The position numbers and the translations under genes were made by a program. Below, piece by piece: positions 1 to 40,078 of a stretch of 40,078 nt of DNA. Numbering within the stretch: the first letter of the stretch is position 1; every line of letters begins with the position of its first letter. Location of the stretch: positions 1-40,078 of the IMG/VR virus record IMGVR_UViG_3300034069_000373; one strand, written 5' to 3'. This stretch comes from a virus. Under the pieces are notes generated by a model. It saw only the letters and a program-made list of their open reading frames with translations. It was not told where the DNA came from and ran no database searches.

Positions 1-141
1 CAGAGATGACCCTATAGGCAAGGGTGTTCGCCGATTCAAGTCGCTTCATGATCAGAACGGCGCAGAGTCGTCCAAGTCGTCAAAGCCTGACGACGGGCGA
101 GGCGCTGGTGCAGGCGGGCGGCTGGCCTGACGCGGCGCGGG
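1..141. repeat. Terminal direct repeat, left copy (identical to 39938..40078); circular-closure overlap
   Basis: I aligned the first 141 nt (cagagatgaccctataggc...gacgcggcgcggg) base by base against the last 141 nt of the window. The repeat cuts through two genes (SSB-like 3' end and wHTH 5' end). Confidence 0.95.
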
Positions 142-339
142 CGCCGATGTCTGCTGCTCCTTTCGCTTGACCGACACACTGAAGAACTTTCCGTTCTTGC
201 CGTCTTTCAACCAAGCGTCAAAGAAGTACTCAACGCCCTCCACGTTCAGCGAACCCGTATACCCAGGCTGGCTGTCTTTGGTCTTGCGCTCATTCTTGAA
301 CAAGGCGCCCCTGTTTGTGTTGTCAAACTGCTGTGTCAT
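52..339 (-). CDS. Putative ssDNA-binding protein (small OB-like N-terminal part, Pro/Ala-rich linker, acidic C-terminal tip)
   Basis: 95-aa ORF with ATG preceded by caaggaagaaaa. The C-terminus ...SGFDDLDDSAPF resembles the acidic SSB/gp2.5-type tail (bacterial SSB ends in DDDIPF). The N-terminal RGALFKNE..PGYTG..AWLK..GKFFSVSV pattern recurs in small phage proteins annotated as SSB. Confidence 0.55.
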   Translation of the reverse strand: MTQQFDNTNRGALFKNERKTKDSQPGYTGSLNVEGVEYFFDAWLKDGKNGKFFSVSVKRKEQQTSAPAPRQASRPPAPAPRPSSGFDDLDDSAPF

Positions 340-1043
340 TTTTCTTCCTTGTTGTGCTGAGATGGCTGGGAGAGAGCGGCGTCGTAAAGCTCGGCAAAAC
401 TCATGACATCGAACAGCGCGAGAATCTCGGCATCGAACTTCTCCCGGAAGTCGGGGATGCCGGCCCCGACAGCGGTGCGAATCATCGCGCGCAGGGCTTC
501 CACCTTATGAAGAAGCGCACGGTGCTGCTGGAGATAGCGGGCGGCCATCTTCACGCGGCCGATGATGACGTGCTCGCCCTCGATGTCGGGCCACGGGGAG
601 GCGAAGCTGGCAGTCACACGGCGAAGCTCGTCGATCTGCGCCTCGCTCAGGCTCGGCACCTGTGCTGCGCCCGCCGGGGCTTCGGGCGCTGCTTCCTCGT
701 CTGTTTCGCCAAGGTAGACCGAGCCTTCAGGGTCGGCGGTGTAGACCGCGTACAAGCCCTCGCCGGAGTGTCCAGGCCCGTTCATCAGCGCGATCTCGCA
801 CGGCTCGCCGCCGAACATTTCGAGCAACTCGGTCGCTTGCTTGAAGTCGACCGTGATCTGTAAGGGCACCTGTGCTGCGCCCAGAGAGGCACGAGCCATT
901 TTCCAGCCAACGAATCGATCTTCGTCGCGCTGATGGATGTATTTACCATCCAAAAAGAGATGGCGTTCGAATATTGGGACGCCAGCTTCGACCATTGCGG
1001 CTTCGAACAATGCGCGCTCATCGGCGCTAGAGGGATTCGTCAT
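336..1043 (-). CDS. Mosaic three-module protein P1 (unknown function) with two GAAQVP linker repeats
   Basis: I chose the ATG at 1043 (MTNPSSADERA...) because it follows acaaggagaaagaaa; the tracked ORF extends to 1082. It contains ...ARASLGAAQVP... and ...PAGAAQVPSLS... and ends in AALSQPSQHNKEEK. Its stop overlaps the next start (ATGA). Confidence 0.8.
   Translation of the reverse strand: MTNPSSADERALFEAAMVEAGVPIFERHLFLDGKYIHQRDEDRFVGWKMARASLGAAQVPLQITVDFKQATELLEMFGGEPCEIALMNGPGHSGEGLYAVYTADPEGSVYLGETDEEAAPEAPAGAAQVPSLSEAQIDELRRVTASFASPWPDIEGEHVIIGRVKMAARYLQQHRALLHKVEALRAMIRTAVGAGIPDFREKFDAEILALFDVMSFAELYDAALSQPSQHNKEEK
361..381 (-). repeat. Shared 3' gene-boundary block in P1 (21 bp, reverse complement of 8787..8807)
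   Basis: cgccgctctctcccagccatc encodes AALSQPS just before the stop and the next RBS. Confidence 0.9.
643..677 (-). repeat. Linker repeat copy A (35 bp, exact reverse complement of 8323..8357; core 655..672)
   Basis: The reverse complement reads ccggcgggcgcagcacaggtgccgagcctgagcga and encodes PAGAAQVPSLSE in P1. Confidence 0.9.
864..890 (-). repeat. Linker repeat copy B (27 bp, exact reverse complement of 8092..8118; core 865..882)
   Basis: The reverse complement reads gcctctctgggcgcagcacaggtgccc and encodes ASLGAAQVP in P1. Confidence 0.9.
1012..1034 (-). repeat. Shared 5' gene-boundary block in P1 (23 bp, reverse complement of 7885..7907)
   Basis: ccctctagcgccgatgagcgcgc encodes PSSADERA. 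It is preceded in both genes by cacaaggagaaag...atgac. Confidence 0.9.
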
Positions 1044-1233
1044 TTTCTTTCTCCTTGTGTTTACAGCCGATGCACCCTGCATCGACCTTTCCTAAATCGC
1101 TTTTGGTGTATTCGCACACTGGGCTCATGCGGAACGGGGTTAGCACCATCTCGCGGGTTCCGTCTGGGCTCCAGCCATCTTGTTGGGGGATCTTGCTCAC
1201 GAACGGCTTTCGGTTGTGGCACCCGTTAGCCAC
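1027..1233 (-). CDS. Hypothetical protein (68 aa, GTG start)
   Basis: The ORF is in the track. Its GTG start overlaps the upstream stop (GTGGCTAA). It fits a chain of translationally coupled genes. Confidence 0.5.
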   Translation of the reverse strand: MANGCHNRKPFVSKIPQQDGWSPDGTREMVLTPFRMSPVCEYTKSDLGKVDAGCIGCKHKEKENDESL

Positions 1234-1369
1234 GCTTCAGCCCGATCGCATCGCCTGTAATGCACAGAGCACGCCAGACAATTTCGTCGTGCACGTATAT
1301 GCCAGCAGCGACGAGGTCGAGGATTCGCATGGCCTCCCGCTCCTCTTCGTTCATTGCGGTGCGGGTCAT
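1226..1369 (-). CDS. Hypothetical small protein (47 aa: MTRTAMNEEEREAMRILDLVAAGIYVHDEIVWRALCITGDAIGLKRG)
   Basis: Below the 60-aa track cutoff, so I translated it by hand. It has an ATGA overlap with the stop of 1366..1632, and it fills an otherwise unexplained gap in a coupled operon. Confidence 0.5.
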   Translation of the reverse strand: MTRTAMNEEEREAMRILDLVAAGIYVHDEIVWRALCITGDAIGLKRG

Positions 1370-1632
1370 GCTGGCGTGCTTTCACGGGTCGGCACTGGAA
1401 GCCATGTCAGCGTTTCGTCGCGGGCGTCGTCACCGGGATCGCGGATGGGGCGGAGCCAACGATCCCCGATACCTATATGCCCCGACCTAGCAGGCGGCTC
1501 TACATACCACATCGGTCCAACGTTAGACATTTCGTCCCACCGACGAACACAACGAACAATAGAACCAATCGCATTTGCAGCATGCGGGGGGCAAGCTACA
1601 ACAATAGCCAGATCTCCTGGTTTGCAGTTCAC
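1366..1632 (-). CDS. Conserved phage hypothetical protein (88 aa, GTG start, MNCKPGDLAIVV...)
   Basis: The ORF is in the track. The N-terminal KPGDLAIVV..N.G.IV motif recurs in prophage proteins of unknown function. GTGA overlap with the upstream gene. Confidence 0.65.
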   Translation of the reverse strand: MNCKPGDLAIVVACPPHAANAIGSIVRCVRRWDEMSNVGPMWYVEPPARSGHIGIGDRWLRPIRDPGDDARDETLTWLPVPTRESTPA

Positions 1633-1787
1633 GTCGCTTCTCCTTGCTTAGCTTGCGGCACACGAGCCGCCTTGATCTTCTTGCGAATCCACACCACGCC
1701 GCCGAGCTGCTTGAGCTTTTCCCAGTCTTCAGCAGTGAGGCGGATGGCGCTGGGCTTCAGCGGCTTTTCAGGTTTAAGTCTTGGCAT
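1629..1787 (-). CDS. Small basic protein, possible ribbon-helix-helix type DNA binder (52 aa: MPRLKPEKPLKPSAIRLTAEDWEKLKQLGGVVWIRKKIKAARVPQAKQGEAT)
   Basis: Hand translation (below the track cutoff). There is no Shine-Dalgarno sequence. The ATG lies 6 nt downstream of a good -10 hexamer, which suggests a leaderless mRNA. The stop overlaps the next GTG start. Confidence 0.5.
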   Translation of the reverse strand: MPRLKPEKPLKPSAIRLTAEDWEKLKQLGGVVWIRKKIKAARVPQAKQGEAT

Positions 1788-1793
1788 GTTGCT

Positions 1794-1821
1794 AGTGTAG
1801 CGCATGCCGTAGCGCGGTCAA
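1794..1821 (-). promoter_or_regulatory. Sigma70-like promoter TTGACC-16 nt-TACACT, 6 nt upstream of the ATG at 1787 (leaderless geometry)
   Basis: The minus strand reads TTGACCgcgctacggcatgcgcTACACTagcaacATG. The -35 overlaps the stop of 1818..2249. Confidence 0.5.
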
Positions 1822-2249
1822 CTATTTCTTTTCAACGCCAGCAACTTCTCCCTGATGTGCGCCGGCATCGCGGATGCTGCAGCACGGTCCTTCAGGATCT
1901 TCTCTAGCGCAGGATCGACGAGAGGCTTCTCAACGATGGCGACGGGCTCCCAGTCGAGCCACCGCTCTTGGTTGAGGTACACCACAGGCGCACAGATAAA
2001 CGCCCCGTTGTCCTTGAGCCAGTCCGGCTGCGTCTTCATCCATTCGACGTGCTGGACGATCAGGGAGGCACTGGCTGCGCATCCTTTGGTTGCCCACTTG
2101 TCGAGTGACTGCTGCTTGGCGACTTTGCGGGTTCCGCTAGGCCACGCTGCCCAGAAGTCTACGAAGCCGTGTGCGGCGTTCAGGAGTCCTCTGGCGGGGG
2201 TTGTGCGGGGGGTGGTGATGTGATCGCCGAAGAGGTCAAGCATTGGCAT
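1818..2249 (-). CDS. Conserved phage protein of unknown function (143 aa)
   Basis: I chose the ATG at 2249 (MPMLDLFGD...), or alternatively 2243, because it overlaps the stop of the upstream gene; the tracked ORF extends to 2315. The FWAAWP..K..K..S..KW ... VYLNQERWLDW pattern resembles phage proteins often found near replication genes. No function can be assigned by eye. Confidence 0.65.
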   Translation of the reverse strand: MPMLDLFGDHITTPRTTPARGLLNAAHGFVDFWAAWPSGTRKVAKQQSLDKWATKGCAASASLIVQHVEWMKTQPDWLKDNGAFICAPVVYLNQERWLDWEPVAIVEKPLVDPALEKILKDRAAASAMPAHIREKLLALKRNS

Positions 2250-2679
2250 CTCCGGTCGCCCTAGCAATGGCTTTCGCAAGCGCATCACCGGCAGGCGTGC
2301 CGATAAGGTCAACACATTCGTCCAATGCTTTCTGAGCAGCGTTTAACAGCGTCCGTTCTGCACTCACCATCAACCGCTCAAAGTCACGATTGAATATCTC
2401 AGACGCGTGTACCGAGAGTTCACCACCGTCTTTCACGATCCAATCCCCTATCTCCAAATGAACCCACTCGTGAGCAAGCTTCACGATCAGGCAAGGAGGG
2501 GAGTCGTCCACAAAACGGCAGTGTCCATTCCCGATCGCTTCGAGTAGCCAGCGAGGCCTGTCACCACGCGACCCCGCGTAATTGTTGAACCTGTACGCCT
2601 CCACTCGCACTGCTTTCCGCATGAACGGACCGTACGTCTCGGTGCCGTGCGATCCGTTTTTCTCAACTGTCATTCCCAT
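2236..2679 (-). CDS. Hypothetical protein (147 aa)
   Basis: The ATG at 2679 (MGMTVEKNG...) is preceded by cacaaggagaaagcc, the same RBS context seen at several other genes here. Confidence 0.65.
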   Translation of the reverse strand: MGMTVEKNGSHGTETYGPFMRKAVRVEAYRFNNYAGSRGDRPRWLLEAIGNGHCRFVDDSPPCLIVKLAHEWVHLEIGDWIVKDGGELSVHASEIFNRDFERLMVSAERTLLNAAQKALDECVDLIGTPAGDALAKAIARATGDANA

Positions 2680-3010
2680 GGCTTTCTCCTTGTGAATCAA
2701 ACACCCATAGACCGGTCATAGAAGGGGTTGGGTGATCCCCCTCCTTTTCTCTGCTGCTGGCCTGATACCTGAATAGTCTTCATCGAGAGCTGACGATTTA
2801 AGAGAGTGGTGAGTTCTCAAGCACGTCCCTGCTTCCCTGGATCACCCTTTGACGCTCTGTTCACAAACTTAGATGGCCGTCCGTTGTTTGCCTGGCCCCC
2901 TTCAGCGCCAGTCTTTTCAGGTTCGGGGTTAGGTTCCGTCTCCGTGTTTCTTGAGTGCAGCCCATGCAGGCCCAGTTGCTAACGCGCTCTGACGAACGGC
3001 AATCGCAGAC

Positions 3011-3095
3011 GAAAAAAAGCCAGTTACTGCTGCTCTCCGGTCGCACCCTCCCTGTGACAGGAGGCGGAAAGCATGAGTAACTGGCTTCAATTTTC
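3011..3095. terminator. Long imperfect hairpin with U-tracts on both strands (bidirectional intrinsic-terminator-like element)
   Basis: The arms gccagttact (3019..3028) and agtaactggc (3076..3085) enclose an inner stem cctcc/ggagg. The plus strand has A7 at 3012..3018, giving T7 after the stem on the minus strand. The plus strand reads ttcaatttt after the stem. The element lies directly downstream of the minus-strand gene 3153..3371. Confidence 0.65.
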
Positions 3096-3152
3096 GGTGT
3101 GCGACGACCGATGCCAGAAGTATCGCCTATGCGGCGAGGTCAGTCAACAGGC

Positions 3153-3371
3153 TCAAACAGAAAGCTCCATGACGACGATGGGGTCGTACCATTCTGCGCA
3201 AAAAAGGACACGGCAACGCTTGTCGTTCTCCGTCATTGCGTCTAGTGCCTGCCGCATTGCCTGCTTTGCGTTAGGCGCATCTTCGCCCTGCTGCTTCCAG
3301 CGGCGATGCCCATAGCGGCGCGTCTGTCCGACGTAGTAGCCCGATGGTGCGTGAATGTGAACGCGAGTCAT
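3153..3371 (-). CDS. Hypothetical small protein (72 aa)
   Basis: The ORF is in the track. ATGA overlap with the upstream gene. It is the last gene before the hairpin/terminator. Confidence 0.55.
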   Translation of the reverse strand: MTRVHIHAPSGYYVGQTRRYGHRRWKQQGEDAPNAKQAMRQALDAMTENDKRCRVLFCAEWYDPIVVMELSV

Positions 3372-3559
3372 TTCGTCTCCTTGCTAGCGATGCCACGCTT
3401 GATGCTATCCCGCCTGTGAGCGTCCGCACGCCCGTTCTCTTGGTTGACTACATCGATGGCGCCCTTGAGGCGTGTGGGCGGTTGTAGGCCGTTCTTTCGG
3501 TACTGCGTGTCTGCGCGGGGCGGGGTGATGGTGAACTCACCGGGGGTGAAGGCGTTCAT
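3368..3559 (-). CDS. Hypothetical small basic protein (63 aa)
   Basis: The ORF is in the track. ATGA-type overlaps on both sides. Confidence 0.55.
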   Translation of the reverse strand: MNAFTPGEFTITPPRADTQYRKNGLQPPTRLKGAIDVVNQENGRADAHRRDSIKRGIASKETK

Positions 3560-4005
3560 GCTGGGACTACCTTTCCTAGTCCTGCATTACGCAAAGCCCG
3601 TTCGTTGTTAAAACCATAAGCAACGAGGCAGATCGGAGCGCCAGAGTTGGCGAGGGCACGGCGTCCGTCAACGAAATGGAAATGCGGGCGCCCCTTCATA
3701 AACAGGATCGCGTCTGCAACATCCCAGATGCACTCGTAGAACATGGCTGTCTCGGTGCGAGCTGGGACTAGCGCAATGCCATTGCCATGTTGCACCAGCT
3801 TGCGAAGCCACTTCACAGCCTCTCGGCCGAAAGGAGGGTTCAGCCACACGCGGCCCTCCCACTTCTGAACAAGACCATCGTCAGCTTTGCTGAAGTGCTT
3901 CGTGGCAAGATCCCACGGCCGCACAACTGGCGCGCACGGGTCAAGGTCGAACGTGCCAAGCGCCGAAACGATCGCCGGCGGTGTTAGCCACTCGTCGTTT
4001 TTCAT
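3556..4005 (-). CDS. Phage Dam-family DNA N6-adenine methyltransferase (149 aa)
   Basis: I chose the ATG at 4005 (MKNDEWLTPP...). The sequence EWLTPP...FDLDPCA...W.GRVWLNPPFGRE...W matches the small phage N6-adenine MTase family, with NPPF as catalytic motif IV. Confidence 0.8.
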   Translation of the reverse strand: MKNDEWLTPPAIVSALGTFDLDPCAPVVRPWDLATKHFSKADDGLVQKWEGRVWLNPPFGREAVKWLRKLVQHGNGIALVPARTETAMFYECIWDVADAILFMKGRPHFHFVDGRRALANSGAPICLVAYGFNNERALRNAGLGKVVPA

Positions 4006-4031
4006 GGCGGCACTTTGATGAGATGAAAGGC

Positions 4032-5045
4032 TCACTTCACACCTCCAACACTGCAAGACGGAGCCACGACAGCCGTGCAGCAGCACGACACCGGACGGTC
4101 ACGGTAGACGGTGCGCGTCCGGGTCTTGTAGACGACCTCCGGGGGCAAGGTGACGGTGTTTGTTTGAACGACGACGGCGGGTCGAATCGGCATCTGGCAA
4201 GCCACCGTGCTGATTGCGGTCACAAAGCCCTGCACCTGAACCTGCCCGCTCGCGCCGGCCTGTCCGCCAACATCTTTCACGAAGCCACCAAAGCTGAATC
4301 CGGCGCCGCTCGCGCGCGACAGTGCTTCGATTCGAATGATTGACTGTTCGCCCCAGACGATCGTGGTCTCGATCAGGGAACCATCTGGAGCGAAGCCGGT
4401 CGGCACTTTCTCGATGATGTAGCGCTTCTCACCTTCGGGCACGTCCTTCGCATACTCATCCCAGCCGGCGAACTGACGCTGATCGGGCGTGAACGTATTG
4501 CGCATGATCGCGTACACCGGCTCGCGGTAGATCGCCTGCCGGGGGCCGCATGCCGTCACGGTCGGTTGCCCGCCCACGCCAGCCATCGGCGGCAAACCGG
4601 GCGCGAACAGCACGGGCGGCAGGAAAACCGAACCTCGGCTCTTATCCACGTATGTGTCGCCGCTGCCGGATTGGTTGCCTTGGATGACGACGCCGGACGA
4701 GTTCTGGTTCTGGTTCGTCAGGGACTGGCCTTGCTGCTGTTGCTGGCGCTGGGCTGCAGATCCGCCCAGGCCGACGCCACCGGCACCGCCGAGGGCCTGC
4801 GCGTTGCCACCTGCTGCGAGGGCTGCAGACTGCGCGGCTGCGTTGGATTGAGCGCCAGCAATGCCGACGCCGATGCCAGCGCCACCACCACCTCCGCCTC
4901 CGCCGTTGTTGGTTGTGCCGCCATTGGTGCCGCTAGGGCACAGACCGCCTGCGTAGTATTCCTTGGGGATGCCATCAGCGCAGTTGGTCGCATTGGCAGC
5001 GCCCATGCAGGACAGGACGACGAGACAGATCAGAGTGTTTTTCAC
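4032..5045 (-). CDS. Secreted Gly/Gln-rich protein of unknown function (337 aa, GTG start)
   Basis: The N-terminus (M)KNTLICLVVLSCMGAANA|TN looks like a Sec signal peptide with an AxA cleavage site. It is followed by a G8 run, GA-rich and Q5-rich low-complexity sequence, a roughly 190-aa globular part, and a Cys-rich tail PVSCCCTAVVAPSCSVGGVK. GTGA overlap with the exonuclease stop. Confidence 0.75.
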   Translation of the reverse strand: MKNTLICLVVLSCMGAANATNCADGIPKEYYAGGLCPSGTNGGTTNNGGGGGGGGAGIGVGIAGAQSNAAAQSAALAAGGNAQALGGAGGVGLGGSAAQRQQQQQGQSLTNQNQNSSGVVIQGNQSGSGDTYVDKSRGSVFLPPVLFAPGLPPMAGVGGQPTVTACGPRQAIYREPVYAIMRNTFTPDQRQFAGWDEYAKDVPEGEKRYIIEKVPTGFAPDGSLIETTIVWGEQSIIRIEALSRASGAGFSFGGFVKDVGGQAGASGQVQVQGFVTAISTVACQMPIRPAVVVQTNTVTLPPEVVYKTRTRTVYRDRPVSCCCTAVVAPSCSVGGVK

Positions 5046-5665
5046 AGGACACCTTGGATGGTTGAGAGTGTTTGTTGAACTAGCGAAAGAAATTCAGCGC
5101 GCCGCTCAGAGAGGCGAGAAAGCTCCGTTGTGCAATCTTCGCGGTGTAGCCGATGTGTGATGAGTTGCTTTTCGTCTGGGAAATCAGCGCAATAGCTGAC
5201 GAAATCGACCCAGTTGCGGTTAGTGCAGTCAAGGTGACCCACCATCTGCCAGCGGTAGGCGGGGTCGAAGCTGCTGCGAAGCAGTGTTGCGTAGTGGACT
5301 GGAGCAATTACCGACTTGATTTCGATGACCCCATCGTCGCCGACAAGCCCATCAGGCGAGTCACCGTATGAGTACCAGTCAAAAAACCCCCCGTTTGATA
5401 CGGCAACGTAGTTCTCTTCTTCGTAGAGCATTCGGGCGACTGGCTCCTGTTCGTGACCACGCTCCGTATGCTCATTGGAGAAACTGAATTCGGCTTTCTT
5501 GCCAGTGGCGATTTCAAGGGCGATTTGCAAGGCGTACCGCTTTGCAGGTTCACCGAACGCCTTGCCATCGTTTGCCATGAAGCATCCGAAGTTTGAGCCA
5601 GTCACCTTGCCGCAGCGCAGAGCGGACCAAGCATCCGAATTCTGTTCAACGTCGTGGAAGATCAC
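5042..5665 (-). CDS. YqaJ-like viral recombinase-domain exonuclease (lambda Exo/PD-(D/E)XK superfamily)
   Basis: ...HDVEQNSDAWSALRCGKVTGSNF... is the typical YqaJ N-terminus, and ...DGVIEIKS... is nuclease-core like. I chose the GTG at 5665 because it overlaps the upstream stop (GTGA). An ATG at 5716 is the alternative start. Confidence 0.75.
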   Translation of the reverse strand: MIFHDVEQNSDAWSALRCGKVTGSNFGCFMANDGKAFGEPAKRYALQIALEIATGKKAEFSFSNEHTERGHEQEPVARMLYEEENYVAVSNGGFFDWYSYGDSPDGLVGDDGVIEIKSVIAPVHYATLLRSSFDPAYRWQMVGHLDCTNRNWVDFVSYCADFPDEKQLITHRLHREDCTTELSRLSERRAEFLSLVQQTLSTIQGVL

Positions 5666-6204
5666 GATACCTGCCCCTGATCCGAGAACACTTCGGGCGC
5701 TTTCTCGGCTTCGCACTCGTCCATGAGTTGTTCTTGGTGCTCACGACTCATGGAGGCGCGGGCCAGCACTTGAGAAAGATCGCCGTCGCGCTTGAACGCA
5801 GCCTTTGCAAAAGCCCATGCTTTCGTCATTTGCGGCGTCACCGCACGGCGTTCCGGCGCTTTCGGGCTGATCCGCAGACCGTCGACAGTATCCTTGGCAA
5901 ACCGCACGTTGTGGTCTACGTAGACGGTGATGCGCATATCACGCCAGTCATCGATGAAAGGCGAGCCAGCCAAGCCCTTCATGGTCTTGCTGTTGGTCGC
6001 GTTCAAAATCATGGGCTTCAGCTTCTCGCCCGGTCGAAGTTCTTGCTCCACGAAATGAGCCGTGTTGAAGCGGTCCTTCGTTTTCTTGGTGCGGTCGATT
6101 TCGAGGGTGACATGGCTGACAGTCAAAATCGTCGGCTCAACGATGTCGGCGCTGCTCAGGTATGGTGAGTCGAACGCCTTGCGATAGTGTGTTTTTTCAG
6201 TCAT
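5662..6204 (-). CDS. Conserved phage protein of unknown function (180 aa)
   Basis: The ORF is in the track. The pattern YRKAFDSPYLSSADI...LTV..V...KPMILNATNSKT...W....ITVYVD..V.....V.GLRI recurs in phage recombination/early modules. No function can be assigned by eye. Confidence 0.7.
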   Translation of the reverse strand: MTEKTHYRKAFDSPYLSSADIVEPTILTVSHVTLEIDRTKKTKDRFNTAHFVEQELRPGEKLKPMILNATNSKTMKGLAGSPFIDDWRDMRITVYVDHNVRFAKDTVDGLRISPKAPERRAVTPQMTKAWAFAKAAFKRDGDLSQVLARASMSREHQEQLMDECEAEKAPEVFSDQGQVS

Positions 6205-6210
6205 GTCAGT

Positions 6211-6351
6211 TCACTTGAAGTAGATAGCGGCAGCGATGAATCCGAGGATGAGCGCCATCGTCACGAGATAGCCGGCCAGAGCACGGCCAAGGCCGGTGCA
6301 GTTGACGCGCTCTTCGGGGAGTTCGGCGGGGATGGTGTTGGGGTCGATCAT
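6211..6351 (-). CDS. Small membrane protein (46 aa, C-terminal TM segment)
   Basis: The ATG at 6351 is preceded by caaggagacgccaa and has an ATGA overlap with the upstream stop. The hydrophobic C-terminus is LAGYLVTMALILGFIAAAIYFK. The longer tracked ORFs in this region have junk-like sequence at their 5' ends. Confidence 0.55.
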   Translation of the reverse strand: MIDPNTIPAELPEERVNCTGLGRALAGYLVTMALILGFIAAAIYFK

Positions 6352-6818
6352 TTGGCGTCTCCTTGTTGGGAGAGAGCGGCGTGCAGCGCGTCTGAGCGCT
6401 TGTCGTATCGCTCGGAAAATCCGGCCAATGCGAGCAGGATTTTCCCGACCTTGCTGTCGCGATCCGCATCCCAATGAGCATGAGCTTCTCGTGCCATTTC
6501 AATGACGCCGCGAAGAACGTCGAGGCTCGGCACCTGTGCTGCGCCCAGAGAGGCGCGAGCCTCGGTAACGACCTTTTCAAGCCGGTGCATGAACCATGCA
6601 GAACGGTACGCGTCCGCGTCGTCGTATTCGTAGATGAAGCGATGAAGCTCGGTAGCCAAAAGCGAATCAGCGTCAGGGCCGTAGCCGCCTTCTGCCACTC
6701 GCTTCGCGATGAAGTCAGAGTTTTCAACACGCATCGCGCATTCGTTCCAGCTAGGCAAGTTGCTGGCCGGTGCTGGCTCGGGCTCGCGCTCATCAGCGCC
6801 CTTGATCGGCGCGATCAT
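6348..6818 (-). CDS. Mosaic two-module protein P2 (unknown function) with one GAAQVP linker
   Basis: The ATG at 6818 has an ATGA overlap with the upstream stop. The protein contains ...EARASLGAAQVPSLD... and ends in HAALSQQGDAK. Confidence 0.75.
   Translation of the reverse strand: MIAPIKGADEREPEPAPASNLPSWNECAMRVENSDFIAKRVAEGGYGPDADSLLATELHRFIYEYDDADAYRSAWFMHRLEKVVTEARASLGAAQVPSLDVLRGVIEMAREAHAHWDADRDSKVGKILLALAGFSERYDKRSDALHAALSQQGDAK
6367..6382 (-). repeat. Shared 3' gene-boundary block in P2 (16 bp, shared with the P1 block)
   Basis: The plus strand reads tgggagagagcggcgt, equal to P1 positions 366..381. It encodes AALSQ at the end of P2. Confidence 0.85.
6529..6559 (-). repeat. Linker repeat copy C (31 bp, exact reverse complement of 8087..8117; core 6529..6546)
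   Basis: The reverse complement reads ctcgcgcctctctgggcgcagcacaggtgcc and encodes ARASLGAAQVP in P2. It also shares gggcgcagcacaggtgccgagcct (24 bp) with copies A and E. Confidence 0.9.
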
Positions 6819-7003
6819 GGCTGGCCCCACAGCACCAGAGCAACCACCGCCAGCACAGCGCAGACGATCAATGCGCGCTCATGCCAAGGCAGCGGGGCGG
6901 GAGTGCATCGCTGGATGGCGACGAAATCACGGCACACGTCGTGCGAGGTTCGCGGGGTGATCGTGTGATCGAGGGGGCGGGTCAGGAAATCGGGGCGTTT
7001 CAT
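6815..7003 (-). CDS. Small protein with C-terminal TM segment (62 aa)
   Basis: The ORF is in the track. ATGA overlaps on both sides. Hydrophobic tail: ALIVCAVLAVVALVLW. Confidence 0.55.
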   Translation of the reverse strand: MKRPDFLTRPLDHTITPRTSHDVCRDFVAIQRCTPAPLPWHERALIVCAVLAVVALVLWGQP

Positions 7004-7314
7004 TCGTTCACCTCTGCGTTTTGTTGTGCGTATGCGTGGATCAGCTTGTCGACCAGAGCGATGGCCTCTGCGTCGCCTTCCATGGCGTGCTCCATGACGT
7101 AAAGGGCGAGACCTTCGACGTCTGGGGCGCCCTTGAGGTCGGTAGCTTCGACCAGCAGCTTTTCAGTCTCGAACAGCTTGCCGTCAAGGTTCGCCATGCC
7201 GTTGGCCTTAGCGCCATACAGCGAATCCTTGATCTGCGCTTCCATGCGGTCCTGCGCTTCGTTGAGCAGATAGACGTAATCGCCTGCTGCGTCGTTGGTG
7301 TCATCGCGGGTCAT
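7000..7314 (-). CDS. Acidic hypothetical protein (104 aa)
   Basis: The ORF is in the track. The composition looks protein-like and the gene has a coupled start and stop. Confidence 0.65.
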   Translation of the reverse strand: MTRDDTNDAAGDYVYLLNEAQDRMEAQIKDSLYGAKANGMANLDGKLFETEKLLVEATDLKGAPDVEGLALYVMEHAMEGDAEAIALVDKLIHAYAQQNAEVNE

Positions 7315-7517
7315 GCAAACTCCTTAGTAAGCTCATAGACGGCCAAGCCGATGGAGACGACTGCCGCGATGACGAAGAACCAATCGACCACGTTTTCCGA
7401 GGGCGTCGGCTCGGGCTCGGTAATGGGCTTTGCGCGCTCGATCGGATGGTTGTTGGCGGCGTGGACCTTGGCGCTGCGCACCGTGCGGTCGTAGCCGGAG
7501 AGATCGGGTGTTGTCAT
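7311..7517 (-). CDS. First gene of the leftward operon; small C-terminally TM-anchored protein (68 aa)
   Basis: The ATG at 7517 (MTTPDLSGY...) is preceded by cacaaggagcctta. The tracked ORF start at 7562 falls inside the predicted promoter. Confidence 0.6.
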   Translation of the reverse strand: MTTPDLSGYDRTVRSAKVHAANNHPIERAKPITEPEPTPSENVVDWFFVIAAVVSIGLAVYELTKEFA

Positions 7518-7557
7518 TAAGGCTCCTTGTGTGCAGCGTGATTGCTGCGGTAGACGA

Positions 7558-7587
7558 ATCATAACGGCATTCCGAATCCGTGCGCAA
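7558..7587 (-). promoter_or_regulatory. Candidate leftward early promoter TTGCGC-18 nt-TATGAT
   Basis: The minus strand reads TTGCGCacggattcggaatgccgtTATGAT. This leaves a leader of about 34 nt with an AAGGAG RBS before the ATG at 7517. Confidence 0.4.
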
Positions 7588-7598
7588 CAACTATTTTC

Positions 7599-7608
7599 GT
7601 GATCTCAC
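7599..7608. promoter_or_regulatory. GATC-containing dyad (GTGA-TC-TCAC) midway between the two divergent -35 elements; candidate operator
   Basis: The sequence gtgatctcac lies within a T/A-rich context (ttttcgtgatctcacaaa), centred between the -35 at 7582..7587 and the -35 at 7620..7625. Confidence 0.3.
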
Positions 7609-7619
7609 AAATAATCTAG

Positions 7620-7648
7620 TTGCAGACAGTTCGGTAGTCCGTTACGAT
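7620..7648 (+). promoter_or_regulatory. Rightward promoter TTGCAG-17 nt-TACGAT, 6 nt upstream of the ATG at 7655 (leaderless geometry)
   Basis: The plus strand reads TTGCAGacagttcggtagtccgtTACGATaggcgcATG. There is no Shine-Dalgarno sequence before the ATG. Confidence 0.5.
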
Positions 7649-7654
7649 AGGCGC

Positions 7655-7882
7655 ATGCACTACACCCAACACTCCCCAGATTGGCCTGCACTCATCAAGC
7701 AGCTCAAGGCCATCGGCATACAGCAAACCGAGATTGCTGCGCACTGTGGCGTCTCCAACTCAACGCTGAGTGAGCTTGTCACCAAGCGCGCTAAGCGAGA
7801 CCCGGGTTACTTGATCGGCGTTCGGCTGGTCGAGCTACACAAGAAGAACCTTCGCAAGATCAACCACAAGGAGAAAGCATGA
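7655..7882 (+). CDS. Small HTH (Cro/CI-XRE-like) transcriptional regulator (75 aa)
   Basis: MHYTQHSPDWPALIKQLKAIGIQQTEIAAHCGVSNSTLSELV... has a helix-turn-helix signature (Q.EIA...GVS..T.S). It is the first gene of the only plus-strand operon. ATGA overlap with the next gene. Confidence 0.7.
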   Translation: MHYTQHSPDWPALIKQLKAIGIQQTEIAAHCGVSNSTLSELVTKRAKRDPGYLIGVRLVELHKKNLRKINHKEKA

Positions 7883-8826
7883 CCCCCTCTAGCGCCGATG
7901 AGCGCGCCCCCCATCTGTTGCCGTGCCCGTTCTGCGGCGGCACGGCAGAGTTCACACCATACAAGCGAGACGGATTGACGCTGAAGTGCGGCACGCTCGG
8001 ATGCGTGCAATTTGACCAACGCACGCGCCACTCCGTCGACTGGTTGCGCGACTGGTTGCGCGACAGGATGATCGACCACTGGAACACTCGCGCCTCTCTG
8101 GGCGCAGCACAGGTGCCCGTACTTAGCATCAAGAAAAGCGAGTGGGAAGTTCTGTCGCCGGAAGCGCAGGCCAAATTACTTGCGATCACGGGCGCCGGGA
8201 CTCGCAACCTTCAGCGCTCCCAAGCTGCCGCCGACATCGCACGCGTGCCGTTGTGCAGACAGCCGCCCGAAGGCTGGACCTGCAGCCGAGGCGAAGGCCA
8301 TGAGGGACCGTGTGCAAGCAGTCCGGCGGGCGCAGCACAGGTGCCGAGCCTGAGCGATGAGCGCGACGAAGCCGAGAGCGCTTACATTGCACTGGCATTC
8401 AACTACGTTGAAGCTCCCATCGGTTCTAGGGACTGGGATCTGTTTTGGCACGGCTGGAAGGTTCGCGCCTTGCTTGATGCAGCACAGACTCAAGAAACTT
8501 CGGCGTTGACCGCCGAAGTTCTTCGACTGCGCGATCTGGCTGCTACTTGCTATGCGGGACTCGGTGCGGAATGCGACCTGCCGGAAGTATGGCTCGACGC
8601 ATTGCTGGCAGCCTCCGAAGGCCAAGACTTCTCAACCAACCAGCTTCTTCCTATCTGCGCAGCGGAGGCGGCGCCCCTGAGCGATTCGGAGTTGCTCAAT
8701 CTTGCCGTTGACTTTCGCTCAGAACGCGAGCACTGCATGCAGCGGTACACGGAGTTTGACGAAATTGGATTTGCGCGAGCAGTCATCGCCGCTCTCTCCC
8801 AGCCATCCCAGCAGGAGAAAGCATGA
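7879..8826 (+). CDS. Mosaic three-module protein P3: N-terminal Lar-like zinc-ribbon module plus two unknown modules joined by GAAQVP linkers
   Basis: MTPSSADERAPHLLPCPFCGGTAEF...KCGTLGC...HWNTR fits the Lar restriction-alleviation family pattern (CPFCGG...C..C...WN.R). This is followed by ASLGAAQVP, a Cys-rich middle module, PAGAAQVPSLS, and a C-terminal module ending in AALSQPSQQEKA. Confidence 0.8.
   Translation: MTPSSADERAPHLLPCPFCGGTAEFTPYKRDGLTLKCGTLGCVQFDQRTRHSVDWLRDWLRDRMIDHWNTRASLGAAQVPVLSIKKSEWEVLSPEAQAKLLAITGAGTRNLQRSQAAADIARVPLCRQPPEGWTCSRGEGHEGPCASSPAGAAQVPSLSDERDEAESAYIALAFNYVEAPIGSRDWDLFWHGWKVRALLDAAQTQETSALTAEVLRLRDLAATCYAGLGAECDLPEVWLDALLAASEGQDFSTNQLLPICAAEAAPLSDSELLNLAVDFRSEREHCMQRYTEFDEIGFARAVIAALSQPSQQEKA
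7885..7907 (+). repeat. Shared 5' gene-boundary block in P3 (23 bp)
   Basis: Exact match to the reverse complement of 1012..1034. Confidence 0.9.
8087..8117 (+). repeat. Linker repeat copy D (31 bp; core 8100..8117)
   Basis: ctcgcgcctctctgggcgcagcacaggtgcc encodes TRASLGAAQVP in P3. Confidence 0.9.
8323..8357 (+). repeat. Linker repeat copy E (35 bp; core 8328..8345)
   Basis: ccggcgggcgcagcacaggtgccgagcctgagcga encodes PAGAAQVPSLSD in P3. Confidence 0.9.
8787..8807 (+). repeat. Shared 3' gene-boundary block in P3 (21 bp)
   Basis: Exact match to the reverse complement of 361..381. Confidence 0.9.
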
Positions 8827-8942
8827 CCACCGAATCCATCCAGTCCCAAGACGAAGCCCTTTGCGGCCTGAGCCCTCTCGCCTTCATCGGCGTGATGCTG
8901 TGCGAGCTGATCGCTGCACTGTTTGCGAAGGACAAGCCATGA
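8823..8942 (+). CDS. Small hydrophobic protein (39 aa: MTTESIQSQDEALCGLSPLAFIGVMLCELIAALFAKDKP)
   Basis: Hand translation (below the track cutoff). ATGA overlaps with both neighbours bridge P3 to the HNH gene. Confidence 0.45.
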   Translation: MTTESIQSQDEALCGLSPLAFIGVMLCELIAALFAKDKP

Positions 8943-9601
8943 ATGAGCACGCATCGACAGCCAGCGCACAAAATCGCCGTCGAGCTATTTACTCTTCAAA
9001 GGTGTGCGCCTTCTGCGGGGAGTGTTTTAGCCCTGCTACCTCAAAGCCGAAAACGTGCAGTTGGCAATGCCGTTTTTTGTTGCTGCAGAGAGACTTTGAA
9101 GGGAAAGAAGGATGCTGGGAATGGCCTCAAAGCAGAAACATAGTCACCGGCTACGGGCAGTTTCATGCAGAAGAGGGCGGGAAGCGAAATCAAACGGCTC
9201 ACCGCTTGTCGTTTCTGTTGAACAAAGGCGGCATCCCAGACGACCGGCTAGTCATGCATTCTTGCGATAACAGGGGATGTTTTAACCCCGCACACTTGTC
9301 CTTGGGGACCCATCTGGACAACTGTCACGACAAGATCAACAAGGGCCGTCAGAAGGAGCCGAAGCGCAGGAAGTTAGAGGACCATCACAACTCTAAGCTC
9401 ACGCTTGCTGCCATAGCTGAAATCCGTTCCTGCAAAGGCAGGGTGCGAGAGTTTGCCAAGAAGTACGGCGTCAGTACGTCGTGCATCAACGATGCTAGAG
9501 CTGGCGTGTCTTGGTCGACTGCTCCGCAATTCTGCGGACCGCATCTCCCGATCGCTTTGAGCCGGCGCTTGAACCGAGCCAAAACTGAACAACTTGCGTA
9601 A
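8939..9601 (+). CDS. HNH homing endonuclease (HNH_3-type) with N-terminal Cys4 region and C-terminal HTH-like region
   Basis: I chose the ATG at 8939 (MNEHAS...). AHRLSFLLNKGGIPDDRLVMHSCDNRGCFNPAHLSLGTHLDNCHD is a classic HNH_3 motif. By eye the GC content is lower than in the neighbouring genes. Confidence 0.85.
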   Translation: MNEHASTASAQNRRRAIYSSKVCAFCGECFSPATSKPKTCSWQCRFLLLQRDFEGKEGCWEWPQSRNIVTGYGQFHAEEGGKRNQTAHRLSFLLNKGGIPDDRLVMHSCDNRGCFNPAHLSLGTHLDNCHDKINKGRQKEPKRRKLEDHHNSKLTLAAIAEIRSCKGRVREFAKKYGVSTSCINDARAGVSWSTAPQFCGPHLPIALSRRLNRAKTEQLA

Positions 9602-10073
9602 AGCTGACAGTCAAAGCGCCAAACAGCACGTTTAGCAGGTTGGCCGTTCTTTCGTCCCAATCGCGATTGATGACAAACAGCAGATAGACCGCGACGAAGA
9701 ATCCAACGATTACAAGCGCCGAAATGATCGGAGCAGCCCACGCTATGTTGCTGTTTTCTTTCGTGAGGTCGACAGTCTGCTGACGAGCGTTCTGCGTATC
9801 CGTGAGGAATGCCCCCTCTCTAGCTGCATCGACTTTTGCCATCTCAAGCTCTAGAGCCTGTTCGGCAGCACGCAGGGCTAATATCTGGTCACCATTGAGC
9901 GATCCCGTTGATAGAGCCTGCTCCACCTCCTCCGCAGACGCATCAGGACGGCCCAGAACCTTATCGGCGATGACCTTGACGGCTACACCGGCCATCGGCC
10001 CTCCAAGCGCTGCAGCGAGCCCGGGGGCCACACTGCCAATCAGCGAACGCCAGTCGAAATCTTCGAGTGCCAT
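9495..10073 (-). CDS. 3-TM holin-like protein (GTA_holin_3TM / DUF3154-like)
   Basis: The following elements match my recollection of that family: DFDWRSLIGSVAPGLAAALGGPMAG..., ...LALRAAEQALELEMAKVD.., ...DTQNAR, C-terminal TM segments, and FWLGSSAGSKRSGD. It is the last gene of the lysis cluster. Confidence 0.6.
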   Translation of the reverse strand: MALEDFDWRSLIGSVAPGLAAALGGPMAGVAVKVIADKVLGRPDASAEEVEQALSTGSLNGDQILALRAAEQALELEMAKVDAAREGAFLTDTQNARQQTVDLTKENSNIAWAAPIISALVIVGFFVAVYLLFVINRDWDERTANLLNVLFGALTVSFTQVVQFWLGSSAGSKRSGDAVRRIAEQSTKTRQL

Positions 10074-10074
10074 A

Positions 10075-10572
10075 TCAAGCCTTCTGAATGAATGCCAGTG
10101 CTTGGCGGTAGAGCGGGCTCCATGTGTCCGGCTTGGGCTTTCCTGGGCGCCATGTCCTCAGATACAGTGCATAGGCTGCCGTATCGTCGCCCAACTCGGG
10201 GAGGCGCTGCGGGTCGGTCCACAGCAGCAGTCGTGCAGCCGCAGCCGCTGCTACGTCATCCGTCTCGATGGCGTTCCACAGAGCGGTGGCGTTGAAGGCG
10301 ATACCGCGTGCTTCGCAGACCTTGCGCATGTGGGGCTTGGACAGTTCGTGCGAGACGACGCCCTTACAGCCGCCGCCTCGCTCAAATTGCCAGAAACCAC
10401 GAGCTGGTCCTTTGGCTGATGTGTTGTTGAGCAGCTGATAGCGGTTCTCGAATCGGCTTTCCTGAAGACCGATTGCCAGCATGACGACCCGCGCACGTGG
10501 TGAGTCCATCAGTTCGGGGAGGAGCTTGAATGCAGGATTCAGGCCAACGCGCGTGATCTGGTCAAGAGTCAT
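10075..10572 (-). CDS. Endolysin, lytic-transglycosylase/lysozyme-like (165 aa)
   Basis: The ATG at 10572 (MTLDQITRVG...) has an ATGA overlap with the upstream stop. AIGLQESRFENRYQ...ARGFWQFERGGG resembles SLT-like muramidase motifs with a catalytic Glu in QES. It is flanked by membrane proteins. Confidence 0.65.
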   Translation of the reverse strand: MTLDQITRVGLNPAFKLLPELMDSPRARVVMLAIGLQESRFENRYQLLNNTSAKGPARGFWQFERGGGCKGVVSHELSKPHMRKVCEARGIAFNATALWNAIETDDVAAAAAARLLLWTDPQRLPELGDDTAAYALYLRTWRPGKPKPDTWSPLYRQALAFIQKA

Positions 10573-10934
10573 CGGGATAGCTCCATGGGAGGCTCTTCCA
10601 TCGCATTGGCGGGAGGTGTGTCGATGACGCCGTGTCTTGTCTTCACAGGACGCCATGCGTGCGAGCTGGAGAAGAAGATGGCGAGGATAGTGATTTCCAG
10701 CATGAGGCTCGCCCAGCCGACATTCTCGCCCCACCAAGGCCGTGCCATGGAGACGAACCCGGTGGTCATGCACAGCACGTATTCCAGCCGGACCCTGAGC
10801 AAGACATGCTCGTCCATTGCATTCAAACGGCACACACAGATCCCCATGATCGCAATACACAGCGCAGCGTTGAGCAGCAGCACGATCGGCTGGTTGGTGT
10901 CCAGGTGCTCAAGAAGGTCGAGGAATTCAATCAT
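10569..10934 (-). CDS. Membrane protein (121 aa, about 3 TM), holin/antiholin candidate
   Basis: Hydrophobic segments: IVLLLNAALCIAIMGICV, YVLCMTTGFVSMA and WASLMLEITILAIFF. It lies between the holin-like gene and the endolysin. Confidence 0.55.
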   Translation of the reverse strand: MIEFLDLLEHLDTNQPIVLLLNAALCIAIMGICVCRLNAMDEHVLLRVRLEYVLCMTTGFVSMARPWWGENVGWASLMLEITILAIFFSSSHAWRPVKTRHGVIDTPPANAMEEPPMELSR

Positions 10935-11323
10935 TGCGCGCCTCCGGCACGGAATGTGTCGATCACCCGAAGAATCCCCTTGGAAATGCTAGAAAGCAAT
11001 ATGCCAAAGTCTATAAACCCAATCAGCAGAGCGATCGGAGCAAGTAAGAATCGCTCGGAGAAGGTCGGATACTGAGACGAGATCCACCCGGAGATGCCTA
11101 CGGTGAGGAGTGTTGCCATTCCCATAGCTCGAAGGAAGTACCACGTCGCGCTCCACCGATCTGATGGAGGGCGCCTTGCAAGGGCGAAGGATGCCCCGAT
11201 GACTCCAGCCACCGCGAACAGGACGTAGGGGCCGACCACGACAGCAACTTCAGGGGAAAAGATCGAGGCGGCTATAACGACCGATAGGCCAATGGAGTCT
11301 GTGACGCTGGGGCTGCTGTTCAT
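10931..11323 (-). CDS. Membrane protein (130 aa, 3-4 TM), holin candidate
   Basis: Multiple TM segments: GLSVVIAASIF, VVVGPYVLFAVAGVIGASFAL, AMGMATLLTVGISGWI and LLAPIALLIGFIDFGILL. It is the first gene of the lysis cluster, after the tail fibre gene. Confidence 0.55.
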   Translation of the reverse strand: MNSSPSVTDSIGLSVVIAASIFSPEVAVVVGPYVLFAVAGVIGASFALARRPPSDRWSATWYFLRAMGMATLLTVGISGWISSQYPTFSERFLLAPIALLIGFIDFGILLSSISKGILRVIDTFRAGGAQ

Positions 11324-12669
11324 CCGATTTCCGCGTCTACCACGGCAAGTGTGTTATTGGTCAGCCGCCATTGTCCCGCATTGGTATTGACTACGTTCAA
11401 AGTCACGTTGGTCGGCGTCAAGACCTCTTGGTTCAAGGAAGAGATGTTTGTGAAGGTGAAGCCACTGGCAAAGGTAGGATTTTTGCGCTTGACTCCGACA
11501 GTTTTCAGCGTGTAGGTGTTGTTCATGCCTGCTAGCGCGTTGTTGCCGATGAAGTCCACAGAGCCTATCGGAAACACTTCCAGATATCGCAAACACCGAT
11601 ACAGCTCTGTTTGCTCATCAATGGGAGACCACAGCGGCGTATTGACGCCCAAGCCTGCGCGCATGATGGAGGAATCGAGGGTGGCATTTTGTGCAACAGA
11701 GGAATCCAACCAGCTAACAAGGAAGAGATTGTTCATGTTGGACGGCGCGACTACGCCGCCAGCCGATGCGCTGGAGACGGGCACATCAGTCCACGTATTG
11801 GGAGCGACAGTCACTGCGCCTACTGCGATGGTCAAGGTGCTGGAGACGAAGAAATTGCCTGCAGTGTAGGTAGTGCTTGCCCAGTTGTTCACCACATCGC
11901 GAGGCGTGCTGTCTGCAGTTCCAGTCCAAGCGACGAGAGCAACACGCACCGTGGTCGCCACTGAAGATCGGAACTTCGGAGCAAACACCACTTGCCGGCC
12001 TCGATACTCGAAGCAGTTGCGAGACTCCACGATCTGCGTATGCCCAACACGCTTGGGCGTTAGATCGGGCTGGGTGATTCGCATGGCATAAGCTATGCCA
12101 TCGGTGGGTTGCGCGAGCTGGCTGATTGCTACGCTACCCGTCTCGCAAATCAAGATGGTGCGGTCGAACCCGTAATTACCGTCAATGACGCTGGCAACCT
12201 GCCTTTGGTTGAACCGAAAATCACCATTGATCCACAGACTCTGCATCCTGAAAGAGCCAAGTCCGAGGCTGTCGACCGTAGCAAAGTCTTGATCTTGTGT
12301 CCCGGAGAACGTTGCGCCTCCTTTGAATTCAATGGGGCCAGTGTAAGCCCCACCCGTTGCAGGCACGATACCTGCAGCCTGAAGTTGCAGCGGGTCAGCG
12401 CCACCGTAGAAGTCGTCCGTGGTGAATTGGACAACGCCTGCCGAGTCTTGAAGGATCAGCTTGTATGGGACGTTCAGCGTCAGCCATACGGGCGCACGGC
12501 CAGCGGAATCCAGCACCACAGGGTTAGGGTTAGCCGTCTGTCCACCACGATCCGTATAGGTCGCCAGTGGGTTATTTGTCCCTGCAGCGTAGGTGTATAG
12601 CAGGCCACCCGACAACGGATTACCGTCTGCATCGTAGAAAGCGGGGAAAGCGTCGAGTGCGACTGTCAT
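11320..12669 (-). CDS. Tail fibre / receptor-binding protein (449 aa)
   Basis: The N-terminus FYDADGNPLSGGLLYTYAAGTNNPLATYTDRGGQTANPNPVVLDSAGR is the common phage tail-fibre N-terminal motif. The gene follows an AT-rich 100-bp gap. Confidence 0.75.
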   Translation of the reverse strand: MTVALDAFPAFYDADGNPLSGGLLYTYAAGTNNPLATYTDRGGQTANPNPVVLDSAGRAPVWLTLNVPYKLILQDSAGVVQFTTDDFYGGADPLQLQAAGIVPATGGAYTGPIEFKGGATFSGTQDQDFATVDSLGLGSFRMQSLWINGDFRFNQRQVASVIDGNYGFDRTILICETGSVAISQLAQPTDGIAYAMRITQPDLTPKRVGHTQIVESRNCFEYRGRQVVFAPKFRSSVATTVRVALVAWTGTADSTPRDVVNNWASTTYTAGNFFVSSTLTIAVGAVTVAPNTWTDVPVSSASAGGVVAPSNMNNLFLVSWLDSSVAQNATLDSSIMRAGLGVNTPLWSPIDEQTELYRCLRYLEVFPIGSVDFIGNNALAGMNNTYTLKTVGVKRKNPTFASGFTFTNISSLNQEVLTPTNVTLNVVNTNAGQWRLTNNTLAVVDAEIG

Positions 12670-12769
12670 TGTTGTGGCCTAAAATGAGCTATGGAATACA
12701 CCGACTGGATGATTTTAAAAGCTGTCATTGTCTGCGTTGGTGTGTTCGCATACAACTTTTGGCTAGGGG

Positions 12770-15238
12770 TTACCGGGAGGTAATCGCGGGAGCGGCTTTG
12801 TAGCCGATCTGTGCGGGACCGCTCAGCGCTTTCAGTAGCGCATTCTGTGCAGGGTCTTGCAATAGGCGGGCTGCTTGCTGAGGGTCGAGCAGCGCATTGC
12901 CAAGCCGCTCTTGGATCTGCTTGTTCGCGGTGCCGTAGGGCAATTGCAGCAGTCGGCCCAGCGTCGACGTTGCAGCGGTCGAGCCGCCAATGCCACGCCC
13001 AAGCATCCCCTGCAGAAGCTGGTTCTGTGCGAGGTTCTGCACCGTATTGGAGCCGACCGCGCGCCCGGTGTTGTTCGCAATCTGGCCGGCGTTTAGATCG
13101 GCCTGAATCCTGCGGAGAACGTCCAGCTGCGATGCGCTCAAGTCCTTGGCGAGATCATCGCCCTGGTTCTTGAGAACGTTATTCAGCTTGGCTGCGGAGA
13201 GGATGGCACCACCCTGCGAGTCCACCGTTCCGGTCTGGACGCTTTTCAAGATCTCGTCGAGCTTTTCCATTTGACCAATGGGAATGCTCTCATCGGTGTA
13301 GGCCTTCAGATAGCCGCGCCATGTGGGACGCGCACCTGTCGCAGCTTGGGCTGCTGGCGGGGCTCCTGCGGGGCCCACAGCGCGACTGCCGGGCATGGCT
13401 AGATCGGTTGCCGCCTCGAACGGGACAACCTCACGCGATGCGCTCAGCGGTGCGGATGCGGCGGGAGACGAGACGCGCCGGCTAGCCTGGTCGATGGCGT
13501 CATCAATCAGGCCCTTGACGTTGGTCAGTTGGCTGGAGGCGTACTTCAGGTTGCCTGCGTCGCCTTGCAGCTTGCCCTGCAGCGTCGTGTTGATGTCCTT
13601 GCGTATCTCGTACAGCGCCCGGGCGTCAATCGCCCCGTCCTTGCTGAACTGTTCGATGCGTGTGCGAAACTTGTTCAGCGCCTGCTGAGAAAGCTCGCCT
13701 GCGTTGTCCGGTTTGGAGATAAGGCGATCGATGGACTTGAGAATGCTTTCCGATGGCACATTTCCTGCAGCACTCAACACCTCTTCGCGCATCGGATCGG
13801 TCAGCGCCTTGCGTGCGTCCTTCGCAAGTGCGATCTTTCCGGTATTGCCGGCAATGTCTTCAATCGCTGCGGTACGGGCTTGGTTCTGAGCAGTCTGCCG
13901 CGCGGAGAGGCCTGCGGCATATTCGGGGCTCGCGTTCTGCATGGCGCGGCTGAGAGCGGCGATACCGTCATCGCCTGCAGCGGTTGCAGCCGTGGGGGCG
14001 GAGCCGGGGACGATCTCCTGTGCTCCTTGCAGCGCGGTCCGGGCAGCAGCTGGATTGATTGCAGCCTGGCGAAGTGCATCGCCTGCGATCTGGTTTTGTC
14101 CGGCAGCGTAGAAGGGACGAACCACAGAGCCAGCAGCGCGGCCCACTGCGCCGACAGCCGAAGCGACCGGAGGCAGCGCACCGCCCACGAGAGCGCCTAC
14201 GCCTGCATTCGCCGGGTCGATAAGCCCTGCGCCTGCAGCACCAGCACCAGCACCGCCAGCGATGCGCAGTAGCATGTTCGTCGGTCTCGAGCCGGCTCCA
14301 GCCTTTGCGCCACTCGACGCAAGCGCAGTAGCAAGCCGGCCAGCACCAGCAGCACGCGCGGGGATCGCCAGCACGTTACCAGCACCAGCCGTACCCGCCA
14401 CCTCGCCCACGAGCTTACCGCCTTGGTAGGCAATCGACTCAGGATCTGCACCCAACGACTGAAGCGCGCTATCCATGTCCGCACGGCGCGCCCGATTGGA
14501 TTCAAGGGATAACCCTTTGCCTGCGATCGCGTCTTTGGCGATATCGATCGGGGCAAGTAAAGTTGCGCCGATGGAGCCAGCACCACGGATGAGGCCCGCG
14601 CCCACATTGCCTGCACCTTGAAGGAAGCGATCGTTGAGCGATTTTTCCGGCGCTTTGACTGGCTTGTCTTCAAGTTGGGCGAGAAGCTCGGGGTCTTCGA
14701 TGTACTGGCGCGCGGGCGCAGCCTCTGCGGCCTGTGCGGATGGAATCATTGCTTCAACCGCACGCTGGACAACACCGCGCTCTTTCGGCAGACGCGCTGC
14801 TACTTGCTGCCCGTACTGGAGGGTAGTGGGAGCGTTGGGGTTGCGCGGGTCGGAAACGGCGATACCCCGGCGAGCCTTCTCAAGTCCACCGGGTCCGCCG
14901 TAGTATCCCGCCGCAGTAAGGGCCGGATCTCCGCCAGCTTGTTCGTAAAGCTGTTTGACGTAGCGGATTCCTGCTCGGGCGTTTTGCTCGGGGTCATTGA
15001 TCTTCCAATCCTTGTCAGCTACTGAGCGAAACGTGTCGGGAATGATCTGCATGCCGCCGACAGCACCAGCATTGGATGTCTTGGTGTTGCGGCCACCGCT
15101 AGATTCTTGCTGGTAGATGCTACGCGCGATTTCGGCAACCTTGCCGCTCACACCTTCAGCTTTCAGAGCCGAATCGAACGGGTCGGAGCCTGCGCCCAGT
15201 TGACGCAGAAGATCGGGGTCTGTGATGTATTGGGGCAT
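12770..15238 (-). CDS. Internal virion/ejection protein with N-terminal soluble lytic transglycosylase (SLT) domain
   Basis: SIYQQESSGGRNTKTSNAGAVGGMQIIPDTF...AGIRY.. matches the SLT motifs. The rest is a long Ala/Gly-rich region. I took the start as the ATG at 15238 (MPQYITDP); an ATG at 15268 is the alternative. Confidence 0.8.
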   Translation of the reverse strand: MPQYITDPDLLRQLGAGSDPFDSALKAEGVSGKVAEIARSIYQQESSGGRNTKTSNAGAVGGMQIIPDTFRSVADKDWKINDPEQNARAGIRYVKQLYEQAGGDPALTAAGYYGGPGGLEKARRGIAVSDPRNPNAPTTLQYGQQVAARLPKERGVVQRAVEAMIPSAQAAEAAPARQYIEDPELLAQLEDKPVKAPEKSLNDRFLQGAGNVGAGLIRGAGSIGATLLAPIDIAKDAIAGKGLSLESNRARRADMDSALQSLGADPESIAYQGGKLVGEVAGTAGAGNVLAIPARAAGAGRLATALASSGAKAGAGSRPTNMLLRIAGGAGAGAAGAGLIDPANAGVGALVGGALPPVASAVGAVGRAAGSVVRPFYAAGQNQIAGDALRQAAINPAAARTALQGAQEIVPGSAPTAATAAGDDGIAALSRAMQNASPEYAAGLSARQTAQNQARTAAIEDIAGNTGKIALAKDARKALTDPMREEVLSAAGNVPSESILKSIDRLISKPDNAGELSQQALNKFRTRIEQFSKDGAIDARALYEIRKDINTTLQGKLQGDAGNLKYASSQLTNVKGLIDDAIDQASRRVSSPAASAPLSASREVVPFEAATDLAMPGSRAVGPAGAPPAAQAATGARPTWRGYLKAYTDESIPIGQMEKLDEILKSVQTGTVDSQGGAILSAAKLNNVLKNQGDDLAKDLSASQLDVLRRIQADLNAGQIANNTGRAVGSNTVQNLAQNQLLQGMLGRGIGGSTAATSTLGRLLQLPYGTANKQIQERLGNALLDPQQAARLLQDPAQNALLKALSGPAQIGYKAAPAITSR

Positions 15239-15239
15239 G

Positions 15240-16520
15240 TCAGTTGACCACGTACCAGCCTTTGCCATCGTTCTCGTAGGTTTTGCCGCCTACGGTCTTG
15301 CGAGTCGGTGCAGCGGTCTTGGGAGCGCTCTGAGACTGAGCGATAGGCGCGTTGCCGGCGTTGTTCTTGAACCCTTCAATGACCAATCGTCGGTTAGCCG
15401 CCTTTTGCTCAATCACCGCCTTCCCATCTCCAGGCTGCGGGAAGTATTGCTTCTTGGCGTTGTCAAACTCATCCTTGCCAATGGCTGCGCCTGACTCTTG
15501 ACGCAGCACAGCGTTGACGAAGTCGCGTTGCGCTTGCTCGGCTTTCTGTCCACTCTCTCCGAGCATCATGTTTGCGCCAGCCCCGAGCACGCCGCCGACC
15601 AGTGGGATGTTGCCTGCAGACTGCTTGGCATTGACTGCAGCCGGGGAGTAGCTATCGCCCAGCTCAGACAGGATGCGGTCAGCCTCTTGCGCACGACTAC
15701 CGAATGTCGCGGACTTGCCCTGGAATTCGGTGGGCGATGCCTTCTTGGCTGCTGCAGGATCTGCGGGGCCACCGGGAATAAAGGCAAGCGTACCGTCTTC
15801 GTTCTGGCGGTAACCAGAGGGGACGCGTCCATTCTGGTTCGCTTCGGTGGCTCGCCTGTCGGTCAGATCCTGACCGCGCATCGTGACGCCTTGACCCTGA
15901 AGCGCCGTGGATTGGGTCATGTCCTGGCCGCGTCGCGTCACGTCCTGCCCAGCAAGCGCCGTGCTCTGCGTGAGATCCTGACCGCGCATGGTGATGTCTT
16001 GGCCGCGAAGCTGCGTCTGGTTGGCGAGGCGATCCTTTGCGCTGAGCGTTGCCTGTGCAAACTGCGCGACACCGTTCGGGTCGTAAGTGGGGGAGAACTT
16101 GGACGTGTCGATGCCAAGCTGGTCCTTAAGGATGGCCAAGCCTTGCGTGTAGCTGGGCTGGTCTTTGACCGTGCCAACGACACTAGAGATGGCATCCAGT
16201 TGCTTGATGCGAAGTTCAAATTCGCTGGTCGACGCAGCGCGGGCGTCCTTGTTGGCCGCAGCGTTCGACGTAATGACGGAAGCAGCTTGGGGGAAAGCGC
16301 CCACACCCTGAAGAGCAGCGGCTTTCTGTTCAGCGGGGAGATTGACGAATGCAGGGTCCTGCACGACTTTTAGAAGCATGTTCTGCGACTGAGCCTCACG
16401 GTCGGCACGCTCGTTCTGCCCTTGGTAGGCTTTGATCTGATATGCCTGAGCAAGCGACGCCAGCGGGTTGATCTGCTGGGGCGCTTGGACTTGGCTATAG
16501 ATGTCGCTGCTGACGGGCAT
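15240..16520 (-). CDS. Internal virion/ejection protein (426 aa) with RGQD(I/L/V/M)T repeats
   Basis: Its position between two other internal proteins mirrors the gp7/gp20/gp16 block of P22-like phages. It is Gln/Ala-rich with internal repeats. Confidence 0.6.
   Translation of the reverse strand: MPVSSDIYSQVQAPQQINPLASLAQAYQIKAYQGQNERADREAQSQNMLLKVVQDPAFVNLPAEQKAAALQGVGAFPQAASVITSNAAANKDARAASTSEFELRIKQLDAISSVVGTVKDQPSYTQGLAILKDQLGIDTSKFSPTYDPNGVAQFAQATLSAKDRLANQTQLRGQDITMRGQDLTQSTALAGQDVTRRGQDMTQSTALQGQGVTMRGQDLTDRRATEANQNGRVPSGYRQNEDGTLAFIPGGPADPAAAKKASPTEFQGKSATFGSRAQEADRILSELGDSYSPAAVNAKQSAGNIPLVGGVLGAGANMMLGESGQKAEQAQRDFVNAVLRQESGAAIGKDEFDNAKKQYFPQPGDGKAVIEQKAANRRLVIEGFKNNAGNAPIAQSQSAPKTAAPTRKTVGGKTYENDGKGWYVVN
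15861..16010 (-). repeat. Degenerate coding repeats encoding (M/R)RGQD(I/L/V/M)T(QSTAL)
   Basis: The peptide is LRGQDITMRGQDLTQSTALAGQDVTRRGQDMTQSTALQGQGVTMRGQDLT. The corresponding cctgaccgcgcat / gtcctggccgcg units are visible in the DNA. Confidence 0.7.
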
Positions 16521-16528
16521 GATGGTCC

Positions 16529-18049
16529 TTACGGATTATTGTTGACGCCCGTCTTGGACGTGAGCAGGCTATTCAAAAGCTGGTTCTGTTGGTAGCTATT
16601 CACTGCGCCCGTCAACCCGCTGCTGATGGTATTCGCATTAGCGATGCCGGCGGCGCCTGCTGCATTGGCTGCAGAAGTCATGTTGTTGCCGATGATTTGC
16701 GCATTCTGCATACCTGCGTTACCCAGCGTCTGCGCGCCTACCGTGGCAGAGCCCGCCAGAGACAACAGCGGGTTGACTGCGTTCGAGAAGTTGGCCTGAT
16801 AGGCGTTAAACCCGTTCGTGCTGTTCGTATTGAACGCGTTAGCCCGATTCGTCTCGTTAACGTTGTAAGCGTTGAGGCGATTATTCTCGTTGGCGCCGTA
16901 AGCATTGAACCGGTTCGTCTCGTTCGTATTGAACGCGTTGTACTTGTTGCCCTCATTGGTCGTGAAGGCCTTATAGGCGTTGTTCTCGTTTGTGTTGAAG
17001 GCATTGAAGTTGTTGCCCTCGTTCGTCGTGAACGTCTTGTACCGGTTCGATTCGTTGGTGTTGTAGGCCTGCGCGCGGTTGCCTTCATTGGTGCCGAACG
17101 TGCCGAGTGCCCGCTGATAGGCGTTCTGGAATTCTTGCGATGCCGCGCCTTGGTTGTAGTTGGACGATGCCTGCAATTGAGCGCCCGACAAAAACCGCCC
17201 CGATGCCGCACCTTGGCGGTCAAGCGCTTTCTGTCCTTGCTGCAACCGGAACTGATAACTCGGGTCGTTGTAGAGGTCTTCGCCCGTGTAGCTGAACTTG
17301 TCGGCAACGTAAGGATCTGCGCCCTGATACTGCCCTGCCTGATACTTGCCGGCCTCGTAAGTACCTGGTTGGTAGGTGTTGGGGTTGTAGGGCGTGGCAG
17401 CCTCGTAGGGCGTTGCAGCCTGATAGACCGGCGCGGTGTAGCCGTTGGCGAGGCTGCCGAACTTTGGATCGTTCTGAGCGGCCTGCTGAGCGGCCTGCTG
17501 AGCAGCTTGCTGCTGCGACGTTTGCTGGTCTAGACGCGCCTGAATGGCTGCATTGAGCCCCGCCTCGTCAACGTTCGAGGTAGCATCGTTGGACGGGGTT
17601 ACACCTCCGCCCGTGGGCGTGAACTGACCACCTTCGCCGAACGGGTCGTAGGCTGTGGCCCAGTTGGGTCCAGATGCAGGCGTTCCGGGCATCGGCGCCG
17701 CAGTGCTCCCGGAAGTTCCGGGGCGCGTGTATTGCGCGAGCAGCTCATTGCGAATCGCATCACGGTCCTGCGGCGCTGCGCCTGATGCCGCGCCACCGAG
17801 ACCCCCTACGCTGGTAGACCCGGAGAACCCGGTAGGCGAGATGCCGAGCAGGTAGGACAACCGGTCCCGAGCTGCGTTGCCGGTGTTGATGTTGGGCGCG
17901 TTGAGTGCGACATTGTTGTCGTACTGGCGTGCGCTCTCTGCGTTGGCTGCTTCAGCCGCCCGCTCTTGCCCCTTCGCTGCCTTACCCGTGGCGCTGGATG
18001 AAATGGCCGCGCCACCAATCGTCGCCGCTGCGCCTATTGCTGCAACCAT
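16529..18049 (-). CDS. Internal virion/ejection protein (506 aa) with about ten Asn-rich 11-residue tandem repeats
   Basis: Gly/Ala-rich N-terminus, Q-rich stretch, then the units GTNEGNRAQAY/NTNESNRYKTF/TTNEGNNFNAF/NTNENNAYKAF/TTNEGNKYNAF/NTNETNRFNAY/GANENNRLNAY/NVNETNRANAF/NTNSTNGFNAY. Confidence 0.6.
   Translation of the reverse strand: MVAAIGAAATIGGAAISSSATGKAAKGQERAAEAANAESARQYDNNVALNAPNINTGNAARDRLSYLLGISPTGFSGSTSVGGLGGAASGAAPQDRDAIRNELLAQYTRPGTSGSTAAPMPGTPASGPNWATAYDPFGEGGQFTPTGGGVTPSNDATSNVDEAGLNAAIQARLDQQTSQQQAAQQAAQQAAQNDPKFGSLANGYTAPVYQAATPYEAATPYNPNTYQPGTYEAGKYQAGQYQGADPYVADKFSYTGEDLYNDPSYQFRLQQGQKALDRQGAASGRFLSGAQLQASSNYNQGAASQEFQNAYQRALGTFGTNEGNRAQAYNTNESNRYKTFTTNEGNNFNAFNTNENNAYKAFTTNEGNKYNAFNTNETNRFNAYGANENNRLNAYNVNETNRANAFNTNSTNGFNAYQANFSNAVNPLLSLAGSATVGAQTLGNAGMQNAQIIGNNMTSAANAAGAAGIANANTISSGLTGAVNSYQQNQLLNSLLTSKTGVNNNP
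16781..17098 (-). repeat. Tandem 33-bp (11-codon) coding repeats, about 9-10 units
   Basis: Periodic gttgaa/gttcgt...gcgtt units are visible on the plus strand. I mapped the frame codon by codon for the last units (NAFNTNSTNGFNAYQANFSNAV). Confidence 0.8.
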
Positions 18050-18050
18050 G

Positions 18051-18506
18051 TCAATCCCCTATCCATTTCGTGTAAAGCGTTTCTGTGGGATGCCACCCCA
18101 TGAATTCAAAGAGAGGCCCTGCGTTAAGCGAGAGCTTCGTGCCGGTGAAGAGCTTTTTGACTCCGCGATCTTTCAGCGACTTCTCGACAAATTGAAAGAG
18201 GCGAAGCGGCGTGCGGCCAGTGCGGTGGGTCGGAGCTATGTAGTAGATGTCCGTCTGACCGCAGAGGGTGGACACGTAATGCAGATGCGGCCCAACGATG
18301 GTGAAGCTGTAGCCGACAATGGCGCCTTCTTTGCGTGCTACAACGATGTGCAGCATACCTCGGCTCTCCATAAGGTCGTAACGCTCAAAGTCAGGCATTA
18401 AGGGCATCTTGTCGCGGTTGAGTGCGACCTCCTCGTAGTGCTTGACCCACAGCGGAGCCATCTCCGTTTGAACGTCTGACCAGCTCTCAACAGCGTAGGT
18501 AGTCAT
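18051..18506 (-). CDS. GNAT-family N-acetyltransferase (151 aa)
   Basis: The size and pattern fit the GNAT fold: ...LHIVVARKEGAIVGYSFTIV......IYYIAPTHRTGRTPLRLFQFVEKSLKDRGVKKL..., including the acetyl-CoA-binding R/Q-x-x-G-x-G/A-like HRTGRT. Confidence 0.65.
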   Translation of the reverse strand: MTTYAVESWSDVQTEMAPLWVKHYEEVALNRDKMPLMPDFERYDLMESRGMLHIVVARKEGAIVGYSFTIVGPHLHYVSTLCGQTDIYYIAPTHRTGRTPLRLFQFVEKSLKDRGVKKLFTGTKLSLNAGPLFEFMGWHPTETLYTKWIGD

Positions 18507-19090
18507 GTGCGCACGTCCACAACAAGATGAATTCGCTCGACAGCAGAGTGGTTTACGACGCTATGCTCTGGCCGCTTGTCTTCAGGGGCTCCCTTGCCGT
18601 TGTTGAACCAATAGATTTCTCCGGGTGCCATGTAGACCTGCTCGTCACCAGCAGTGAACACCACACCAGGGGCGCTCTGCAGAACGATGTGATGACGCTC
18701 CCAATAGTTGGCGTGGTCTAGCGTGTCAGCATGCGGGTAGATGCGCCCGCCCGGCATGATGCGATTTACGATGACGCGCCCCAACCGAGTTCCTCGGACG
18801 TTCGCCATCAGTGCCATTACCAAATCACGGGCTTCGGGCAGTTTGTCGTAAACAGGCAGATCAATGCATTCGTGCTGGTCAACCGTGCGCAATAGTTCCT
18901 CGCGCTCCTCCTCAGTGGCTGGCACAGCGCGCGGCGGGAATCTCAGAATAATTGAATCAGTCTCGCCAAAAGGACCTTGCGGGAATGTCCGCAAATATGT
19001 GTCCTCGTGCCACCATCCCGGATTGCGGGCGATCTTTGCCATCAACGGGGTCACGTTGACGTTGGTAGCGAGGCGAAAGAAATTCTTCAT
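18503..19090 (-). CDS. Aspartyl/asparaginyl beta-hydroxylase-family 2OG-Fe(II) oxygenase (195 aa)
   Basis: PGGRIYPHADTLDH...WERHHIVLQS..GVVFTAGDEQVYMAPGEIYWFNN...EHSVVNHSAVERIHLVVD matches the Asp/Asn hydroxylase cupin pattern (I.PH.D ... R.H..L ... G....F.N...H.V.N.S...R.HL..D). Confidence 0.75.
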   Translation of the reverse strand: MKNFFRLATNVNVTPLMAKIARNPGWWHEDTYLRTFPQGPFGETDSIILRFPPRAVPATEEEREELLRTVDQHECIDLPVYDKLPEARDLVMALMANVRGTRLGRVIVNRIMPGGRIYPHADTLDHANYWERHHIVLQSAPGVVFTAGDEQVYMAPGEIYWFNNGKGAPEDKRPEHSVVNHSAVERIHLVVDVRT

Positions 19091-19446
19091 CGAGGAATGA
19101 CGGTTATCGACGGTGCCGCCGAGTATGTCACCCTGACCGCATCGCCCGGATTGAGCCTCACCACACCGCTATTCGGCAGGGCGTAGAAGGAAGTGCCATC
19201 TCGGGAGAAGTCCACATCGGAAACCGTGCCGCCCGAAACAATCAGATCCTGATCGAAATCGGTCTTATTTTCCCACGTATAGGGGGAAGCGGATAGAGTG
19301 GCTTCGGTAATTGCAGTCGTCGGGTTGCGGCCCAGCCCCTGCAGGTATTGCTGCAGCCACAAAGACATCTTGGCGACGAGCCCGCCGCCCTCGCTGACGA
19401 CATCAGCGATCTTCTGCCCGATACGTGGGACGCCTTGAGCCTTCAT
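19087..19446 (-). CDS. Hypothetical virion-module protein (119 aa)
   Basis: The ORF is in the track. It is coupled to both neighbours and lies directly downstream of the tail hub gene. Confidence 0.6.
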   Translation of the reverse strand: MKAQGVPRIGQKIADVVSEGGGLVAKMSLWLQQYLQGLGRNPTTAITEATLSASPYTWENKTDFDQDLIVSGGTVSDVDFSRDGTSFYALPNSGVVRLNPGDAVRVTYSAAPSITVIPR

Positions 19447-20852
19447 CCCTTGACCTCCAGCGTGGCGCCGATGATCACCTTCTTCACTGGGGCGTCAACG
19501 GCGATCTCGTAGATACGGTTTCGAGCCGCACCTAGACGGTTGAACACGATTCGCTTCTCGTACTCTCCGAGTTTACCCATGGGTCGCGTCACTTCGTTAT
19601 TGAAGACGCGGCCATCATCGGACCAGCGAAGCGAGATCAGAGGATCGGAGCCATAGCCTGCCGGCAAACCAACGCCCGCTTCCATCAGCACTTCTAGGCG
19701 CGAGTGGAATAGCCGAGCACCGCCCTTCCAAATATAGGGGGAGGCGCGCACAGAGCGGATGGGGTCGCCCGCGTTGTCGTACACGTCGAATTCCATCGCG
19801 TAGAGTCGACCGTCGCGATAGTCGCCGACCAGCAGTGAGCCGTAAGCAGAAGCGAAGCAGTTCAGCCGGTACCTCTTGAACTCTGCTGCCTCCCATTCCA
19901 GCCACTCAAACCATGAATTGGAGTGTGCGTCATAGCACCATGTCTTCTGTTCACTGGGGAAAGTCAACATGTAGATGGGGTGCCGACGAATGTCGAGACC
20001 GGTACCGAACGCGTCATCGACCTTGGCATATCCAGCAATCGCAGACTCTATCGCCACCGTGCTGATGCGCTGGGGCGTCTGGCCCTGCATGCGGTAGATA
20101 GCTAAAGCGCCTTGCGGGTTGTTGCCCAGCCAGAAGACGGAATCATCAGCGATGGCCGCAGAGTAGGGCGCAGAGCAACCGACCTCGTAGAACGCGCCGT
20201 CGACACGCTGGAAGGGGAACGCCGCAGCTCCTGAGTTGTACCAAAGCTCCAGCGAAGAGGTTCCGAAGACGTGCAGCAGTCGGTGATTGCTAACCACCGT
20301 CGAGAGGTTGTCCGGCAGTCCTTCGGCAGAGGCAAAATCGATCGCGTCCCATGTGAGAAAGTCGTACTGCCCGGAGATGCCGAATTGTCCAGTGTTAGGT
20401 AGGCCGACAATGCCGTAGCTGTCTTGGTAGGTTGCTTGGGTCGCGCCATAGACAAAGCCTGAATCGGTGATCTGCGTCCAAGCCGATGTTTCAATAGTGA
20501 AGACGAACCCCGACAGGCCGTCAATCACCAGCACTTGAAGGCCGTTGTCTTGCAGGGTGACGCGTCCAAGCCCGCTGAAGTTGCCCAGTGTCGTGAATGT
20601 CCAATCCGGATTGATGCGCCCGAACGACTGGCCGACAGCAGCGTACAGCACGCCGTTGACCTCGATCAGCCCCTTCACAGGACCACCCGCCAGGTTAGCA
20701 AGCAGCTTCAGCCCGGGCACGCCGTAGAGCGCTGTGGGCGTCTTCGCTTGGGTGTCGTCGCGCTCCAGCAGGAAGTTGATGCACCGTTGGTTGTTCACCG
20801 ACAGCGATGGCGCTTCGTATGCCGGCCCGACAAATCCCGCAATGAGGTTCAT
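19443..20852 (-). CDS. P22 gp10-like tail hub / packaged-DNA stabilisation protein (469 aa)
   Basis: Its size is close to P22 gp10 (472 aa). The N-terminus (MNLIAGFVGPAYEAPSLSVNNQRCINF..E) and the repetitive beta-propeller-like sequence are typical of the Phage_stabilise family. Confidence 0.7.
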   Translation of the reverse strand: MNLIAGFVGPAYEAPSLSVNNQRCINFLLERDDTQAKTPTALYGVPGLKLLANLAGGPVKGLIEVNGVLYAAVGQSFGRINPDWTFTTLGNFSGLGRVTLQDNGLQVLVIDGLSGFVFTIETSAWTQITDSGFVYGATQATYQDSYGIVGLPNTGQFGISGQYDFLTWDAIDFASAEGLPDNLSTVVSNHRLLHVFGTSSLELWYNSGAAAFPFQRVDGAFYEVGCSAPYSAAIADDSVFWLGNNPQGALAIYRMQGQTPQRISTVAIESAIAGYAKVDDAFGTGLDIRRHPIYMLTFPSEQKTWCYDAHSNSWFEWLEWEAAEFKRYRLNCFASAYGSLLVGDYRDGRLYAMEFDVYDNAGDPIRSVRASPYIWKGGARLFHSRLEVLMEAGVGLPAGYGSDPLISLRWSDDGRVFNNEVTRPMGKLGEYEKRIVFNRLGAARNRIYEIAVDAPVKKVIIGATLEVKG

Positions 20853-20858
20853 GGCGAC

Positions 20859-22625
20859 TTAAGAGTTGACCATTTCCGCCGAGACGGCCGAGATTTGCGC
20901 GGTCGTGTGGGCGCCGGTGTAAATGCGGATCTCGTGAATCCATCCGTTCAGCGCTTCATTGCTACCGTCCGGCTTGGTAGCACCGACCGTGATCGGCGCA
21001 AAGCTACGATTCTTGCCGACTAGCGCGGTCGTGCCAGATTGGACACTGTTGGCATTCAGCGCCATTGAGATGCCCTTGTCCAAACGACGATAGCTCAGGG
21101 TGTTCCACTGACTCAGCGGAGGTGTCCCGATCGTTGCTTGTGAGAAGGTGCCCTCACGAATCGAGTTGGCTTCCACCCCGCCGTTTGGCTTGAAGTTGAA
21201 TTGCACCGATCGCGCCAGCGCAGTCGCTTCTGCATTGATGATCATCGTGGCGTAGGCGGTGGCTGCGGTGTCCAGCTGGATGTTCACGTAAATCGTGCAG
21301 ATTTCCGGCATCTCGGTGCGCGCCGTGGACAGTGCCATCGCGCCAGTAAATGAAAGCGCCTTCTTGCCGTTCTTCGCTGTCGCCATCAGAGGCTGTGCGG
21401 CTCCCGTAGCCTGAGTCAGCACGTTGCGCCCCCTGCGGTCCGGCCACATCGAGACTGCTACGCCATTCGCCTGCGACAAGTCGTTGGCGTTCCACCACGA
21501 GTAAAGATTCACTGAGTCGGTGACGCCCGCGATATACGGCCCTTTGAAGTTCGGCTCAACTGGCGGCACATAGCTAGCGGGTTGCTGCGCAGGGATCAGG
21601 ATGTTGTCCATCGCCATAGCGATTGACTGATACGACATGGCGGGCACAACGTAGCTATGCCGGCCGTTGCTCGCACCAACGCTATTCGCACCGGTCGAGG
21701 CATCGACTGAGACGGAACAAGGAACGCTCGCGAACCCCGCTGCCTCCGGAGAGCCCGCAACTGCGATGAAAGCAGTGACAGGATCGAAGGCAGATCGGCC
21801 GTTTGCCTTGTTCGAAGCCGTGAACGCAGCCGACAACGGCTCGCTTGCACCAGCGATCGATGTCAGGTTCGAGCCGACTACTAGAGAGTCGCCGATCTCG
21901 CTACCGACAAAGACGATCGGCCCGGGGCAGTTCGCGCATACGTAGCTCGCTGCCGTGCGGGTCTGCGCAGAGTAAATGAAGTTGAATTCGCTACCGGTCG
22001 GATACTGACCGCCCATGACCCACAGCTTCGTCACCTTGGCGGTGTAGAGCTGCATGCCAGTGAGTGGGCTGATGTCGTCGGCGGGGCTCTGCAGCAGATC
22101 CGAAAGATTCTGCATGAAGCCCACGGTGAGGATTTCTGTGGTGCCCTGCAAGTTGGCGAGCAGTGTCCGCATGACCGTCAACGAATCTTGGAGGCCGGCA
22201 TTTGTGTACAGCCGGCGAGTGCCGATGCCAGTCAATGCGGAGTTGTAGAAAACGTCTGTGCCCGTGCTGCCGCCACCCGAAGTGTTGCGAGGTCCAAAGG
22301 CGATGGGGACTGCGGGGACGCCGTCAAATGCCATCAACGCATCTTGGGCCTGCGGCGTGGTGGTGTACTGCGTCGAGTTTGCGACACCGAGCAGGTTGAT
22401 GATGCGTTTCTTATGTGCCCAATCAAGCACGCGCAAACATGCCACGTCGTCAACGTCAACGAACCAATCAGTGTCGAAGATGAAGTTCCGTGGAGGGACG
22501 GCGTTGACAATGGCAGTCGGCGTCAATGAAACAACCTGACCGCCTTGCACGCCCACAATTCGCGCGGTAGCAGCAGGGCTCGCAGCCGCAGCCGCAGCCT
22601 GAACGAGAACGTCGATATCAGCCAT
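20859..22625 (-). CDS. Tail-module protein (588 aa): Ala-rich N-terminus, nucleoside-hydrolase (IUNH)-like domain and C-terminal LamG/concanavalin-like domain
   Basis: Three elements parallel the IUNH landmarks (DxDxxxDD; GPLTN; MGG...EFN..DP.AA). They are FIFDTDWFVDVDDVACLRVL, ...EILTVGFMQNLSDLL... and ...LWVMGGQYPTGSEFNFIYSAQTRTAASYV. The C-terminal roughly 200 aa ends in NGWIHEIRIYTGAHTTAQISAV, which is typical of LamG jelly-roll ends. Confidence 0.6.
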   Translation of the reverse strand: MADIDVLVQAAAAAASPAATARIVGVQGGQVVSLTPTAIVNAVPPRNFIFDTDWFVDVDDVACLRVLDWAHKKRIINLLGVANSTQYTTTPQAQDALMAFDGVPAVPIAFGPRNTSGGGSTGTDVFYNSALTGIGTRRLYTNAGLQDSLTVMRTLLANLQGTTEILTVGFMQNLSDLLQSPADDISPLTGMQLYTAKVTKLWVMGGQYPTGSEFNFIYSAQTRTAASYVCANCPGPIVFVGSEIGDSLVVGSNLTSIAGASEPLSAAFTASNKANGRSAFDPVTAFIAVAGSPEAAGFASVPCSVSVDASTGANSVGASNGRHSYVVPAMSYQSIAMAMDNILIPAQQPASYVPPVEPNFKGPYIAGVTDSVNLYSWWNANDLSQANGVAVSMWPDRRGRNVLTQATGAAQPLMATAKNGKKALSFTGAMALSTARTEMPEICTIYVNIQLDTAATAYATMIINAEATALARSVQFNFKPNGGVEANSIREGTFSQATIGTPPLSQWNTLSYRRLDKGISMALNANSVQSGTTALVGKNRSFAPITVGATKPDGSNEALNGWIHEIRIYTGAHTTAQISAVSAEMVNS

Positions 22626-22628
22626 GAA

Positions 22629-22796
22629 TCATCCTGCCTTAAGTTGGTTGCCGGAGCCCGCTACCAGGGGGTTTCCCGAGCCTGCGACTATAGAGTTGCC
22701 TGTGGGTTGAGGCGGTGTAATGTTGCCCATGCTGCCGTCACTCAAGCCGCGCATGAGCGGCCTGAGCAAGGGAACGAGTAGTTCTCGGAGCAACAT
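22629..22796 (-). CDS. Small hypothetical protein (55 aa: MLLRELLVPLLRPLMRGLSDGSMGNITPPQPTGNSIVAGSGNPLVAGSGNQLKAG)
   Basis: Hand translation (below the track cutoff). It has a TGATG overlap with the upstream stop. It ends 3 nt before the next ATG, whose RBS (aaggcagga) lies inside it. It fills a 170-bp gap. Confidence 0.45.
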   Translation of the reverse strand: MLLRELLVPLLRPLMRGLSDGSMGNITPPQPTGNSIVAGSGNPLVAGSGNQLKAG

Positions 22797-23053
22797 CAGT
22801 CGCGATCCACGCCGGTAGCGTTCTGGCTTGGCCCCTTGGTCACTCGGAACGTGCCGGTCGCACTGAGAACGCGCGCAGGGTTGCCGTCTGTCAATTCGCC
22901 AATGGTCACGTAGTTGGTGCCAATCAGCTTCTGCACTTGGGCCGAGCCGAAGGGGCGCAGCGGCCCCGACAGACTCAGCGTAGTGGAAGCCGATGCCAAA
23001 GTGAAATCAGTGGAGCTTGCCGCCCCCTGTGTTTCGTTGATGATCAGCGCCAT
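22796..23053 (-). CDS. Hypothetical small virion-module protein (85 aa)
   Basis: The ORF is in the track. The ATG is preceded by aaggaaagaaa. Confidence 0.6.
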   Translation of the reverse strand: MALIINETQGAASSTDFTLASASTTLSLSGPLRPFGSAQVQKLIGTNYVTIGELTDGNPARVLSATGTFRVTKGPSQNATGVDRD

Positions 23054-23062
23054 TTTCTTTCC

Positions 23063-26000
23063 TTAGTTGACGTTCTGGCCGCCCATGTCGAAAGGTCGAC
23101 CTGGGGTAGCGCGGAAGCCGCCGTATTCAAACGGGAGGCCGTTGAGCAGTCGGCAACCGCCCTTGCCGCCATTCTGGCCGTTGTCGTTTGCGCAGCCTAC
23201 GCCGTCATTGGCAAACGAGTGCGTGTGCATGTTGATCCCTTCGCCGTACAGGAAGTTATGCACGCCACGACCGCCGTAGTCAGCGATGCCGAGCACATAG
23301 GACTCCGTGCCGTGGTTCGGTGCGTCGAAGATCGAGATCGGGTCGATGAGCTTCTGGTCTTGCAGCGTCTTCGTGACCGCAGCAGAGGTCCAAGCGGAAT
23401 TGAACTTCACCCACTGGATCTTTCGATCTCCACGCGAGTTAAGAATCATGTAGCGCTGAAACTTGACGCCATCAGCGTAGCTTTCACCCGAATAGGTGCT
23501 GGTGTCGTACTTTTCAAACCAGCCATGGCCGGCAGGCTGCACTACATCGGTGACGTTGCGGCCAACATCGATGGACATCAATTCGCTGATGTCATTCGGG
23601 TTGCCCGGGGCCGTTGCGCTGGGGCTGGCGTAAACCGTGCCCAGCGTGAAGAGGTGCATTTTGCCGTCTTGCGTTGTGACCACCGAACGCACGCCGTCTG
23701 CCTGATCCCGGAAGTTCGGCATTTGTCCTGCAGTCGGGGCGCTCGTCATCGTCACAACCTTGGCAATGGTTGGCTTTTGACTTGGCGTGTTGGCAAAGGT
23801 GTACGGCCACTGATTGGCAGCTGGGCCACGGTTGGCGATCATCGAGACAAAACCCGATTGCGACTGGCCGAAGTACTGCTGGCGGTAGTAGGCAAACAAG
23901 GGTTGCAGATCAATGAATGCAACCGTCTTCTCGCTTTTGCTCCACACGGTAGCGACACCCGATTTCGCAATTGAGGCACTGCGGTAGTTGCCGTGCTGGA
24001 TCTGGTCAGCGCTTGCACCGGCAGGGCCGAAGTAGCTACGACGCTCGTACTCGTCCGTCTCTAGGTTCGCGCCCCACGGGTCCGACTTCTCATAGTCGTC
24101 AGGGTTGACGCCCGTCGACGAGACGATGCCGGTAGGCGCCTTCATGTTCGACGGCAGATCGACGTAGCCGAGCAGCTTGGCGTAGATGTAGTTCGACTTG
24201 CCAGGAAGGCCAGCAAACACCTTCGGCCAGTTGTTCCAGTTGCGATACCAAGTCGATTCATCGTTGGGGTTGCAGCCTTGGCAGCCTTCGGCCAGCGCGA
24301 TCACTGCCACCTTGCCGGTGGTCGTGGCCGTGTCCCAGACCGTCACCAGCGCGAATTCACCGCTGTTAGTGATCGAGATAGCGGTGGGCACCTTGGTGGT
24401 GTCGCCTTGGAGGAAGTTGTACTTCAGGAAGTTGTGATTCGTGTTGCCACCGTGGCCGGTGATATCTCCGTTCTTCCAGACCGTGAGAGTGTTTGTGCAC
24501 CACCCGCCGTGACCCGTGCAGACCACCGAAGCGATCGGCTTGTAGTCGGGCGTGACTTGTGCAGCCCATGCCGGACGACCACCCTTGGCACCGACATAAC
24601 GGTCCATGTTGAAGTCGTTGTCGGCACCGTTTTGGCCGAAGCCTTCCGAGGTCGTCCAGTTGACTTGAGGCAGGACGCCTTCAGAACCGTAGTCGACGGT
24701 CAACATCAGGTAGTTGGCAATACCGTAGTACGGCTTCTTGTGGAAGCGGTCGTCTGGATCGGCGTCCGGAAGGTACGCGATCTGAGCATCCGAAGACGAG
24801 TAGTCCAGCGAATCAGCCTTGATCGGGCCGAAGGACATGAACGAGCAACCGTTCTGGTTGTTCGGGCCTGCTGTTCCCGTGCAGTTCGGCAGACGCCCGC
24901 CAGCGTTCGGGCCTGCGTCACCTAGCTTGCCGATGATCGGACGTGCAGCGTAATTGGAAAATCCGTTGTTGCCAGTCGTGCCGTAGTAGGCCGAGGAAGG
25001 GCCGAACCGGTATTCAATACCTGCATCGGTGCCAAAGGTGTTTGCTACCGTCGTGTACTTCGCAGAGTCGACGACACCGTTCGTCATGATTGACGCATCA
25101 AGCGGGCCTTGCGTGTTGAGCGTGCGAGGCTTGCCGTTCTTGATGGCGAGACAGATGCGCCCACTAGAGCCAACGCCGGTCGTTCCGAAACGAGCCGTGT
25201 TGCAGGTGTAAGTGCCAATGGGAAAGTAAACTTTCTTGTACTGCCCCTGAGCGCCGAAGGCAACCCAAGTCGGTTCCGCAAGAGAGAACGAGCCCCCTTC
25301 GTCAGAAACCTTTTGGTTGTTGCCCGCCTCGATGTAGCGGCATGCTTTCTGCACACCGACCTCAGGATCAGGGAACTGGCCGTCACGGCAATCCACGTCG
25401 CCGGCCGGATAGTCGCGATCGATCCACGGACCGTTGCCGTCACCGTACAGAACCTTAGTGGGCGTCGTAACCGTAGCAATGCCACGGAAGGCGAACAAGT
25501 TCGTCTCAACGGGGATCGGCGAAGACGGAGCGGACGGATTGTCGTAAGGAACGACGATGGTCTGCGCAGTGCCCGTGCCAGGATTGGTCGTGCCCGGATC
25601 GACGGGGGTAGTGCTTCCCGTGCCGCTGCCATTGTTCGGGATGTAGCAGCCGCCGTTTTTACCGTTGGACGGGTCGCCAAACACTGCAGTGGTACACGAA
25701 TAGGTGCCGGCAGCAAGTACGAGTTGGTTGTAGAAACCTACACCACCGAAGACCACCGTTTTCTGCGAGTCAAGCGTGAAGTTCGCGCCGACCTCTGCAA
25801 TCTTGGTTTCTGGCAGCGAGGAGATAGACGTGCAGAACTTCGTGCCTGGGCCTGGAGCTGCATCGCCGAGGATCTGATAGATGCACTGCTTGCTGTCGGA
25901 ATCGGTGATGTACTTGTCGGTACGTGCAGTGGAGGTGCCGAACGACACCAGCCGTGCGCCGTTCAGGACATAGGTCTGAGTTTCGTTCGCCAGGAAATAA

Positions 26001-26374
26001 CTGGTCCAAGCCGTTGCCGTCGGCGTGCTCGGGGCTGGGGTGTTGGGGTTCGTCCCCGTGCCTGCGTTCGAGCCGAAGACTGGGGCACCTGAATCTACGC
26101 CGCCGTTGGCCAGCGTCAATTTGCACTGCTTGCGCACCACGCCACTGACCGGCGTAGAGCCGAACAGGATAGGGTGACAGGGGTAGGTGCCAGCCGGCAG
26201 CGTCATGCGGTTCCAGACCGTTCCAATGCCATAGCTGACCGTGGAGGTAGCCGTCAGCTTAAAGCTGGTGGAAGCGGCGTTGGCTTCGTCTGCGAGCTTT
26301 CGCCCTGCAGGATTGGCCGCTAGGGCCGATGTGCTCACCGCGACCAGCGCGGCAATGTAGAGTAACTTTTTCAT
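23063..26374 (-). CDS. Large signal-peptide-bearing protein (1103 aa) with five tandem 2-Cys repeats of about 55 aa and a C-terminal region of about 650 aa; function unknown
   Basis: I chose the ATG at 26374 (MKKLLYIAALVAVSTSALA|ANPAG), which is preceded by caggaaccca 18 nt after the upstream stop. The tracked ORF upstream of it is Arg/His-rich junk. The repeats follow the pattern ..V.FG..G.Y......AGTY.C....FG(D)P..G....C. Confidence 0.8.
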   Translation of the reverse strand: MKKLLYIAALVAVSTSALAANPAGRKLADEANAASTSFKLTATSTVSYGIGTVWNRMTLPAGTYPCHPILFGSTPVSGVVRKQCKLTLANGGVDSGAPVFGSNAGTGTNPNTPAPSTPTATAWTSYFLANETQTYVLNGARLVSFGTSTARTDKYITDSDSKQCIYQILGDAAPGPGTKFCTSISSLPETKIAEVGANFTLDSQKTVVFGGVGFYNQLVLAAGTYSCTTAVFGDPSNGKNGGCYIPNNGSGTGSTTPVDPGTTNPGTGTAQTIVVPYDNPSAPSSPIPVETNLFAFRGIATVTTPTKVLYGDGNGPWIDRDYPAGDVDCRDGQFPDPEVGVQKACRYIEAGNNQKVSDEGGSFSLAEPTWVAFGAQGQYKKVYFPIGTYTCNTARFGTTGVGSSGRICLAIKNGKPRTLNTQGPLDASIMTNGVVDSAKYTTVANTFGTDAGIEYRFGPSSAYYGTTGNNGFSNYAARPIIGKLGDAGPNAGGRLPNCTGTAGPNNQNGCSFMSFGPIKADSLDYSSSDAQIAYLPDADPDDRFHKKPYYGIANYLMLTVDYGSEGVLPQVNWTTSEGFGQNGADNDFNMDRYVGAKGGRPAWAAQVTPDYKPIASVVCTGHGGWCTNTLTVWKNGDITGHGGNTNHNFLKYNFLQGDTTKVPTAISITNSGEFALVTVWDTATTTGKVAVIALAEGCQGCNPNDESTWYRNWNNWPKVFAGLPGKSNYIYAKLLGYVDLPSNMKAPTGIVSSTGVNPDDYEKSDPWGANLETDEYERRSYFGPAGASADQIQHGNYRSASIAKSGVATVWSKSEKTVAFIDLQPLFAYYRQQYFGQSQSGFVSMIANRGPAANQWPYTFANTPSQKPTIAKVVTMTSAPTAGQMPNFRDQADGVRSVVTTQDGKMHLFTLGTVYASPSATAPGNPNDISELMSIDVGRNVTDVVQPAGHGWFEKYDTSTYSGESYADGVKFQRYMILNSRGDRKIQWVKFNSAWTSAAVTKTLQDQKLIDPISIFDAPNHGTESYVLGIADYGGRGVHNFLYGEGINMHTHSFANDGVGCANDNGQNGGKGGCRLLNGLPFEYGGFRATPGRPFDMGGQNVN

Positions 26375-26391
26375 TGGGTTCCTGCTGGTGA

Positions 26392-28665
26392 TTAGGTGAG
26401 AGCGGGGGGCGTGGTCGGGACGGTATAGGTGGTACCGGAATAGAGAGCCGCACGGGCGCCGCGTGCGAAGCCGACTGTTCCCCGGAAGATGGAATCGACG
26501 CCTTGGTCGCCTTGGCGATAGATGCCCCACGGGCAGTAGAAGCCTTGAATGGTCCCGACAAACGCTGCAGTCGTCGTAGCGACTAGGTTGCCCTGCATGC
26601 GCACCGTGAACGTGCCGTTGGTCTCTCGCTGGAGCACAACGTGATAGCAGGTCTGACCGTTCTGCGTGATTGGATCGATTGCCGGCGTGGTGATCGTCTC
26701 GGTGATGCCCAACGCCTTGAAATAGCAATTGAACGTACGCTTGCCCGTAGATCCTGGATCGTTGGCAAAGATCCGAATAAAGGTGTTGTCAGAGTCAAGA
26801 CCGGTCTCAGCGAACGACAGAACCGTTCCATCACCACTTCCGTTAGCCATCGGGATACGGGCATGGTTCTCGAGAGTCATCGCCCCCGTGACGGTGTACG
26901 AAACGTCAGAGACGATCGCGATGCGGTTACCTTCGGACGAGTCGGTATAACAGCCTAGAACGCCCACATAAGGACCGAAAGGGTCTCCCTTGCCGCCGAC
27001 AACCTGCCCTGTACCCCAGTTATGGTAGATCGCGCCGTTCGTGGCCTTGTTCTGCACTCCTGATTGCCGCTGGTTATCCTGGAAATCAGAGAAATCCAGA
27101 TAGGCAAACGTCGTGCTTGCAGGAGTCGGCGAAGGTGCAGGAGACGGGCTAGGCGAAGGACTCGGAGAGGGCGCAGGAGCCGGCGGCGCAGGTGTTGGAG
27201 TCGTTGAGCTAGAGCCCCAGTCAATCACCGTATTCGTGCTCAACTGGACGAGTGAATTCGTCGTCAGGGTTCCGCTCGACAGCGACACAAAGTTAAGCGT
27301 CTGCGTCTGAGCATTGCGGCGCGGCACGTATACCTTACGGCCTGTCGCATTGATGTCAGTACCTGCGTAGGTGCTGGTGCCAGTTGCCGTGACGGACGAC
27401 GCAGCAGGGCGGAAGATAGAGGCACGGAACCACGTATTGAAGTCGACATATACCTTGGGCGTGAAGTCGTGGCCCGCCGAGGTGATGCCGTAGGTGATGT
27501 TCGTCGCCGTGCCTGTCTCAGGATGATCCGCAGGGTAGGCCGTCGCCGACGAGATCAGCATTGTCCCCAGCTCATCGCCGCTAGCCTCGGCAAATAGCGG
27601 ATCGATCATGTCGCCGCTGTAGCAGAACACCAAAGCATTGCTGCGGTGCGCCTTGAAGCCGCAGAAGTTGGGACGGATCGCGCCAGCGAGGAACGTCACG
27701 CCGAACCGCACTGAATCCAACTCGATGCCGGAGAAGTCGGGCTCGATCGCCAGATCAGTGAAGACGAAGACCGAGCCTCTGACGGGGCCTAATTCATCGT
27801 TGGCAACGTCGGGATACGACAGGTCTGGATCTGGCGCATCACCATCATTGATGACCTGATGCGTCATGTTGCCCGTATAGATGCGGCAACGCTTGTTGAC
27901 GAACTTGGTGAACTCCGCGCCGCAGTAGACCGCGCGGTTGATGTTGAGCCAGCGGCCCTCGGCATCGGACGGCAGGAGATTGGTGTTTCCCGAGTAGATC
28001 GCCGCCTGAAGCTCTGCCCAGTCGCGCTGATCATCTAGGCTGGTAACGAACGGGAAGCGCAATTGCGCAGCCTCCAGCGTTTCAAAGTCGTTGGACAACG
28101 GCCAATCTTGGACCGTGTTGACGTTGTTGCCGTAAGAATTACCGTCTTGGTCGTATCGCTGTTCGCTATAGTCAATGGAGCTGGGCGAACGCTTGAGATA
28201 GCGCAGCAGAGGCACGGGCTGGCCGTTCTCGCCTGCACCGCTGGGCACGGTCATCTGCGAGGCAGAGGCAACCGGCTCACCACTGGGGGCGGGCGTGACT
28301 ATGACTGTCCCACCGTCCGAGGTGTATGTGGGCAGCGGGTGGAACTGTTTGTCTGCACCCCAGTAGTAATCCGCTCGATTGTTCGGGCTGGCAATCGCCG
28401 GCTCTTTAGCGGCCAGAGCTTGAACAAGCAGCGGGCTATCTAGCGGACTACCGGGCAGGTTCGACCAGTTGTAGGTGGGTATGACCACCGGACCACTACC
28501 GTTGCCAGGGTCTTGGATGACGATGACGCCACCAATGTAGGCCTTGATCTGGGCGAGCTGGACCGATCCAGTCTTCTGGCCGTACTGAAGCGGCAAATAC
28601 TCATTGCCCGTCAGGCTCGGGAAGACCGGCAACTGATCGATACGCTTCGGACCCAAACTGTTCAT
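26392..28665 (-). CDS. Tailspike / tail fibre protein (757 aa) with Pro/Ser/Ala linker and C-terminal lectin-like domain
   Basis: The N-terminus RIDQLPVFPSLTGNEYLPLQYGQKTGSVQLAQIKAYI is a common tail-fibre/tailspike anchor motif. An internal linker PTPAPPAPAPSPSPSPSPSPAPSPTPAS is followed by a domain of about 235 aa. Confidence 0.7.
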   Translation of the reverse strand: MNSLGPKRIDQLPVFPSLTGNEYLPLQYGQKTGSVQLAQIKAYIGGVIVIQDPGNGSGPVVIPTYNWSNLPGSPLDSPLLVQALAAKEPAIASPNNRADYYWGADKQFHPLPTYTSDGGTVIVTPAPSGEPVASASQMTVPSGAGENGQPVPLLRYLKRSPSSIDYSEQRYDQDGNSYGNNVNTVQDWPLSNDFETLEAAQLRFPFVTSLDDQRDWAELQAAIYSGNTNLLPSDAEGRWLNINRAVYCGAEFTKFVNKRCRIYTGNMTHQVINDGDAPDPDLSYPDVANDELGPVRGSVFVFTDLAIEPDFSGIELDSVRFGVTFLAGAIRPNFCGFKAHRSNALVFCYSGDMIDPLFAEASGDELGTMLISSATAYPADHPETGTATNITYGITSAGHDFTPKVYVDFNTWFRASIFRPAASSVTATGTSTYAGTDINATGRKVYVPRRNAQTQTLNFVSLSSGTLTTNSLVQLSTNTVIDWGSSSTTPTPAPPAPAPSPSPSPSPSPAPSPTPASTTFAYLDFSDFQDNQRQSGVQNKATNGAIYHNWGTGQVVGGKGDPFGPYVGVLGCYTDSSEGNRIAIVSDVSYTVTGAMTLENHARIPMANGSGDGTVLSFAETGLDSDNTFIRIFANDPGSTGKRTFNCYFKALGITETITTPAIDPITQNGQTCYHVVLQRETNGTFTVRMQGNLVATTTAAFVGTIQGFYCPWGIYRQGDQGVDSIFRGTVGFARGARAALYSGTTYTVPTTPPALT

Positions 28666-29411
28666 GGCGTGTAGACGAGGAATTCGCCGTCCGTATTGAT
28701 GATGGCGTGGCCTCCTGCGCGTCCGCCTGTAATGCCCACCCCGCCATGAGCCGGGATGCCTGCGGGCATGTCGAGCACCGGAACCTGCATGTTCATGCGC
28801 TTAATCACGCGCTTGGCATTGGTCGCACCGCGCAAGATGTCCGGCGTCGCCTGAAGGCCGTACTCAGGCGCCAGCTCTGCAGCGAGGCAATAGGCAAACA
28901 TGCGGTCGTAACCGTCAGGCAGCGAGATAGGATCGTTCAGCAGGAACGTGCCAAGCCGACCGGAGTAATTCAGCTGCAGCGTCACGGCTTGGGCAGGCAC
29001 GGGGTACAGGAAGATTTGCGTGTCAGGCATCGAGTTGTCGACATAGATCGCGCTCGGGATGCCCGCCGTGAGATCCTTTTGATAGATCGCGTTGTAGTCT
29101 GCGTCATTCAGCACCTCCAGCGGGTAGCTGAAACCCGACGACAGCACATAGGACGTGCTCAGCACGCGCACAGGTCTAGCAGTGACATTGAGGCCAGTGG
29201 GGCCGATCGTGGTCGATGCTTGGCCTTTGGAAAATGCGATCTGCAACGATGTGCTGGAGAACACCAGCAGGCTTTCCAAGCCCAACGACTGAACTAGCGA
29301 ATTGAAGACAGACAGCGCGTCCGATGCTTCAGCACCCGTAGGCACTTCGCCGCTGGCCGTGACACCAAGCATACGGAGCGCACGGGCGATGATCGTTTGA
29401 GCAGTCGTCAT
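28662..29411 (-). CDS. Virion structural protein, putative portal-tail adaptor (249 aa)
   Basis: The N-terminus MTTAQTIIARALRMLGVTASGEVPTGAEASDALSVFNSLVQSL matches the II.ALR.LGV...GE.....DAL..LN pattern seen in podovirus adaptor/tail tubular proteins. The assignment is by recollection only. Confidence 0.45.
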   Translation of the reverse strand: MTTAQTIIARALRMLGVTASGEVPTGAEASDALSVFNSLVQSLGLESLLVFSSTSLQIAFSKGQASTTIGPTGLNVTARPVRVLSTSYVLSSGFSYPLEVLNDADYNAIYQKDLTAGIPSAIYVDNSMPDTQIFLYPVPAQAVTLQLNYSGRLGTFLLNDPISLPDGYDRMFAYCLAAELAPEYGLQATPDILRGATNAKRVIKRMNMQVPVLDMPAGIPAHGGVGITGGRAGGHAIINTDGEFLVYTP

Positions 29412-29863
29412 GAGGATTGGACCGCAATAAGCGTGAATTCGACGCCTGCTGCAGTAGCGCCGAAGACGTTGTAATTGACCAGTGCACCGAGAAGGGCGAT
29501 GACGGCCGGCAGAGTCTGCCCGCGATAGCCACGCACTACACAGCCGGTGTAAAGCCCGTTGGTCTGCGTGAAGGACTGCACCTCCAGCATGACCGGCGTA
29601 GTCGCCACGGCGCTCTGCACGGGCGTGAGCACGATGGCAGGCTTCGTCGCAAAGGTGCGGGAGAACGTTACGGCCAACGAGCCATTGGCGCCCAATACCA
29701 GGCTGGCTTGGCTCGATGTAAGGCGCGGATGAACATGGTCCCCGCGACTTGCAAGCGGCATCTGCCCTGCGGCCGGGGCCAGCGCCTCTGGATCTGGCGG
29801 AATATCCGACAACGCGATGGCTGCGGCTTCGCTGTTGAGCAGGGGGAATGCAAGACCGCGCAT
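29408..29863 (-). CDS. Structural-module protein (151 aa) with fibre-type ASRGDHVHP motif
   Basis: ...PLASRGDHVHPRLT... resembles the A(S)R(A/G)DH.H motif found at the N-termini of many phage and GTA fibre-like proteins. Confidence 0.5.
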   Translation of the reverse strand: MRGLAFPLLNSEAAAIALSDIPPDPEALAPAAGQMPLASRGDHVHPRLTSSQASLVLGANGSLAVTFSRTFATKPAIVLTPVQSAVATTPVMLEVQSFTQTNGLYTGCVVRGYRGQTLPAVIALLGALVNYNVFGATAAGVEFTLIAVQSS

Positions 29864-29864
29864 G

Positions 29865-30185
29865 TCAGGCGATCTGCGAAATGTAGGCCTTCAGGCTCGG
29901 CGCAGTGGCGCCAGTCACCGTCAGGACAAGAGTGCAAGGAGGGGCAAGAAAGCCGCCAACTCCATTACTGGAGAAAGTGACGTTCTGCCCGACATCCAGA
30001 TAGGTCAAGCGATCCTCTGCAAGCATCTGAAGTTTGGCTGTGCCACCTCCAAAGCTGCCCATTACTTGCAAAGAGCCGGTGCCGCCCGGCCATGAGACGC
30101 CTTCGGGCGGAAACTGCCCGTTAGCACTGATGGAAGGCGACGGCACCGTGCCGTCAGCAATGGGATAAGAGGACCGCGAGGCCAT
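29865..30185 (-). CDS. Hypothetical structural-module protein (106 aa)
   Basis: The ORF is in the track. It is tightly spaced with its neighbours in the head-tail junction region. Confidence 0.6.
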   Translation of the reverse strand: MASRSSYPIADGTVPSPSISANGQFPPEGVSWPGGTGSLQVMGSFGGGTAKLQMLAEDRLTYLDVGQNVTFSSNGVGGFLAPPCTLVLTVTGATAPSLKAYISQIA

Positions 30186-30467
30186 TTACGAAGCCTTCGG
30201 AGGACGGCCCGGGCCGCGCTTGATGATGGCGTCAGTCAGCTTGGCAACATCGGCCTCGCTCACGGCTTGGCCTTGGTCTTCGAGCTTGGCAAGTTCCAGA
30301 GCGTCGGTCTTGGCTTGTGCGGCCTCGCCGGCTTTCTCTTTCTTCTCGGCGTCCTTCTCAAGCGCAGACTCCGACTTGCCGGTCATCTTGGCTTCTTCTT
30401 CGGCGCTGTGAGCAATGACGGACACGCCGTCTTTGTCCACGACCCACTTCGGGTATTCCTGATACAT
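30186..30467 (-). CDS. Hypothetical acidic/Lys-rich protein (93 aa) with C-terminal RGPGRPPK (AT-hook-like)
   Basis: The ORF is in the track. The ATG is preceded by aaggagccacc. Confidence 0.6.
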   Translation of the reverse strand: MYQEYPKWVVDKDGVSVIAHSAEEEAKMTGKSESALEKDAEKKEKAGEAAQAKTDALELAKLEDQGQAVSEADVAKLTDAIIKRGPGRPPKAS

Positions 30468-30476
30468 GGTGGCTCC

Positions 30477-30866
30477 TTAGTTGATGGCCGTCAGGCCGGA
30501 GAGGTTTTCCAGAACCCAGTCGATGGCGACTGCTGCAGTCGCAGCGGCATTCAGAGTGAACGTCACCTGACCCAGTGCCGGCGTGATGCGCAGCGAGGTT
30601 GCCGTGCCGTCAGCCGTGGCATTTGACAGGAAGGCCGAAACCTTCGACTGCGGCGTAAAGCCGGGGTTGCTCACCGTGACGGCAGTACCACCAGCAGCGA
30701 TGCCGACGCGGCCAGCGTTCTGCACCGTGCTCACCGGACCCGGGGTGACCGGACCTGCTGAGATGGTAGCGAAACCCTGCTGCACGAGTGCAGTTTCGGT
30801 CGGGGTGTCGAGTTGCACGATCGTGCCGGCCAGATAACCGTTGTAATTGCGTCCGAGTTGAATCAT
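30477..30866 (-). CDS. Hypothetical head-associated protein (129 aa), possible decoration protein
   Basis: It lies immediately downstream of the major capsid gene. The composition is beta-rich and Thr/Ala/Val-rich. The ATG is preceded by aaaggagcactgaa. Confidence 0.5.
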   Translation of the reverse strand: MIQLGRNYNGYLAGTIVQLDTPTETALVQQGFATISAGPVTPGPVSTVQNAGRVGIAAGGTAVTVSNPGFTPQSKVSAFLSNATADGTATSLRITPALGQVTFTLNAAATAAVAIDWVLENLSGLTAIN

Positions 30867-30883
30867 TTCAGTGCTCCTTTCGA

Positions 30884-32089
30884 TTAGGCGATGAGCTTGA
30901 CAGCCAGCTCGGGATAGAGCGCGGCGTAACCGAACAGCACGTCAACACGCATGATGTTGTTGTCGTTGATGCCGTCGTAGAACTGCGTCACCTTCACGGT
31001 GAAGCCGTCGTCGGTCATTTGCGTGACCTTGGCACCAGCACCAGCAGGCGGCTCGTACATCGGGACCATCGCCAGCGTGAACGCATCGCGGTGGTACAGG
31101 ATGTCCGTCTCGTAGCCAGCGTTGGCAGCGCCCACGATGGTGATAGCTGCGCCGTTGGCGGGCGAAGCGGTCACGCTCTGGAAGTTGCCTGCCGGGGTGA
31201 GCGACGGGTAAACCGGGATGGCGGTCGAGCCAGCAGCGACGTTGGCGGTCACGACGAACTGTTGGAACGAGTTCGTGTCCTGACGCGACTGCGGGTTGAC
31301 CGCGTTCACACCAGCGATGGTCAGCACCGAGCCCTGCGTGATCGTGCCCGTGGTAGCGGAGACGGTCAGCGTGGAACCGGTCTGGCCTGCGCCGTTGACA
31401 GTGATGCCGGTCGATGCCTGCGTGCCGTTGATGTGACGCGGGATGTTCTGATCCATCTCGACATCAGCACCGAAGCCCGACACGAACATGCCGTTGCTGT
31501 TCTGCTGGCTGATACGCGATCCGCCGTTGAACATACCGGACATGCCCTGCACGATGGCAGCGTTCATCGCAGGCGAGACCACCAGCTTACGAGCGTTGCG
31601 CGGGCCTGCGTTCTCGTCGAGCTTCTGTTGCGCCTGGGTGATCAGGGCGACAGCGGCCTGTTGAGTAGCAGGATAGGTGCCGACCGTACCAACGAGGTTC
31701 GCAACCGTGCGGCGGGCCATGTCAAGGCCTTGGCGGTCAATTTCGTTGATGACGGCAGCGGCACCGGCTTCCATGATGCGCTCGAACTGCGTGATGCTGA
31801 GCGTGCGCTCAAGGCTGGTGAACTGCAGATCCGTACCGCCCTGCGACAGGGTCAGCGGCGCAGTCGTGATCACCGTGTCCTGCGGCAGAGCGACACGGCC
31901 AGCGCGCCAGCCGTAACGCGGAGGACGCTTGACGTTGATGGTCTGACCCGGAGCGTAGCCACGGCCGATGGCGCCAGTGAATTCGCTCTGGAAGTCGCGG
32001 TTGACGTTGTTCGCAAAAACAATGTTGTTCTTGAGAATCGCAAGGAATTCCTTCGCGACTACGCCAGTGGTGGGGAGAATGTTTGCCAT
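30884..32089 (-). CDS. Major capsid protein, P22 coat (gp5)-like (401 aa)
   Basis: The N-terminus MANILPTTGVVAKEFLAILKNNIVFANNVNRDFQSEF and the length match the P22_CoatProtein family pattern. Its position after the scaffold gene also fits. Confidence 0.85.
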   Translation of the reverse strand: MANILPTTGVVAKEFLAILKNNIVFANNVNRDFQSEFTGAIGRGYAPGQTINVKRPPRYGWRAGRVALPQDTVITTAPLTLSQGGTDLQFTSLERTLSITQFERIMEAGAAAVINEIDRQGLDMARRTVANLVGTVGTYPATQQAAVALITQAQQKLDENAGPRNARKLVVSPAMNAAIVQGMSGMFNGGSRISQQNSNGMFVSGFGADVEMDQNIPRHINGTQASTGITVNGAGQTGSTLTVSATTGTITQGSVLTIAGVNAVNPQSRQDTNSFQQFVVTANVAAGSTAIPVYPSLTPAGNFQSVTASPANGAAITIVGAANAGYETDILYHRDAFTLAMVPMYEPPAGAGAKVTQMTDDGFTVKVTQFYDGINDNNIMRVDVLFGYAALYPELAVKLIA

Positions 32090-32107
32090 TTGGTTTCCTG
32101 ATTTCGG

Positions 32108-32914
32108 TTAGCGACGCGCCCAACCGGCACCCTGTTTCTTGCGAAGCGCGATGTAGTCATCGAGGCTCGCATTCTCAAGGGTCGGTGTGGCGCCGCCTCG
32201 GCTCCCGATGGGGGTTATGGGTGCAGAGGCGCGTTTGGTAGGGGTTGTGGTCGACCCGAGACGAGTCTCAAGTTTTCCAAGCTCGGCTGCTTGTCGGGCA
32301 GAACTCAGTTTGCCAATGCGCTCAGCATCCTCCGGGTTCGCGGCGATGTACGCCATGAGCTTCGGAGCATGATCGGAGTCCACCAGAGCCTTCACGAAGT
32401 CCGCCGCCAGACCGGAGCCTGTCAGTACTTCATTGAACTCATCACGGTCAAAACCTTCGATCTTCTCGGCATCCGAGTACAGCTTTTCGGTCTTGGCTGT
32501 GAGCTTTTGGTTTTGCTCCTGAGCGCGCTGCTGATTGCTGACACGATCGCGCTGATCCAGCTTCCAGTCGGTCAAGCGGTCAAGATACTCGTCGTCTGCC
32601 TCGCCTTCACGACGAGACGGACGCGCATCTTGGCGCTGTTCGTTCTGTTGCTGAGCCTGCGACTGTTGAGGGGCGAGCCTCTCCAGCGATTTCAGTACTC
32701 TGCGTTCTGCCTTTGCTTCAGCGCGGGCCTTTTCCTTCTTGACGATGTCATTCAACTCAGCCTGAGTGAACGTCTTCGCCTCCCCAGCTTCTTCATCCCC
32801 GTTCTCGGCCTGGGTGTCCTGATCCGGGTTAACCGCCGCTTTGTCCTGTTCGGCTTCAGGGTTTGACACTTCGCCGTCTACGGCGCCCGCGTCGGGGCTA
32901 GTCTGGTCAGACAT
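32108..32914 (-). CDS. Scaffolding protein (268 aa)
   Basis: It lies between the portal and coat genes. The sequence is highly charged, Gln/Glu/Lys/Ala-rich and helical. Confidence 0.75.
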   Translation of the reverse strand: MSDQTSPDAGAVDGEVSNPEAEQDKAAVNPDQDTQAENGDEEAGEAKTFTQAELNDIVKKEKARAEAKAERRVLKSLERLAPQQSQAQQQNEQRQDARPSRREGEADDEYLDRLTDWKLDQRDRVSNQQRAQEQNQKLTAKTEKLYSDAEKIEGFDRDEFNEVLTGSGLAADFVKALVDSDHAPKLMAYIAANPEDAERIGKLSSARQAAELGKLETRLGSTTTPTKRASAPITPIGSRGGATPTLENASLDDYIALRKKQGAGWARR

Positions 32915-35177
32915 TTGGGTTTCCTTCGGAAGGATCGGGTTGCCCCGGACCCGGCTGCGCGCCGGTAGCGGCCATTTCTGGCGGAATAGGTAGCTGACCG
33001 TCCATCGGGTTGATGGGGATCGGAATGGTCGGCTCTTCCATCTCGGGCTGCAGTGGCTGTGCTGCGAGCGTCTCTTGGATGGTCTGTGCCGCTAGCGCTT
33101 GAATCTCAATTGGCGTCAGCATTGCAAGCAAGGTTTTCACGCGGTCTGTTTGAGCGTCATAAGCCTTAATGCCATGCTCGGACACACCCTTGGCTGCAGC
33201 GGTTTGCTGGCGCATGCGCTCAAGCTCTATGGCACCTTGGTTGCGCACCACATCGCCGCGACGCTCGATCTCAAGCTGATCAATGCGCTGCTGCATCTTC
33301 CCGATGACCTGCTGCGCTTGTTGGCCCTGCGCCTGCATCTGCTGCATTTGCTCGGACGCTTGCTGCAACTGCATTTGAAGCTGTTGCTTCTCGTCGCCCT
33401 GCTCGTCTTTGAGTTGGGCAGGAACTGTGCGTGCCAATCGCTCGGCAATCTCCGCAGCCATCGGAAAGTCCATCGCCTTGAACACCAGATCCGGCGCAGC
33501 CTGCATCAGGATCGGCGACCTCGAAGCCATGTCGCCAAGGATCGCAGCAGATTCCTGACGTTGCGTCTGATAGCTTGGACCCGTGTCGATAGCAACATCG
33601 TAGCGCCCCACCGATGGGTTAAAGACTTGGTCGAAGCCTGCGTTGTCAGGGGCTTTTTGCGGCTCTCCCTGATGGCCTGGGTCAAGCTGGACAGCCTCTT
33701 CCTTGCCGTCCAAGCCAAGGATGCGCACGATGCGGGCTCGGTCGTAGACTTTGGGGATAAGGTCCAGAATGACCGTCGCTTCGTACTTCAGACCGCGTGC
33801 CAAGTTGTCAGGGAAGTGGAACGTTGCCACTTCGCCTTGCTGCTTGAGACGCTGAATGCCAACACCGGACTGTGCATCGCTCTTGACACCGAAATTGGCG
33901 TTGTGCTGGCCGCTGGCTGCGCGCATCTGCTCAACCGACAGCTGGAGCATTTGCACCTGAGCGGTAGCCATTGCAGTGGGCTGCACGCGCTCGGGCTTGG
34001 GCAGTGGGTTGCCGTTGTCGTCGAACGCGTTCCACGGCATATACGCGCGGTTTTCGAGATTGGATGCGCCCCAGATCTCTTCATAGCCTTCGACGGACTC
34101 AGCAGAGGCCAGCCAAGGCGTCTTGGTCTGCAGTGCGACGGTCTCAACCGCAGCCGAATAGCTGTAGTTGACCATGCGGGCGCTGTCCTTGAGGTCACGC
34201 ACCAAGCCTTTGCGGACGATCTCGCCGTTGACATTAACTTCTTTGCCGACGATGCAGACGATGGGCATGTGCGAGCCCAGCCATTCCTTCTCGTCCTCTG
34301 GTTCGTCTTTGCCACCAACGATCTTGCACCATTTCCACTGCTTGCGGCTGGTCTTGCGCGAGTCCTGAATGATGATCGGCTCCGCACCCGGCAGCGTGAT
34401 CGTCTTGCCTGCTTCGTTGACCTTCGCGCCAACGTCCGACAACTCGGACTTGAGCACCGTCTCGCCGTTTTCCAGCAAATAGACGGTATCGGGCTTGTCC
34501 TCGCACCAGAAGTACTCAGCGCGGCGCACCACATCCTTGTTGCACCAGCCGTGCGAGTCATCAGCCCACGCCAGCGAGTGAGTGCGGTTCTCGTCGCTCT
34601 CGTTCTCGTACTCGTCGCGCGGCACGTCCTCGAAGATCAGACACCACTTCGCATCCGAGCGGTCTGGCTCGATCGCATCGGGGTCGATATAGACCAACTG
34701 AGGGTTGACGATAGGCCGGATCGTGATGACCTGATCAAACGACGTTTCGCTCTCGTACTCAGTGAGGATGCGCCAGAAGCCTTCACCACCGTAAAGCGAG
34801 TGCATCGCCGCGATGTCGTGCGCCGTGTCCGCGTTGCTGAACGACTGGATGCCACGCAGCATGCCACCAAGGATATTCGCGGTCTCAACGTCGGCCTTGC
34901 TGTCCACCGGCACGACCTTGGCAGTCGGTCGGTTCTGGCGAATCTGGTTCTCGATCTGGTTGCAGTGCTGAGCCGTGATATTGATGGTCAGGCACGGCTT
35001 CTTAGAGCGCGTGGCCCTGCCGTCGTACACATCATCAGGCCACTGCCAGTTGTTCTCGCTGTCGCCCAGCACAAAGCGCGTGTCTTCGATGGCCTGCTGC
35101 CGTAGCGTCGAATAAGCGCCTTTAGCCCGTTCGAAGCGGGCTTTTGCGGTGTCGACAACGGACTTCTTATCCGCCAT
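32907..35177 (-). CDS. Portal protein, P22 gp1-like (756 aa)
   Basis: The ATG at 35177 (MADKKSVVDTAKARFERAKGAY...) has a TGATG overlap with the TerL stop. The size and the long C-terminal Gln-rich helical barrel-like tail (..QQLQMQLQQASEQMQQMQAQGQQAQQ..) also fit. It lies after TerL. Confidence 0.85.
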   Translation of the reverse strand: MADKKSVVDTAKARFERAKGAYSTLRQQAIEDTRFVLGDSENNWQWPDDVYDGRATRSKKPCLTINITAQHCNQIENQIRQNRPTAKVVPVDSKADVETANILGGMLRGIQSFSNADTAHDIAAMHSLYGGEGFWRILTEYESETSFDQVITIRPIVNPQLVYIDPDAIEPDRSDAKWCLIFEDVPRDEYENESDENRTHSLAWADDSHGWCNKDVVRRAEYFWCEDKPDTVYLLENGETVLKSELSDVGAKVNEAGKTITLPGAEPIIIQDSRKTSRKQWKWCKIVGGKDEPEDEKEWLGSHMPIVCIVGKEVNVNGEIVRKGLVRDLKDSARMVNYSYSAAVETVALQTKTPWLASAESVEGYEEIWGASNLENRAYMPWNAFDDNGNPLPKPERVQPTAMATAQVQMLQLSVEQMRAASGQHNANFGVKSDAQSGVGIQRLKQQGEVATFHFPDNLARGLKYEATVILDLIPKVYDRARIVRILGLDGKEEAVQLDPGHQGEPQKAPDNAGFDQVFNPSVGRYDVAIDTGPSYQTQRQESAAILGDMASRSPILMQAAPDLVFKAMDFPMAAEIAERLARTVPAQLKDEQGDEKQQLQMQLQQASEQMQQMQAQGQQAQQVIGKMQQRIDQLEIERRGDVVRNQGAIELERMRQQTAAAKGVSEHGIKAYDAQTDRVKTLLAMLTPIEIQALAAQTIQETLAAQPLQPEMEEPTIPIPINPMDGQLPIPPEMAATGAQPGPGQPDPSEGNPNV

Positions 35178-36421
35178 CAACTCATCCAGCTTTGGGCATG
35201 TGAGAAATAAGGCTTCACTACTTCTTTCTTGTCGCGAATGGGTTTGGCGCGGCGCGCGCCTTCGCAAGCATAACGCAACGCGTCGATTATATGGTTATCT
35301 TTGTCGTCCAAGATCGGCAGCACCAAACCTGTTAGCGGATCGGTCTTGTAGCTGTAGAGCGTCAATTCATCGATCAGGTGCTTGCAGCGCGGGTGGACGA
35401 TGATGTCGTAGCTCTTGAGCCACTCAACGCCTTCTTCCAGGCTCTTTGCGCCCTTGATTGCAGCCCTGATGCGGGGAAAGCCGTTCTTTTGCATATGGCT
35501 GATGGTCTCAGGTCGAGCAGAATCAGCCGTGATAGGCCACTTCTCAGCTTCTGGCACCGACATAAACAGCTCAGGCAGATTGACGATCTCGCAACCCACC
35601 ATGTAGGCCTCATAGTCCACGTATAGGCGGTTGCCTTCAATGTCGCAACGCACCAGCACGCTCGGGTCAACAGAGAACCCCCAGTCCGCGCCGAGCCGAT
35701 GCACTGTGCCCACTGGCCGCTCGAACTCCTCGATCTTCCAATTACGGAATACACGCGCTTCGCTGTTGCTCTGGTACTTACCAAGCCACACATGCGCGTA
35801 TTTGTCAGGATCTCGGCGCTTGTCGTACTCCATCTCATCCCGGAGCTCTTGCGGTAGCCATGGGTTGTCGAGATAGTTAGCCTCCACGACCACAGCACCA
35901 GGCGGCAGATCATTGCCACGCAACAACACGTCTACAGGATCTGTTGGCTTGCTTGGGTTCCAGCCAAACCACATCTCGGACTTGGCCTTACGGATCGTGG
36001 GGCGCAACAGCGTCAGGCTCTTATCGCTGGCGTTCTGCGCCTCCTCGAACCATGCACGGTCGAACCCTTCCAGCGACTTGATCGATTCCGAGGTGTGGTT
36101 CTGCATGCCCTCGAAGATGGTGACCCCTCCATGTTTGGAAAGGATGCGCCGGTCCTGCACTTCAAAGTAGGCGCCAGCGTTGTAGCCGCTGATCTTGCTT
36201 TCCAGCAGCTTCTTGACTGAGAACTCCAACGACTTGAGCGTCTCACGTAGGCAGACAAAGTCCAGCTTTTGGCTAACACTTTCCTCTAACCACAGGTCGG
36301 CGAAGAACTGGCTCTTGCCTGAGCCTCGACCGCCATGCGCGCCCTTGTAGCGTGCTGGCTGTAGCAACGGCTCGTAGACCGCAGCTGTCTCAATCGTTAG
36401 CTTTGACAATCCTGCGCTCAA
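35177..36421 (-). CDS. terL: Terminase large subunit (PBSX/Terminase_3-like)
   Basis: Walker A motif in YKGAHGGRGSGKSQF. The nuclease-domain end reads DDKDNHIIDALRYA. The only in-frame starts near the 5' end are TTG (36421 or 36409). The ORF opens right after a stop codon, so the start is uncertain. Confidence 0.85.
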   Translation of the reverse strand: MSAGLSKLTIETAAVYEPLLQPARYKGAHGGRGSGKSQFFADLWLEESVSQKLDFVCLRETLKSLEFSVKKLLESKISGYNAGAYFEVQDRRILSKHGGVTIFEGMQNHTSESIKSLEGFDRAWFEEAQNASDKSLTLLRPTIRKAKSEMWFGWNPSKPTDPVDVLLRGNDLPPGAVVVEANYLDNPWLPQELRDEMEYDKRRDPDKYAHVWLGKYQSNSEARVFRNWKIEEFERPVGTVHRLGADWGFSVDPSVLVRCDIEGNRLYVDYEAYMVGCEIVNLPELFMSVPEAEKWPITADSARPETISHMQKNGFPRIRAAIKGAKSLEEGVEWLKSYDIIVHPRCKHLIDELTLYSYKTDPLTGLVLPILDDKDNHIIDALRYACEGARRAKPIRDKKEVVKPYFSHAQSWMS

Positions 36422-36662
36422 TCACAGTGAATGCATGCTCGCCGTTCTCTCCAGGCCCTTGGATGGTCATCGGCAGAACCTTGCCAATCAGCGAGAGGAA
36501 CGCACCAGCGGTCTTAGGATCGTTCGCACGCTCAACGAGGTACTCCACCCCTCCGGATTGATCCAGAGCGCCTAGGATCATCTCCTTAAGCTGCGCAGTG
36601 GCCTTGTTCGGAGAACCCTTGGGACGACCTTTATTTACCGCTTGTTTAATTGGACTGGTCAT
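36390..36662 (-). CDS. terS: Terminase small subunit (90 aa)
   Basis: MTSPIKQAVNKGRPKGSPNKATAQLKEMILGAL...GGVEYL is a typical N-terminal HTH-like small terminase of P22/BPP-1-like podophages. It lies immediately upstream of and overlaps terL. Confidence 0.7.
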   Translation of the reverse strand: MTSPIKQAVNKGRPKGSPNKATAQLKEMILGALDQSGGVEYLVERANDPKTAGAFLSLIGKVLPMTIQGPGENGEHAFTVIERRIVKAND

Positions 36663-36707
36663 GACTTAACGCCTCACATGGCGACACCGGGTAACGCCGG
36701 TTCGATT

Positions 36708-36744
36708 GCAAAAAAGAAACCCGCCCGGTCTTTCGATGGGCGGG
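36708..36744 (-). terminator. Rho-independent terminator separating the early/nin-like genes from the packaging/late operon
   Basis: The minus strand reads CCCGCCCatcgaaagaccGGGCGGGTTTCTTTTTT (stem 36738..36744 / 36720..36726, followed by a T-rich tail). There is no U-tract on the plus strand. Confidence 0.8.
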
Positions 36745-36773
36745 CAATGGGTCACAAGGAGGATTGCATCCTA

Positions 36774-37025
36774 TCACAAAGAGATGCCGAAGATGAAAGC
36801 AAGGGCCAACCAAGGCGATAAATCTTCCTTCTTTTTCGCGGCGTCAACAAGCTCTTGATGCCTACGCTCTTCAGCAGCTGCTGCGTCTTGTTCCGCGTAT
36901 TTTGCGATTAGTTGCGCTTTCAAGTGCTCAGGAGCAGCAGTTATAGCTTTCGCCCTCGCCTCATGCTTGGCAACCTCTCCCATAACTGCGCTTACAGCAG
37001 CCATAGCAACGAATAACCCAATCAT
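36774..37025 (-). CDS. Membrane protein (83 aa, N- and C-terminal hydrophobic segments)
   Basis: MIGLFVAMAAVSAVMG...SPWLALAFIFGISL. ATGA overlap with the Lar-like gene. It is the last gene before the terminator. Confidence 0.6.
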   Translation of the reverse strand: MIGLFVAMAAVSAVMGEVAKHEARAKAITAAPEHLKAQLIAKYAEQDAAAAEERRHQELVDAAKKKEDLSPWLALAFIFGISL

Positions 37026-37210
37026 GCCTTTCCCTCTTCACTGATTCGCTCATTCCATATCTCTGCAGCCTTTTCGATGTCTTCATCCCTTGGCCCCTGC
37101 GATCCACACTGAGCGCAGAAACCTGCATAGCCACTCTTGCCGCCGAACTCGTCACCGCCAACGTAAGTGTTGTTCGAGCCGCAGAAGGGGCAGGGCAGCA
37201 GTTCGGTCAT
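37022..37210 (-). CDS. Lar-family restriction-alleviation-like zinc-ribbon protein (62 aa)
   Basis: MTELLPCPFCGSNNTY...FCAQCGSQG....IEKAAEIWNER matches the Lar_restr_allev pattern (CPFCG...C..CG...A...WN.R). Confidence 0.75.
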   Translation of the reverse strand: MTELLPCPFCGSNNTYVGGDEFGGKSGYAGFCAQCGSQGPRDEDIEKAAEIWNERISEEGKA

Positions 37211-37212
37211 GT

Positions 37213-37374
37213 CTACTTCCCCTCTGCCTTCTGTCCTGACTCTTTCAAGATGTCTTGGACTTCCTGAACCAAATATTTCATCACCTTAGCCCGGCCATGG
37301 GCTACGCCGATGCAGAAAGCGATGTAGCCGATAGCGAGAGCCGCAATGGCAAGGGCGACCGGGTAAGAGCTCAT
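37213..37374 (-). CDS. Small N-terminally TM-anchored protein (53 aa: MSSYPVALAIAALAIGYIAFCIGVAHGRAKVMKYLVQEVQDILKESGQKAEGK)
   Basis: Hand translation (below the track cutoff). Strong RBS gaaggagtcaac before the ATG. ATGA overlap with the upstream stop. Confidence 0.6.
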   Translation of the reverse strand: MSSYPVALAIAALAIGYIAFCIGVAHGRAKVMKYLVQEVQDILKESGQKAEGK

Positions 37375-37550
37375 GTTGACTCCTTCTGTCCTAGGCCGTC
37401 GCCTTCGGCCAATTTTTGCATGCTCAAGTAGGTTTCAGACTCTTTCTGAGCTTGCTGCATCCAAGCGTTCAAAACGCGCTGCTCAAGCAGAGCGCAGATG
37501 TGCGCATGCGTTTGAGCTTCAACAAAGATCTCTGGTAGCCCGACAATCAT
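37371..37550 (-). CDS. Hypothetical small protein (59 aa)
   Basis: The ATG at 37550 (MIVGLPEIFVEAQ...) is preceded by aaaggagacgac and overlaps the upstream stop (ATGA). Confidence 0.55.
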   Translation of the reverse strand: MIVGLPEIFVEAQTHAHICALLEQRVLNAWMQQAQKESETYLSMQKLAEGDGLGQKEST

Positions 37551-37801
37551 GTCGTCTCCTTTGCGCTGGCTTCTAGGGAGCGAATGGACAAAAGGCACTG
37601 ACGAATGGCATGAACATGCGCAACCTTACCCATACTAGTGAGCGGCTTTCCTAAAAATAGCTTTGCGCATTCATCACGTGCCGATTCCAGCGCCTGCTTG
37701 CGGGAGGCTTGCCATGCCGCATCCCAGATTACCCGCAATTCGTTAGGCTGGCCTGCGCACTCGCGATACCACTCGGAATAGGCTTGCTGGCTCTTGTCCA
37801 T
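37547..37801 (-). CDS. Hypothetical protein (84 aa; the GTG at 37804 is an alternative start)
   Basis: The ORF is in the track. The start overlaps the stop of the 58-aa ORF (GTGATG). Confidence 0.6.
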   Translation of the reverse strand: MDKSQQAYSEWYRECAGQPNELRVIWDAAWQASRKQALESARDECAKLFLGKPLTSMGKVAHVHAIRQCLLSIRSLEASAKETT

Positions 37802-37977
37802 CACAGCCCTCCCGTGATCTTCCGAACGACGCGCACATTCCGATTGCCCCAGTCAGCGCGCAGTTCAGTCGCTTTCGCGCGGGCAGCGTCGCGCGTCTCG
37901 TAGGTGCCCTTCGGCTTCCACTTGGTCAGGTGGGTGGTGCGGATTTGGATCTGCCACTTCTTTGCTGCGTTGCTCAT
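37801..37977 (-). CDS. Small basic protein (58 aa: MSNAAKKWQIQIRTTHLTKWKPKGTYETRDAARAKATELRADWGNRNVRVVRKITGGL)
   Basis: Hand translation (below the track cutoff). RBS acaggagataact before the ATG at 37977. Confidence 0.55.
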   Translation of the reverse strand: MSNAAKKWQIQIRTTHLTKWKPKGTYETRDAARAKATELRADWGNRNVRVVRKITGGL

Positions 37978-37993
37978 AGTTATCTCCTGTGAA

Positions 37994-38554
37994 TCAACGG
38001 CTACCGGCCGTCGCGGATTTCTCTAACCGCCTGCATCGCTTCCCCATCACCTTCTTGAAGCGGATGTAGTACTCGATAGGCGGCTTGCTGGTCTGGTTCT
38101 GCGCCATGAGCCAATCCACCTTCTCTTGCCCTATCTTGGCAATGAGGCGCGGCGTGTAAGCGATGATGTTGCCGCCCTTCTCCGTATTGCACGAGTAGCA
38201 GGCTTTATGGATGTTCCACAGATGGAACTGCACGGCGGATGCCGACCCGTGGCTGCGGTAGTGAGATCCAGCCCACATTCCCCCCCATGTAGACGGCAAA
38301 TGGCAGGAGATGCAGCCGTCGTTCCGGTCCCGGATGCGCGCGATCTTCTGCACGATCCGCCTGCACTCCTCTTCCCATTTGCCACGGCTCTTAATCTTCT
38401 CCTTGCGCTGCTTCGTCTCCAGCTTGTCAGCCGCCACCTTTGCCAGCCTGTACGCCTTTGCCAGCCTCAAGCCACACATCGGCGAGCAGACATGCTGTCC
38501 CATGCGCTGGGGGGTGAAGATGGCATTGCACTGAGCGCAGGGACGAGACTTCAT
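37994..38554 (-). CDS. ninG: NinG/Rap-family recombination endonuclease (186 aa)
   Basis: Collinear with lambda NinG: an N-terminal Cys cluster (CAQCN..F......CSP.C), a basic helix, CISCHL......W.AGHYRS......FHLWNIHKACYSCNTEKGGN...Y...LI.KIGQEKVD. Confidence 0.85.
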   Translation of the reverse strand: MKSRPCAQCNAIFTPQRMGQHVCSPMCGLRLAKAYRLAKVAADKLETKQRKEKIKSRGKWEEECRRIVQKIARIRDRNDGCISCHLPSTWGGMWAGSHYRSHGSASAVQFHLWNIHKACYSCNTEKGGNIIAYTPRLIAKIGQEKVDWLMAQNQTSKPPIEYYIRFKKVMGKRCRRLEKSATAGSR

Positions 38555-38697
38555 CAGACAGACTCAATCCATATGTCAATCACCATGCAAAACAGCATGA
38601 AGATTGGAATACCTGCCCACCAAGGCGCGCCAATAAAACACAAAATAGGCGTGCCTATCACGATCTTGAATGCACTTTTCAAGATGAACAGTTTCAT
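38554..38697 (-). CDS. Small double-TM membrane protein (47 aa: MKLFILKSAFKIVIGTPILCFIGAPWWAGIPIFMLFCMVIDIWIESV)
   Basis: Hand translation (below the track cutoff). ATGA overlap upstream and TGATG overlap with ninG. It is visibly AT-richer than the surrounding sequence. Confidence 0.5.
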   Translation of the reverse strand: MKLFILKSAFKIVIGTPILCFIGAPWWAGIPIFMLFCMVIDIWIESV

Positions 38698-39143
38698 TTG
38701 TTAATCCCCCTTGCTTGCATCCACTTCATGAAGGGATGGCGGATACGCTCGTTGAATGCATGAAGAACCTGCGGGTCATTGTCTAGCTCAACACGAGAAT
38801 CCATGTCGCAGGCGTGGCGCATAAACGCTTTTGCCGTGCGCGCGTCCTCAACATGCCAGATTATCCCGCGCACAGTCTTCCCATTTGCAAACGCCCAGAA
38901 ATCCGGATCGTTGCACCACATACCCGCCAACTTCGCCCACTGCCCACCCTTTGGCTTCTCCGGCTCAGGCTCAGCAACCGCACTGGCGCCGTCTTTGAGT
39001 GCCGCGAGAGCTACAGCCCTACCCGGAGCCCCAAACAGCACGAACGCGGCTTGTGCGTTGCGAGGCTCCACTTCGATCTCAATGCGCAGAGATCCATCAG
39101 CCATTGTTCTGCAGCGCATGGCAGCGCCTTCAATGATGCTCAT
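38694..39143 (-). CDS. Hypothetical protein (149 aa)
   Basis: The ORF is in the track. Strong RBS ctggagggtttc before the ATG at 39143. Confidence 0.65.
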   Translation of the reverse strand: MSIIEGAAMRCRTMADGSLRIEIEVEPRNAQAAFVLFGAPGRAVALAALKDGASAVAEPEPEKPKGGQWAKLAGMWCNDPDFWAFANGKTVRGIIWHVEDARTAKAFMRHACDMDSRVELDNDPQVLHAFNERIRHPFMKWMQARGINK

Positions 39144-39219
39144 GAAACCCTCCAGTTCGCTTCAAGATCCTCGATAGCCGCAGTGGCACTATCACCCATC
39201 CCCGACACCCTGCGACCGT

Positions 39220-39447
39220 TCAGGAGGATTCTGGAGGCGTACCAGTGCCCTCCGTAGGCGTGAACGTCGTAGCCTGGGCGAGCTTCGTTATCTCGACCTC
39301 CAGCAGTTCCGGCAGGGGGCCATAGTCCTCTGGGTAATGCTTCGCCAACGCTCTCGCTTTTGCTTGGCAGTACTTCACCCACGCCTCGTGATAAGGCTCC
39401 GCCATCAAGTTGCGGAGGTGGGCCAGCTCGGTAGATAGGGCGTCCAT
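39220..39447 (-). CDS. Hypothetical helical protein (75 aa)
   Basis: The ORF is in the track. Its sequence looks protein-like, in contrast to the overlapping 126-aa ORF 39140..39520. Confidence 0.55.
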   Translation of the reverse strand: MDALSTELAHLRNLMAEPYHEAWVKYCQAKARALAKHYPEDYGPLPELLEVEITKLAQATTFTPTEGTGTPPESS

Positions 39448-39452
39448 TCATC

Positions 39453-39986
39453 TCAGCCCCACGCCCGCATGAGCAAAGGTTGTTTGGCGATAGCGTTAGC
39501 GATGAGACCATCTTCGGCAATGGTCATGCGCTCGTCGCAGTATCGGACCGTTGGCCGACCGATCCTGGCTCGACCACCGTCAGTGATGGTGTAAAGGACG
39601 GGACGACTGACTATCCTATTGCGCTCCCTCAGCATCCTCAGCACCGCACGGGCAGAGGTTAGGTCTACCCCCATATTCTCAGAGCATTCGACGACTGAGA
39701 TCGAATCGTTTTCTTGAAGGTACAGGCCTACTCTTTTGCTTAGCCTGTTCTTGTAGCAGGGCTTGTTAAATCCGTCTATCCACTCCCTGCCGTGACTCGT
39801 CATGGAGAATCGGATTGGATCGGAGACCAAGCAATCTTCCAAACACAGATTGACAAGAGTCTTGCGAGTCCTGGTCTGGTCTTCTTGAACTATCTTGGCA
39901 ATTTCCGAGGAAGAGCGCGGCACGCCATCCTTCAGAACAGAGATGACCCTATAGGCAAGGGTGTTCGCCGATTCAAGTCGCTTCAT
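39453..39986 (-). CDS. Putative tandem winged-helix DNA-binding protein (177 aa)
   Basis: Two MarR/wHTH-like segments are present: LAYRVISVLKDGVPRSSSEIAKIVQEDQTRTRKTLVNLCLEDCLVS, and VVECSENMGVDLTSARAVLRMLRERNRIVS. It is visibly AT-richer than its neighbours. Its first 16 codons are duplicated at 1..49. Confidence 0.5.
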   Translation of the reverse strand: MKRLESANTLAYRVISVLKDGVPRSSSEIAKIVQEDQTRTRKTLVNLCLEDCLVSDPIRFSMTSHGREWIDGFNKPCYKNRLSKRVGLYLQENDSISVVECSENMGVDLTSARAVLRMLRERNRIVSRPVLYTITDGGRARIGRPTVRYCDERMTIAEDGLIANAIAKQPLLMRAWG

Positions 39987-40078
39987 GATCAGAACGGCGC
40001 AGAGTCGTCCAAGTCGTCAAAGCCTGACGACGGGCGAGGCGCTGGTGCAGGCGGGCGGCTGGCCTGACGCGGCGCGGG
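39938..40078. repeat. Terminal direct repeat, right copy (identical to 1..141). It holds duplicate partial copies of the wHTH gene 5' end and the SSB-like gene 3' end (39989..40078 = 52..141)
   Basis: Exact identity to 1..141. The unique genome length is therefore 39,937 bp. Confidence 0.95.

Follow-up and report, generated by a model that had tools for sequence, protein, structure and literature searches.

Short in-frame connectors conserved as DNA join unrelated modules in early genes of Burkholderiales phages

Genes P1 (336..1043, minus strand, 235 aa), P2 (6348..6818, minus strand, 156 aa) and P3 (7879..8826, plus strand, 315 aa), each defined by its ORF and translation in the window (the whole stretch of 40,078 nucleotides of viral DNA that was analysed), belong to a small family of “beads-on-a-string” early genes of Burkholderiales phages and prophages. 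All three are built alike: the 5' leader and the 3' tail are conserved, and linkers separate the modules in between. We propose, with a probability of about 0.7, that the connectors are in-frame homology patches where homologous recombination exchanges domain cassettes. DNA conservation of the connectors, diversity and reassortment of the modules and the lack of a dedicated recombinase are observed, while recombination at the connectors and the enzymes involved are inferred from comparative patterns, without junction data.

The linkers contain an 18-mer, GGGCGCAGCACAGGTGCC, present in five exact copies in the window with none expected by chance. Allowing up to two mismatches gave no further match in the window, and 100 dinucleotide shuffles of the sequence gave none at all. 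All five cores read GGC GCA GCA CAG GTG CC (peptide GAAQVP), in frame and on the sense strand of the gene. Copies A (643-677, core 655-672) and B (860-895, core 865-882) are in P1 and copy C (6523-6561, core 6529-6546) in P2, all three on the minus strand; copies D (8087-8122, core 8100-8117) and E (8323-8362, core 8328-8345) are in P3 on the plus strand. Around the universal core of 18 nt the blocks have two flavours: flavour 1, of about 30 nt, in B (ARASLGAAQVP) and D, and flavour 2, of about 22 nt plus a semi-conserved right arm, in A (PAGAAQVPSLSE) and E. Copy C combines a flavour-1 left arm, like that of D, with a flavour-2 right arm (gagcct), like that of A and E. Exact identity reaches 35 nt for A/E (643-677 vs 8323-8357; 95% over 40 nt), 31 nt for C/D (6529-6559 vs 8087-8117) and 27 nt for B/D (94% over 36 nt). 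The exact-match search thus agrees with the preliminary description on the five in-frame cores, the two extended flavours and the hybrid nature of C; the small dyad that it saw in the core forms no consistent hairpin and appears irrelevant. A sixth, decayed linker in P3 (CGCGCCTTGCTTGATGCAGCACAGACTCAAG, RALLDAAQTQE; 8464-8494, plus strand) agrees with the flavour-1 block in 21 of 31 nt; it comes after the GSRDW module, where protein P0007 has an intact linker.

The order in P1 is leader, module 1 (ERALFEAA...GWKMA), linker B, module 2 (ITVDFKQATELLEMFGG...), linker A, module 3 and tail. Module 1 has homologues at the N-terminus of P0148, P0151 and P0153, and module 2 has them in more than 20 proteins with other architectures. 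P2 consists of a leader variant (MIAPIKGADER), a module (NSDFIAKRVAEGGYG...HRFIYEYDDAD) shared with about 60 proteins of Variovorax, Comamonas and other prophages, whose homology stops just short of the linker, then linker C, a C-terminal module (HWDADRDSKVGKILLAL) found in four proteins, and a tail variant (AALSQQGDAK). P3 carries its leader, a Lar-like zinc ribbon, linker D, a module, linker E, the GSRDW module, the decayed linker, the LAATCYAGLGAECDLP module, a C-terminal part and the tail. Its third module weakly resembles the N-terminal module of P1, and modules other than the zinc ribbon have homologues in P0002-P0007. The Lar-like module matches Pfam PF14354 (E=3.6e-5; 24.3 bits, under the cut-off of 28.6) and PHROG 599 (E=2.7e-5), and Lar proteins head its Foldseek list. 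The Lar-like zinc ribbon announced earlier therefore remains a weak call for one module, and the anti-defence role attached to it has no other basis.

The ends of the genes are conserved as well. The P1 leader (1012..1045, minus strand; RBS, ATG, then ACG AAT CCC TCT AGC GCC GAT GAG CGC G) and the P3 leader (7874..7907, plus strand), whose ATG overlaps the stop of an upstream HTH gene (ATGA), form an inverted repeat (I5; peptide MT(N)PSSADER); that of P2 (6785..6818, minus strand) is a variant, ATC AAG GGC GCT GAT GAG CGC G. Likewise the P1 tail (336..384, minus strand; AALSQPSQHNKEEK and stop), where the SSB gene that lies downstream has its RBS and ATGA overlap, and the P3 tail (8787..8826, plus strand; AALSQPSQQEKA and stop, with GGAGAAAGC ATGA) share a DNA-conserved inverted repeat (I6; 355-381 vs 8787-8813, AALSQPSQ), and the P2 tail (6348..6381, minus strand) is the variant AALSQQGDAK followed by a stop. 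P1, P2 and P3 can thus not be called “otherwise unrelated”, since P1 and P3 share leader and tail and P2 has variants of both. In other contigs, L142 has the P1 leader at 26 of 26 nt with a poorly conserved module body behind it; L009 is 93% identical to the P2 leader at 5368-5395 and to the P2 tail at 4710-4739, and the P2 leader is also found in P0149 and P0157. The 3' tail bears the RBS of the next gene and an ATGA stop/start overlap, and overlap with translation-initiation signals could explain part of the leader and tail conservation. The window also has identity islands at gene boundaries (ATGA/RBS junctions) and at a promoter-like site.

The linkers were compared with those of 10 other contigs, eight of which had been found by protein similarity only. 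They provide 27 more copies, i.e. 32 in 11 contigs. The G-A-A-Q-V codons of these copies are GGC GCA GCA CAG GTG in 156/159 cases, and A-S-L is encoded by GCC TCT CTG in 13 of the 14 flavour-1 copies; where AAQxx occurs by chance in unrelated ORFs (four cases), the codons are different ones. This codon set has an expected frequency of 0.7% per copy under codon bias, and independent codon choice would lead to five identical copies with P=1.7e-9. At identical amino acids the same codon is used in 158/246 cases (64%) in module bodies vs 112/114 (98%) in linkers (Fisher p=5e-15), the linker figure being restricted to the protein-ascertained contigs. Copy A is identical to L009 (4832-4866) over 35 nt; with L143, L144 and L009, copy C shows 100% identity over 30-33 nt and copy B 97% over 31-35 nt. 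P1 and P0148 agree at every position of the leader (26/26) and of the linker (28/28), but not in the module body that lies in between. More generally, linkers are 96-100% identical over 22-37 nt although homologous genes of the window and its relatives share only 72-78% DNA identity, so descent alone is insufficient. In the sequences compared the connectors are conserved as DNA, beyond the peptide, and synonymous positions are included as first described. The family is small, with 13 representatives among 1.84e9 proteins, and its GAAQVP-type members all come from metagenomes or MAGs, several of them from shared studies.

The modules themselves are diverse: 16 proteins were divided into 51 modules of about 40 families. 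Four different modules come next after module family 1, while Lar, GSRDW and family 4 each occupy varied positions with varied neighbours. The product expected of a C x B crossover, with the N-terminal module of P2 ahead of the middle module of P1, is present in P0069, P0070 and P0074. All combinations of linker arms are found (ASLxPA 7, ASLxPSL 2, xAGxPA 6, xAGxPSL 9), copy C being one of the hybrids, which fits crossovers inside the core. In other lineages the same module families are bordered by DNA-identical connectors of their own: L147 and L148 differ in their upstream modules but then have 40 nt in common at 95% identity, and in L157 the IDFKQATELLEMFGG module sits between 28-nt exact direct repeats. 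That lineages differ in their connectors favours a sequence-independent mechanism. The preliminary description expected one block to join many modules, with synonymous identity far above that of the flanks, and this is what the roughly 40 families and the 98% vs 64% codon use indicate. It would have been contradicted by blocks confined to this genome or by bodies of P1, P2 and P3 that were uniformly diverged paralogs; neither is the case. Its portable recombination joints are supported by reassortment and DNA identity, but nothing shows a dedicated or programmed system.

The window encodes the YqaJ-type recombination exonuclease (5042..5716, minus strand; Pfam PF09588, E=1.6e-13; PHROG 149, E=1e-35) and the small SSB-like protein (52..339, minus strand; PHROG 18154, E=3e-16; acidic C-terminal tail) that had been predicted. 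The SSB-like gene is translationally coupled to P1 by an ATGA overlap. The exonuclease does not belong to the repeat itself but is a candidate for the enzyme of connector exchange, and YqaJ genes lie beside mosaic genes in four relatives (L150, L151, L154 and L157). Next to it a conserved 180-aa protein (5662..6204, minus strand) matches a PHROG of unknown function (21613, E=7e-51) and had no Pfam match; judged by gene position only, it is where an annealing protein would be expected, and its function is unknown. A NinG/Rap-like protein is encoded at 37994..38554 (minus strand; Pfam PF05766, E=7.5e-41), of a family that we take to be a structure-specific recombination endonuclease. No integrase, invertase or tyrosine/serine recombinase was found in the circularly assembled 39.9-kb genome.

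The genes are built as RBS-ATG-leader, module, linker, module and so on, up to a tail with the RBS and ATGA overlap of the next gene, and the unit of exchange would be a module. A crossover inside a connector, between co-infecting phages, resident prophages or copies in one genome, could be made by host RecA or by phage exonuclease, annealing and SSB functions with Rap, and a whole module would be replaced, deleted, inserted or swapped with the frame kept. Connector identity would be maintained because only modules with intact connectors go on moving and because each exchange re-copies the joint; a module with a mutated connector would be stranded, as may be the case at the decayed copy. That only mobile modules are sampled is, as a cause of identity, a second-order argument. 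The blocks of same-flavour pairs (27-35 nt) are within the published range of minimal efficient pairing segments (MEPS), 23-27 bp for Red-beta and 31-34 bp for RecA (PMC3945230). But the universal core is shorter and only same-flavour pairs reach these values, so cross-flavour exchange should be inefficient; between copies on different contigs the exact block has a median of 20 nt and is at least 23 nt in 31% of pairs.

Identity would equally be kept if the sequence itself had a function, be it as peptide, as mRNA or as a DNA site. The linker could be a functional peptide (helix cap or hinge, docking motif, or protease site of a mini-polyprotein), its DNA identity being a by-product of recent shared descent or of gene conversion among copies. 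GAAQVP is indeed invariant, several different modules end in a helix that RASL prolongs, and AlphaFold places linker 1 within a confident continuous helix (residues 54-83) and not in a floppy linker, so the peptide may have a structural role. Splitting into separate units, proposed for large phage polyvalent proteins and shown for DdrB of phage P1 (PMC5512222), offers a precedent. We nevertheless consider this explanation unlikely, because selection on the peptide cannot fix synonymous sites (156/159 codons the same against 0.7% expected per copy) and gene conversion between genomes already amounts to recombination at the joint; moreover P3 tolerates a decayed copy, other lineages have unrelated linker peptides around the same modules, and no protease was found encoded nearby in the window. 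Conservation at the nucleotide level, specific to strand and frame, would also suit a cis-acting element. It could act in the mRNA (as a ribosome pause between domains at the internal SD-like AGGUG, as an RNase site or as a small hairpin), or it could be bound or cut by a phage protein, for instance the HNH endonuclease encoded next to the mosaic gene. By our own reading of the sequence CAGGUG has a 5-nt match to the anti-SD, and the mosaic gene has an HNH gene as its neighbour both in the window (8936-9601) and in L150. This is very doubtful, however: four of the five copies have folding z-scores of -1.2 to +0.4 with differing structures, so that there is no common RNA fold, and neither an Rfam family for the connector nor a start codon at a suitable distance from the SD-like site was found. 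The HNH proteins of the window and of L150 are not related to each other, the recorded Pfam matches show no HNH gene in most relatives, and a sequence-specific factor leaves unexplained the same pattern in lineages with wholly different linkers.

The copies in both orientations around a divergent promoter region recall a dedicated shufflon- or invertase-type recombination that would invert segments between A, B, C and D, E and so switch protein architectures. If C and D were the ends of such an inversion, of about 1.6 kb, P2 and P3 would exchange their C-terminal parts in frame; L144, too, has copies on both strands. But this is hardly tenable with no tyrosine or serine recombinase found in the genome, a site without symmetric arm-core-arm architecture, an unrelated linker sequence in each lineage, and all copies found in L142, L143 and L151 lying in one gene in direct orientation. 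That the repeats arose by chance or assembly artefact is effectively refuted already. The contig is metagenomic, and exact 18-mers do arise by chance in very large databases (genomes totalling 596 Gb gave about 30 unrelated matches, and the metagenome collection gave 23), but in the window none is expected and every copy is in frame and in gene sense, the blocks are seen again in assemblies made independently (ENA, Logan, a Janthinobacterium MAG, IMG/VR), and repeats of at most 40 nt are far below the 141-nt overlap at the assembly ends.

For lambdoid phages, the modular theory of Susskind and Botstein and the work of Clark et al. 2001 on HK620 are said to have proposed short boundary sequences for modular exchange. 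As here, these proposed substrates of homologous recombination are identity islands exactly at module borders, amid sequence that is unrelated or has diverged; they lie between genes, whereas our connectors are inside genes, in frame and several per gene, every junction of the whole gene family having one. Shufflons and invertible tail-fibre segments (R64 Rci/sfx, Mu Gin/gix) also have coding-sequence repeats in both orientations whose recombination swaps protein ends in frame, but they need a dedicated site-specific recombinase and structured sites, neither of which is seen here. In T-even tail-fibre adhesins recombination swaps specificity segments, in-frame conserved motifs (His boxes of gp37, glycine-rich motifs of gp38) divide hypervariable segments, and exchange at or near them gives chimeric proteins (Tetart et al. 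1996 and 1998, as cited in PMC3157838). These motifs are structural elements of one fold in one virion protein; in contrast, the present connectors join unrelated independent domains of small non-structural early proteins and are conserved at synonymous sites. The PeSL (promoter-early stem-loop) of T4-type phages is a short repeat flanking small non-essential genes in hyperplastic regions, which are shuffled by recombination between copies, direct repeats being able to excise a cassette (Arbiol et al. 2010, PMC2839356). Unlike our connectors, which are coding, in frame and without consistent hairpin, PeSLs lie between genes and are regulatory (promoter and terminator hairpin). Phage proteins assembled from shuffled unrelated domains, including counter-defence ones, several per polypeptide, resemble P1-P3 in this respect (Smug et al. 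2023, PMC10684548; Iyer et al. 2017, PMC5512222), but polyvalent proteins are typically large and often delivered. The word “linker” is absent from the text of both papers, “breakpoint” from the first and “shuffl” from the second, so neither appears to describe conserved nucleotide connectors at domain junctions.

The idea of linker-mediated modular exchange and its status are summarised in PMC3029335. The connectors described here are in-frame pieces of DNA that join unrelated modules, and related phages reuse the exact DNA for dozens of others. With recombination inferred, we read them as a clear example of a long-debated idea, in which short conserved linkers are the points where phages exchange parts.

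The mosaic genes P1 (336-1043, minus strand), P2 (6348-6818, minus) and P3 (7879-8826, plus) carry linkers A and B, C, and D and E, respectively. P1 and P3 also have in common a 5' leader (1012-1045 and 7874-7907), conserved as DNA and comprising the RBS, the ATG and ..CCC TCT AGC GCC GAT GAG CGC G, and a 3' tail (355-381 and 8787-8813; ..GCT CTC TCC CAG CCA TC. CAG..). The leader and tail of P2 are variants of these forms. The tail contains a Shine-Dalgarno-like GGAG and a terminal ATGA, the stop codon overlapping the start codon of the next gene. When the three proteins are compared by BLASTP, they match only at the connectors, i.e. the leader, linker and tail junctions, apart from a weak similarity that module 1 of P1 shows to module 3 of P3. 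The preliminary description had presented the genes as otherwise unrelated: this holds for the module bodies, which barely match, but overlooks the common leader and tail. Given these BLASTP results, the possibility that P1-P3 are uniformly diverged paralogs was rejected. P3 has in addition a sixth, decayed linker (8464-8494; RALLDAAQTQE, 21/31 nt), located after a module that in one relative precedes an intact linker. The connectors, the merely weak similarity of the bodies and the decayed linker together indicate a format leader - module - linker - module - ... - tail.

The exact 18-mer GGGCGCAGCACAGGTGCC is present five times in the window: on the minus strand at 655-672 (copy A) and 865-882 (copy B) in P1 and at 6529-6546 (copy C) in P2, and on the plus strand at 8100-8117 (copy D) and 8328-8345 (copy E) in P3. 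This is an inverted arrangement inside coding sequence: all five copies read GGC GCA GCA CAG GTG CC(N), i.e. GAAQVP, in the frame and sense of their host gene. Allowing up to two mismatches revealed no extra copy in the window, and dinucleotide-preserving shuffles gave none. The extended blocks proposed from the sequence alone were recovered: A and E are identical over 35 nt (95% over 40 nt), C and D over 31 nt, and B and D over 27 nt (94% over 36 nt). Copy C is indeed a hybrid, its left arm coming from the B/D flavour (RASLGAAQVP) and its right arm from the A/E flavour (PAGAAQVPSLS). The AlphaFold model of P3 (mean pLDDT 72, pTM 0.36) sets linker 1 within a helix; linker 2 falls where a disordered stretch ends. 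Since this gives no confirmation of a floppy linker in P3, the claim that the linkers lie at domain junctions rests on homology end points.

Protein searches with P3, its relative P0008, and P1 plus P2 as queries identified three proteins of the same format (P0007, P0008 and P0148). A profile of the five linkers, run against 1.84 billion representative proteins, retrieved 13 proteins at E≤1e-3. All of them have the leader and one to three linkers, and all but P0155 the tail as well; with only 13 matches, the linker family is narrow. Its members all come from metagenomes or MAGs and several share the same studies. The exact-DNA searches of large collections were uninformative except for two contigs. 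The genome scan with the 18-mer gave 31 matches, compared with ~17-30 that we estimate would arise by chance, and the only related one was L009, a Janthinobacterium lividum MAG prophage with three linkers. The IMG/VR scan gave two, of which L001 alone is related. The 23 matches in the metagenome collection, from which the source contig itself is absent, were all attributable to chance (wrong frame, no ORF or unrelated context). Degenerate back-translated patterns were likewise discarded: SLGAAQVP had three chance matches in IMG/VR, and PAGAAQVP had 83, nearly all chance, L001 again being the only related one. The latter matches (loci L037-L118) mostly correspond to one off-frame motif, 'PPPPPAGAAQVPSARRKLVVPPP', which recurs across numerous viral contigs and is not a linker; probably it represents an unrelated conserved gene read in another frame or on another strand. 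Among GenBank phages we found no nucleotide relative of the early region, and no tblastn match with P1 or P2. Judging from the taxa of the named relatives of single modules (Variovorax, Comamonas, Stagnimonas), the hosts are probably Burkholderiales, with at least one gammaproteobacterial exception.

For the analysis at the DNA level we used eight contigs, unbiased for codon choice since they were found by protein similarity only, together with the window, L009 and L001, i.e. 32 linker copies on 11 contigs. The blocks are thus present beyond the window, and the identity at synonymous positions claimed for its five copies extends to the relatives: the codons of G-A-A-Q-V are GGC GCA GCA CAG GTG in 156 of 159 cases (the exceptions being one CAA and two GTT), and A-S-L is GCC TCT CTG in 13 of 14 flavour-1 copies. 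Four times AAQxx occurs by chance in unrelated ORFs of these contigs, with codons other than these. In the window GCA accounts for 24% of Ala codons, TCT for 13% of Ser and GTG for 36% of Val; with this usage the codon set has P=0.007 per copy, and the agreement of five copies P=1.7e-9. Between the window and its relatives the linkers are 96-100% identical over 22-37 nt, versus 72-78% for homologous genes. Aligned with P0148, P1 is identical to it in the leader (26/26) and the linker (28/28), while the module body between them is poorly conserved. At identical amino acids the same codon is used in 158 of 246 cases in homologous module bodies, versus 112 of 114 in the linkers of the protein-ascertained contigs (Fisher p=5e-15). 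Every copy conserves a block of ~18 nt. In flavour 1 it extends to ~30 nt (CGCGCCTCTCTGGGCGCAGCACAGGTGCC), in flavour 2 to ~22 nt, followed by a right arm that is semi-conserved (GAGCCTGAGCGA). Between copies on different contigs the exact block has a median of 20 nt and reaches at least 23 nt in only 31% of pairs.

Cutting 16 proteins (134-325 aa) at their linkers yielded 51 modules, two to five unrelated ones per protein, which fall by a crude definition into ~40 families, 34 of them singletons at the threshold used. The same DNA block does join many different modules, the support sought in the preliminary description, and their neighbours differ. The ERALFEAA module is N-terminal in four proteins, followed each time by a different module. 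P3 and P0154 have the Lar-like zinc ribbon as first module, P0008 as second, and the GSRDW module, third in P3, is first in P0007 and L001. Another family (family 4) has three different pairs of neighbours. The linker arms also reassort, every left/right combination being present. Two modules extend beyond the linker family: the N-terminal module of P2 occurs in ~60 proteins, at N-terminal, internal or C-terminal positions, and the middle module of P1 in more than 20, homology stopping at the linker in both cases. In P0069, P0070 and P0074 the former is directly followed by the latter, an architecture which would be the product expected of a crossover between copies C and B.

The Lar-like module is the only one with any functional hint. 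It reads LLPCPFCGG...KCGTLGC, with pLDDT >90 at residues 11-40. Its match to Lar (PF14354; 24.3 bits, E=3.6e-5) is below the Pfam gathering cut-off of 28.6, and PF14354 is listed for P3 in the precomputed Pfam matches of the collection. It also matches PHROG 599 (E=2.7e-5), and Foldseek places Lar proteins on top (target-relative TM-score up to 0.66), the best E being only 0.02. The identification is weak but concordant, and restriction alleviation is inferred at most. A stand-alone Lar-like zinc-ribbon ORF of 62 aa (MTELLPCPFCGS...) is located at 37022-37210 (minus) in a nin-like region, so in this phage Lar is present as a protein of its own as well as within P3.

At least two further lineages appear, from sequence comparison, to use the same design with different connectors. 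The second lineage has Lar mosaic genes in L147 (from 695), L148 (from 5920) and L149 (from 583). Its linkers RRASPASAPEG (CGA GCC AGC CCC GCG AGT GCG CCA GAA G) and AAPTPPVSED (GCC GCT CCA.CC CCG CCA GTA TC. GAG) are 95-96% identical over 26-40 nt, versus 79-81% in the common Lar domain; one of them has different modules upstream. The tail is AAMQEDKP (..ATG CAG GAG GAC AAG). On L148, an Acb2/Tad1-hairpin gene lies 1.2 kb upstream. The third lineage is L157, a prophage adjoining an integrase. In its gene for P0123, exact direct repeats of 28 nt (AAPQQAAPA; 6180-6207 and 6381-6408) lie on both sides of the IDFKQATELLEMFGG module, and the members of a second repeat pair (6715-6744 and 7033-7062) agree at 93% over 30 nt.

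The window is a genome of ~39.9 kb assembled as a circle, with an exact 141-nt direct repeat at its ends (1-141 = 39938-40078). It encodes a head closure protein Hc3 and a DNA ejection protein, as well as portal-like and large-terminase-like proteins, which we take to be such from reading their sequence. A YqaJ exonuclease (5042-5716) adjoins a conserved gene of unknown function (5662-6204); a small SSB (52-339), NinG/Rap (37994-38554), a Dam-type methyltransferase, an HTH regulator and an HNH endonuclease are also encoded. No integrase, invertase or site-specific (tyrosine or serine) recombinase was found when early-region ORFs and larger ORFs were scanned with PHROG and Pfam, a few large virion-region ORFs being left unscanned.

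Other features of the window deserve mention. A second in-frame island of identity (37688-37720, minus; 33 nt, AAWQASRKQAL) in the ORF 37547-37804 is 100% identical to L142 (423-455). The rest of that protein is unrelated to its small L142 counterpart, and the gene boundary 37541-37587 is likewise conserved (89%). An intergenic island of 31 nt (3119-3149, minus) agrees at 97% with L144 (1802-1832), the flanks being unrelated; it contains on the minus strand the sigma-70 promoter-like TTGACT-N17-GATACT and may be a conserved early promoter acting as a further boundary block. Between P3 and the HNH gene lies a hydrophobic ORF of 39 codons (8823-8942, plus) with ATGA overlaps at both ends. A glycine-rich protein of 337 aa with a signal-peptide-like N-terminus (4032-5045, minus), without PHROG or Pfam match, is encoded in the early region between the methyltransferase and exonuclease genes. 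Imperfect periodic repeats (16790-17047 and 15862-16016, minus; periods of 33 and 54 nt) are found within large virion/ejection-protein genes.

What maintains these connectors? Chance or an assembly artefact is excluded: shuffles do not produce the 18-mer, and independent contigs use the same codons in all but a few of the copies. A function at the peptide level only (a hinge, a helix cap or the cleavage site of a mini-polyprotein) would agree with the long helix in which AlphaFold places linker 1, and for that reason the peptide may not be a neutral spacer. But such a function cannot fix synonymous sites; moreover, a decayed copy is tolerated and the linker peptides of the other lineages are unrelated. 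Conservation of the nucleotides might instead reflect an RNA or DNA cis element, which is not supported: the folds of the five copies differ and are no better than shuffles except for the hybrid copy C, and there is no Rfam match, no tRNA and no usable internal start. The small dyad of the core, pointed out in the preliminary description, gives no consistent hairpin across copies. The window and L150 each have an HNH gene adjoining a mosaic gene, but the two HNH genes are unrelated, which also counts against a cis element, and a homing endonuclease was rejected on this ground. Finally, a site-specific system of the shufflon type would account for sites inverted within coding sequence (A, B and C versus D and E), but its recombinase is missing among the ORFs scanned; and since each lineage has its own connector 'dialect', a sequence-specific enzyme is disfavoured.

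We find it most economical to regard the connectors as in-frame homology patches, where whole modules are exchanged, deleted or swapped by homologous recombination. This is supported by the conservation at the nucleotide level, by the reassortment of arms around the core, by the lack of a detected site-specific recombinase and by the presence of exonuclease, SSB and Rap genes, the YqaJ genes moreover adjoining mosaic genes in four relatives. The same-flavour blocks of 27-35 nt also agree in length with the minimal efficient pairing segments (MEPS) published for Red-beta (23-27 bp) and RecA (31-34 bp) (PMC3945230); the universal core of 18 nt is shorter, as is the 20-nt median between contigs. 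This remains an inference from comparative data, without junction reads and with the enzymes unidentified, and for crossovers the evidence is comparative only, namely copy C as a hybrid and the module order in P0069, P0070 and P0074. Recombination between direct copies would delete one module in frame, 210 nt for A-B and 228 nt for D-E. Between inverted copies (any of A, B and C with D or E) it would reverse the intervening segment and swap protein ends. For instance, inversion of ~1.6 kb about the divergent promoter region by C x D would create P2N-P3C and Lar-P2C chimeras; according to the coordinates all other ORFs would stay intact.

As copies in opposite orientation flank the divergent early promoter region, one can go further and imagine a recombinase-independent 'shufflon' in active use, in which exonuclease, annealing, SSB and Rap functions of the phage itself would invert or delete segments at appreciable frequency in each infection or induction. 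We regard this as unlikely. If it were true, the genomes in each burst would differ in the chimeric early (counter-defence) proteins that they encode, which would be a programmed combinatorial diversification of the anti-defence repertoire, beyond the footprint of rare exchanges.

The idea of connectors has its roots in the modular theory and in the 'boundary sequences' of lambdoid phages. As in these, a near-perfect DNA island lies at the module boundary, with flanks unrelated or far more diverged, and from genome to genome the same island joins different modules. Motifs of T-even adhesins, the His boxes and the glycine-rich ones, are in-frame precedents (PMC3157838). An intergenic one is the T4-type PeSL cassette, a repeat of promoter and terminator stem-loop (PMC2839356); the connectors described here differ in being coding and without consistent hairpin. 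Shufflons and DNA invertases have a dedicated recombinase, whereas none was found among the ORFs scanned in the window. Polyvalent proteins assemble 2-15 unrelated conflict-related domains in one phage or plasmid polypeptide (PMC5512222), compared with two to five modules in small proteins here. Nucleotide connectors are apparently undescribed in the work on phage domain mosaicism (PMC10684548) and on polyvalent proteins (PMC5512222), the word 'linker' being absent from both. The present case is a standardised in-frame connector system, of about MEPS size, joining small early-gene domains through leader, linker and tail junctions.

The usual objection to boundary sequences is that most junctions are without conserved ones (PMC3029335). 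Against it, this locus offers a counter-example that is compact and unusually clean, and it makes the linker hypothesis directly testable. It suggests a search rule for rapidly shuffled domains, namely in-frame exact repeats of at least 20 nt in early genes, and its connectors are natural 'standard parts' junctions for engineered chimeric phage proteins. Every junction of this early-gene family, between and within genes, is marked by a standard DNA connector, kept down to its synonymous sites in genomes that are only ~75% identical in homologous genes, with ~40 module families between. The probable cargo (Lar-like, DUF551-like and many unknown modules) constitutes a pool of candidate host-takeover or counter-defence domains.

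What the first reader, a model, noticed from the sequence alone, without database searches (positions are those of the whole stretch)
16529..19090. An Asp/Asn beta-hydroxylase and a GNAT acetyltransferase sit beside an internal virion protein built of Asn-rich 11-residue repeats: a possible virion protein modification module
Two enzyme genes, a hydroxylase-family 2OG oxygenase (18503..19090) and a GNAT (18051..18506), are inserted between the tail-hub block and the three ejection-protein genes.

The very next gene (16529..18049) contains about ten tandem units of consensus N-T-N-E-x-N-x-[FY]-[NK]-[AT]-[FY]. That gives three Asn per 11 residues, each unit ending in an aromatic residue.

Asp/Asn beta-hydroxylases act on Asn or Asp in repetitive contexts, such as EGF and ankyrin repeats in eukaryotes. 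The adjacency suggests, by inference only, that the repeat protein or another virion or ejection protein is hydroxylated and/or acetylated. Alternatively, the enzymes are injected or act on host envelope components such as lipid A (LpxO belongs to this family).
Basis: inference. Interest (0 to 1): 0.65.

Follow-up and report, generated by a model that had tools for sequence, protein, structure and literature searches.

The report
Oxygenase-acetyltransferase pair beside phage ejection genes
In a short-tailed phage genome, a small iron/2-oxoglutarate oxygenase is tightly paired with the acetyltransferase-like gene that normally heads the DNA-ejection-protein operon (in some relatives the two are one fused protein), but the Asn-rich repeats in the next protein are an independent, length-variable feature and not what the enzymes track.

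Summary
The three ORFs, the PF05118 oxygenase, the GNAT fold and ten 11-residue Asn-rich units (E1 aa 318-427, nt 16769-17098) are all present.

1. The GNAT is not an insertion. It sits in the IVP-A slot, where T7 gp13 and P22 gp14 sit. Hardies et al. 2016 already described an acetyltransferase-like gene there, between the tail hub and IVP-B.

2. The oxygenase is the real add-on, and it tracks the GNAT.
- The GNAT follows it in 70 of 70 informative IMG/VR loci of the window's clade.
- It also follows in 36 of 36 loci of a second clade, where the pair lies between terminase and portal.
- At least five loci encode both domains in one ORF.
- HxD...H and the 2OG-binding Arg are invariant.
- The best solved relatives are free-proline hydroxylases, ahead of human AspH.

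3. The repeat does not co-vary with the enzymes.
- Close E1 relatives have 2-7 units.
- 65 E1 homologues from oxygenase-bearing loci score 0-3 units.
- PfAn1 has both enzymes and no repeat.
- A marine phage has an E1 with at least seven units and no oxygenase.

Most likely the pair acts jointly during ejection-protein morphogenesis. The substrate is unknown. I rate this a new variant of a known module, of moderate interest.

The parts
19443..20852 (-). Tail hub (P22 gp10-like, 'head closure Hc3'), upstream boundary of the block
   Evidence: PHROG 578, E 3.2e-109. Pfam Phage_stabilise 24.8 bits.
19087..19446 (-). 119-aa small protein whose C-terminus resembles tail-spike C-termini. Its stop overlaps the oxygenase start (ATGA).
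   Evidence: PHROG 31370 at 4.6e-7 and PHROG 11182 at 3.8e-4. Junction.
18503..19090 (-). Soluble Fe(II)/2-oxoglutarate oxygenase of Pfam family PF05118. It is the accessory partner of the GNAT.
   Evidence: PF05118 at 5.2e-10. H120, D122, H176 and R186 are invariant in 19 sequences. Profile against PDB: 4p7w at 6.3e-8, 1e5r at 1.2e-5, AspH at 5e-3. No TM-like segment.
18051..18506 (-). GNAT-fold protein in the IVP-A position (the slot of T7 gp13 and P22 gp14)
   Evidence: PHROG 1249. AF2 pLDDT 88. Foldseek matches to phage NATs including VpV262, and to RimI/AAC(3). Literature.
16529..18049 (-). First ejection protein (E1), IVP-B-like, in the class of P22 gp7 and T7 gp14. It has a Gly/Ala-rich hydrophobic N-terminus, a conserved DPSYQFRLxQGQ motif, the repeat array and an Ala/Asn/Gly-rich C-terminus.
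   Evidence: PHROG 598 'DNA ejection' at 1.2e-10. 160 homologues. HMM hits to P26218 and Vibrio phage 'DNA ejection' proteins.
16769..17098 (-). Ten 11-residue Asn-rich units (aa 318-427). This is a copy-number-variable segment predicted to be helical.
   Evidence: 2-7 units in 75 close relatives. AF2 helices 289-360 and 368-472, with pLDDT 52-80 over the array.
15240..16520 (-). Second ejection protein (E2, 426 aa)
   Evidence: Position. PHROG 35431 at 9.3e-8. Homologues at the same position in relatives.
12770..15268 (-). Third ejection protein (E3, 832 aa) with an N-terminal lytic transglycosylase domain
   Evidence: Pfam SLT at 1.5e-14. PHROG 35577 at 2.3e-47.

Best explanation
The region is the head of a podovirus ejection-protein (internal virion protein, IVP) operon. 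The gene order is tail hub, a small protein, an oxygenase, a GNAT, E1 (IVP-B-like), E2, then E3 with a transglycosylase domain.

The GNAT is the IVP-A-type acetyltransferase-like gene that ordinarily precedes IVP-B. T7 gp13 and P22 gp14 occupy the same slot.

The Fe(II)/2OG oxygenase is an accessory gene that has become a fixed partner of that GNAT. The two genes are translationally coupled. They travel together into a different genomic neighbourhood, and several phages encode them as one polypeptide. All of this is shown.

By sequence, both proteins look catalytically competent. This is inferred.

I therefore propose that the two act together late in infection. They would act on one substrate, or as one complex, connected with the assembly of ejection proteins into the procapsid. 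The most parsimonious target is the IVP-B-like protein that always follows them. An example would be acetylation or acylation by the GNAT plus hydroxylation by the oxygenase. This too is inferred, and the substrate is unknown.

The Asn-rich 11-residue array is a separate matter. It is a selectively maintained, copy-number-variable segment of E1, predicted to be helical. It probably sets the length or surface of a rod or channel element. It is not what recruits the enzymes.
For: Operon identity comes (terminase, portal, scaffold, adaptor, hub, SLT).

The GNAT as IVP-A:
- It lies directly before IVP-B-like genes here and in PfAn1, Zobellviridae and Manatee Spring phages.
- Its fold matches VpV262 and other phage NATs.
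- Hardies et al. 2016 state that this slot holds an acetyltransferase-like, non-structural gene, and that T7 IVP-A matches an acetyltransferase.

Coupling of the oxygenase to the GNAT:
- The GNAT follows the oxygenase in 70 of 70 IMG/VR loci with at least 561 nt downstream. It mostly does so with a 4-nt overlap.
- It follows in 36 of 36 DC33-like loci, where the pair lies between terL and portal.
- It follows in most genomic prophage loci at about 37% identity or more.
- Single-ORF fusions occur in L168, L173, L212, L213 and L215. Both Pfam domains were confirmed for L168 and L173.

Asymmetry. In INPHARED, 28 phage records have the GNAT and 3 have the oxygenase. Two of those three also carry the GNAT, directly downstream of the oxygenase.

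Catalytic residues:
- In the oxygenase, H120/D122/H176/R186 are invariant. They align to the HxD, His and Arg of proline hydroxylase 4p7w.
- In the GNAT, R95 and G97 in the beta4-alpha3 loop, plus H23, E26, Y66, H76, Y77, D86 and E142, are invariant.

Independence of the repeat.

Selection on the repeat. Units are only 58% identical at the DNA level, yet Asn4, Asn7 and the aromatic position are 10/10.
Against: - There is no direct evidence of any modification, of enzyme activity, or of which molecule is the substrate.
- My own profile comparison of the GNAT family with single P22 gp14 and T7 gp13 sequences found no signal. Homology to those two proteins therefore rests on position, fold class and the cited paper.
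- The window GNAT's beta4-alpha3 loop (H-R-T-G-R-T-P) departs from the canonical Q/R-x-x-G-x-G/A.
- The best solved relatives of the oxygenase act on free amino acids, not on proteins.
- A few oxygenase loci lack an adjacent GNAT: L159, L160, L167, L169, L171, L172, L174 and MW202665.
- The helical model of the repeat has only moderate confidence, with pLDDT 52-80. Its hydrophobicity spectrum peaks at 131 degrees, not at the 98 degrees expected of a simple amphipathic helix.
Confidence: 0.6

Rival explanations
1. The oxygenase beta-hydroxylates Asn residues of the 11-residue repeats of E1, with the GNAT perhaps acetylating it. The repeat would be the substrate platform.
For: - The genes are adjacent in the window.
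- Asn4 and Asn7 are invariant, with an aromatic residue at Asn4+5. This superficially echoes the AspH consensus [D/N]-x4-[F/Y] (compared from my own knowledge of AspH).
- The oxygenase is in the PF05118 family.
Against: - The enzymes are retained where the repeat is absent or minimal. PfAn1 has none. The closest relatives L012 and L014 have 1-2 units. 65 E1 homologues in oxygenase-bearing loci score 0-3, which is the level of shuffled controls.
- In the DC33 clade the pair sits next to a 107-aa protein without repeats.
- A marine phage has an E1 with at least seven units but no oxygenase.
- E1 has no Cys, and therefore no EGF-like fold.
- The oxygenase has a full HxD...H triad and is closer to proline hydroxylases than to AspH.
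Confidence: 0.07
2. The pair is a host-directed or metabolic cassette that is merely carried in the late operon. It would hydroxylate and N-acylate a non-virion target. Candidates are an envelope lipid (LpxO/OlsC-like together with OlsB-like chemistry), a free amino acid, or a host protein such as a ribosomal protein.
For: - PF05118 contains the lipid hydroxylases LpxO and OlsC, and OlsB is an N-acyltransferase. This comes from established knowledge and was not tested here.
- The best solved relatives of the oxygenase are free L-proline hydroxylases.
- The best solved relative of the GNAT is RimI, with aminoglycoside acetyltransferases next.
- More distant cellular homologues of the oxygenase lie next to outer-membrane efflux, porin and peroxidase genes.
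Against: - In more than 100 loci the pair sits inside head or ejection morphogenesis genes, immediately before an IVP-B-like gene.
- The GNAT occupies the IVP-A slot, which the literature links to morphogenesis.
- Neither protein has a membrane-spanning segment. The maximum 19-residue hydropathy is 1.14 and 1.09. LpxO, by contrast, is membrane-bound (from my own knowledge).
- Both proteins are much smaller than OlsB and OlsC.
Confidence: 0.2
3. One or both proteins are non-catalytic. The GNAT fold would serve as an assembly chaperone or scaffold for ejection proteins, as Pfam's name for T7 Gp13, 'probable scaffold protein', implies. The oxygenase fold would be a structural partner.
For: [quoted passage not shown]
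- Pfam names PF11090 a probable scaffold protein.
- The window GNAT's CoA-binding loop is non-canonical.
Against: - The metal and 2OG ligands H120, D122, H176 and R186 are strictly invariant across sequences down to 56% identity. They are retained in the fused and DC33-type proteins at about 30% identity.
- Polar residues of the GNAT are invariant.
- Conservation of this kind is unexpected for a purely structural role.
Confidence: 0.13

Closest known systems
IVP-A genes of podoviruses (T7 gp13, P22 gp14, the phiRIO-1/VpV262-group acetyltransferase-like gene; Hardies et al. 2016, PMC4819975)
   Same: - A small (about 140-150 aa) gene lies between the tail hub or tubular tail B gene and IVP-B.
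- It has an acetyltransferase (GNAT) fold.
- The VpV262 protein is among the top structural matches.
   Different: - No sequence-level signal to T7 gp13 or P22 gp14 appeared in my hhalign test.
- Here the gene is preceded by, and in relatives fused to, a 2OG oxygenase. The cited description does not mention this.
IVP-B / ejection protein 1 (P22 gp7, T7 gp14)
   Same: - It is the first gene after IVP-A.
- It has a Gly/Ala-rich hydrophobic N-terminus.
- It hits the PHROG 'DNA ejection' family.
- Two larger ejection proteins follow it, the last carrying a transglycosylase domain.
   Different: - It is 506 aa, against about 200-230 aa.
- It has no Pfam P22_gp7 hit.
- It carries a ten-unit Asn-rich 11-mer array that neither P22 gp7 nor T7 gp14 shows.
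Human aspartyl/asparaginyl beta-hydroxylase (AspH) and Pfam PF05118
   Same: - The Pfam hit is above the cut-off.
- The double-stranded beta-helix core aligns over about 90 residues.
   Different: - AspH aligns at only E 5e-3 to 0.25.
- The window family has the full HxD...H triad. In the alignment AspH has Gly at the Asp position.
- There is no TPR domain, and no EGF-like substrate is encoded nearby.
L-proline cis-4-hydroxylase (PDB 4p7w) and proline 3-hydroxylase (1e5r)
   Same: - These are the best solved sequence relatives (6.3e-8 and 1.2e-5).
- HxD, the distal His and the Arg-x-H-L-x-V-D motif all align.
   Different: - Those enzymes are about 290 aa and act on free L-proline.
- The phage protein is 195 aa. 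Its substrate is unknown and nothing ties it to proline.
OlsB/OlsC (ornithine-lipid N-acyltransferase plus LpxO-like hydroxylase)
   Same: An N-acyltransferase-superfamily enzyme is paired with a PF05118-family hydroxylase. This comparison comes from my own knowledge and was not tested here.
   Different: - The phage proteins are much smaller and soluble.
- They are embedded in virion morphogenesis genes.
- I obtained no sequence evidence for a specific relationship.

Membership tests
PF05118 Fe(II)/2OG oxygenases (Asp/Asn beta-hydroxylase family) | Profile match above the curated threshold | tested here: met
   39.8 bits against a cut-off of 22.6, E 5.2e-10. All 120 listed homologues carry precomputed PF05118.
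PF05118 Fe(II)/2OG oxygenases (Asp/Asn beta-hydroxylase family) | Fe(II) ligands (HxD/E...H) and a 2OG C5-carboxylate-binding basic residue | tested here: met
   H120, D122, H176 and R186 are invariant in 19 sequences. They align to the corresponding motifs of 4p7w and 1e5r.
AspH-type protein Asp/Asn hydroxylase (function) | A substrate Asp/Asn within a disulfide-bonded EGF-like domain with consensus C-x-[D/N]-x4-[F/Y]-x-C-x-C | tested here: not met
   E1 and E2 contain no cysteine. Co-occurrence with the Asn repeat fails.
AspH-type protein Asp/Asn hydroxylase (function) | Hydroxylase activity on a peptide substrate | not testable with these tools
   This needs an enzyme assay or mass spectrometry.
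GNAT superfamily | GNAT fold (mixed beta-sheet with a beta4-alpha3 CoA site) | tested here: met
   AF2 pLDDT 88 and pTM 0.82. Foldseek TM is 0.73-0.76 to RimI and AAC(3), and up to 0.90 to phage NATs. 14 of 14 relatives hit Acetyltransf_1.
GNAT superfamily | Canonical acetyl-CoA pyrophosphate-binding motif Q/R-x-x-G-x-G/A | tested here: inconclusive
   R95 and G97 are invariant, but the spacing and last residue deviate. The window has H-R-T-G-R-T-P and relatives have x-R-x-G-x-x-G.
Podovirus IVP-A (T7 gp13 / P22 gp14 class) | A small gene directly between the tail hub or tubular tail B gene and IVP-B, matching an acetyltransferase | tested here: met
   The definition comes from PMC4819975.
Podovirus IVP-A (T7 gp13 / P22 gp14 class) | Detectable homology to T7 gp13 (PF11090) or P22 gp14 (PF11039) | tested here: inconclusive
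   hhalign of the GNAT profile against the single sequences gave probability below 1%. There was no Pfam cross-hit. The single-sequence targets limit sensitivity.
Podovirus IVP-A (T7 gp13 / P22 gp14 class) | Required for morphogenesis but absent from the mature virion | not testable with these tools
   This needs genetics and virion proteomics.
IVP-B / ejection protein 1 (P22 gp7, T7 gp14 class) | First ejection-protein gene after IVP-A, with a hydrophobic Gly/Ala-rich N-terminus and membership of a 'DNA ejection' family | tested here: met
   PHROG 598 at 1.2e-10. The N-terminus MVAAIGAAATIGGAAISSS has the highest hydropathy in the protein. HMM hits to annotated DNA-ejection proteins at 1e-51 and 3e-42.
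LpxO/OlsC lipid hydroxylases | Membrane anchoring (transmembrane segments) | tested here: not met
   No 19-residue window exceeds a mean hydropathy of 1.14. That LpxO is membrane-bound is from my own knowledge.

The most novel reading that the evidence does not exclude
IVP-A proteins of podoviruses are real enzymes. In this large clade the GNAT and its oxygenase partner install a two-step covalent modification on an ejection protein. The steps would be hydroxylation plus acetylation or acylation, and the most likely target is the IVP-B-like protein. The modification would be needed for that protein to be packaged into the capsid or inserted into the host envelope. This would be the first enzymatic function assigned to the long-unexplained T7 gp13 / P22 gp14 class, and the first post-translational modification pathway dedicated to a phage DNA-ejection machine.
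Probability: 0.25. Interest if true: 0.75.

Novelty: new variant of a known kind. Interest (0 to 1): 0.5.

Why it matters
What IVP-A proteins (T7 gp13, P22 gp14) do has stayed open for decades. They are needed to make infectious particles, yet they are not part of the particle.

A widespread phage clade is described here, with at least 446 IMG/VR contigs and 141 genomic loci. In it the IVP-A-type GNAT is locked to a 2OG oxygenase that is catalytically intact by sequence, and the two are sometimes fused. That argues the slot encodes chemistry rather than only a chaperone.

It also gives a concrete handle. An isolated phage, Pseudomonas phage PfAn1, carries the pair and can be mutated and analysed by mass spectrometry.

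The repeat result shows separately that an ejection protein can vary by whole 11-residue units, from 2 to 10. That may be a way of tuning the length or surface of an envelope-spanning element.

Tried and rejected
- Megablast of the region against 50,697 phage records found no close relative.
- NCBIfam gave no hits for any of the five proteins.
- hhalign of the GNAT profile against single P22 gp14 and T7 gp13 sequences gave no signal. I therefore do not claim sequence homology from my own data.
I rebuilt the alignment from database hits.
- Literature searches found nothing on PfAn1, nothing on an AspH-like gene in a phage ejection operon, and nothing beyond Hardies et al. on T7 gp13 as an acetyltransferase.
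- A clean 11/3 amphipathic-helix reading of the repeat did not hold. The hydrophobicity spectrum peaks at the 4th harmonic (131 degrees), not at 98 degrees. I report only that the segment is predicted helical at moderate confidence.
- I suspected a 22-residue super-repeat from protein lag scores. DNA identities do not support it: lag 1 is 0.616 and lag 2 is 0.614.
- I suspected that BPP-1 Bbp23, the gene after its GNAT, is a cupin. It has no Pfam hit, so I dropped the idea.
Full report
**What is in the sequence.**

All genes of the region are on the minus strand and tightly packed. In order of transcription they are:
- a P22 gp10-like tail hub (19443-20852);
- a 119-aa protein (19087-19446);
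- a 195-aa oxygenase (18503-19090);
- a 151-aa GNAT (18051-18506);
- a 506-aa protein, E1 (16529-18049);
- a 426-aa protein, E2 (15240-16520);
- an 832-aa protein with an N-terminal lytic transglycosylase domain, E3 (12770-15268).

ATGA overlaps link the 119-aa gene to the oxygenase and the oxygenase to the GNAT. One base separates the GNAT stop from the E1 start. Upstream lie large terminase, portal, scaffold and adaptor genes. The window is therefore a P22-type short-tailed phage genome. Its own 40,078-base contig is the only one that carries its oxygenase. Its nearest cellular copies are prophages of Variovorax and Pseudacidovorax.

**Checking the observation.**

The oxygenase passes the PF05118 threshold.

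The window GNAT alone is just below Pfam's cut-off. It is nonetheless clearly a GNAT:
- It hits PHROG 1249 at 1.5e-12.
- All 14 aligned relatives hit Acetyltransf_1.
- A confident AlphaFold model (pLDDT 88) superposes on phage N-acetyltransferases at TM up to 0.90, and on RimI and AAC(3) at TM about 0.75.

E1 carries ten in-register 11-residue units at aa 318-427. An aromatic residue at position 1 and Asn at positions 4 and 7 are each present in 10 of 10 units. Shuffled sequences never give more than 3-4 chained units. The units are only 58% identical at the DNA level, so the array is old and held by selection rather than by recent slippage.

**The GNAT is not an insertion.**

In PfAn1, Zobellviridae vibriophages, oyster-associated phages and Manatee Spring contigs, a homologous GNAT sits directly after the tail hub or tubular tail B gene. 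It sits directly before a small and then a large internal protein.

Hardies et al. 2016 (PMC4819975) described exactly this. [quoted passage not shown] They state that T7 IVP-A (gp13) also matches one. [quoted passage not shown] P22 gp14 is 151 aa and lies immediately before gp7. VpV262's acetyltransferase, a member of that group, is among the best structural matches to the window protein.

My own profile comparison with single gp13 and gp14 sequences found nothing. I therefore file the GNAT in the IVP-A class by position, fold and literature, not by demonstrated sequence homology.

**The oxygenase is the add-on, and it tracks the GNAT.**

The oxygenase family is large, with 382 clusters, 446 IMG/VR contigs and 141 genomic loci.
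- *The window's clade.* Of the 80 best IMG/VR loci, every one of the 70 with at least 561 nt downstream has the GNAT next. It usually overlaps by 4 nt. The ten loci without it are all truncated contigs.
- *A second clade.* In a lineage typified by Limnohabitans phage DC33, the same ordered pair lies between the large terminase and the portal. A short protein with an IVP-B-like Gly/Ala-rich N-terminus follows it. The GNAT is present in 36 of 36 informative loci.
- *Genomic prophages.* The GNAT follows in nearly all loci whose oxygenase is about 37% or more identical to the window's. The hosts are Burkholderiales, Xanthomonadales, Acinetobacter and Acidobacteriota.
- *Fusions.* In L168 (Polynucleobacter), L173 (Limnohabitans) and IMG/VR L212, L213 and L215, one ORF of about 340-350 aa carries both domains. 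The fused proteins are as little as 42% identical to each other, so the fusion is not a single assembly error.
- *The converse does not hold.* The GNAT is common without the oxygenase. In INPHARED there are 28 GNAT records and 3 oxygenase records, and two of those three also carry the GNAT directly downstream.

This asymmetry, the conserved gene order, the relocation of the pair as a unit and the fusions together make a strong case. The oxygenase works with the GNAT.

**What kind of oxygenase.**

H120, D122, H176 and R186 are invariant. A family profile finds L-proline cis-4-hydroxylase (4p7w, 6.3e-8) and proline 3-hydroxylase (1e5r, 1.2e-5) ahead of human AspH (5e-3). The HxD, the distal His and the Arg-containing strand are all aligned. 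In that alignment AspH has Gly where this family has the metal-binding Asp.

The protein is small and has no membrane-spanning segment, unlike LpxO (from my own knowledge). 'Asp/Asn beta-hydroxylase' is thus a family label and not evidence of substrate. More distant homologues, below 35% identity, are cellular. They lie beside outer-membrane and redox genes, or form the C-terminal domain of cyanobacterial proteins of about 770 aa. They have no GNAT beside them.

**The repeat is independent of the enzymes.**
- Among 75 close E1 relatives the same array has 2-7 units, and the window's ten is the maximum seen.
- The closest syntenic relatives, L012 and L014 (56-58% identical E1, 79-81% identical enzymes), have one or two units.
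- 65 distinct E1 homologues from oxygenase-bearing loci score 0-3 units, which is the level of shuffled controls.
- PfAn1 has both enzymes and a 210-aa E1 without any repeat.
- Rhodoferax phage P26218 and Vibrio phage 36E38.1 have clear E1 homologues but no oxygenase and no detectable GNAT.
- A P22-like marine phage (L210) has a 509-aa E1 with at least seven Asn-rich units. It has only a weak GNAT-like gene upstream, and no oxygenase in 21.5 kb.
- E1 has no cysteine, so it lacks the EGF-type context that AspH needs.

**What the repeat may be.**

AlphaFold places the array in two long helices (289-360 and 368-472) at moderate confidence, with pLDDT 52-80. This agrees with the generally helical nature of internal virion proteins noted by Hardies et al.. 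On an 11/3 helical wheel the two aromatic positions and Glu5 fall within 65 degrees of each other. Asn2, Asn7, Asn10 and Thr3 form a broad polar face. However, the hydropathy spectrum does not peak at the alpha-helical harmonic. I therefore say only that this is probably a helical element that changes length in whole units.

**Mechanism, with shown and inferred steps.**

Shown:
- the operon architecture;
- the GNAT fold;
- the intact oxygenase ligands;
- the obligate pairing, relocation and fusion of oxygenase and GNAT;
- the independence of the repeat.

Inferred: the two enzymes act jointly, late in infection, on a common substrate linked to ejection-protein assembly. The IVP-B-like protein that always follows is the most economical candidate. 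The top solved match of the GNAT is RimI, an N-terminal acetyltransferase. IVP-B N-termini begin Met followed by a small residue. Both facts are compatible with N-terminal acetylation, but that is only a lead.

Rivals: a host-directed or metabolic role (0.2), non-catalytic chaperone roles (0.13), and the original Asn-repeat idea (0.07).

**Novelty and verdict.**

The IVP-A acetyltransferase-like gene is known. I found no description in the held literature of its fixed partnership with a 2OG oxygenase, or of their fusion. I rate this a new variant of a known kind, of moderate interest (0.5). It gives the old question of IVP-A function a testable biochemical hypothesis, and an isolated phage, PfAn1, in which to test it.

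Noticed in passing
L168:6001-7020, L173:6001-7041, L212:3001-4047, L213:3001-4047, L215:2932-4041: Single ORFs of about 340-370 aa encode the oxygenase domain fused N-terminally to the GNAT domain. They lie between terminase and portal genes in Polynucleobacter and Limnohabitans prophages and in IMG/VR contigs. The fused proteins are as little as 42% identical to one another.
   Followed up: yes
L002 (PQ492659.1, Limnohabitans phage DC33): The GenBank record carries an Inoviridae (filamentous ssDNA phage) taxonomy line. It is in fact a 39-kb genome with a large terminase, a portal and the oxygenase-GNAT pair, so it is a tailed phage with BPP-1-like gene order.
   Followed up: partly
window 23063-26728 (-): This very long TTG-start ORF (1221 aa) has no PHROG hit. 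An internal MKKLLYIAALVAVSTSALA looks like a signal peptide and is a likelier true start. That would make it a secreted or exported protein of about 1100 aa in the tail region.
   Followed up: no
P0269, P0270, P0285; L210:10001-11530: Marine and metagenomic E1-type proteins share the DPSYQFRLxQGQ motif and 7-9 Asn-rich 11-mers. Their N-terminal regions are different, with repeated 'AAIRQAYLDYLGR' segments and Gly/Pro-rich linkers. The motif-plus-repeat unit therefore behaves as a portable module.
   Followed up: partly
L185, L186, L182 and similar genome loci: Distant homologues of the oxygenase (27-35% identity) are cellular. Stand-alone genes of about 185 aa sit next to outer-membrane efflux protein, catalase-peroxidase, phosphate porin or histidine-kinase genes in Alphaproteobacteria. 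In cyanobacteria the domain is the C-terminus of proteins of about 770-800 aa. None has an adjacent GNAT.
   Followed up: partly
L006:6846-7253 (BPP-1 bbp22), L002:8070-8393 (DC33 107-aa protein): Both small proteins lie downstream of the GNAT and upstream of the portal gene, DC33's directly after the GNAT and bbp22 after bbp23. They have a Gly/Ala-rich hydrophobic N-terminus followed by a Gln/Lys-rich stretch and a shared C-terminal 'GQSGTMLTGPQG' motif. The N-terminus resembles that of T7 gp14 and the window's E1. These phages may keep an IVP-A/IVP-B pair in the head module.
   Followed up: no
window 18051-18506 (-): The public gene call for the window's GNAT is 136 aa (P0121, 90% coverage). 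The 151-aa start MTTYAVESW is conserved in all relatives and overlaps the oxygenase stop by 4 nt, so the longer form is the likely product.
   Followed up: yes
L017, L019, L021, L131: In several Dyella/Rhodanobacter-type loci the oxygenase, the GNAT and the hub are each broken into short ORFs (for example an 81-aa oxygenase fragment). This suggests decaying prophages or error-rich assemblies.
   Followed up: no

Follow-up and report, generated by a model that had tools for sequence, protein, structure and literature searches.

To our knowledge, the known phage depolymerases are made without signal peptides and owe any free form solely to excess production or alternative starts. The Shiga toxin genes of lambdoid phages are late-expressed and encode Sec-exported cargo that is set free by lysis. 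The n-bladed β-propeller ranks second in frequency among the folds of predicted phage depolymerase domains, and propellers account for 18% of the depolymerase domains predicted in Klebsiella prophages (PMC12491483). Depolymerase can diffuse out of plaques as free enzyme and in this form is recognised to cause plaque halos, and some lytic-cycle enzymes, including Lys44 of Oenococcus phage fOg44 and the SAR endolysins, carry signal peptides and accumulate outside the cytoplasm before lysis (PMC6116005).

Here we describe a phage gene whose predicted product joins a Sec-type signal peptide to a β-propeller. It lies in a viral genome of 40,078 nucleotides (IMG/VR record IMGVR_UViG_3300034069_000373), hereafter called the window. 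Judging from sequence and predicted fold, the 1103-aa protein probably acts as a free enzyme that binds or degrades sugar coats. Its main domain belongs to an undescribed family that is secreted by the likely host bacteria and mounted on the tail fibres of other phages.

Results

The 1103-aa ORF is a genuine late-operon gene. It is complete (1103 codons plus stop) and occupies positions 23063..26374 of the minus strand; an earlier note on this DNA had rightly taken it as the largest ORF of the window, ahead of those of 832, 786 and 757 aa, without giving its strand. The ATG start (26374-26372) stands 5 nt downstream of an AGGA ribosome-binding site (26380..26383, minus strand) that is the same in the relative L009. 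A gap of 17 nt separates the start from the TAA stop (26394-26392) of the upstream 757-aa ORF, and the downstream gap is 9 nt. We rejected a longer form starting at a TTG (26728), which would mean a 337-nt overlap with the 757-aa gene. The gene takes up 3.3 kb, or 8% of the 40-kb genome, and its GC content (0.57–0.60) is similar to that of its neighbours. Promoter- and terminator-like sites did not exceed shuffle expectation, and none brackets the gene. As it neither brings along its own promoter or terminator nor deviates in composition, it does not qualify as a classical moron, which leaves the earlier suggestion of a moron-type effector unsupported. PADLOC models of anti-phage defence gave 0 matches to the 1103-aa protein or its neighbours, and a scan of 20 ORFs turned up no integrase. 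The window has early genes of lambdoid type. A JGI contig of 40,078 bp encodes a protein identical to the 1103-aa one (P0001).

The gene forms part of a four-gene insertion, defined relative to Rhodoferax phage P26218, between the genes for a head-tail adaptor of the P22 gp4 type (Ad3; 28662..29411) and a head closure protein of the P22 gp10 type (Hc3; 19443..20852), all of these features being on the minus strand. This slot is a more exact address than the tail hub region named before. Upstream of the 1103-aa ORF, the 757-aa ORF (26392..28665, minus strand) probably encodes a tail fibre or spike, with an anchor-like N-terminal segment, a Pro/Ser linker near residues 490–525 and a C-terminal domain that is ConA/LamG-like by eye and has no Pfam match. 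Its previous label of tailspike was not confirmed: PHROG gave only weak tail matches, and GenBank phages and the PDB gave none. An 85-aa ORF (22796..23053, minus strand) begins 10 nt past the stop codon of the 1103-aa ORF, and further downstream a 588-aa ORF (20859..22625, minus strand), probably a second fibre, has a C-terminal Laminin_G_3 (ConA-like lectin) domain. The lysis region (9495..11323, minus strand) encodes a 130-aa holin-like protein, an SLT-like endolysin and a 192-aa membrane protein.

The 1103-aa protein begins with a predicted Sec-type signal peptide (residues 1–19, MKKLLYIAALVAVSTSALA; 26318..26374, minus strand), followed by ANPAG. It comprises an MKK n-region of charge +2, an h-region (LLYIAALVAVSTS) and A-L-A at -3 to -1, after which SPase I is predicted to cut ahead of a further Ala. 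This conforms to the Sec/SPase I pattern of a charged n-region, a hydrophobic h-region of 10–16 residues and AxA. The 10-residue hydropathy maximum is 2.84, from residue 4, and among the 26 main ORFs this one alone pairs a positive n-region with an h-region of that kind. A lipobox for SPase II is absent (the first Cys is residue 66), as is the Tat twin-arginine motif (S/T-R-R-x-F-L-K). Over codons 1–250, comparison with the 85%-identical relative L009 yields 51 synonymous differences and 1 non-synonymous, and over the signal codons 1–19 alone 2 and 0; the signal codons are thus translated in this frame and under constraint.

Signal character is conserved while the signal sequence drifts. The closest homologues (65%, 56% and 41% identity) and four phage copies have different but equally signal-like N-termini, and in P0002, P0003, P0004, L010, L011 and L012 the variable signal leads into a conserved mature start, PAG-x-KLADE. 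The same character is kept in P0010-12, P0031 and the Variovorax copies. Many more distant relatives have lipoprotein signals (L-x-x-C-GGGG), with a lipobox in P0014, P0017 and L038-41, for example, and a crude heuristic assigns a signal-peptide or lipoprotein-type N-terminus to 88 of the 152 family representatives. The Sec signal peptide proposed in the earlier note therefore stands: the three classic regions (n, h and c) are present, no other main ORF of the window has the like, and the closest homologues retain signal character. At the same end of the 1103-aa protein we found no virion-anchor or virion-attachment segment, module r1 starting ~10 residues past the predicted cut, and there was no tail-family match (0 in PHROG). 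We conclude that the protein is very probably exported from the cytoplasm and not built into the tail.

Five two-Cys modules follow the signal, all encoded on the minus strand. Three of them fit the motif given in the earlier note well: r1 (residues 33–90, Cys 66/84; 26105..26278), r3 (192–249, Cys 227/243; 25628..25801), which is also the nearest to the family consensus, and r5 (355–414, Cys 391/408; 25133..25312). The other two, r2 (122–187, Cys 164/181; 25814..26011) and r4 (287–351, Cys 329/345; 25322..25516), are degenerate, with pairwise identities to other copies of 15–18% and 15–29%. The modules go beyond chance, as an HMM built from these five alone finds 1–6 copies in more than 20 other proteins (per-copy E 1e-7 to 1e-16). 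The claim of five repeats of ~55 aa is therefore sound as to number, and the shared motif holds for three. AlphaFold2 models r3 (residues 190–252) as a small β-module with pLDDT 84.

The note had also read the Cys pairs as a sign of a periplasmic or extracellular protein. In keeping with this, the pair is retained in 37 of 43 module copies, and Pro/Thr-rich linkers, which often separate carbohydrate-binding modules of secreted enzymes, follow r1 and r3. Yet some fibre-type proteins that lack a signal peptide contain the module too, and six copies in one lipoprotein are devoid of the Cys, so the pair alone is no proof of periplasmic location. Many Cys residues also occur in the fibre-type relatives, whose assembly is cytoplasmic. 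The module had no significant structural or sequence match. It shares F-G-D-P-x-x-G-x-x-K next to a Cys with the SUEL/L-rhamnose-binding lectins (Gal_Lectin), from which it differs in length (~55 aa against ~95 aa for the lectin domain) and in having no Pfam match. Against the PDB, the module profile matched the lectin 5h4s best, at E 0.17 for the whole chain and E >100 per stretch, reflecting the motif only, and Foldseek placed a SUEL-type lectin at rank 21 with E 5.8. With no significant profile or fold match, the likeness to SUEL lectins is a resemblance of motif only.

The C-terminal ~690 aa, of which the note could assign ~650 to no family, now prove to be a β-propeller of a large undescribed family. 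AlphaFold2 predicts a propeller with insertions for residues 416–1103 (23066..25129, minus strand; pLDDT 87.7, pTM 0.93), and its best Foldseek fold matches are seven-bladed. Searches of Pfam, PHROG, NCBIfam and PDB sequences gave no match to this region; at E up to 1, Pfam yielded only DUF5013 (E 0.022), below its cut-off. Both 6-phosphogluconolactonase-type and WD40 propellers match its fold, the former with target-normalised TM-scores of 0.6–0.67 at 8–11% identity. The best PDB matches with superposition over most of the target chain were the seven-bladed "lactonase" propellers 6nau (K. pneumoniae), 1ri6 (E. coli YbhE/Pgl) and 6igb (P. aeruginosa PpgL, a periplasmic gluconolactonase), at E ~1e-7 and target-normalised TM 0.62–0.67. 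WD40 propellers score about equally, so the lactonase match shows fold class only; the query is also twice as long, has large insertions and gives no Pfam Lactonase match. No polysaccharide lyase or glycoside hydrolase was among the top 50 Foldseek PDB matches, and Pfam, NCBIfam and PDB sequence searches found no homology to a characterised family of either kind. Twelve polar residues (E673, W680, D681, K733, S812, E815, D822, N940, R981, D1006, D1011 and D1032) are nearly or fully invariant in 108 sequences that share 24–69% identity, mostly ~25–40%, with the query. Conservation of this kind is more in keeping with a catalytic or metal-binding site than with a binding face, which would be variable.

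An exhaustive search extended the propeller family to 369 cluster representatives, many of them secreted proteins or lipoproteins. The nearest relatives include exported proteins and lipoproteins on the chromosomes of Variovorax and other Comamonadaceae, with several paralogues per Variovorax genome. Some of the Variovorax chromosomal copies are tandem paralogues. The chromosomal flanks of family copies contained no genes of these phages; in L024 they are housekeeping genes (CysS, a PurD-like gene and a histidine kinase). Fold and domain company are typical of carbohydrate-active enzymes, an indirect sign of such a function: among 57 homologues scanned, the accessory domains include GDSL/SGNH esterase (5), RicinB (3), PA14 (2), CBM6 and CBM35, along with collagen, the Gp80 podophage fibre domain and the Ig-like domain of tip attachment protein J. 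In a rough neighbour-joining tree without support values, phage signal-peptide copies interleave with Variovorax chromosomal ones, and fibre-type copies form separate deep clades.

Phages carry the propeller in two forms. In some, it is the distal end of tail fibres without a signal peptide, in places behind SGNH esterase domains, and the N-termini of these fibre-type relatives are of coiled-coil, collagen or Gp80 type. In at least 6 phage contigs, the signal-peptide version occupies late-gene positions. Four of these genes (in L002, L010, L011 and L012) stand directly beside holin, endolysin or 192-aa lysis-region genes, homologues of the lysis region of the window, and at least one of the four contigs is related to this phage. 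The signal-peptide propeller gene, as its placement across contigs indicates, is not position-bound to tail genes. L009 has the 1103-aa and 757-aa genes as a cassette in a different backbone: nucleotide identity with the window is 85% over a stretch that begins within the 757-aa gene and ends precisely at the stop codon of the 1103-aa gene, beyond which the backbones are unrelated. In L013, a related P22-like phage, the slot between Ad3 and Hc3 holds tail-fibre genes, one with the same propeller and no signal peptide, adjoining a gene with a relationship to the C-terminal end of the 757-aa protein. Both arrangements link the 1103-aa gene to host-surface specificity. The position of the 1103-aa gene, called unexpected before, is less odd in this light. 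A tblastn search with the 1103-aa protein against 50,697 phage records found no match.

Discussion

We give slightly better than even credence to a host-type exported glycan-active enzyme that is made late, exported by Sec and freed at lysis as a depolymerase or receptor-destroying factor, not as a virion part. A phage lineage would have captured the host-type exported version, signal peptide included. Late in infection, the gene would be transcribed together with the tail genes, and the product translocated by Sec, cut after Ala19 and oxidised at its Cys pairs in the periplasm, where the mature ~113-kDa protein would build up until holin and endolysin freed it. In a diderm, Sec alone leads only to the periplasm; exit from the cell is assumed to occur via lysis. 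The modules would bind host surface polysaccharide, and the propeller would bind or cleave it, either after release from the cell or while still in the envelope; the target would be the same kind of structure as the flanking lectin-ended fibres recognise. Such a free enzyme could clear exopolysaccharide for the progeny and prevent them from sticking to debris. The place of the gene between tail-fibre genes and its co-inheritance with one of them count against this reading, as a virion role would also fit. A secreted depolymerase or envelope-remodelling enzyme was the first of the roles listed in the earlier note, and it is the one that we, too, favour.

An exclusion factor would remain with the infected (or lysogenic) cell, in its envelope, and bind or trim nascent polysaccharide or another receptor, so that other phages could not adsorb or eject their DNA. 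The same domain is the fibre tip in other phages and therefore presumably recognises a surface structure, and the conserved export signals, the lipoprotein variants among relatives, the co-inheritance with a fibre gene and the lambdoid early genes of the window would all suit such a role. Early or prophage expression is usual for exclusion genes, whereas this one lies in a late structural operon without its own promoter, in a window with no integrase among the 20 ORFs scanned. The near-invariant polar set, moreover, looks enzymatic and not like a stoichiometric blocker, and the protein has no lipobox. We consider exclusion unlikely, even with the precedent of T5 Llp, a phage lipoprotein reported to block the phage's own receptor (PMC9586334).

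The gene might also be a host-derived passenger, unrelated to adsorption, that benefits the infected or lysogenic cell, for instance by scavenging plant or environmental polysaccharide or in bacterial competition. Auxiliary genes for exported proteins do exist in phages, cyanophage PstS being an example, and the family is expanded on Variovorax chromosomes, where tandem paralogues, housekeeping flanks and the interleaving of phage with chromosomal copies point to a cellular origin. We nonetheless regard a passenger as decidedly unlikely: 8% of the genome is kept under strong purifying selection, the gene travels with a fibre gene across backbones, the contigs with late-positioned signal-peptide versions retain it there, and other phages put the domain on fibres. 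That last point, together with the occurrence of the modules in bona fide fibre-type proteins, the flanking pair of putative lectin-ended fibres between Ad3 and Hc3, the L013 fibre in the same slot and the co-inheritance with the 757-aa gene, could instead speak for a true tail fibre whose hydrophobic N-terminus is unused for export, or which joins particles after export and lysis. The +2 n-region, 16-residue h-region and AxA are hard to square with cytoplasmic assembly, though, and the protein has no N-terminal anchor or coiled-coil as in its fibre-type relatives and no PHROG tail match. With cellular exported proteins and lipoproteins as nearest relatives, and four phages placing the signal-peptide version by lysis genes, a virion fibre seems very improbable.

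As a free glycan enzyme, the 1103-aa protein would resemble the β-propeller phage depolymerases in fold class, in the placement of the family domain at the distal fibre end and in the SGNH esterase and CBM-type domains of its homologues. Unlike the known depolymerases, it has a Sec signal and no virion anchor, and in sequence or close structure it is related to none of the characterised ones. It differs from the exported endolysins in having no peptidoglycan-hydrolase domain, in a window that has its own SLT-like endolysin. T5 Llp and Cor are likewise exported phage proteins, reported to act on the phage's own receptor (PMC9586334), and some relatives of the 1103-aa protein are lipoproteins; Llp, by contrast, is ~60 aa long and early, whereas the 1103-aa protein is of soluble type (no lipobox), late and enzymatic in appearance. 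With the Shiga toxins it shares a signal peptide, a late transcription unit, adjoined by the lysis cassette in L002 and L010-L012, and presumably folding and oxidation in the periplasm and release by phage lysis. The proteins themselves are unrelated, the gene in the window lies among tail genes and not at the lysis cassette, and the presumed target is the bacterial surface instead of a eukaryotic cell.

A large gene in the late region

Translation of both strands places the 1103-aa gene, the largest ORF of the window, on the minus strand only, at 23063-26374; a plus-strand reading of the same coordinates is full of stops and was ruled out. With the ORF, leader and five modules each checked, the earlier note's report of a large signal-peptide-bearing, repeat-carrying gene amid the tail genes is confirmed. 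The ATG at 26374 has an AGGA 5 nt upstream and follows the TAA of the preceding 757-aa ORF by 17 nt. The sole longer start, a TTG at 26728, would give a 337-nt overlap with that gene. An 85-aa ORF begins 10 nt past the stop codon. GC content (0.57-0.60) is the same as that of the neighbours, and a scan against shuffled sequence found no enrichment of promoter- or terminator-like sites and none bracketing the gene. Together with the tight spacing, these observations argue that the gene is integral to the late, leftward transcription unit.

The window, a complete JGI contig of 40,078 bp, belongs to a P22-like podovirus whose coat protein is 57-58% identical to those of Rhodoferax phage P26218 and two spring-water phage contigs, and it is syntenic with P26218 across the portal, scaffold, coat, adaptor (Ad3), head-closure (Hc3), needle and ejection proteins. 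Ad3 and Hc3 adjoin in P26218; in the window, four additional genes (757, 1103, 85 and 588 aa) occupy this slot. The 757-aa (26392-28665, minus strand) and 588-aa (20859-22625, minus strand) products have no match among PDB sequences and are probably this phage's real receptor-binding fibres. The 588-aa protein ends in a Laminin_G_3 domain. The C-terminus of the 757-aa protein (residues 520-746), which also carries a Pro/Ser linker of ~35 residues, looks Laminin_G_3-like by eye without a Pfam match, and is 27-29% identical to a 311-aa ORF (phrog_3545) of L013, a contig that also carries a propeller gene. Residues ~48-65 of the 588-aa protein, IFDTDWFVDVDDVACL, recall the DxDxxxDD motif of inosine-uridine nucleoside hydrolases; with that Pfam family not reported at E up to 0.01, the suspected assignment was set aside as a resemblance.

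Elsewhere in the window, a 261-aa GTG-started ORF (10075-10860, minus strand) has homologues (13325-13840 of phage contig L011; phrog_3108) that start at its Met97 (MTLDQITRVG). The ORF is thus probably over-extended, the predicted true product being an SLT-like endolysin of ~165 aa. Its neighbours are a holin-like protein of 130 aa (10931-11323) and a membrane protein of 192 aa (9495-10073). Lambdoid content marks the early region (1-9600 and 36400-40078), which encodes NinG/Rap, a RecE-like exonuclease, a replication initiator, a DNA methyltransferase, a Lar-like protein and an HNH endonuclease. The window ORFs scanned included no integrase. Between a needle-like 119-aa ORF and the ejection proteins, a 195-aa protein matching the Pfam Asp/Arg (Asn) β-hydroxylase family of 2OG-Fe oxygenases (E 5e-10) is followed by a GNAT acetyltransferase, a pair (18051-19090, minus strand) with no counterpart in P26218. 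A TauD-type 2OG oxygenase also comes after a homologue of the 1103-aa protein (P0004) on contig L003.

A predicted export signal

In the N-terminus, MKKLLYIAALVAVSTSALA followed at the predicted cut by ANPAG, a +2 n-region leads into a strongly hydrophobic h-region, with A-L-A just ahead of the cut; sequence reading finds neither a lipobox nor a twin arginine in it. By simple measures, the combination of a positive n-region and a comparable h-region is absent from the other 25 main ORFs of the window. Among the nearest relatives the leader sequence differs while its hydrophobic kind is kept, and a conserved mature start, PAG-x-KLADE...F-x-L, comes next. This arrangement recurs in the homologues P0002 (65% identity), P0004 (56%) and P0003 (41%), and on phage contigs L010, L011 and L012.

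Codon comparison with the 85% identical copy on contig L009 shows 51 synonymous and 1 non-synonymous differences in the first 250 codons, with 2 synonymous and 0 non-synonymous in codons 1-19. The sole in-frame alternative start ahead of the first module, a GTG at codon 13, has no AGGA-like site upstream that we could see on reading the sequence. We strongly infer that the N-terminus is a Sec export signal, its conservation being the more telling support.

Two-Cys modules

Five modules of 58-66 residues (r1 to r5; residues 33-90, 122-187, 192-249, 287-351 and 355-414) follow the leader, each with one Cys pair spaced 16-18 residues apart; Pro/Thr-rich linkers set apart r1, the pair r2-r3 and the pair r4-r5. 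Modules r1, r3 and r5 are mutually 28-36% identical, and r2 and r4 are degenerate. Searched with an HMM built from these five copies alone, over 20 other proteins yield 1-6 copies each, with per-copy E down to 1e-16, which argues that the repeat is a real domain. Its consensus is K-[LI]-A-x-E-x(3)-F-T-L-x(5)-V-x-Y-G-x(9)-L-x-A-G-T-Y-x-C-x(4)-F-G-D-P-x-P-G-x(2)-K-x-C-Y.

Both Cys are retained in 37 of 43 aligned copies. P0130, a 1025-aa metagenomic lipoprotein, carries six copies in which Ala, Ser or Gly stands in for the first Cys and Ala for the second, so the fold would be independent of the disulfide; these copies precede an Ig-like domain and no propeller, so the module also exists outside the propeller family.

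An AlphaFold2 model of r3 from the 43-copy alignment is a small β-module (pLDDT 84), for which Foldseek against the PDB returned nothing below E = 1. Among PDB sequences, the module profile matches a sea-urchin rhamnose-binding lectin best, over its F-G-D-P-C-x-G-x-x-K motif (E 0.17). Membership of the SUEL-type lectins was considered and rejected, since this motif match is not significant and the structural search gave no support: the common motif is a resemblance, not membership. Searched against 5.8 billion proteins, the profile gave no significant match, the domain being too short for a database of that size.

The C-terminal propeller

The C-terminal ~690 residues (416-1103) gave an AlphaFold2 model with pLDDT 87.7 and pTM 0.93 from a 108-sequence alignment. 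Foldseek matched it to generic propellers only, WD40 proteins among them. The best-superposing matches are seven-bladed and of the 6-phosphogluconolactonase type (target-normalised TM-scores 0.62-0.67, 8-11% identity), and the best in a viral library are uncharacterised 'COG3391 / lactonase-like' proteins of uncultured phages. The propeller profile found only a chance WD40 match among PDB sequences; Pfam, PHROGs, NCBIfam and PADLOC searches of the whole protein returned nothing usable, and tblastn against 50,697 GenBank phages matched neither it nor its 757-aa neighbour. Given the confident model, the generic fold matches and the lack of PDB, Pfam or NCBIfam profile matches, the C-terminus is, as modelled, a seven-bladed-like β-propeller with long insertions, of an undescribed family.

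A word-indexed homologue search returned two relatives only, and the family became visible only by exhaustive phmmer: among 1.84 billion cluster representatives (50% identity) we found 369 propeller relatives, 102 of them at E ≤ 1e-30, sharing a region that spans residues 430/612-1103. In the 108-sequence alignment, whose members are 24-69% identical to the query (mostly 25-40%), R981 and D1011 never vary, and E673, W680, D681, K733, S812, E815, D822, N940, D1006 and D1032 are 89-98% conserved, a pattern that would be expected of a catalytic or metal-binding site. Four extra Cys pairs in the propeller were considered as markers of export class; being lineage-specific and rare in every class, they carry no evidence on localisation.

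Distribution among phages and bacteria

Among 152 listed representatives, N-termini fall into three classes: Sec-type, lipoprotein (of the form L-x-x-C-GGGG) and no signal, the last starting with the coiled-coil-like segments usual in phage fibres. Accessory domains in the 57 members scanned include GDSL/SGNH esterase (5), RicinB (3), PA14 (2), CBM6, CBM35 and Ig-like domains, as well as collagen repeats, the podophage Gp80 fibre domain, Rcc01698_C and the Ig-like domain of tip attachment protein J. In three fibre-type members examined individually (P0036, P0037 and P0043), the N-terminal segment is separated from the propeller by an SGNH esterase, and a two-Cys module is also present in two of the three.

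Phage copies with a signal peptide occupy varied positions. The window copy lies between Ad3 and Hc3, after the 757-aa gene; that of L009 follows a 757-aa homologue. On L002, holin-like genes, a GH19 endolysin and a 168-aa ORF precede the copy; on L010 it is preceded by an endolysin judged GH108-like from its N-terminal sequence and by a homologue of the 192-aa protein of the window lysis region. On L011 the gene has J-like tail-fibre genes on one side and a holin-like ORF and a homologue of the window endolysin on the other; on L012 it lies ~360 nt upstream of a GH108-like endolysin. Copies without a signal peptide are an 873-aa protein of L013, again between Ad3 and Hc3, with the next gene related to the C-terminus of the 757-aa protein; a 1340-aa fibre immediately before the lysis genes of L014; a 1306-aa protein of L015; and one on L004, a contig that carries phage-type genes for replication and nucleotide metabolism together with a GH108 lysin. 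Window positions 27791-23062 match L009 at 85% nucleotide identity and the match ends exactly at the stop codon of the 1103-aa gene, past which L009 carries unrelated virion genes (phrog_2941, phrog_3287), on an unrelated downstream backbone. The 757-aa gene and its neighbour are thus common to two different backbones.

One-genome-per-species data hold 156 matching loci. The best 80 are almost all from Variovorax, a common rhizosphere genus, with Xenophilus, Xylophilus, Janthinobacterium and other Comamonadaceae; several genomes among these (loci L016-L091, Variovorax and relatives) have at least 3-5 paralogues, frequently in tandem pairs. Chromosomal copies with a readable start have signal peptides or lipoboxes, and every named family member is annotated 'hypothetical protein'. 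The idea that the Variovorax copies are prophage genes of these phages was rejected, as no such phage genes occur in 76 flanks. L024, for example, is flanked by CysS, a PurD-like gene and a hybrid histidine kinase, and a recurring neighbour set that includes a MurU-like nucleotidyltransferase (by eye) resembles ordinary synteny. In a rough neighbour-joining tree, phage copies with a signal peptide branch among the chromosomal ones of Variovorax, at no fewer than three separate places, and the fibre-type propellers fall in distant clades.

Two Logan contigs (L007 and L008, 1-10209) hold three tandem propeller paralogues: one cut by the contig end, one of signal-peptide type (886 aa) and one of lipoprotein type (689 aa). 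Downstream lie three DUF285 genes, a gene of 349 aa (329 aa in L008) without a Pfam match, and an R2K ATP-grasp.

Discussion

Read from sequence, these features point to an exported, soluble, carbohydrate-directed protein, made late and released at lysis. The conserved export signal, the lack of an anchor segment, the exported cellular relatives and the free movement of the gene between fibre slot and lysis cassette argue for export; the company of CBMs, SGNH esterases and fibre tips, together with enzyme-like conservation, argues for a carbohydrate target. A virion component, as its neighbours might suggest, is very unlikely, and annotators should be warned that a position in the tail module does not by itself make a product a virion protein. 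The link with a fibre gene, kept across backbones, suggests a specificity of the protein that matches that of the fibres, which fits a putative role as a free depolymerase or receptor-destroying factor. That the gene is instead a passenger seems quite improbable, and a function in superinfection exclusion is unlikely.

Export is our preferred reading, and we predict a Sec-exported accessory glycan enzyme of the phage, built from two undescribed domain families. Late expression would be followed by Sec export, and lysis would set the soluble, putative enzyme free. The core of the earlier note, an exported, Cys-paired, sugar-binding protein, is supported. Its list of roles narrows toward putative free depolymerase activity or receptor destruction.

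Among the depolymerase folds predicted in phages, β-propellers rank second in frequency, with properties described as unclear (PMC12491483). Free depolymerase is accepted as one cause of plaque halos, and some phage lysins are exported through Sec (PMC6116005). If our reading is true, a tailed phage deliberately sends a large glycan-active protein through the host Sec pathway, in contrast to a virion-bound or accidentally free depolymerase, and the exported gene moves together with a fibre gene. To our knowledge, there is no close precedent for a phage Sec-exporting a stand-alone copy of a domain that sister phages mount on their fibres. The work also defines two undescribed domain families, the β-propeller (369 cluster representatives at 50% identity) and the ~55-aa two-Cys module, both found in phage fibres and heavily expanded in Variovorax. 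An enzyme of the predicted kind, naturally soluble and stabilised by disulfides, would be a candidate for work on biofilm and exopolysaccharide degradation.

A bolder proposal, which we hold only tentatively and consider unlikely, is that Comamonadaceae phages use one propeller, which would recognise or cleave the receptor, in two interchangeable modes, fixed to a tail fibre or as a soluble, Sec-exported periplasmic enzyme. In the exported mode it would act within the infected cell to destroy or mask the polysaccharide receptor of the phage itself. The gene would be exchanged as a cassette along with its matching fibre gene, and a host family of secreted enzymes would have been its source more than once. 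Were this so, the exported propeller would be the bacterial-virus counterpart of a receptor-destroying enzyme.
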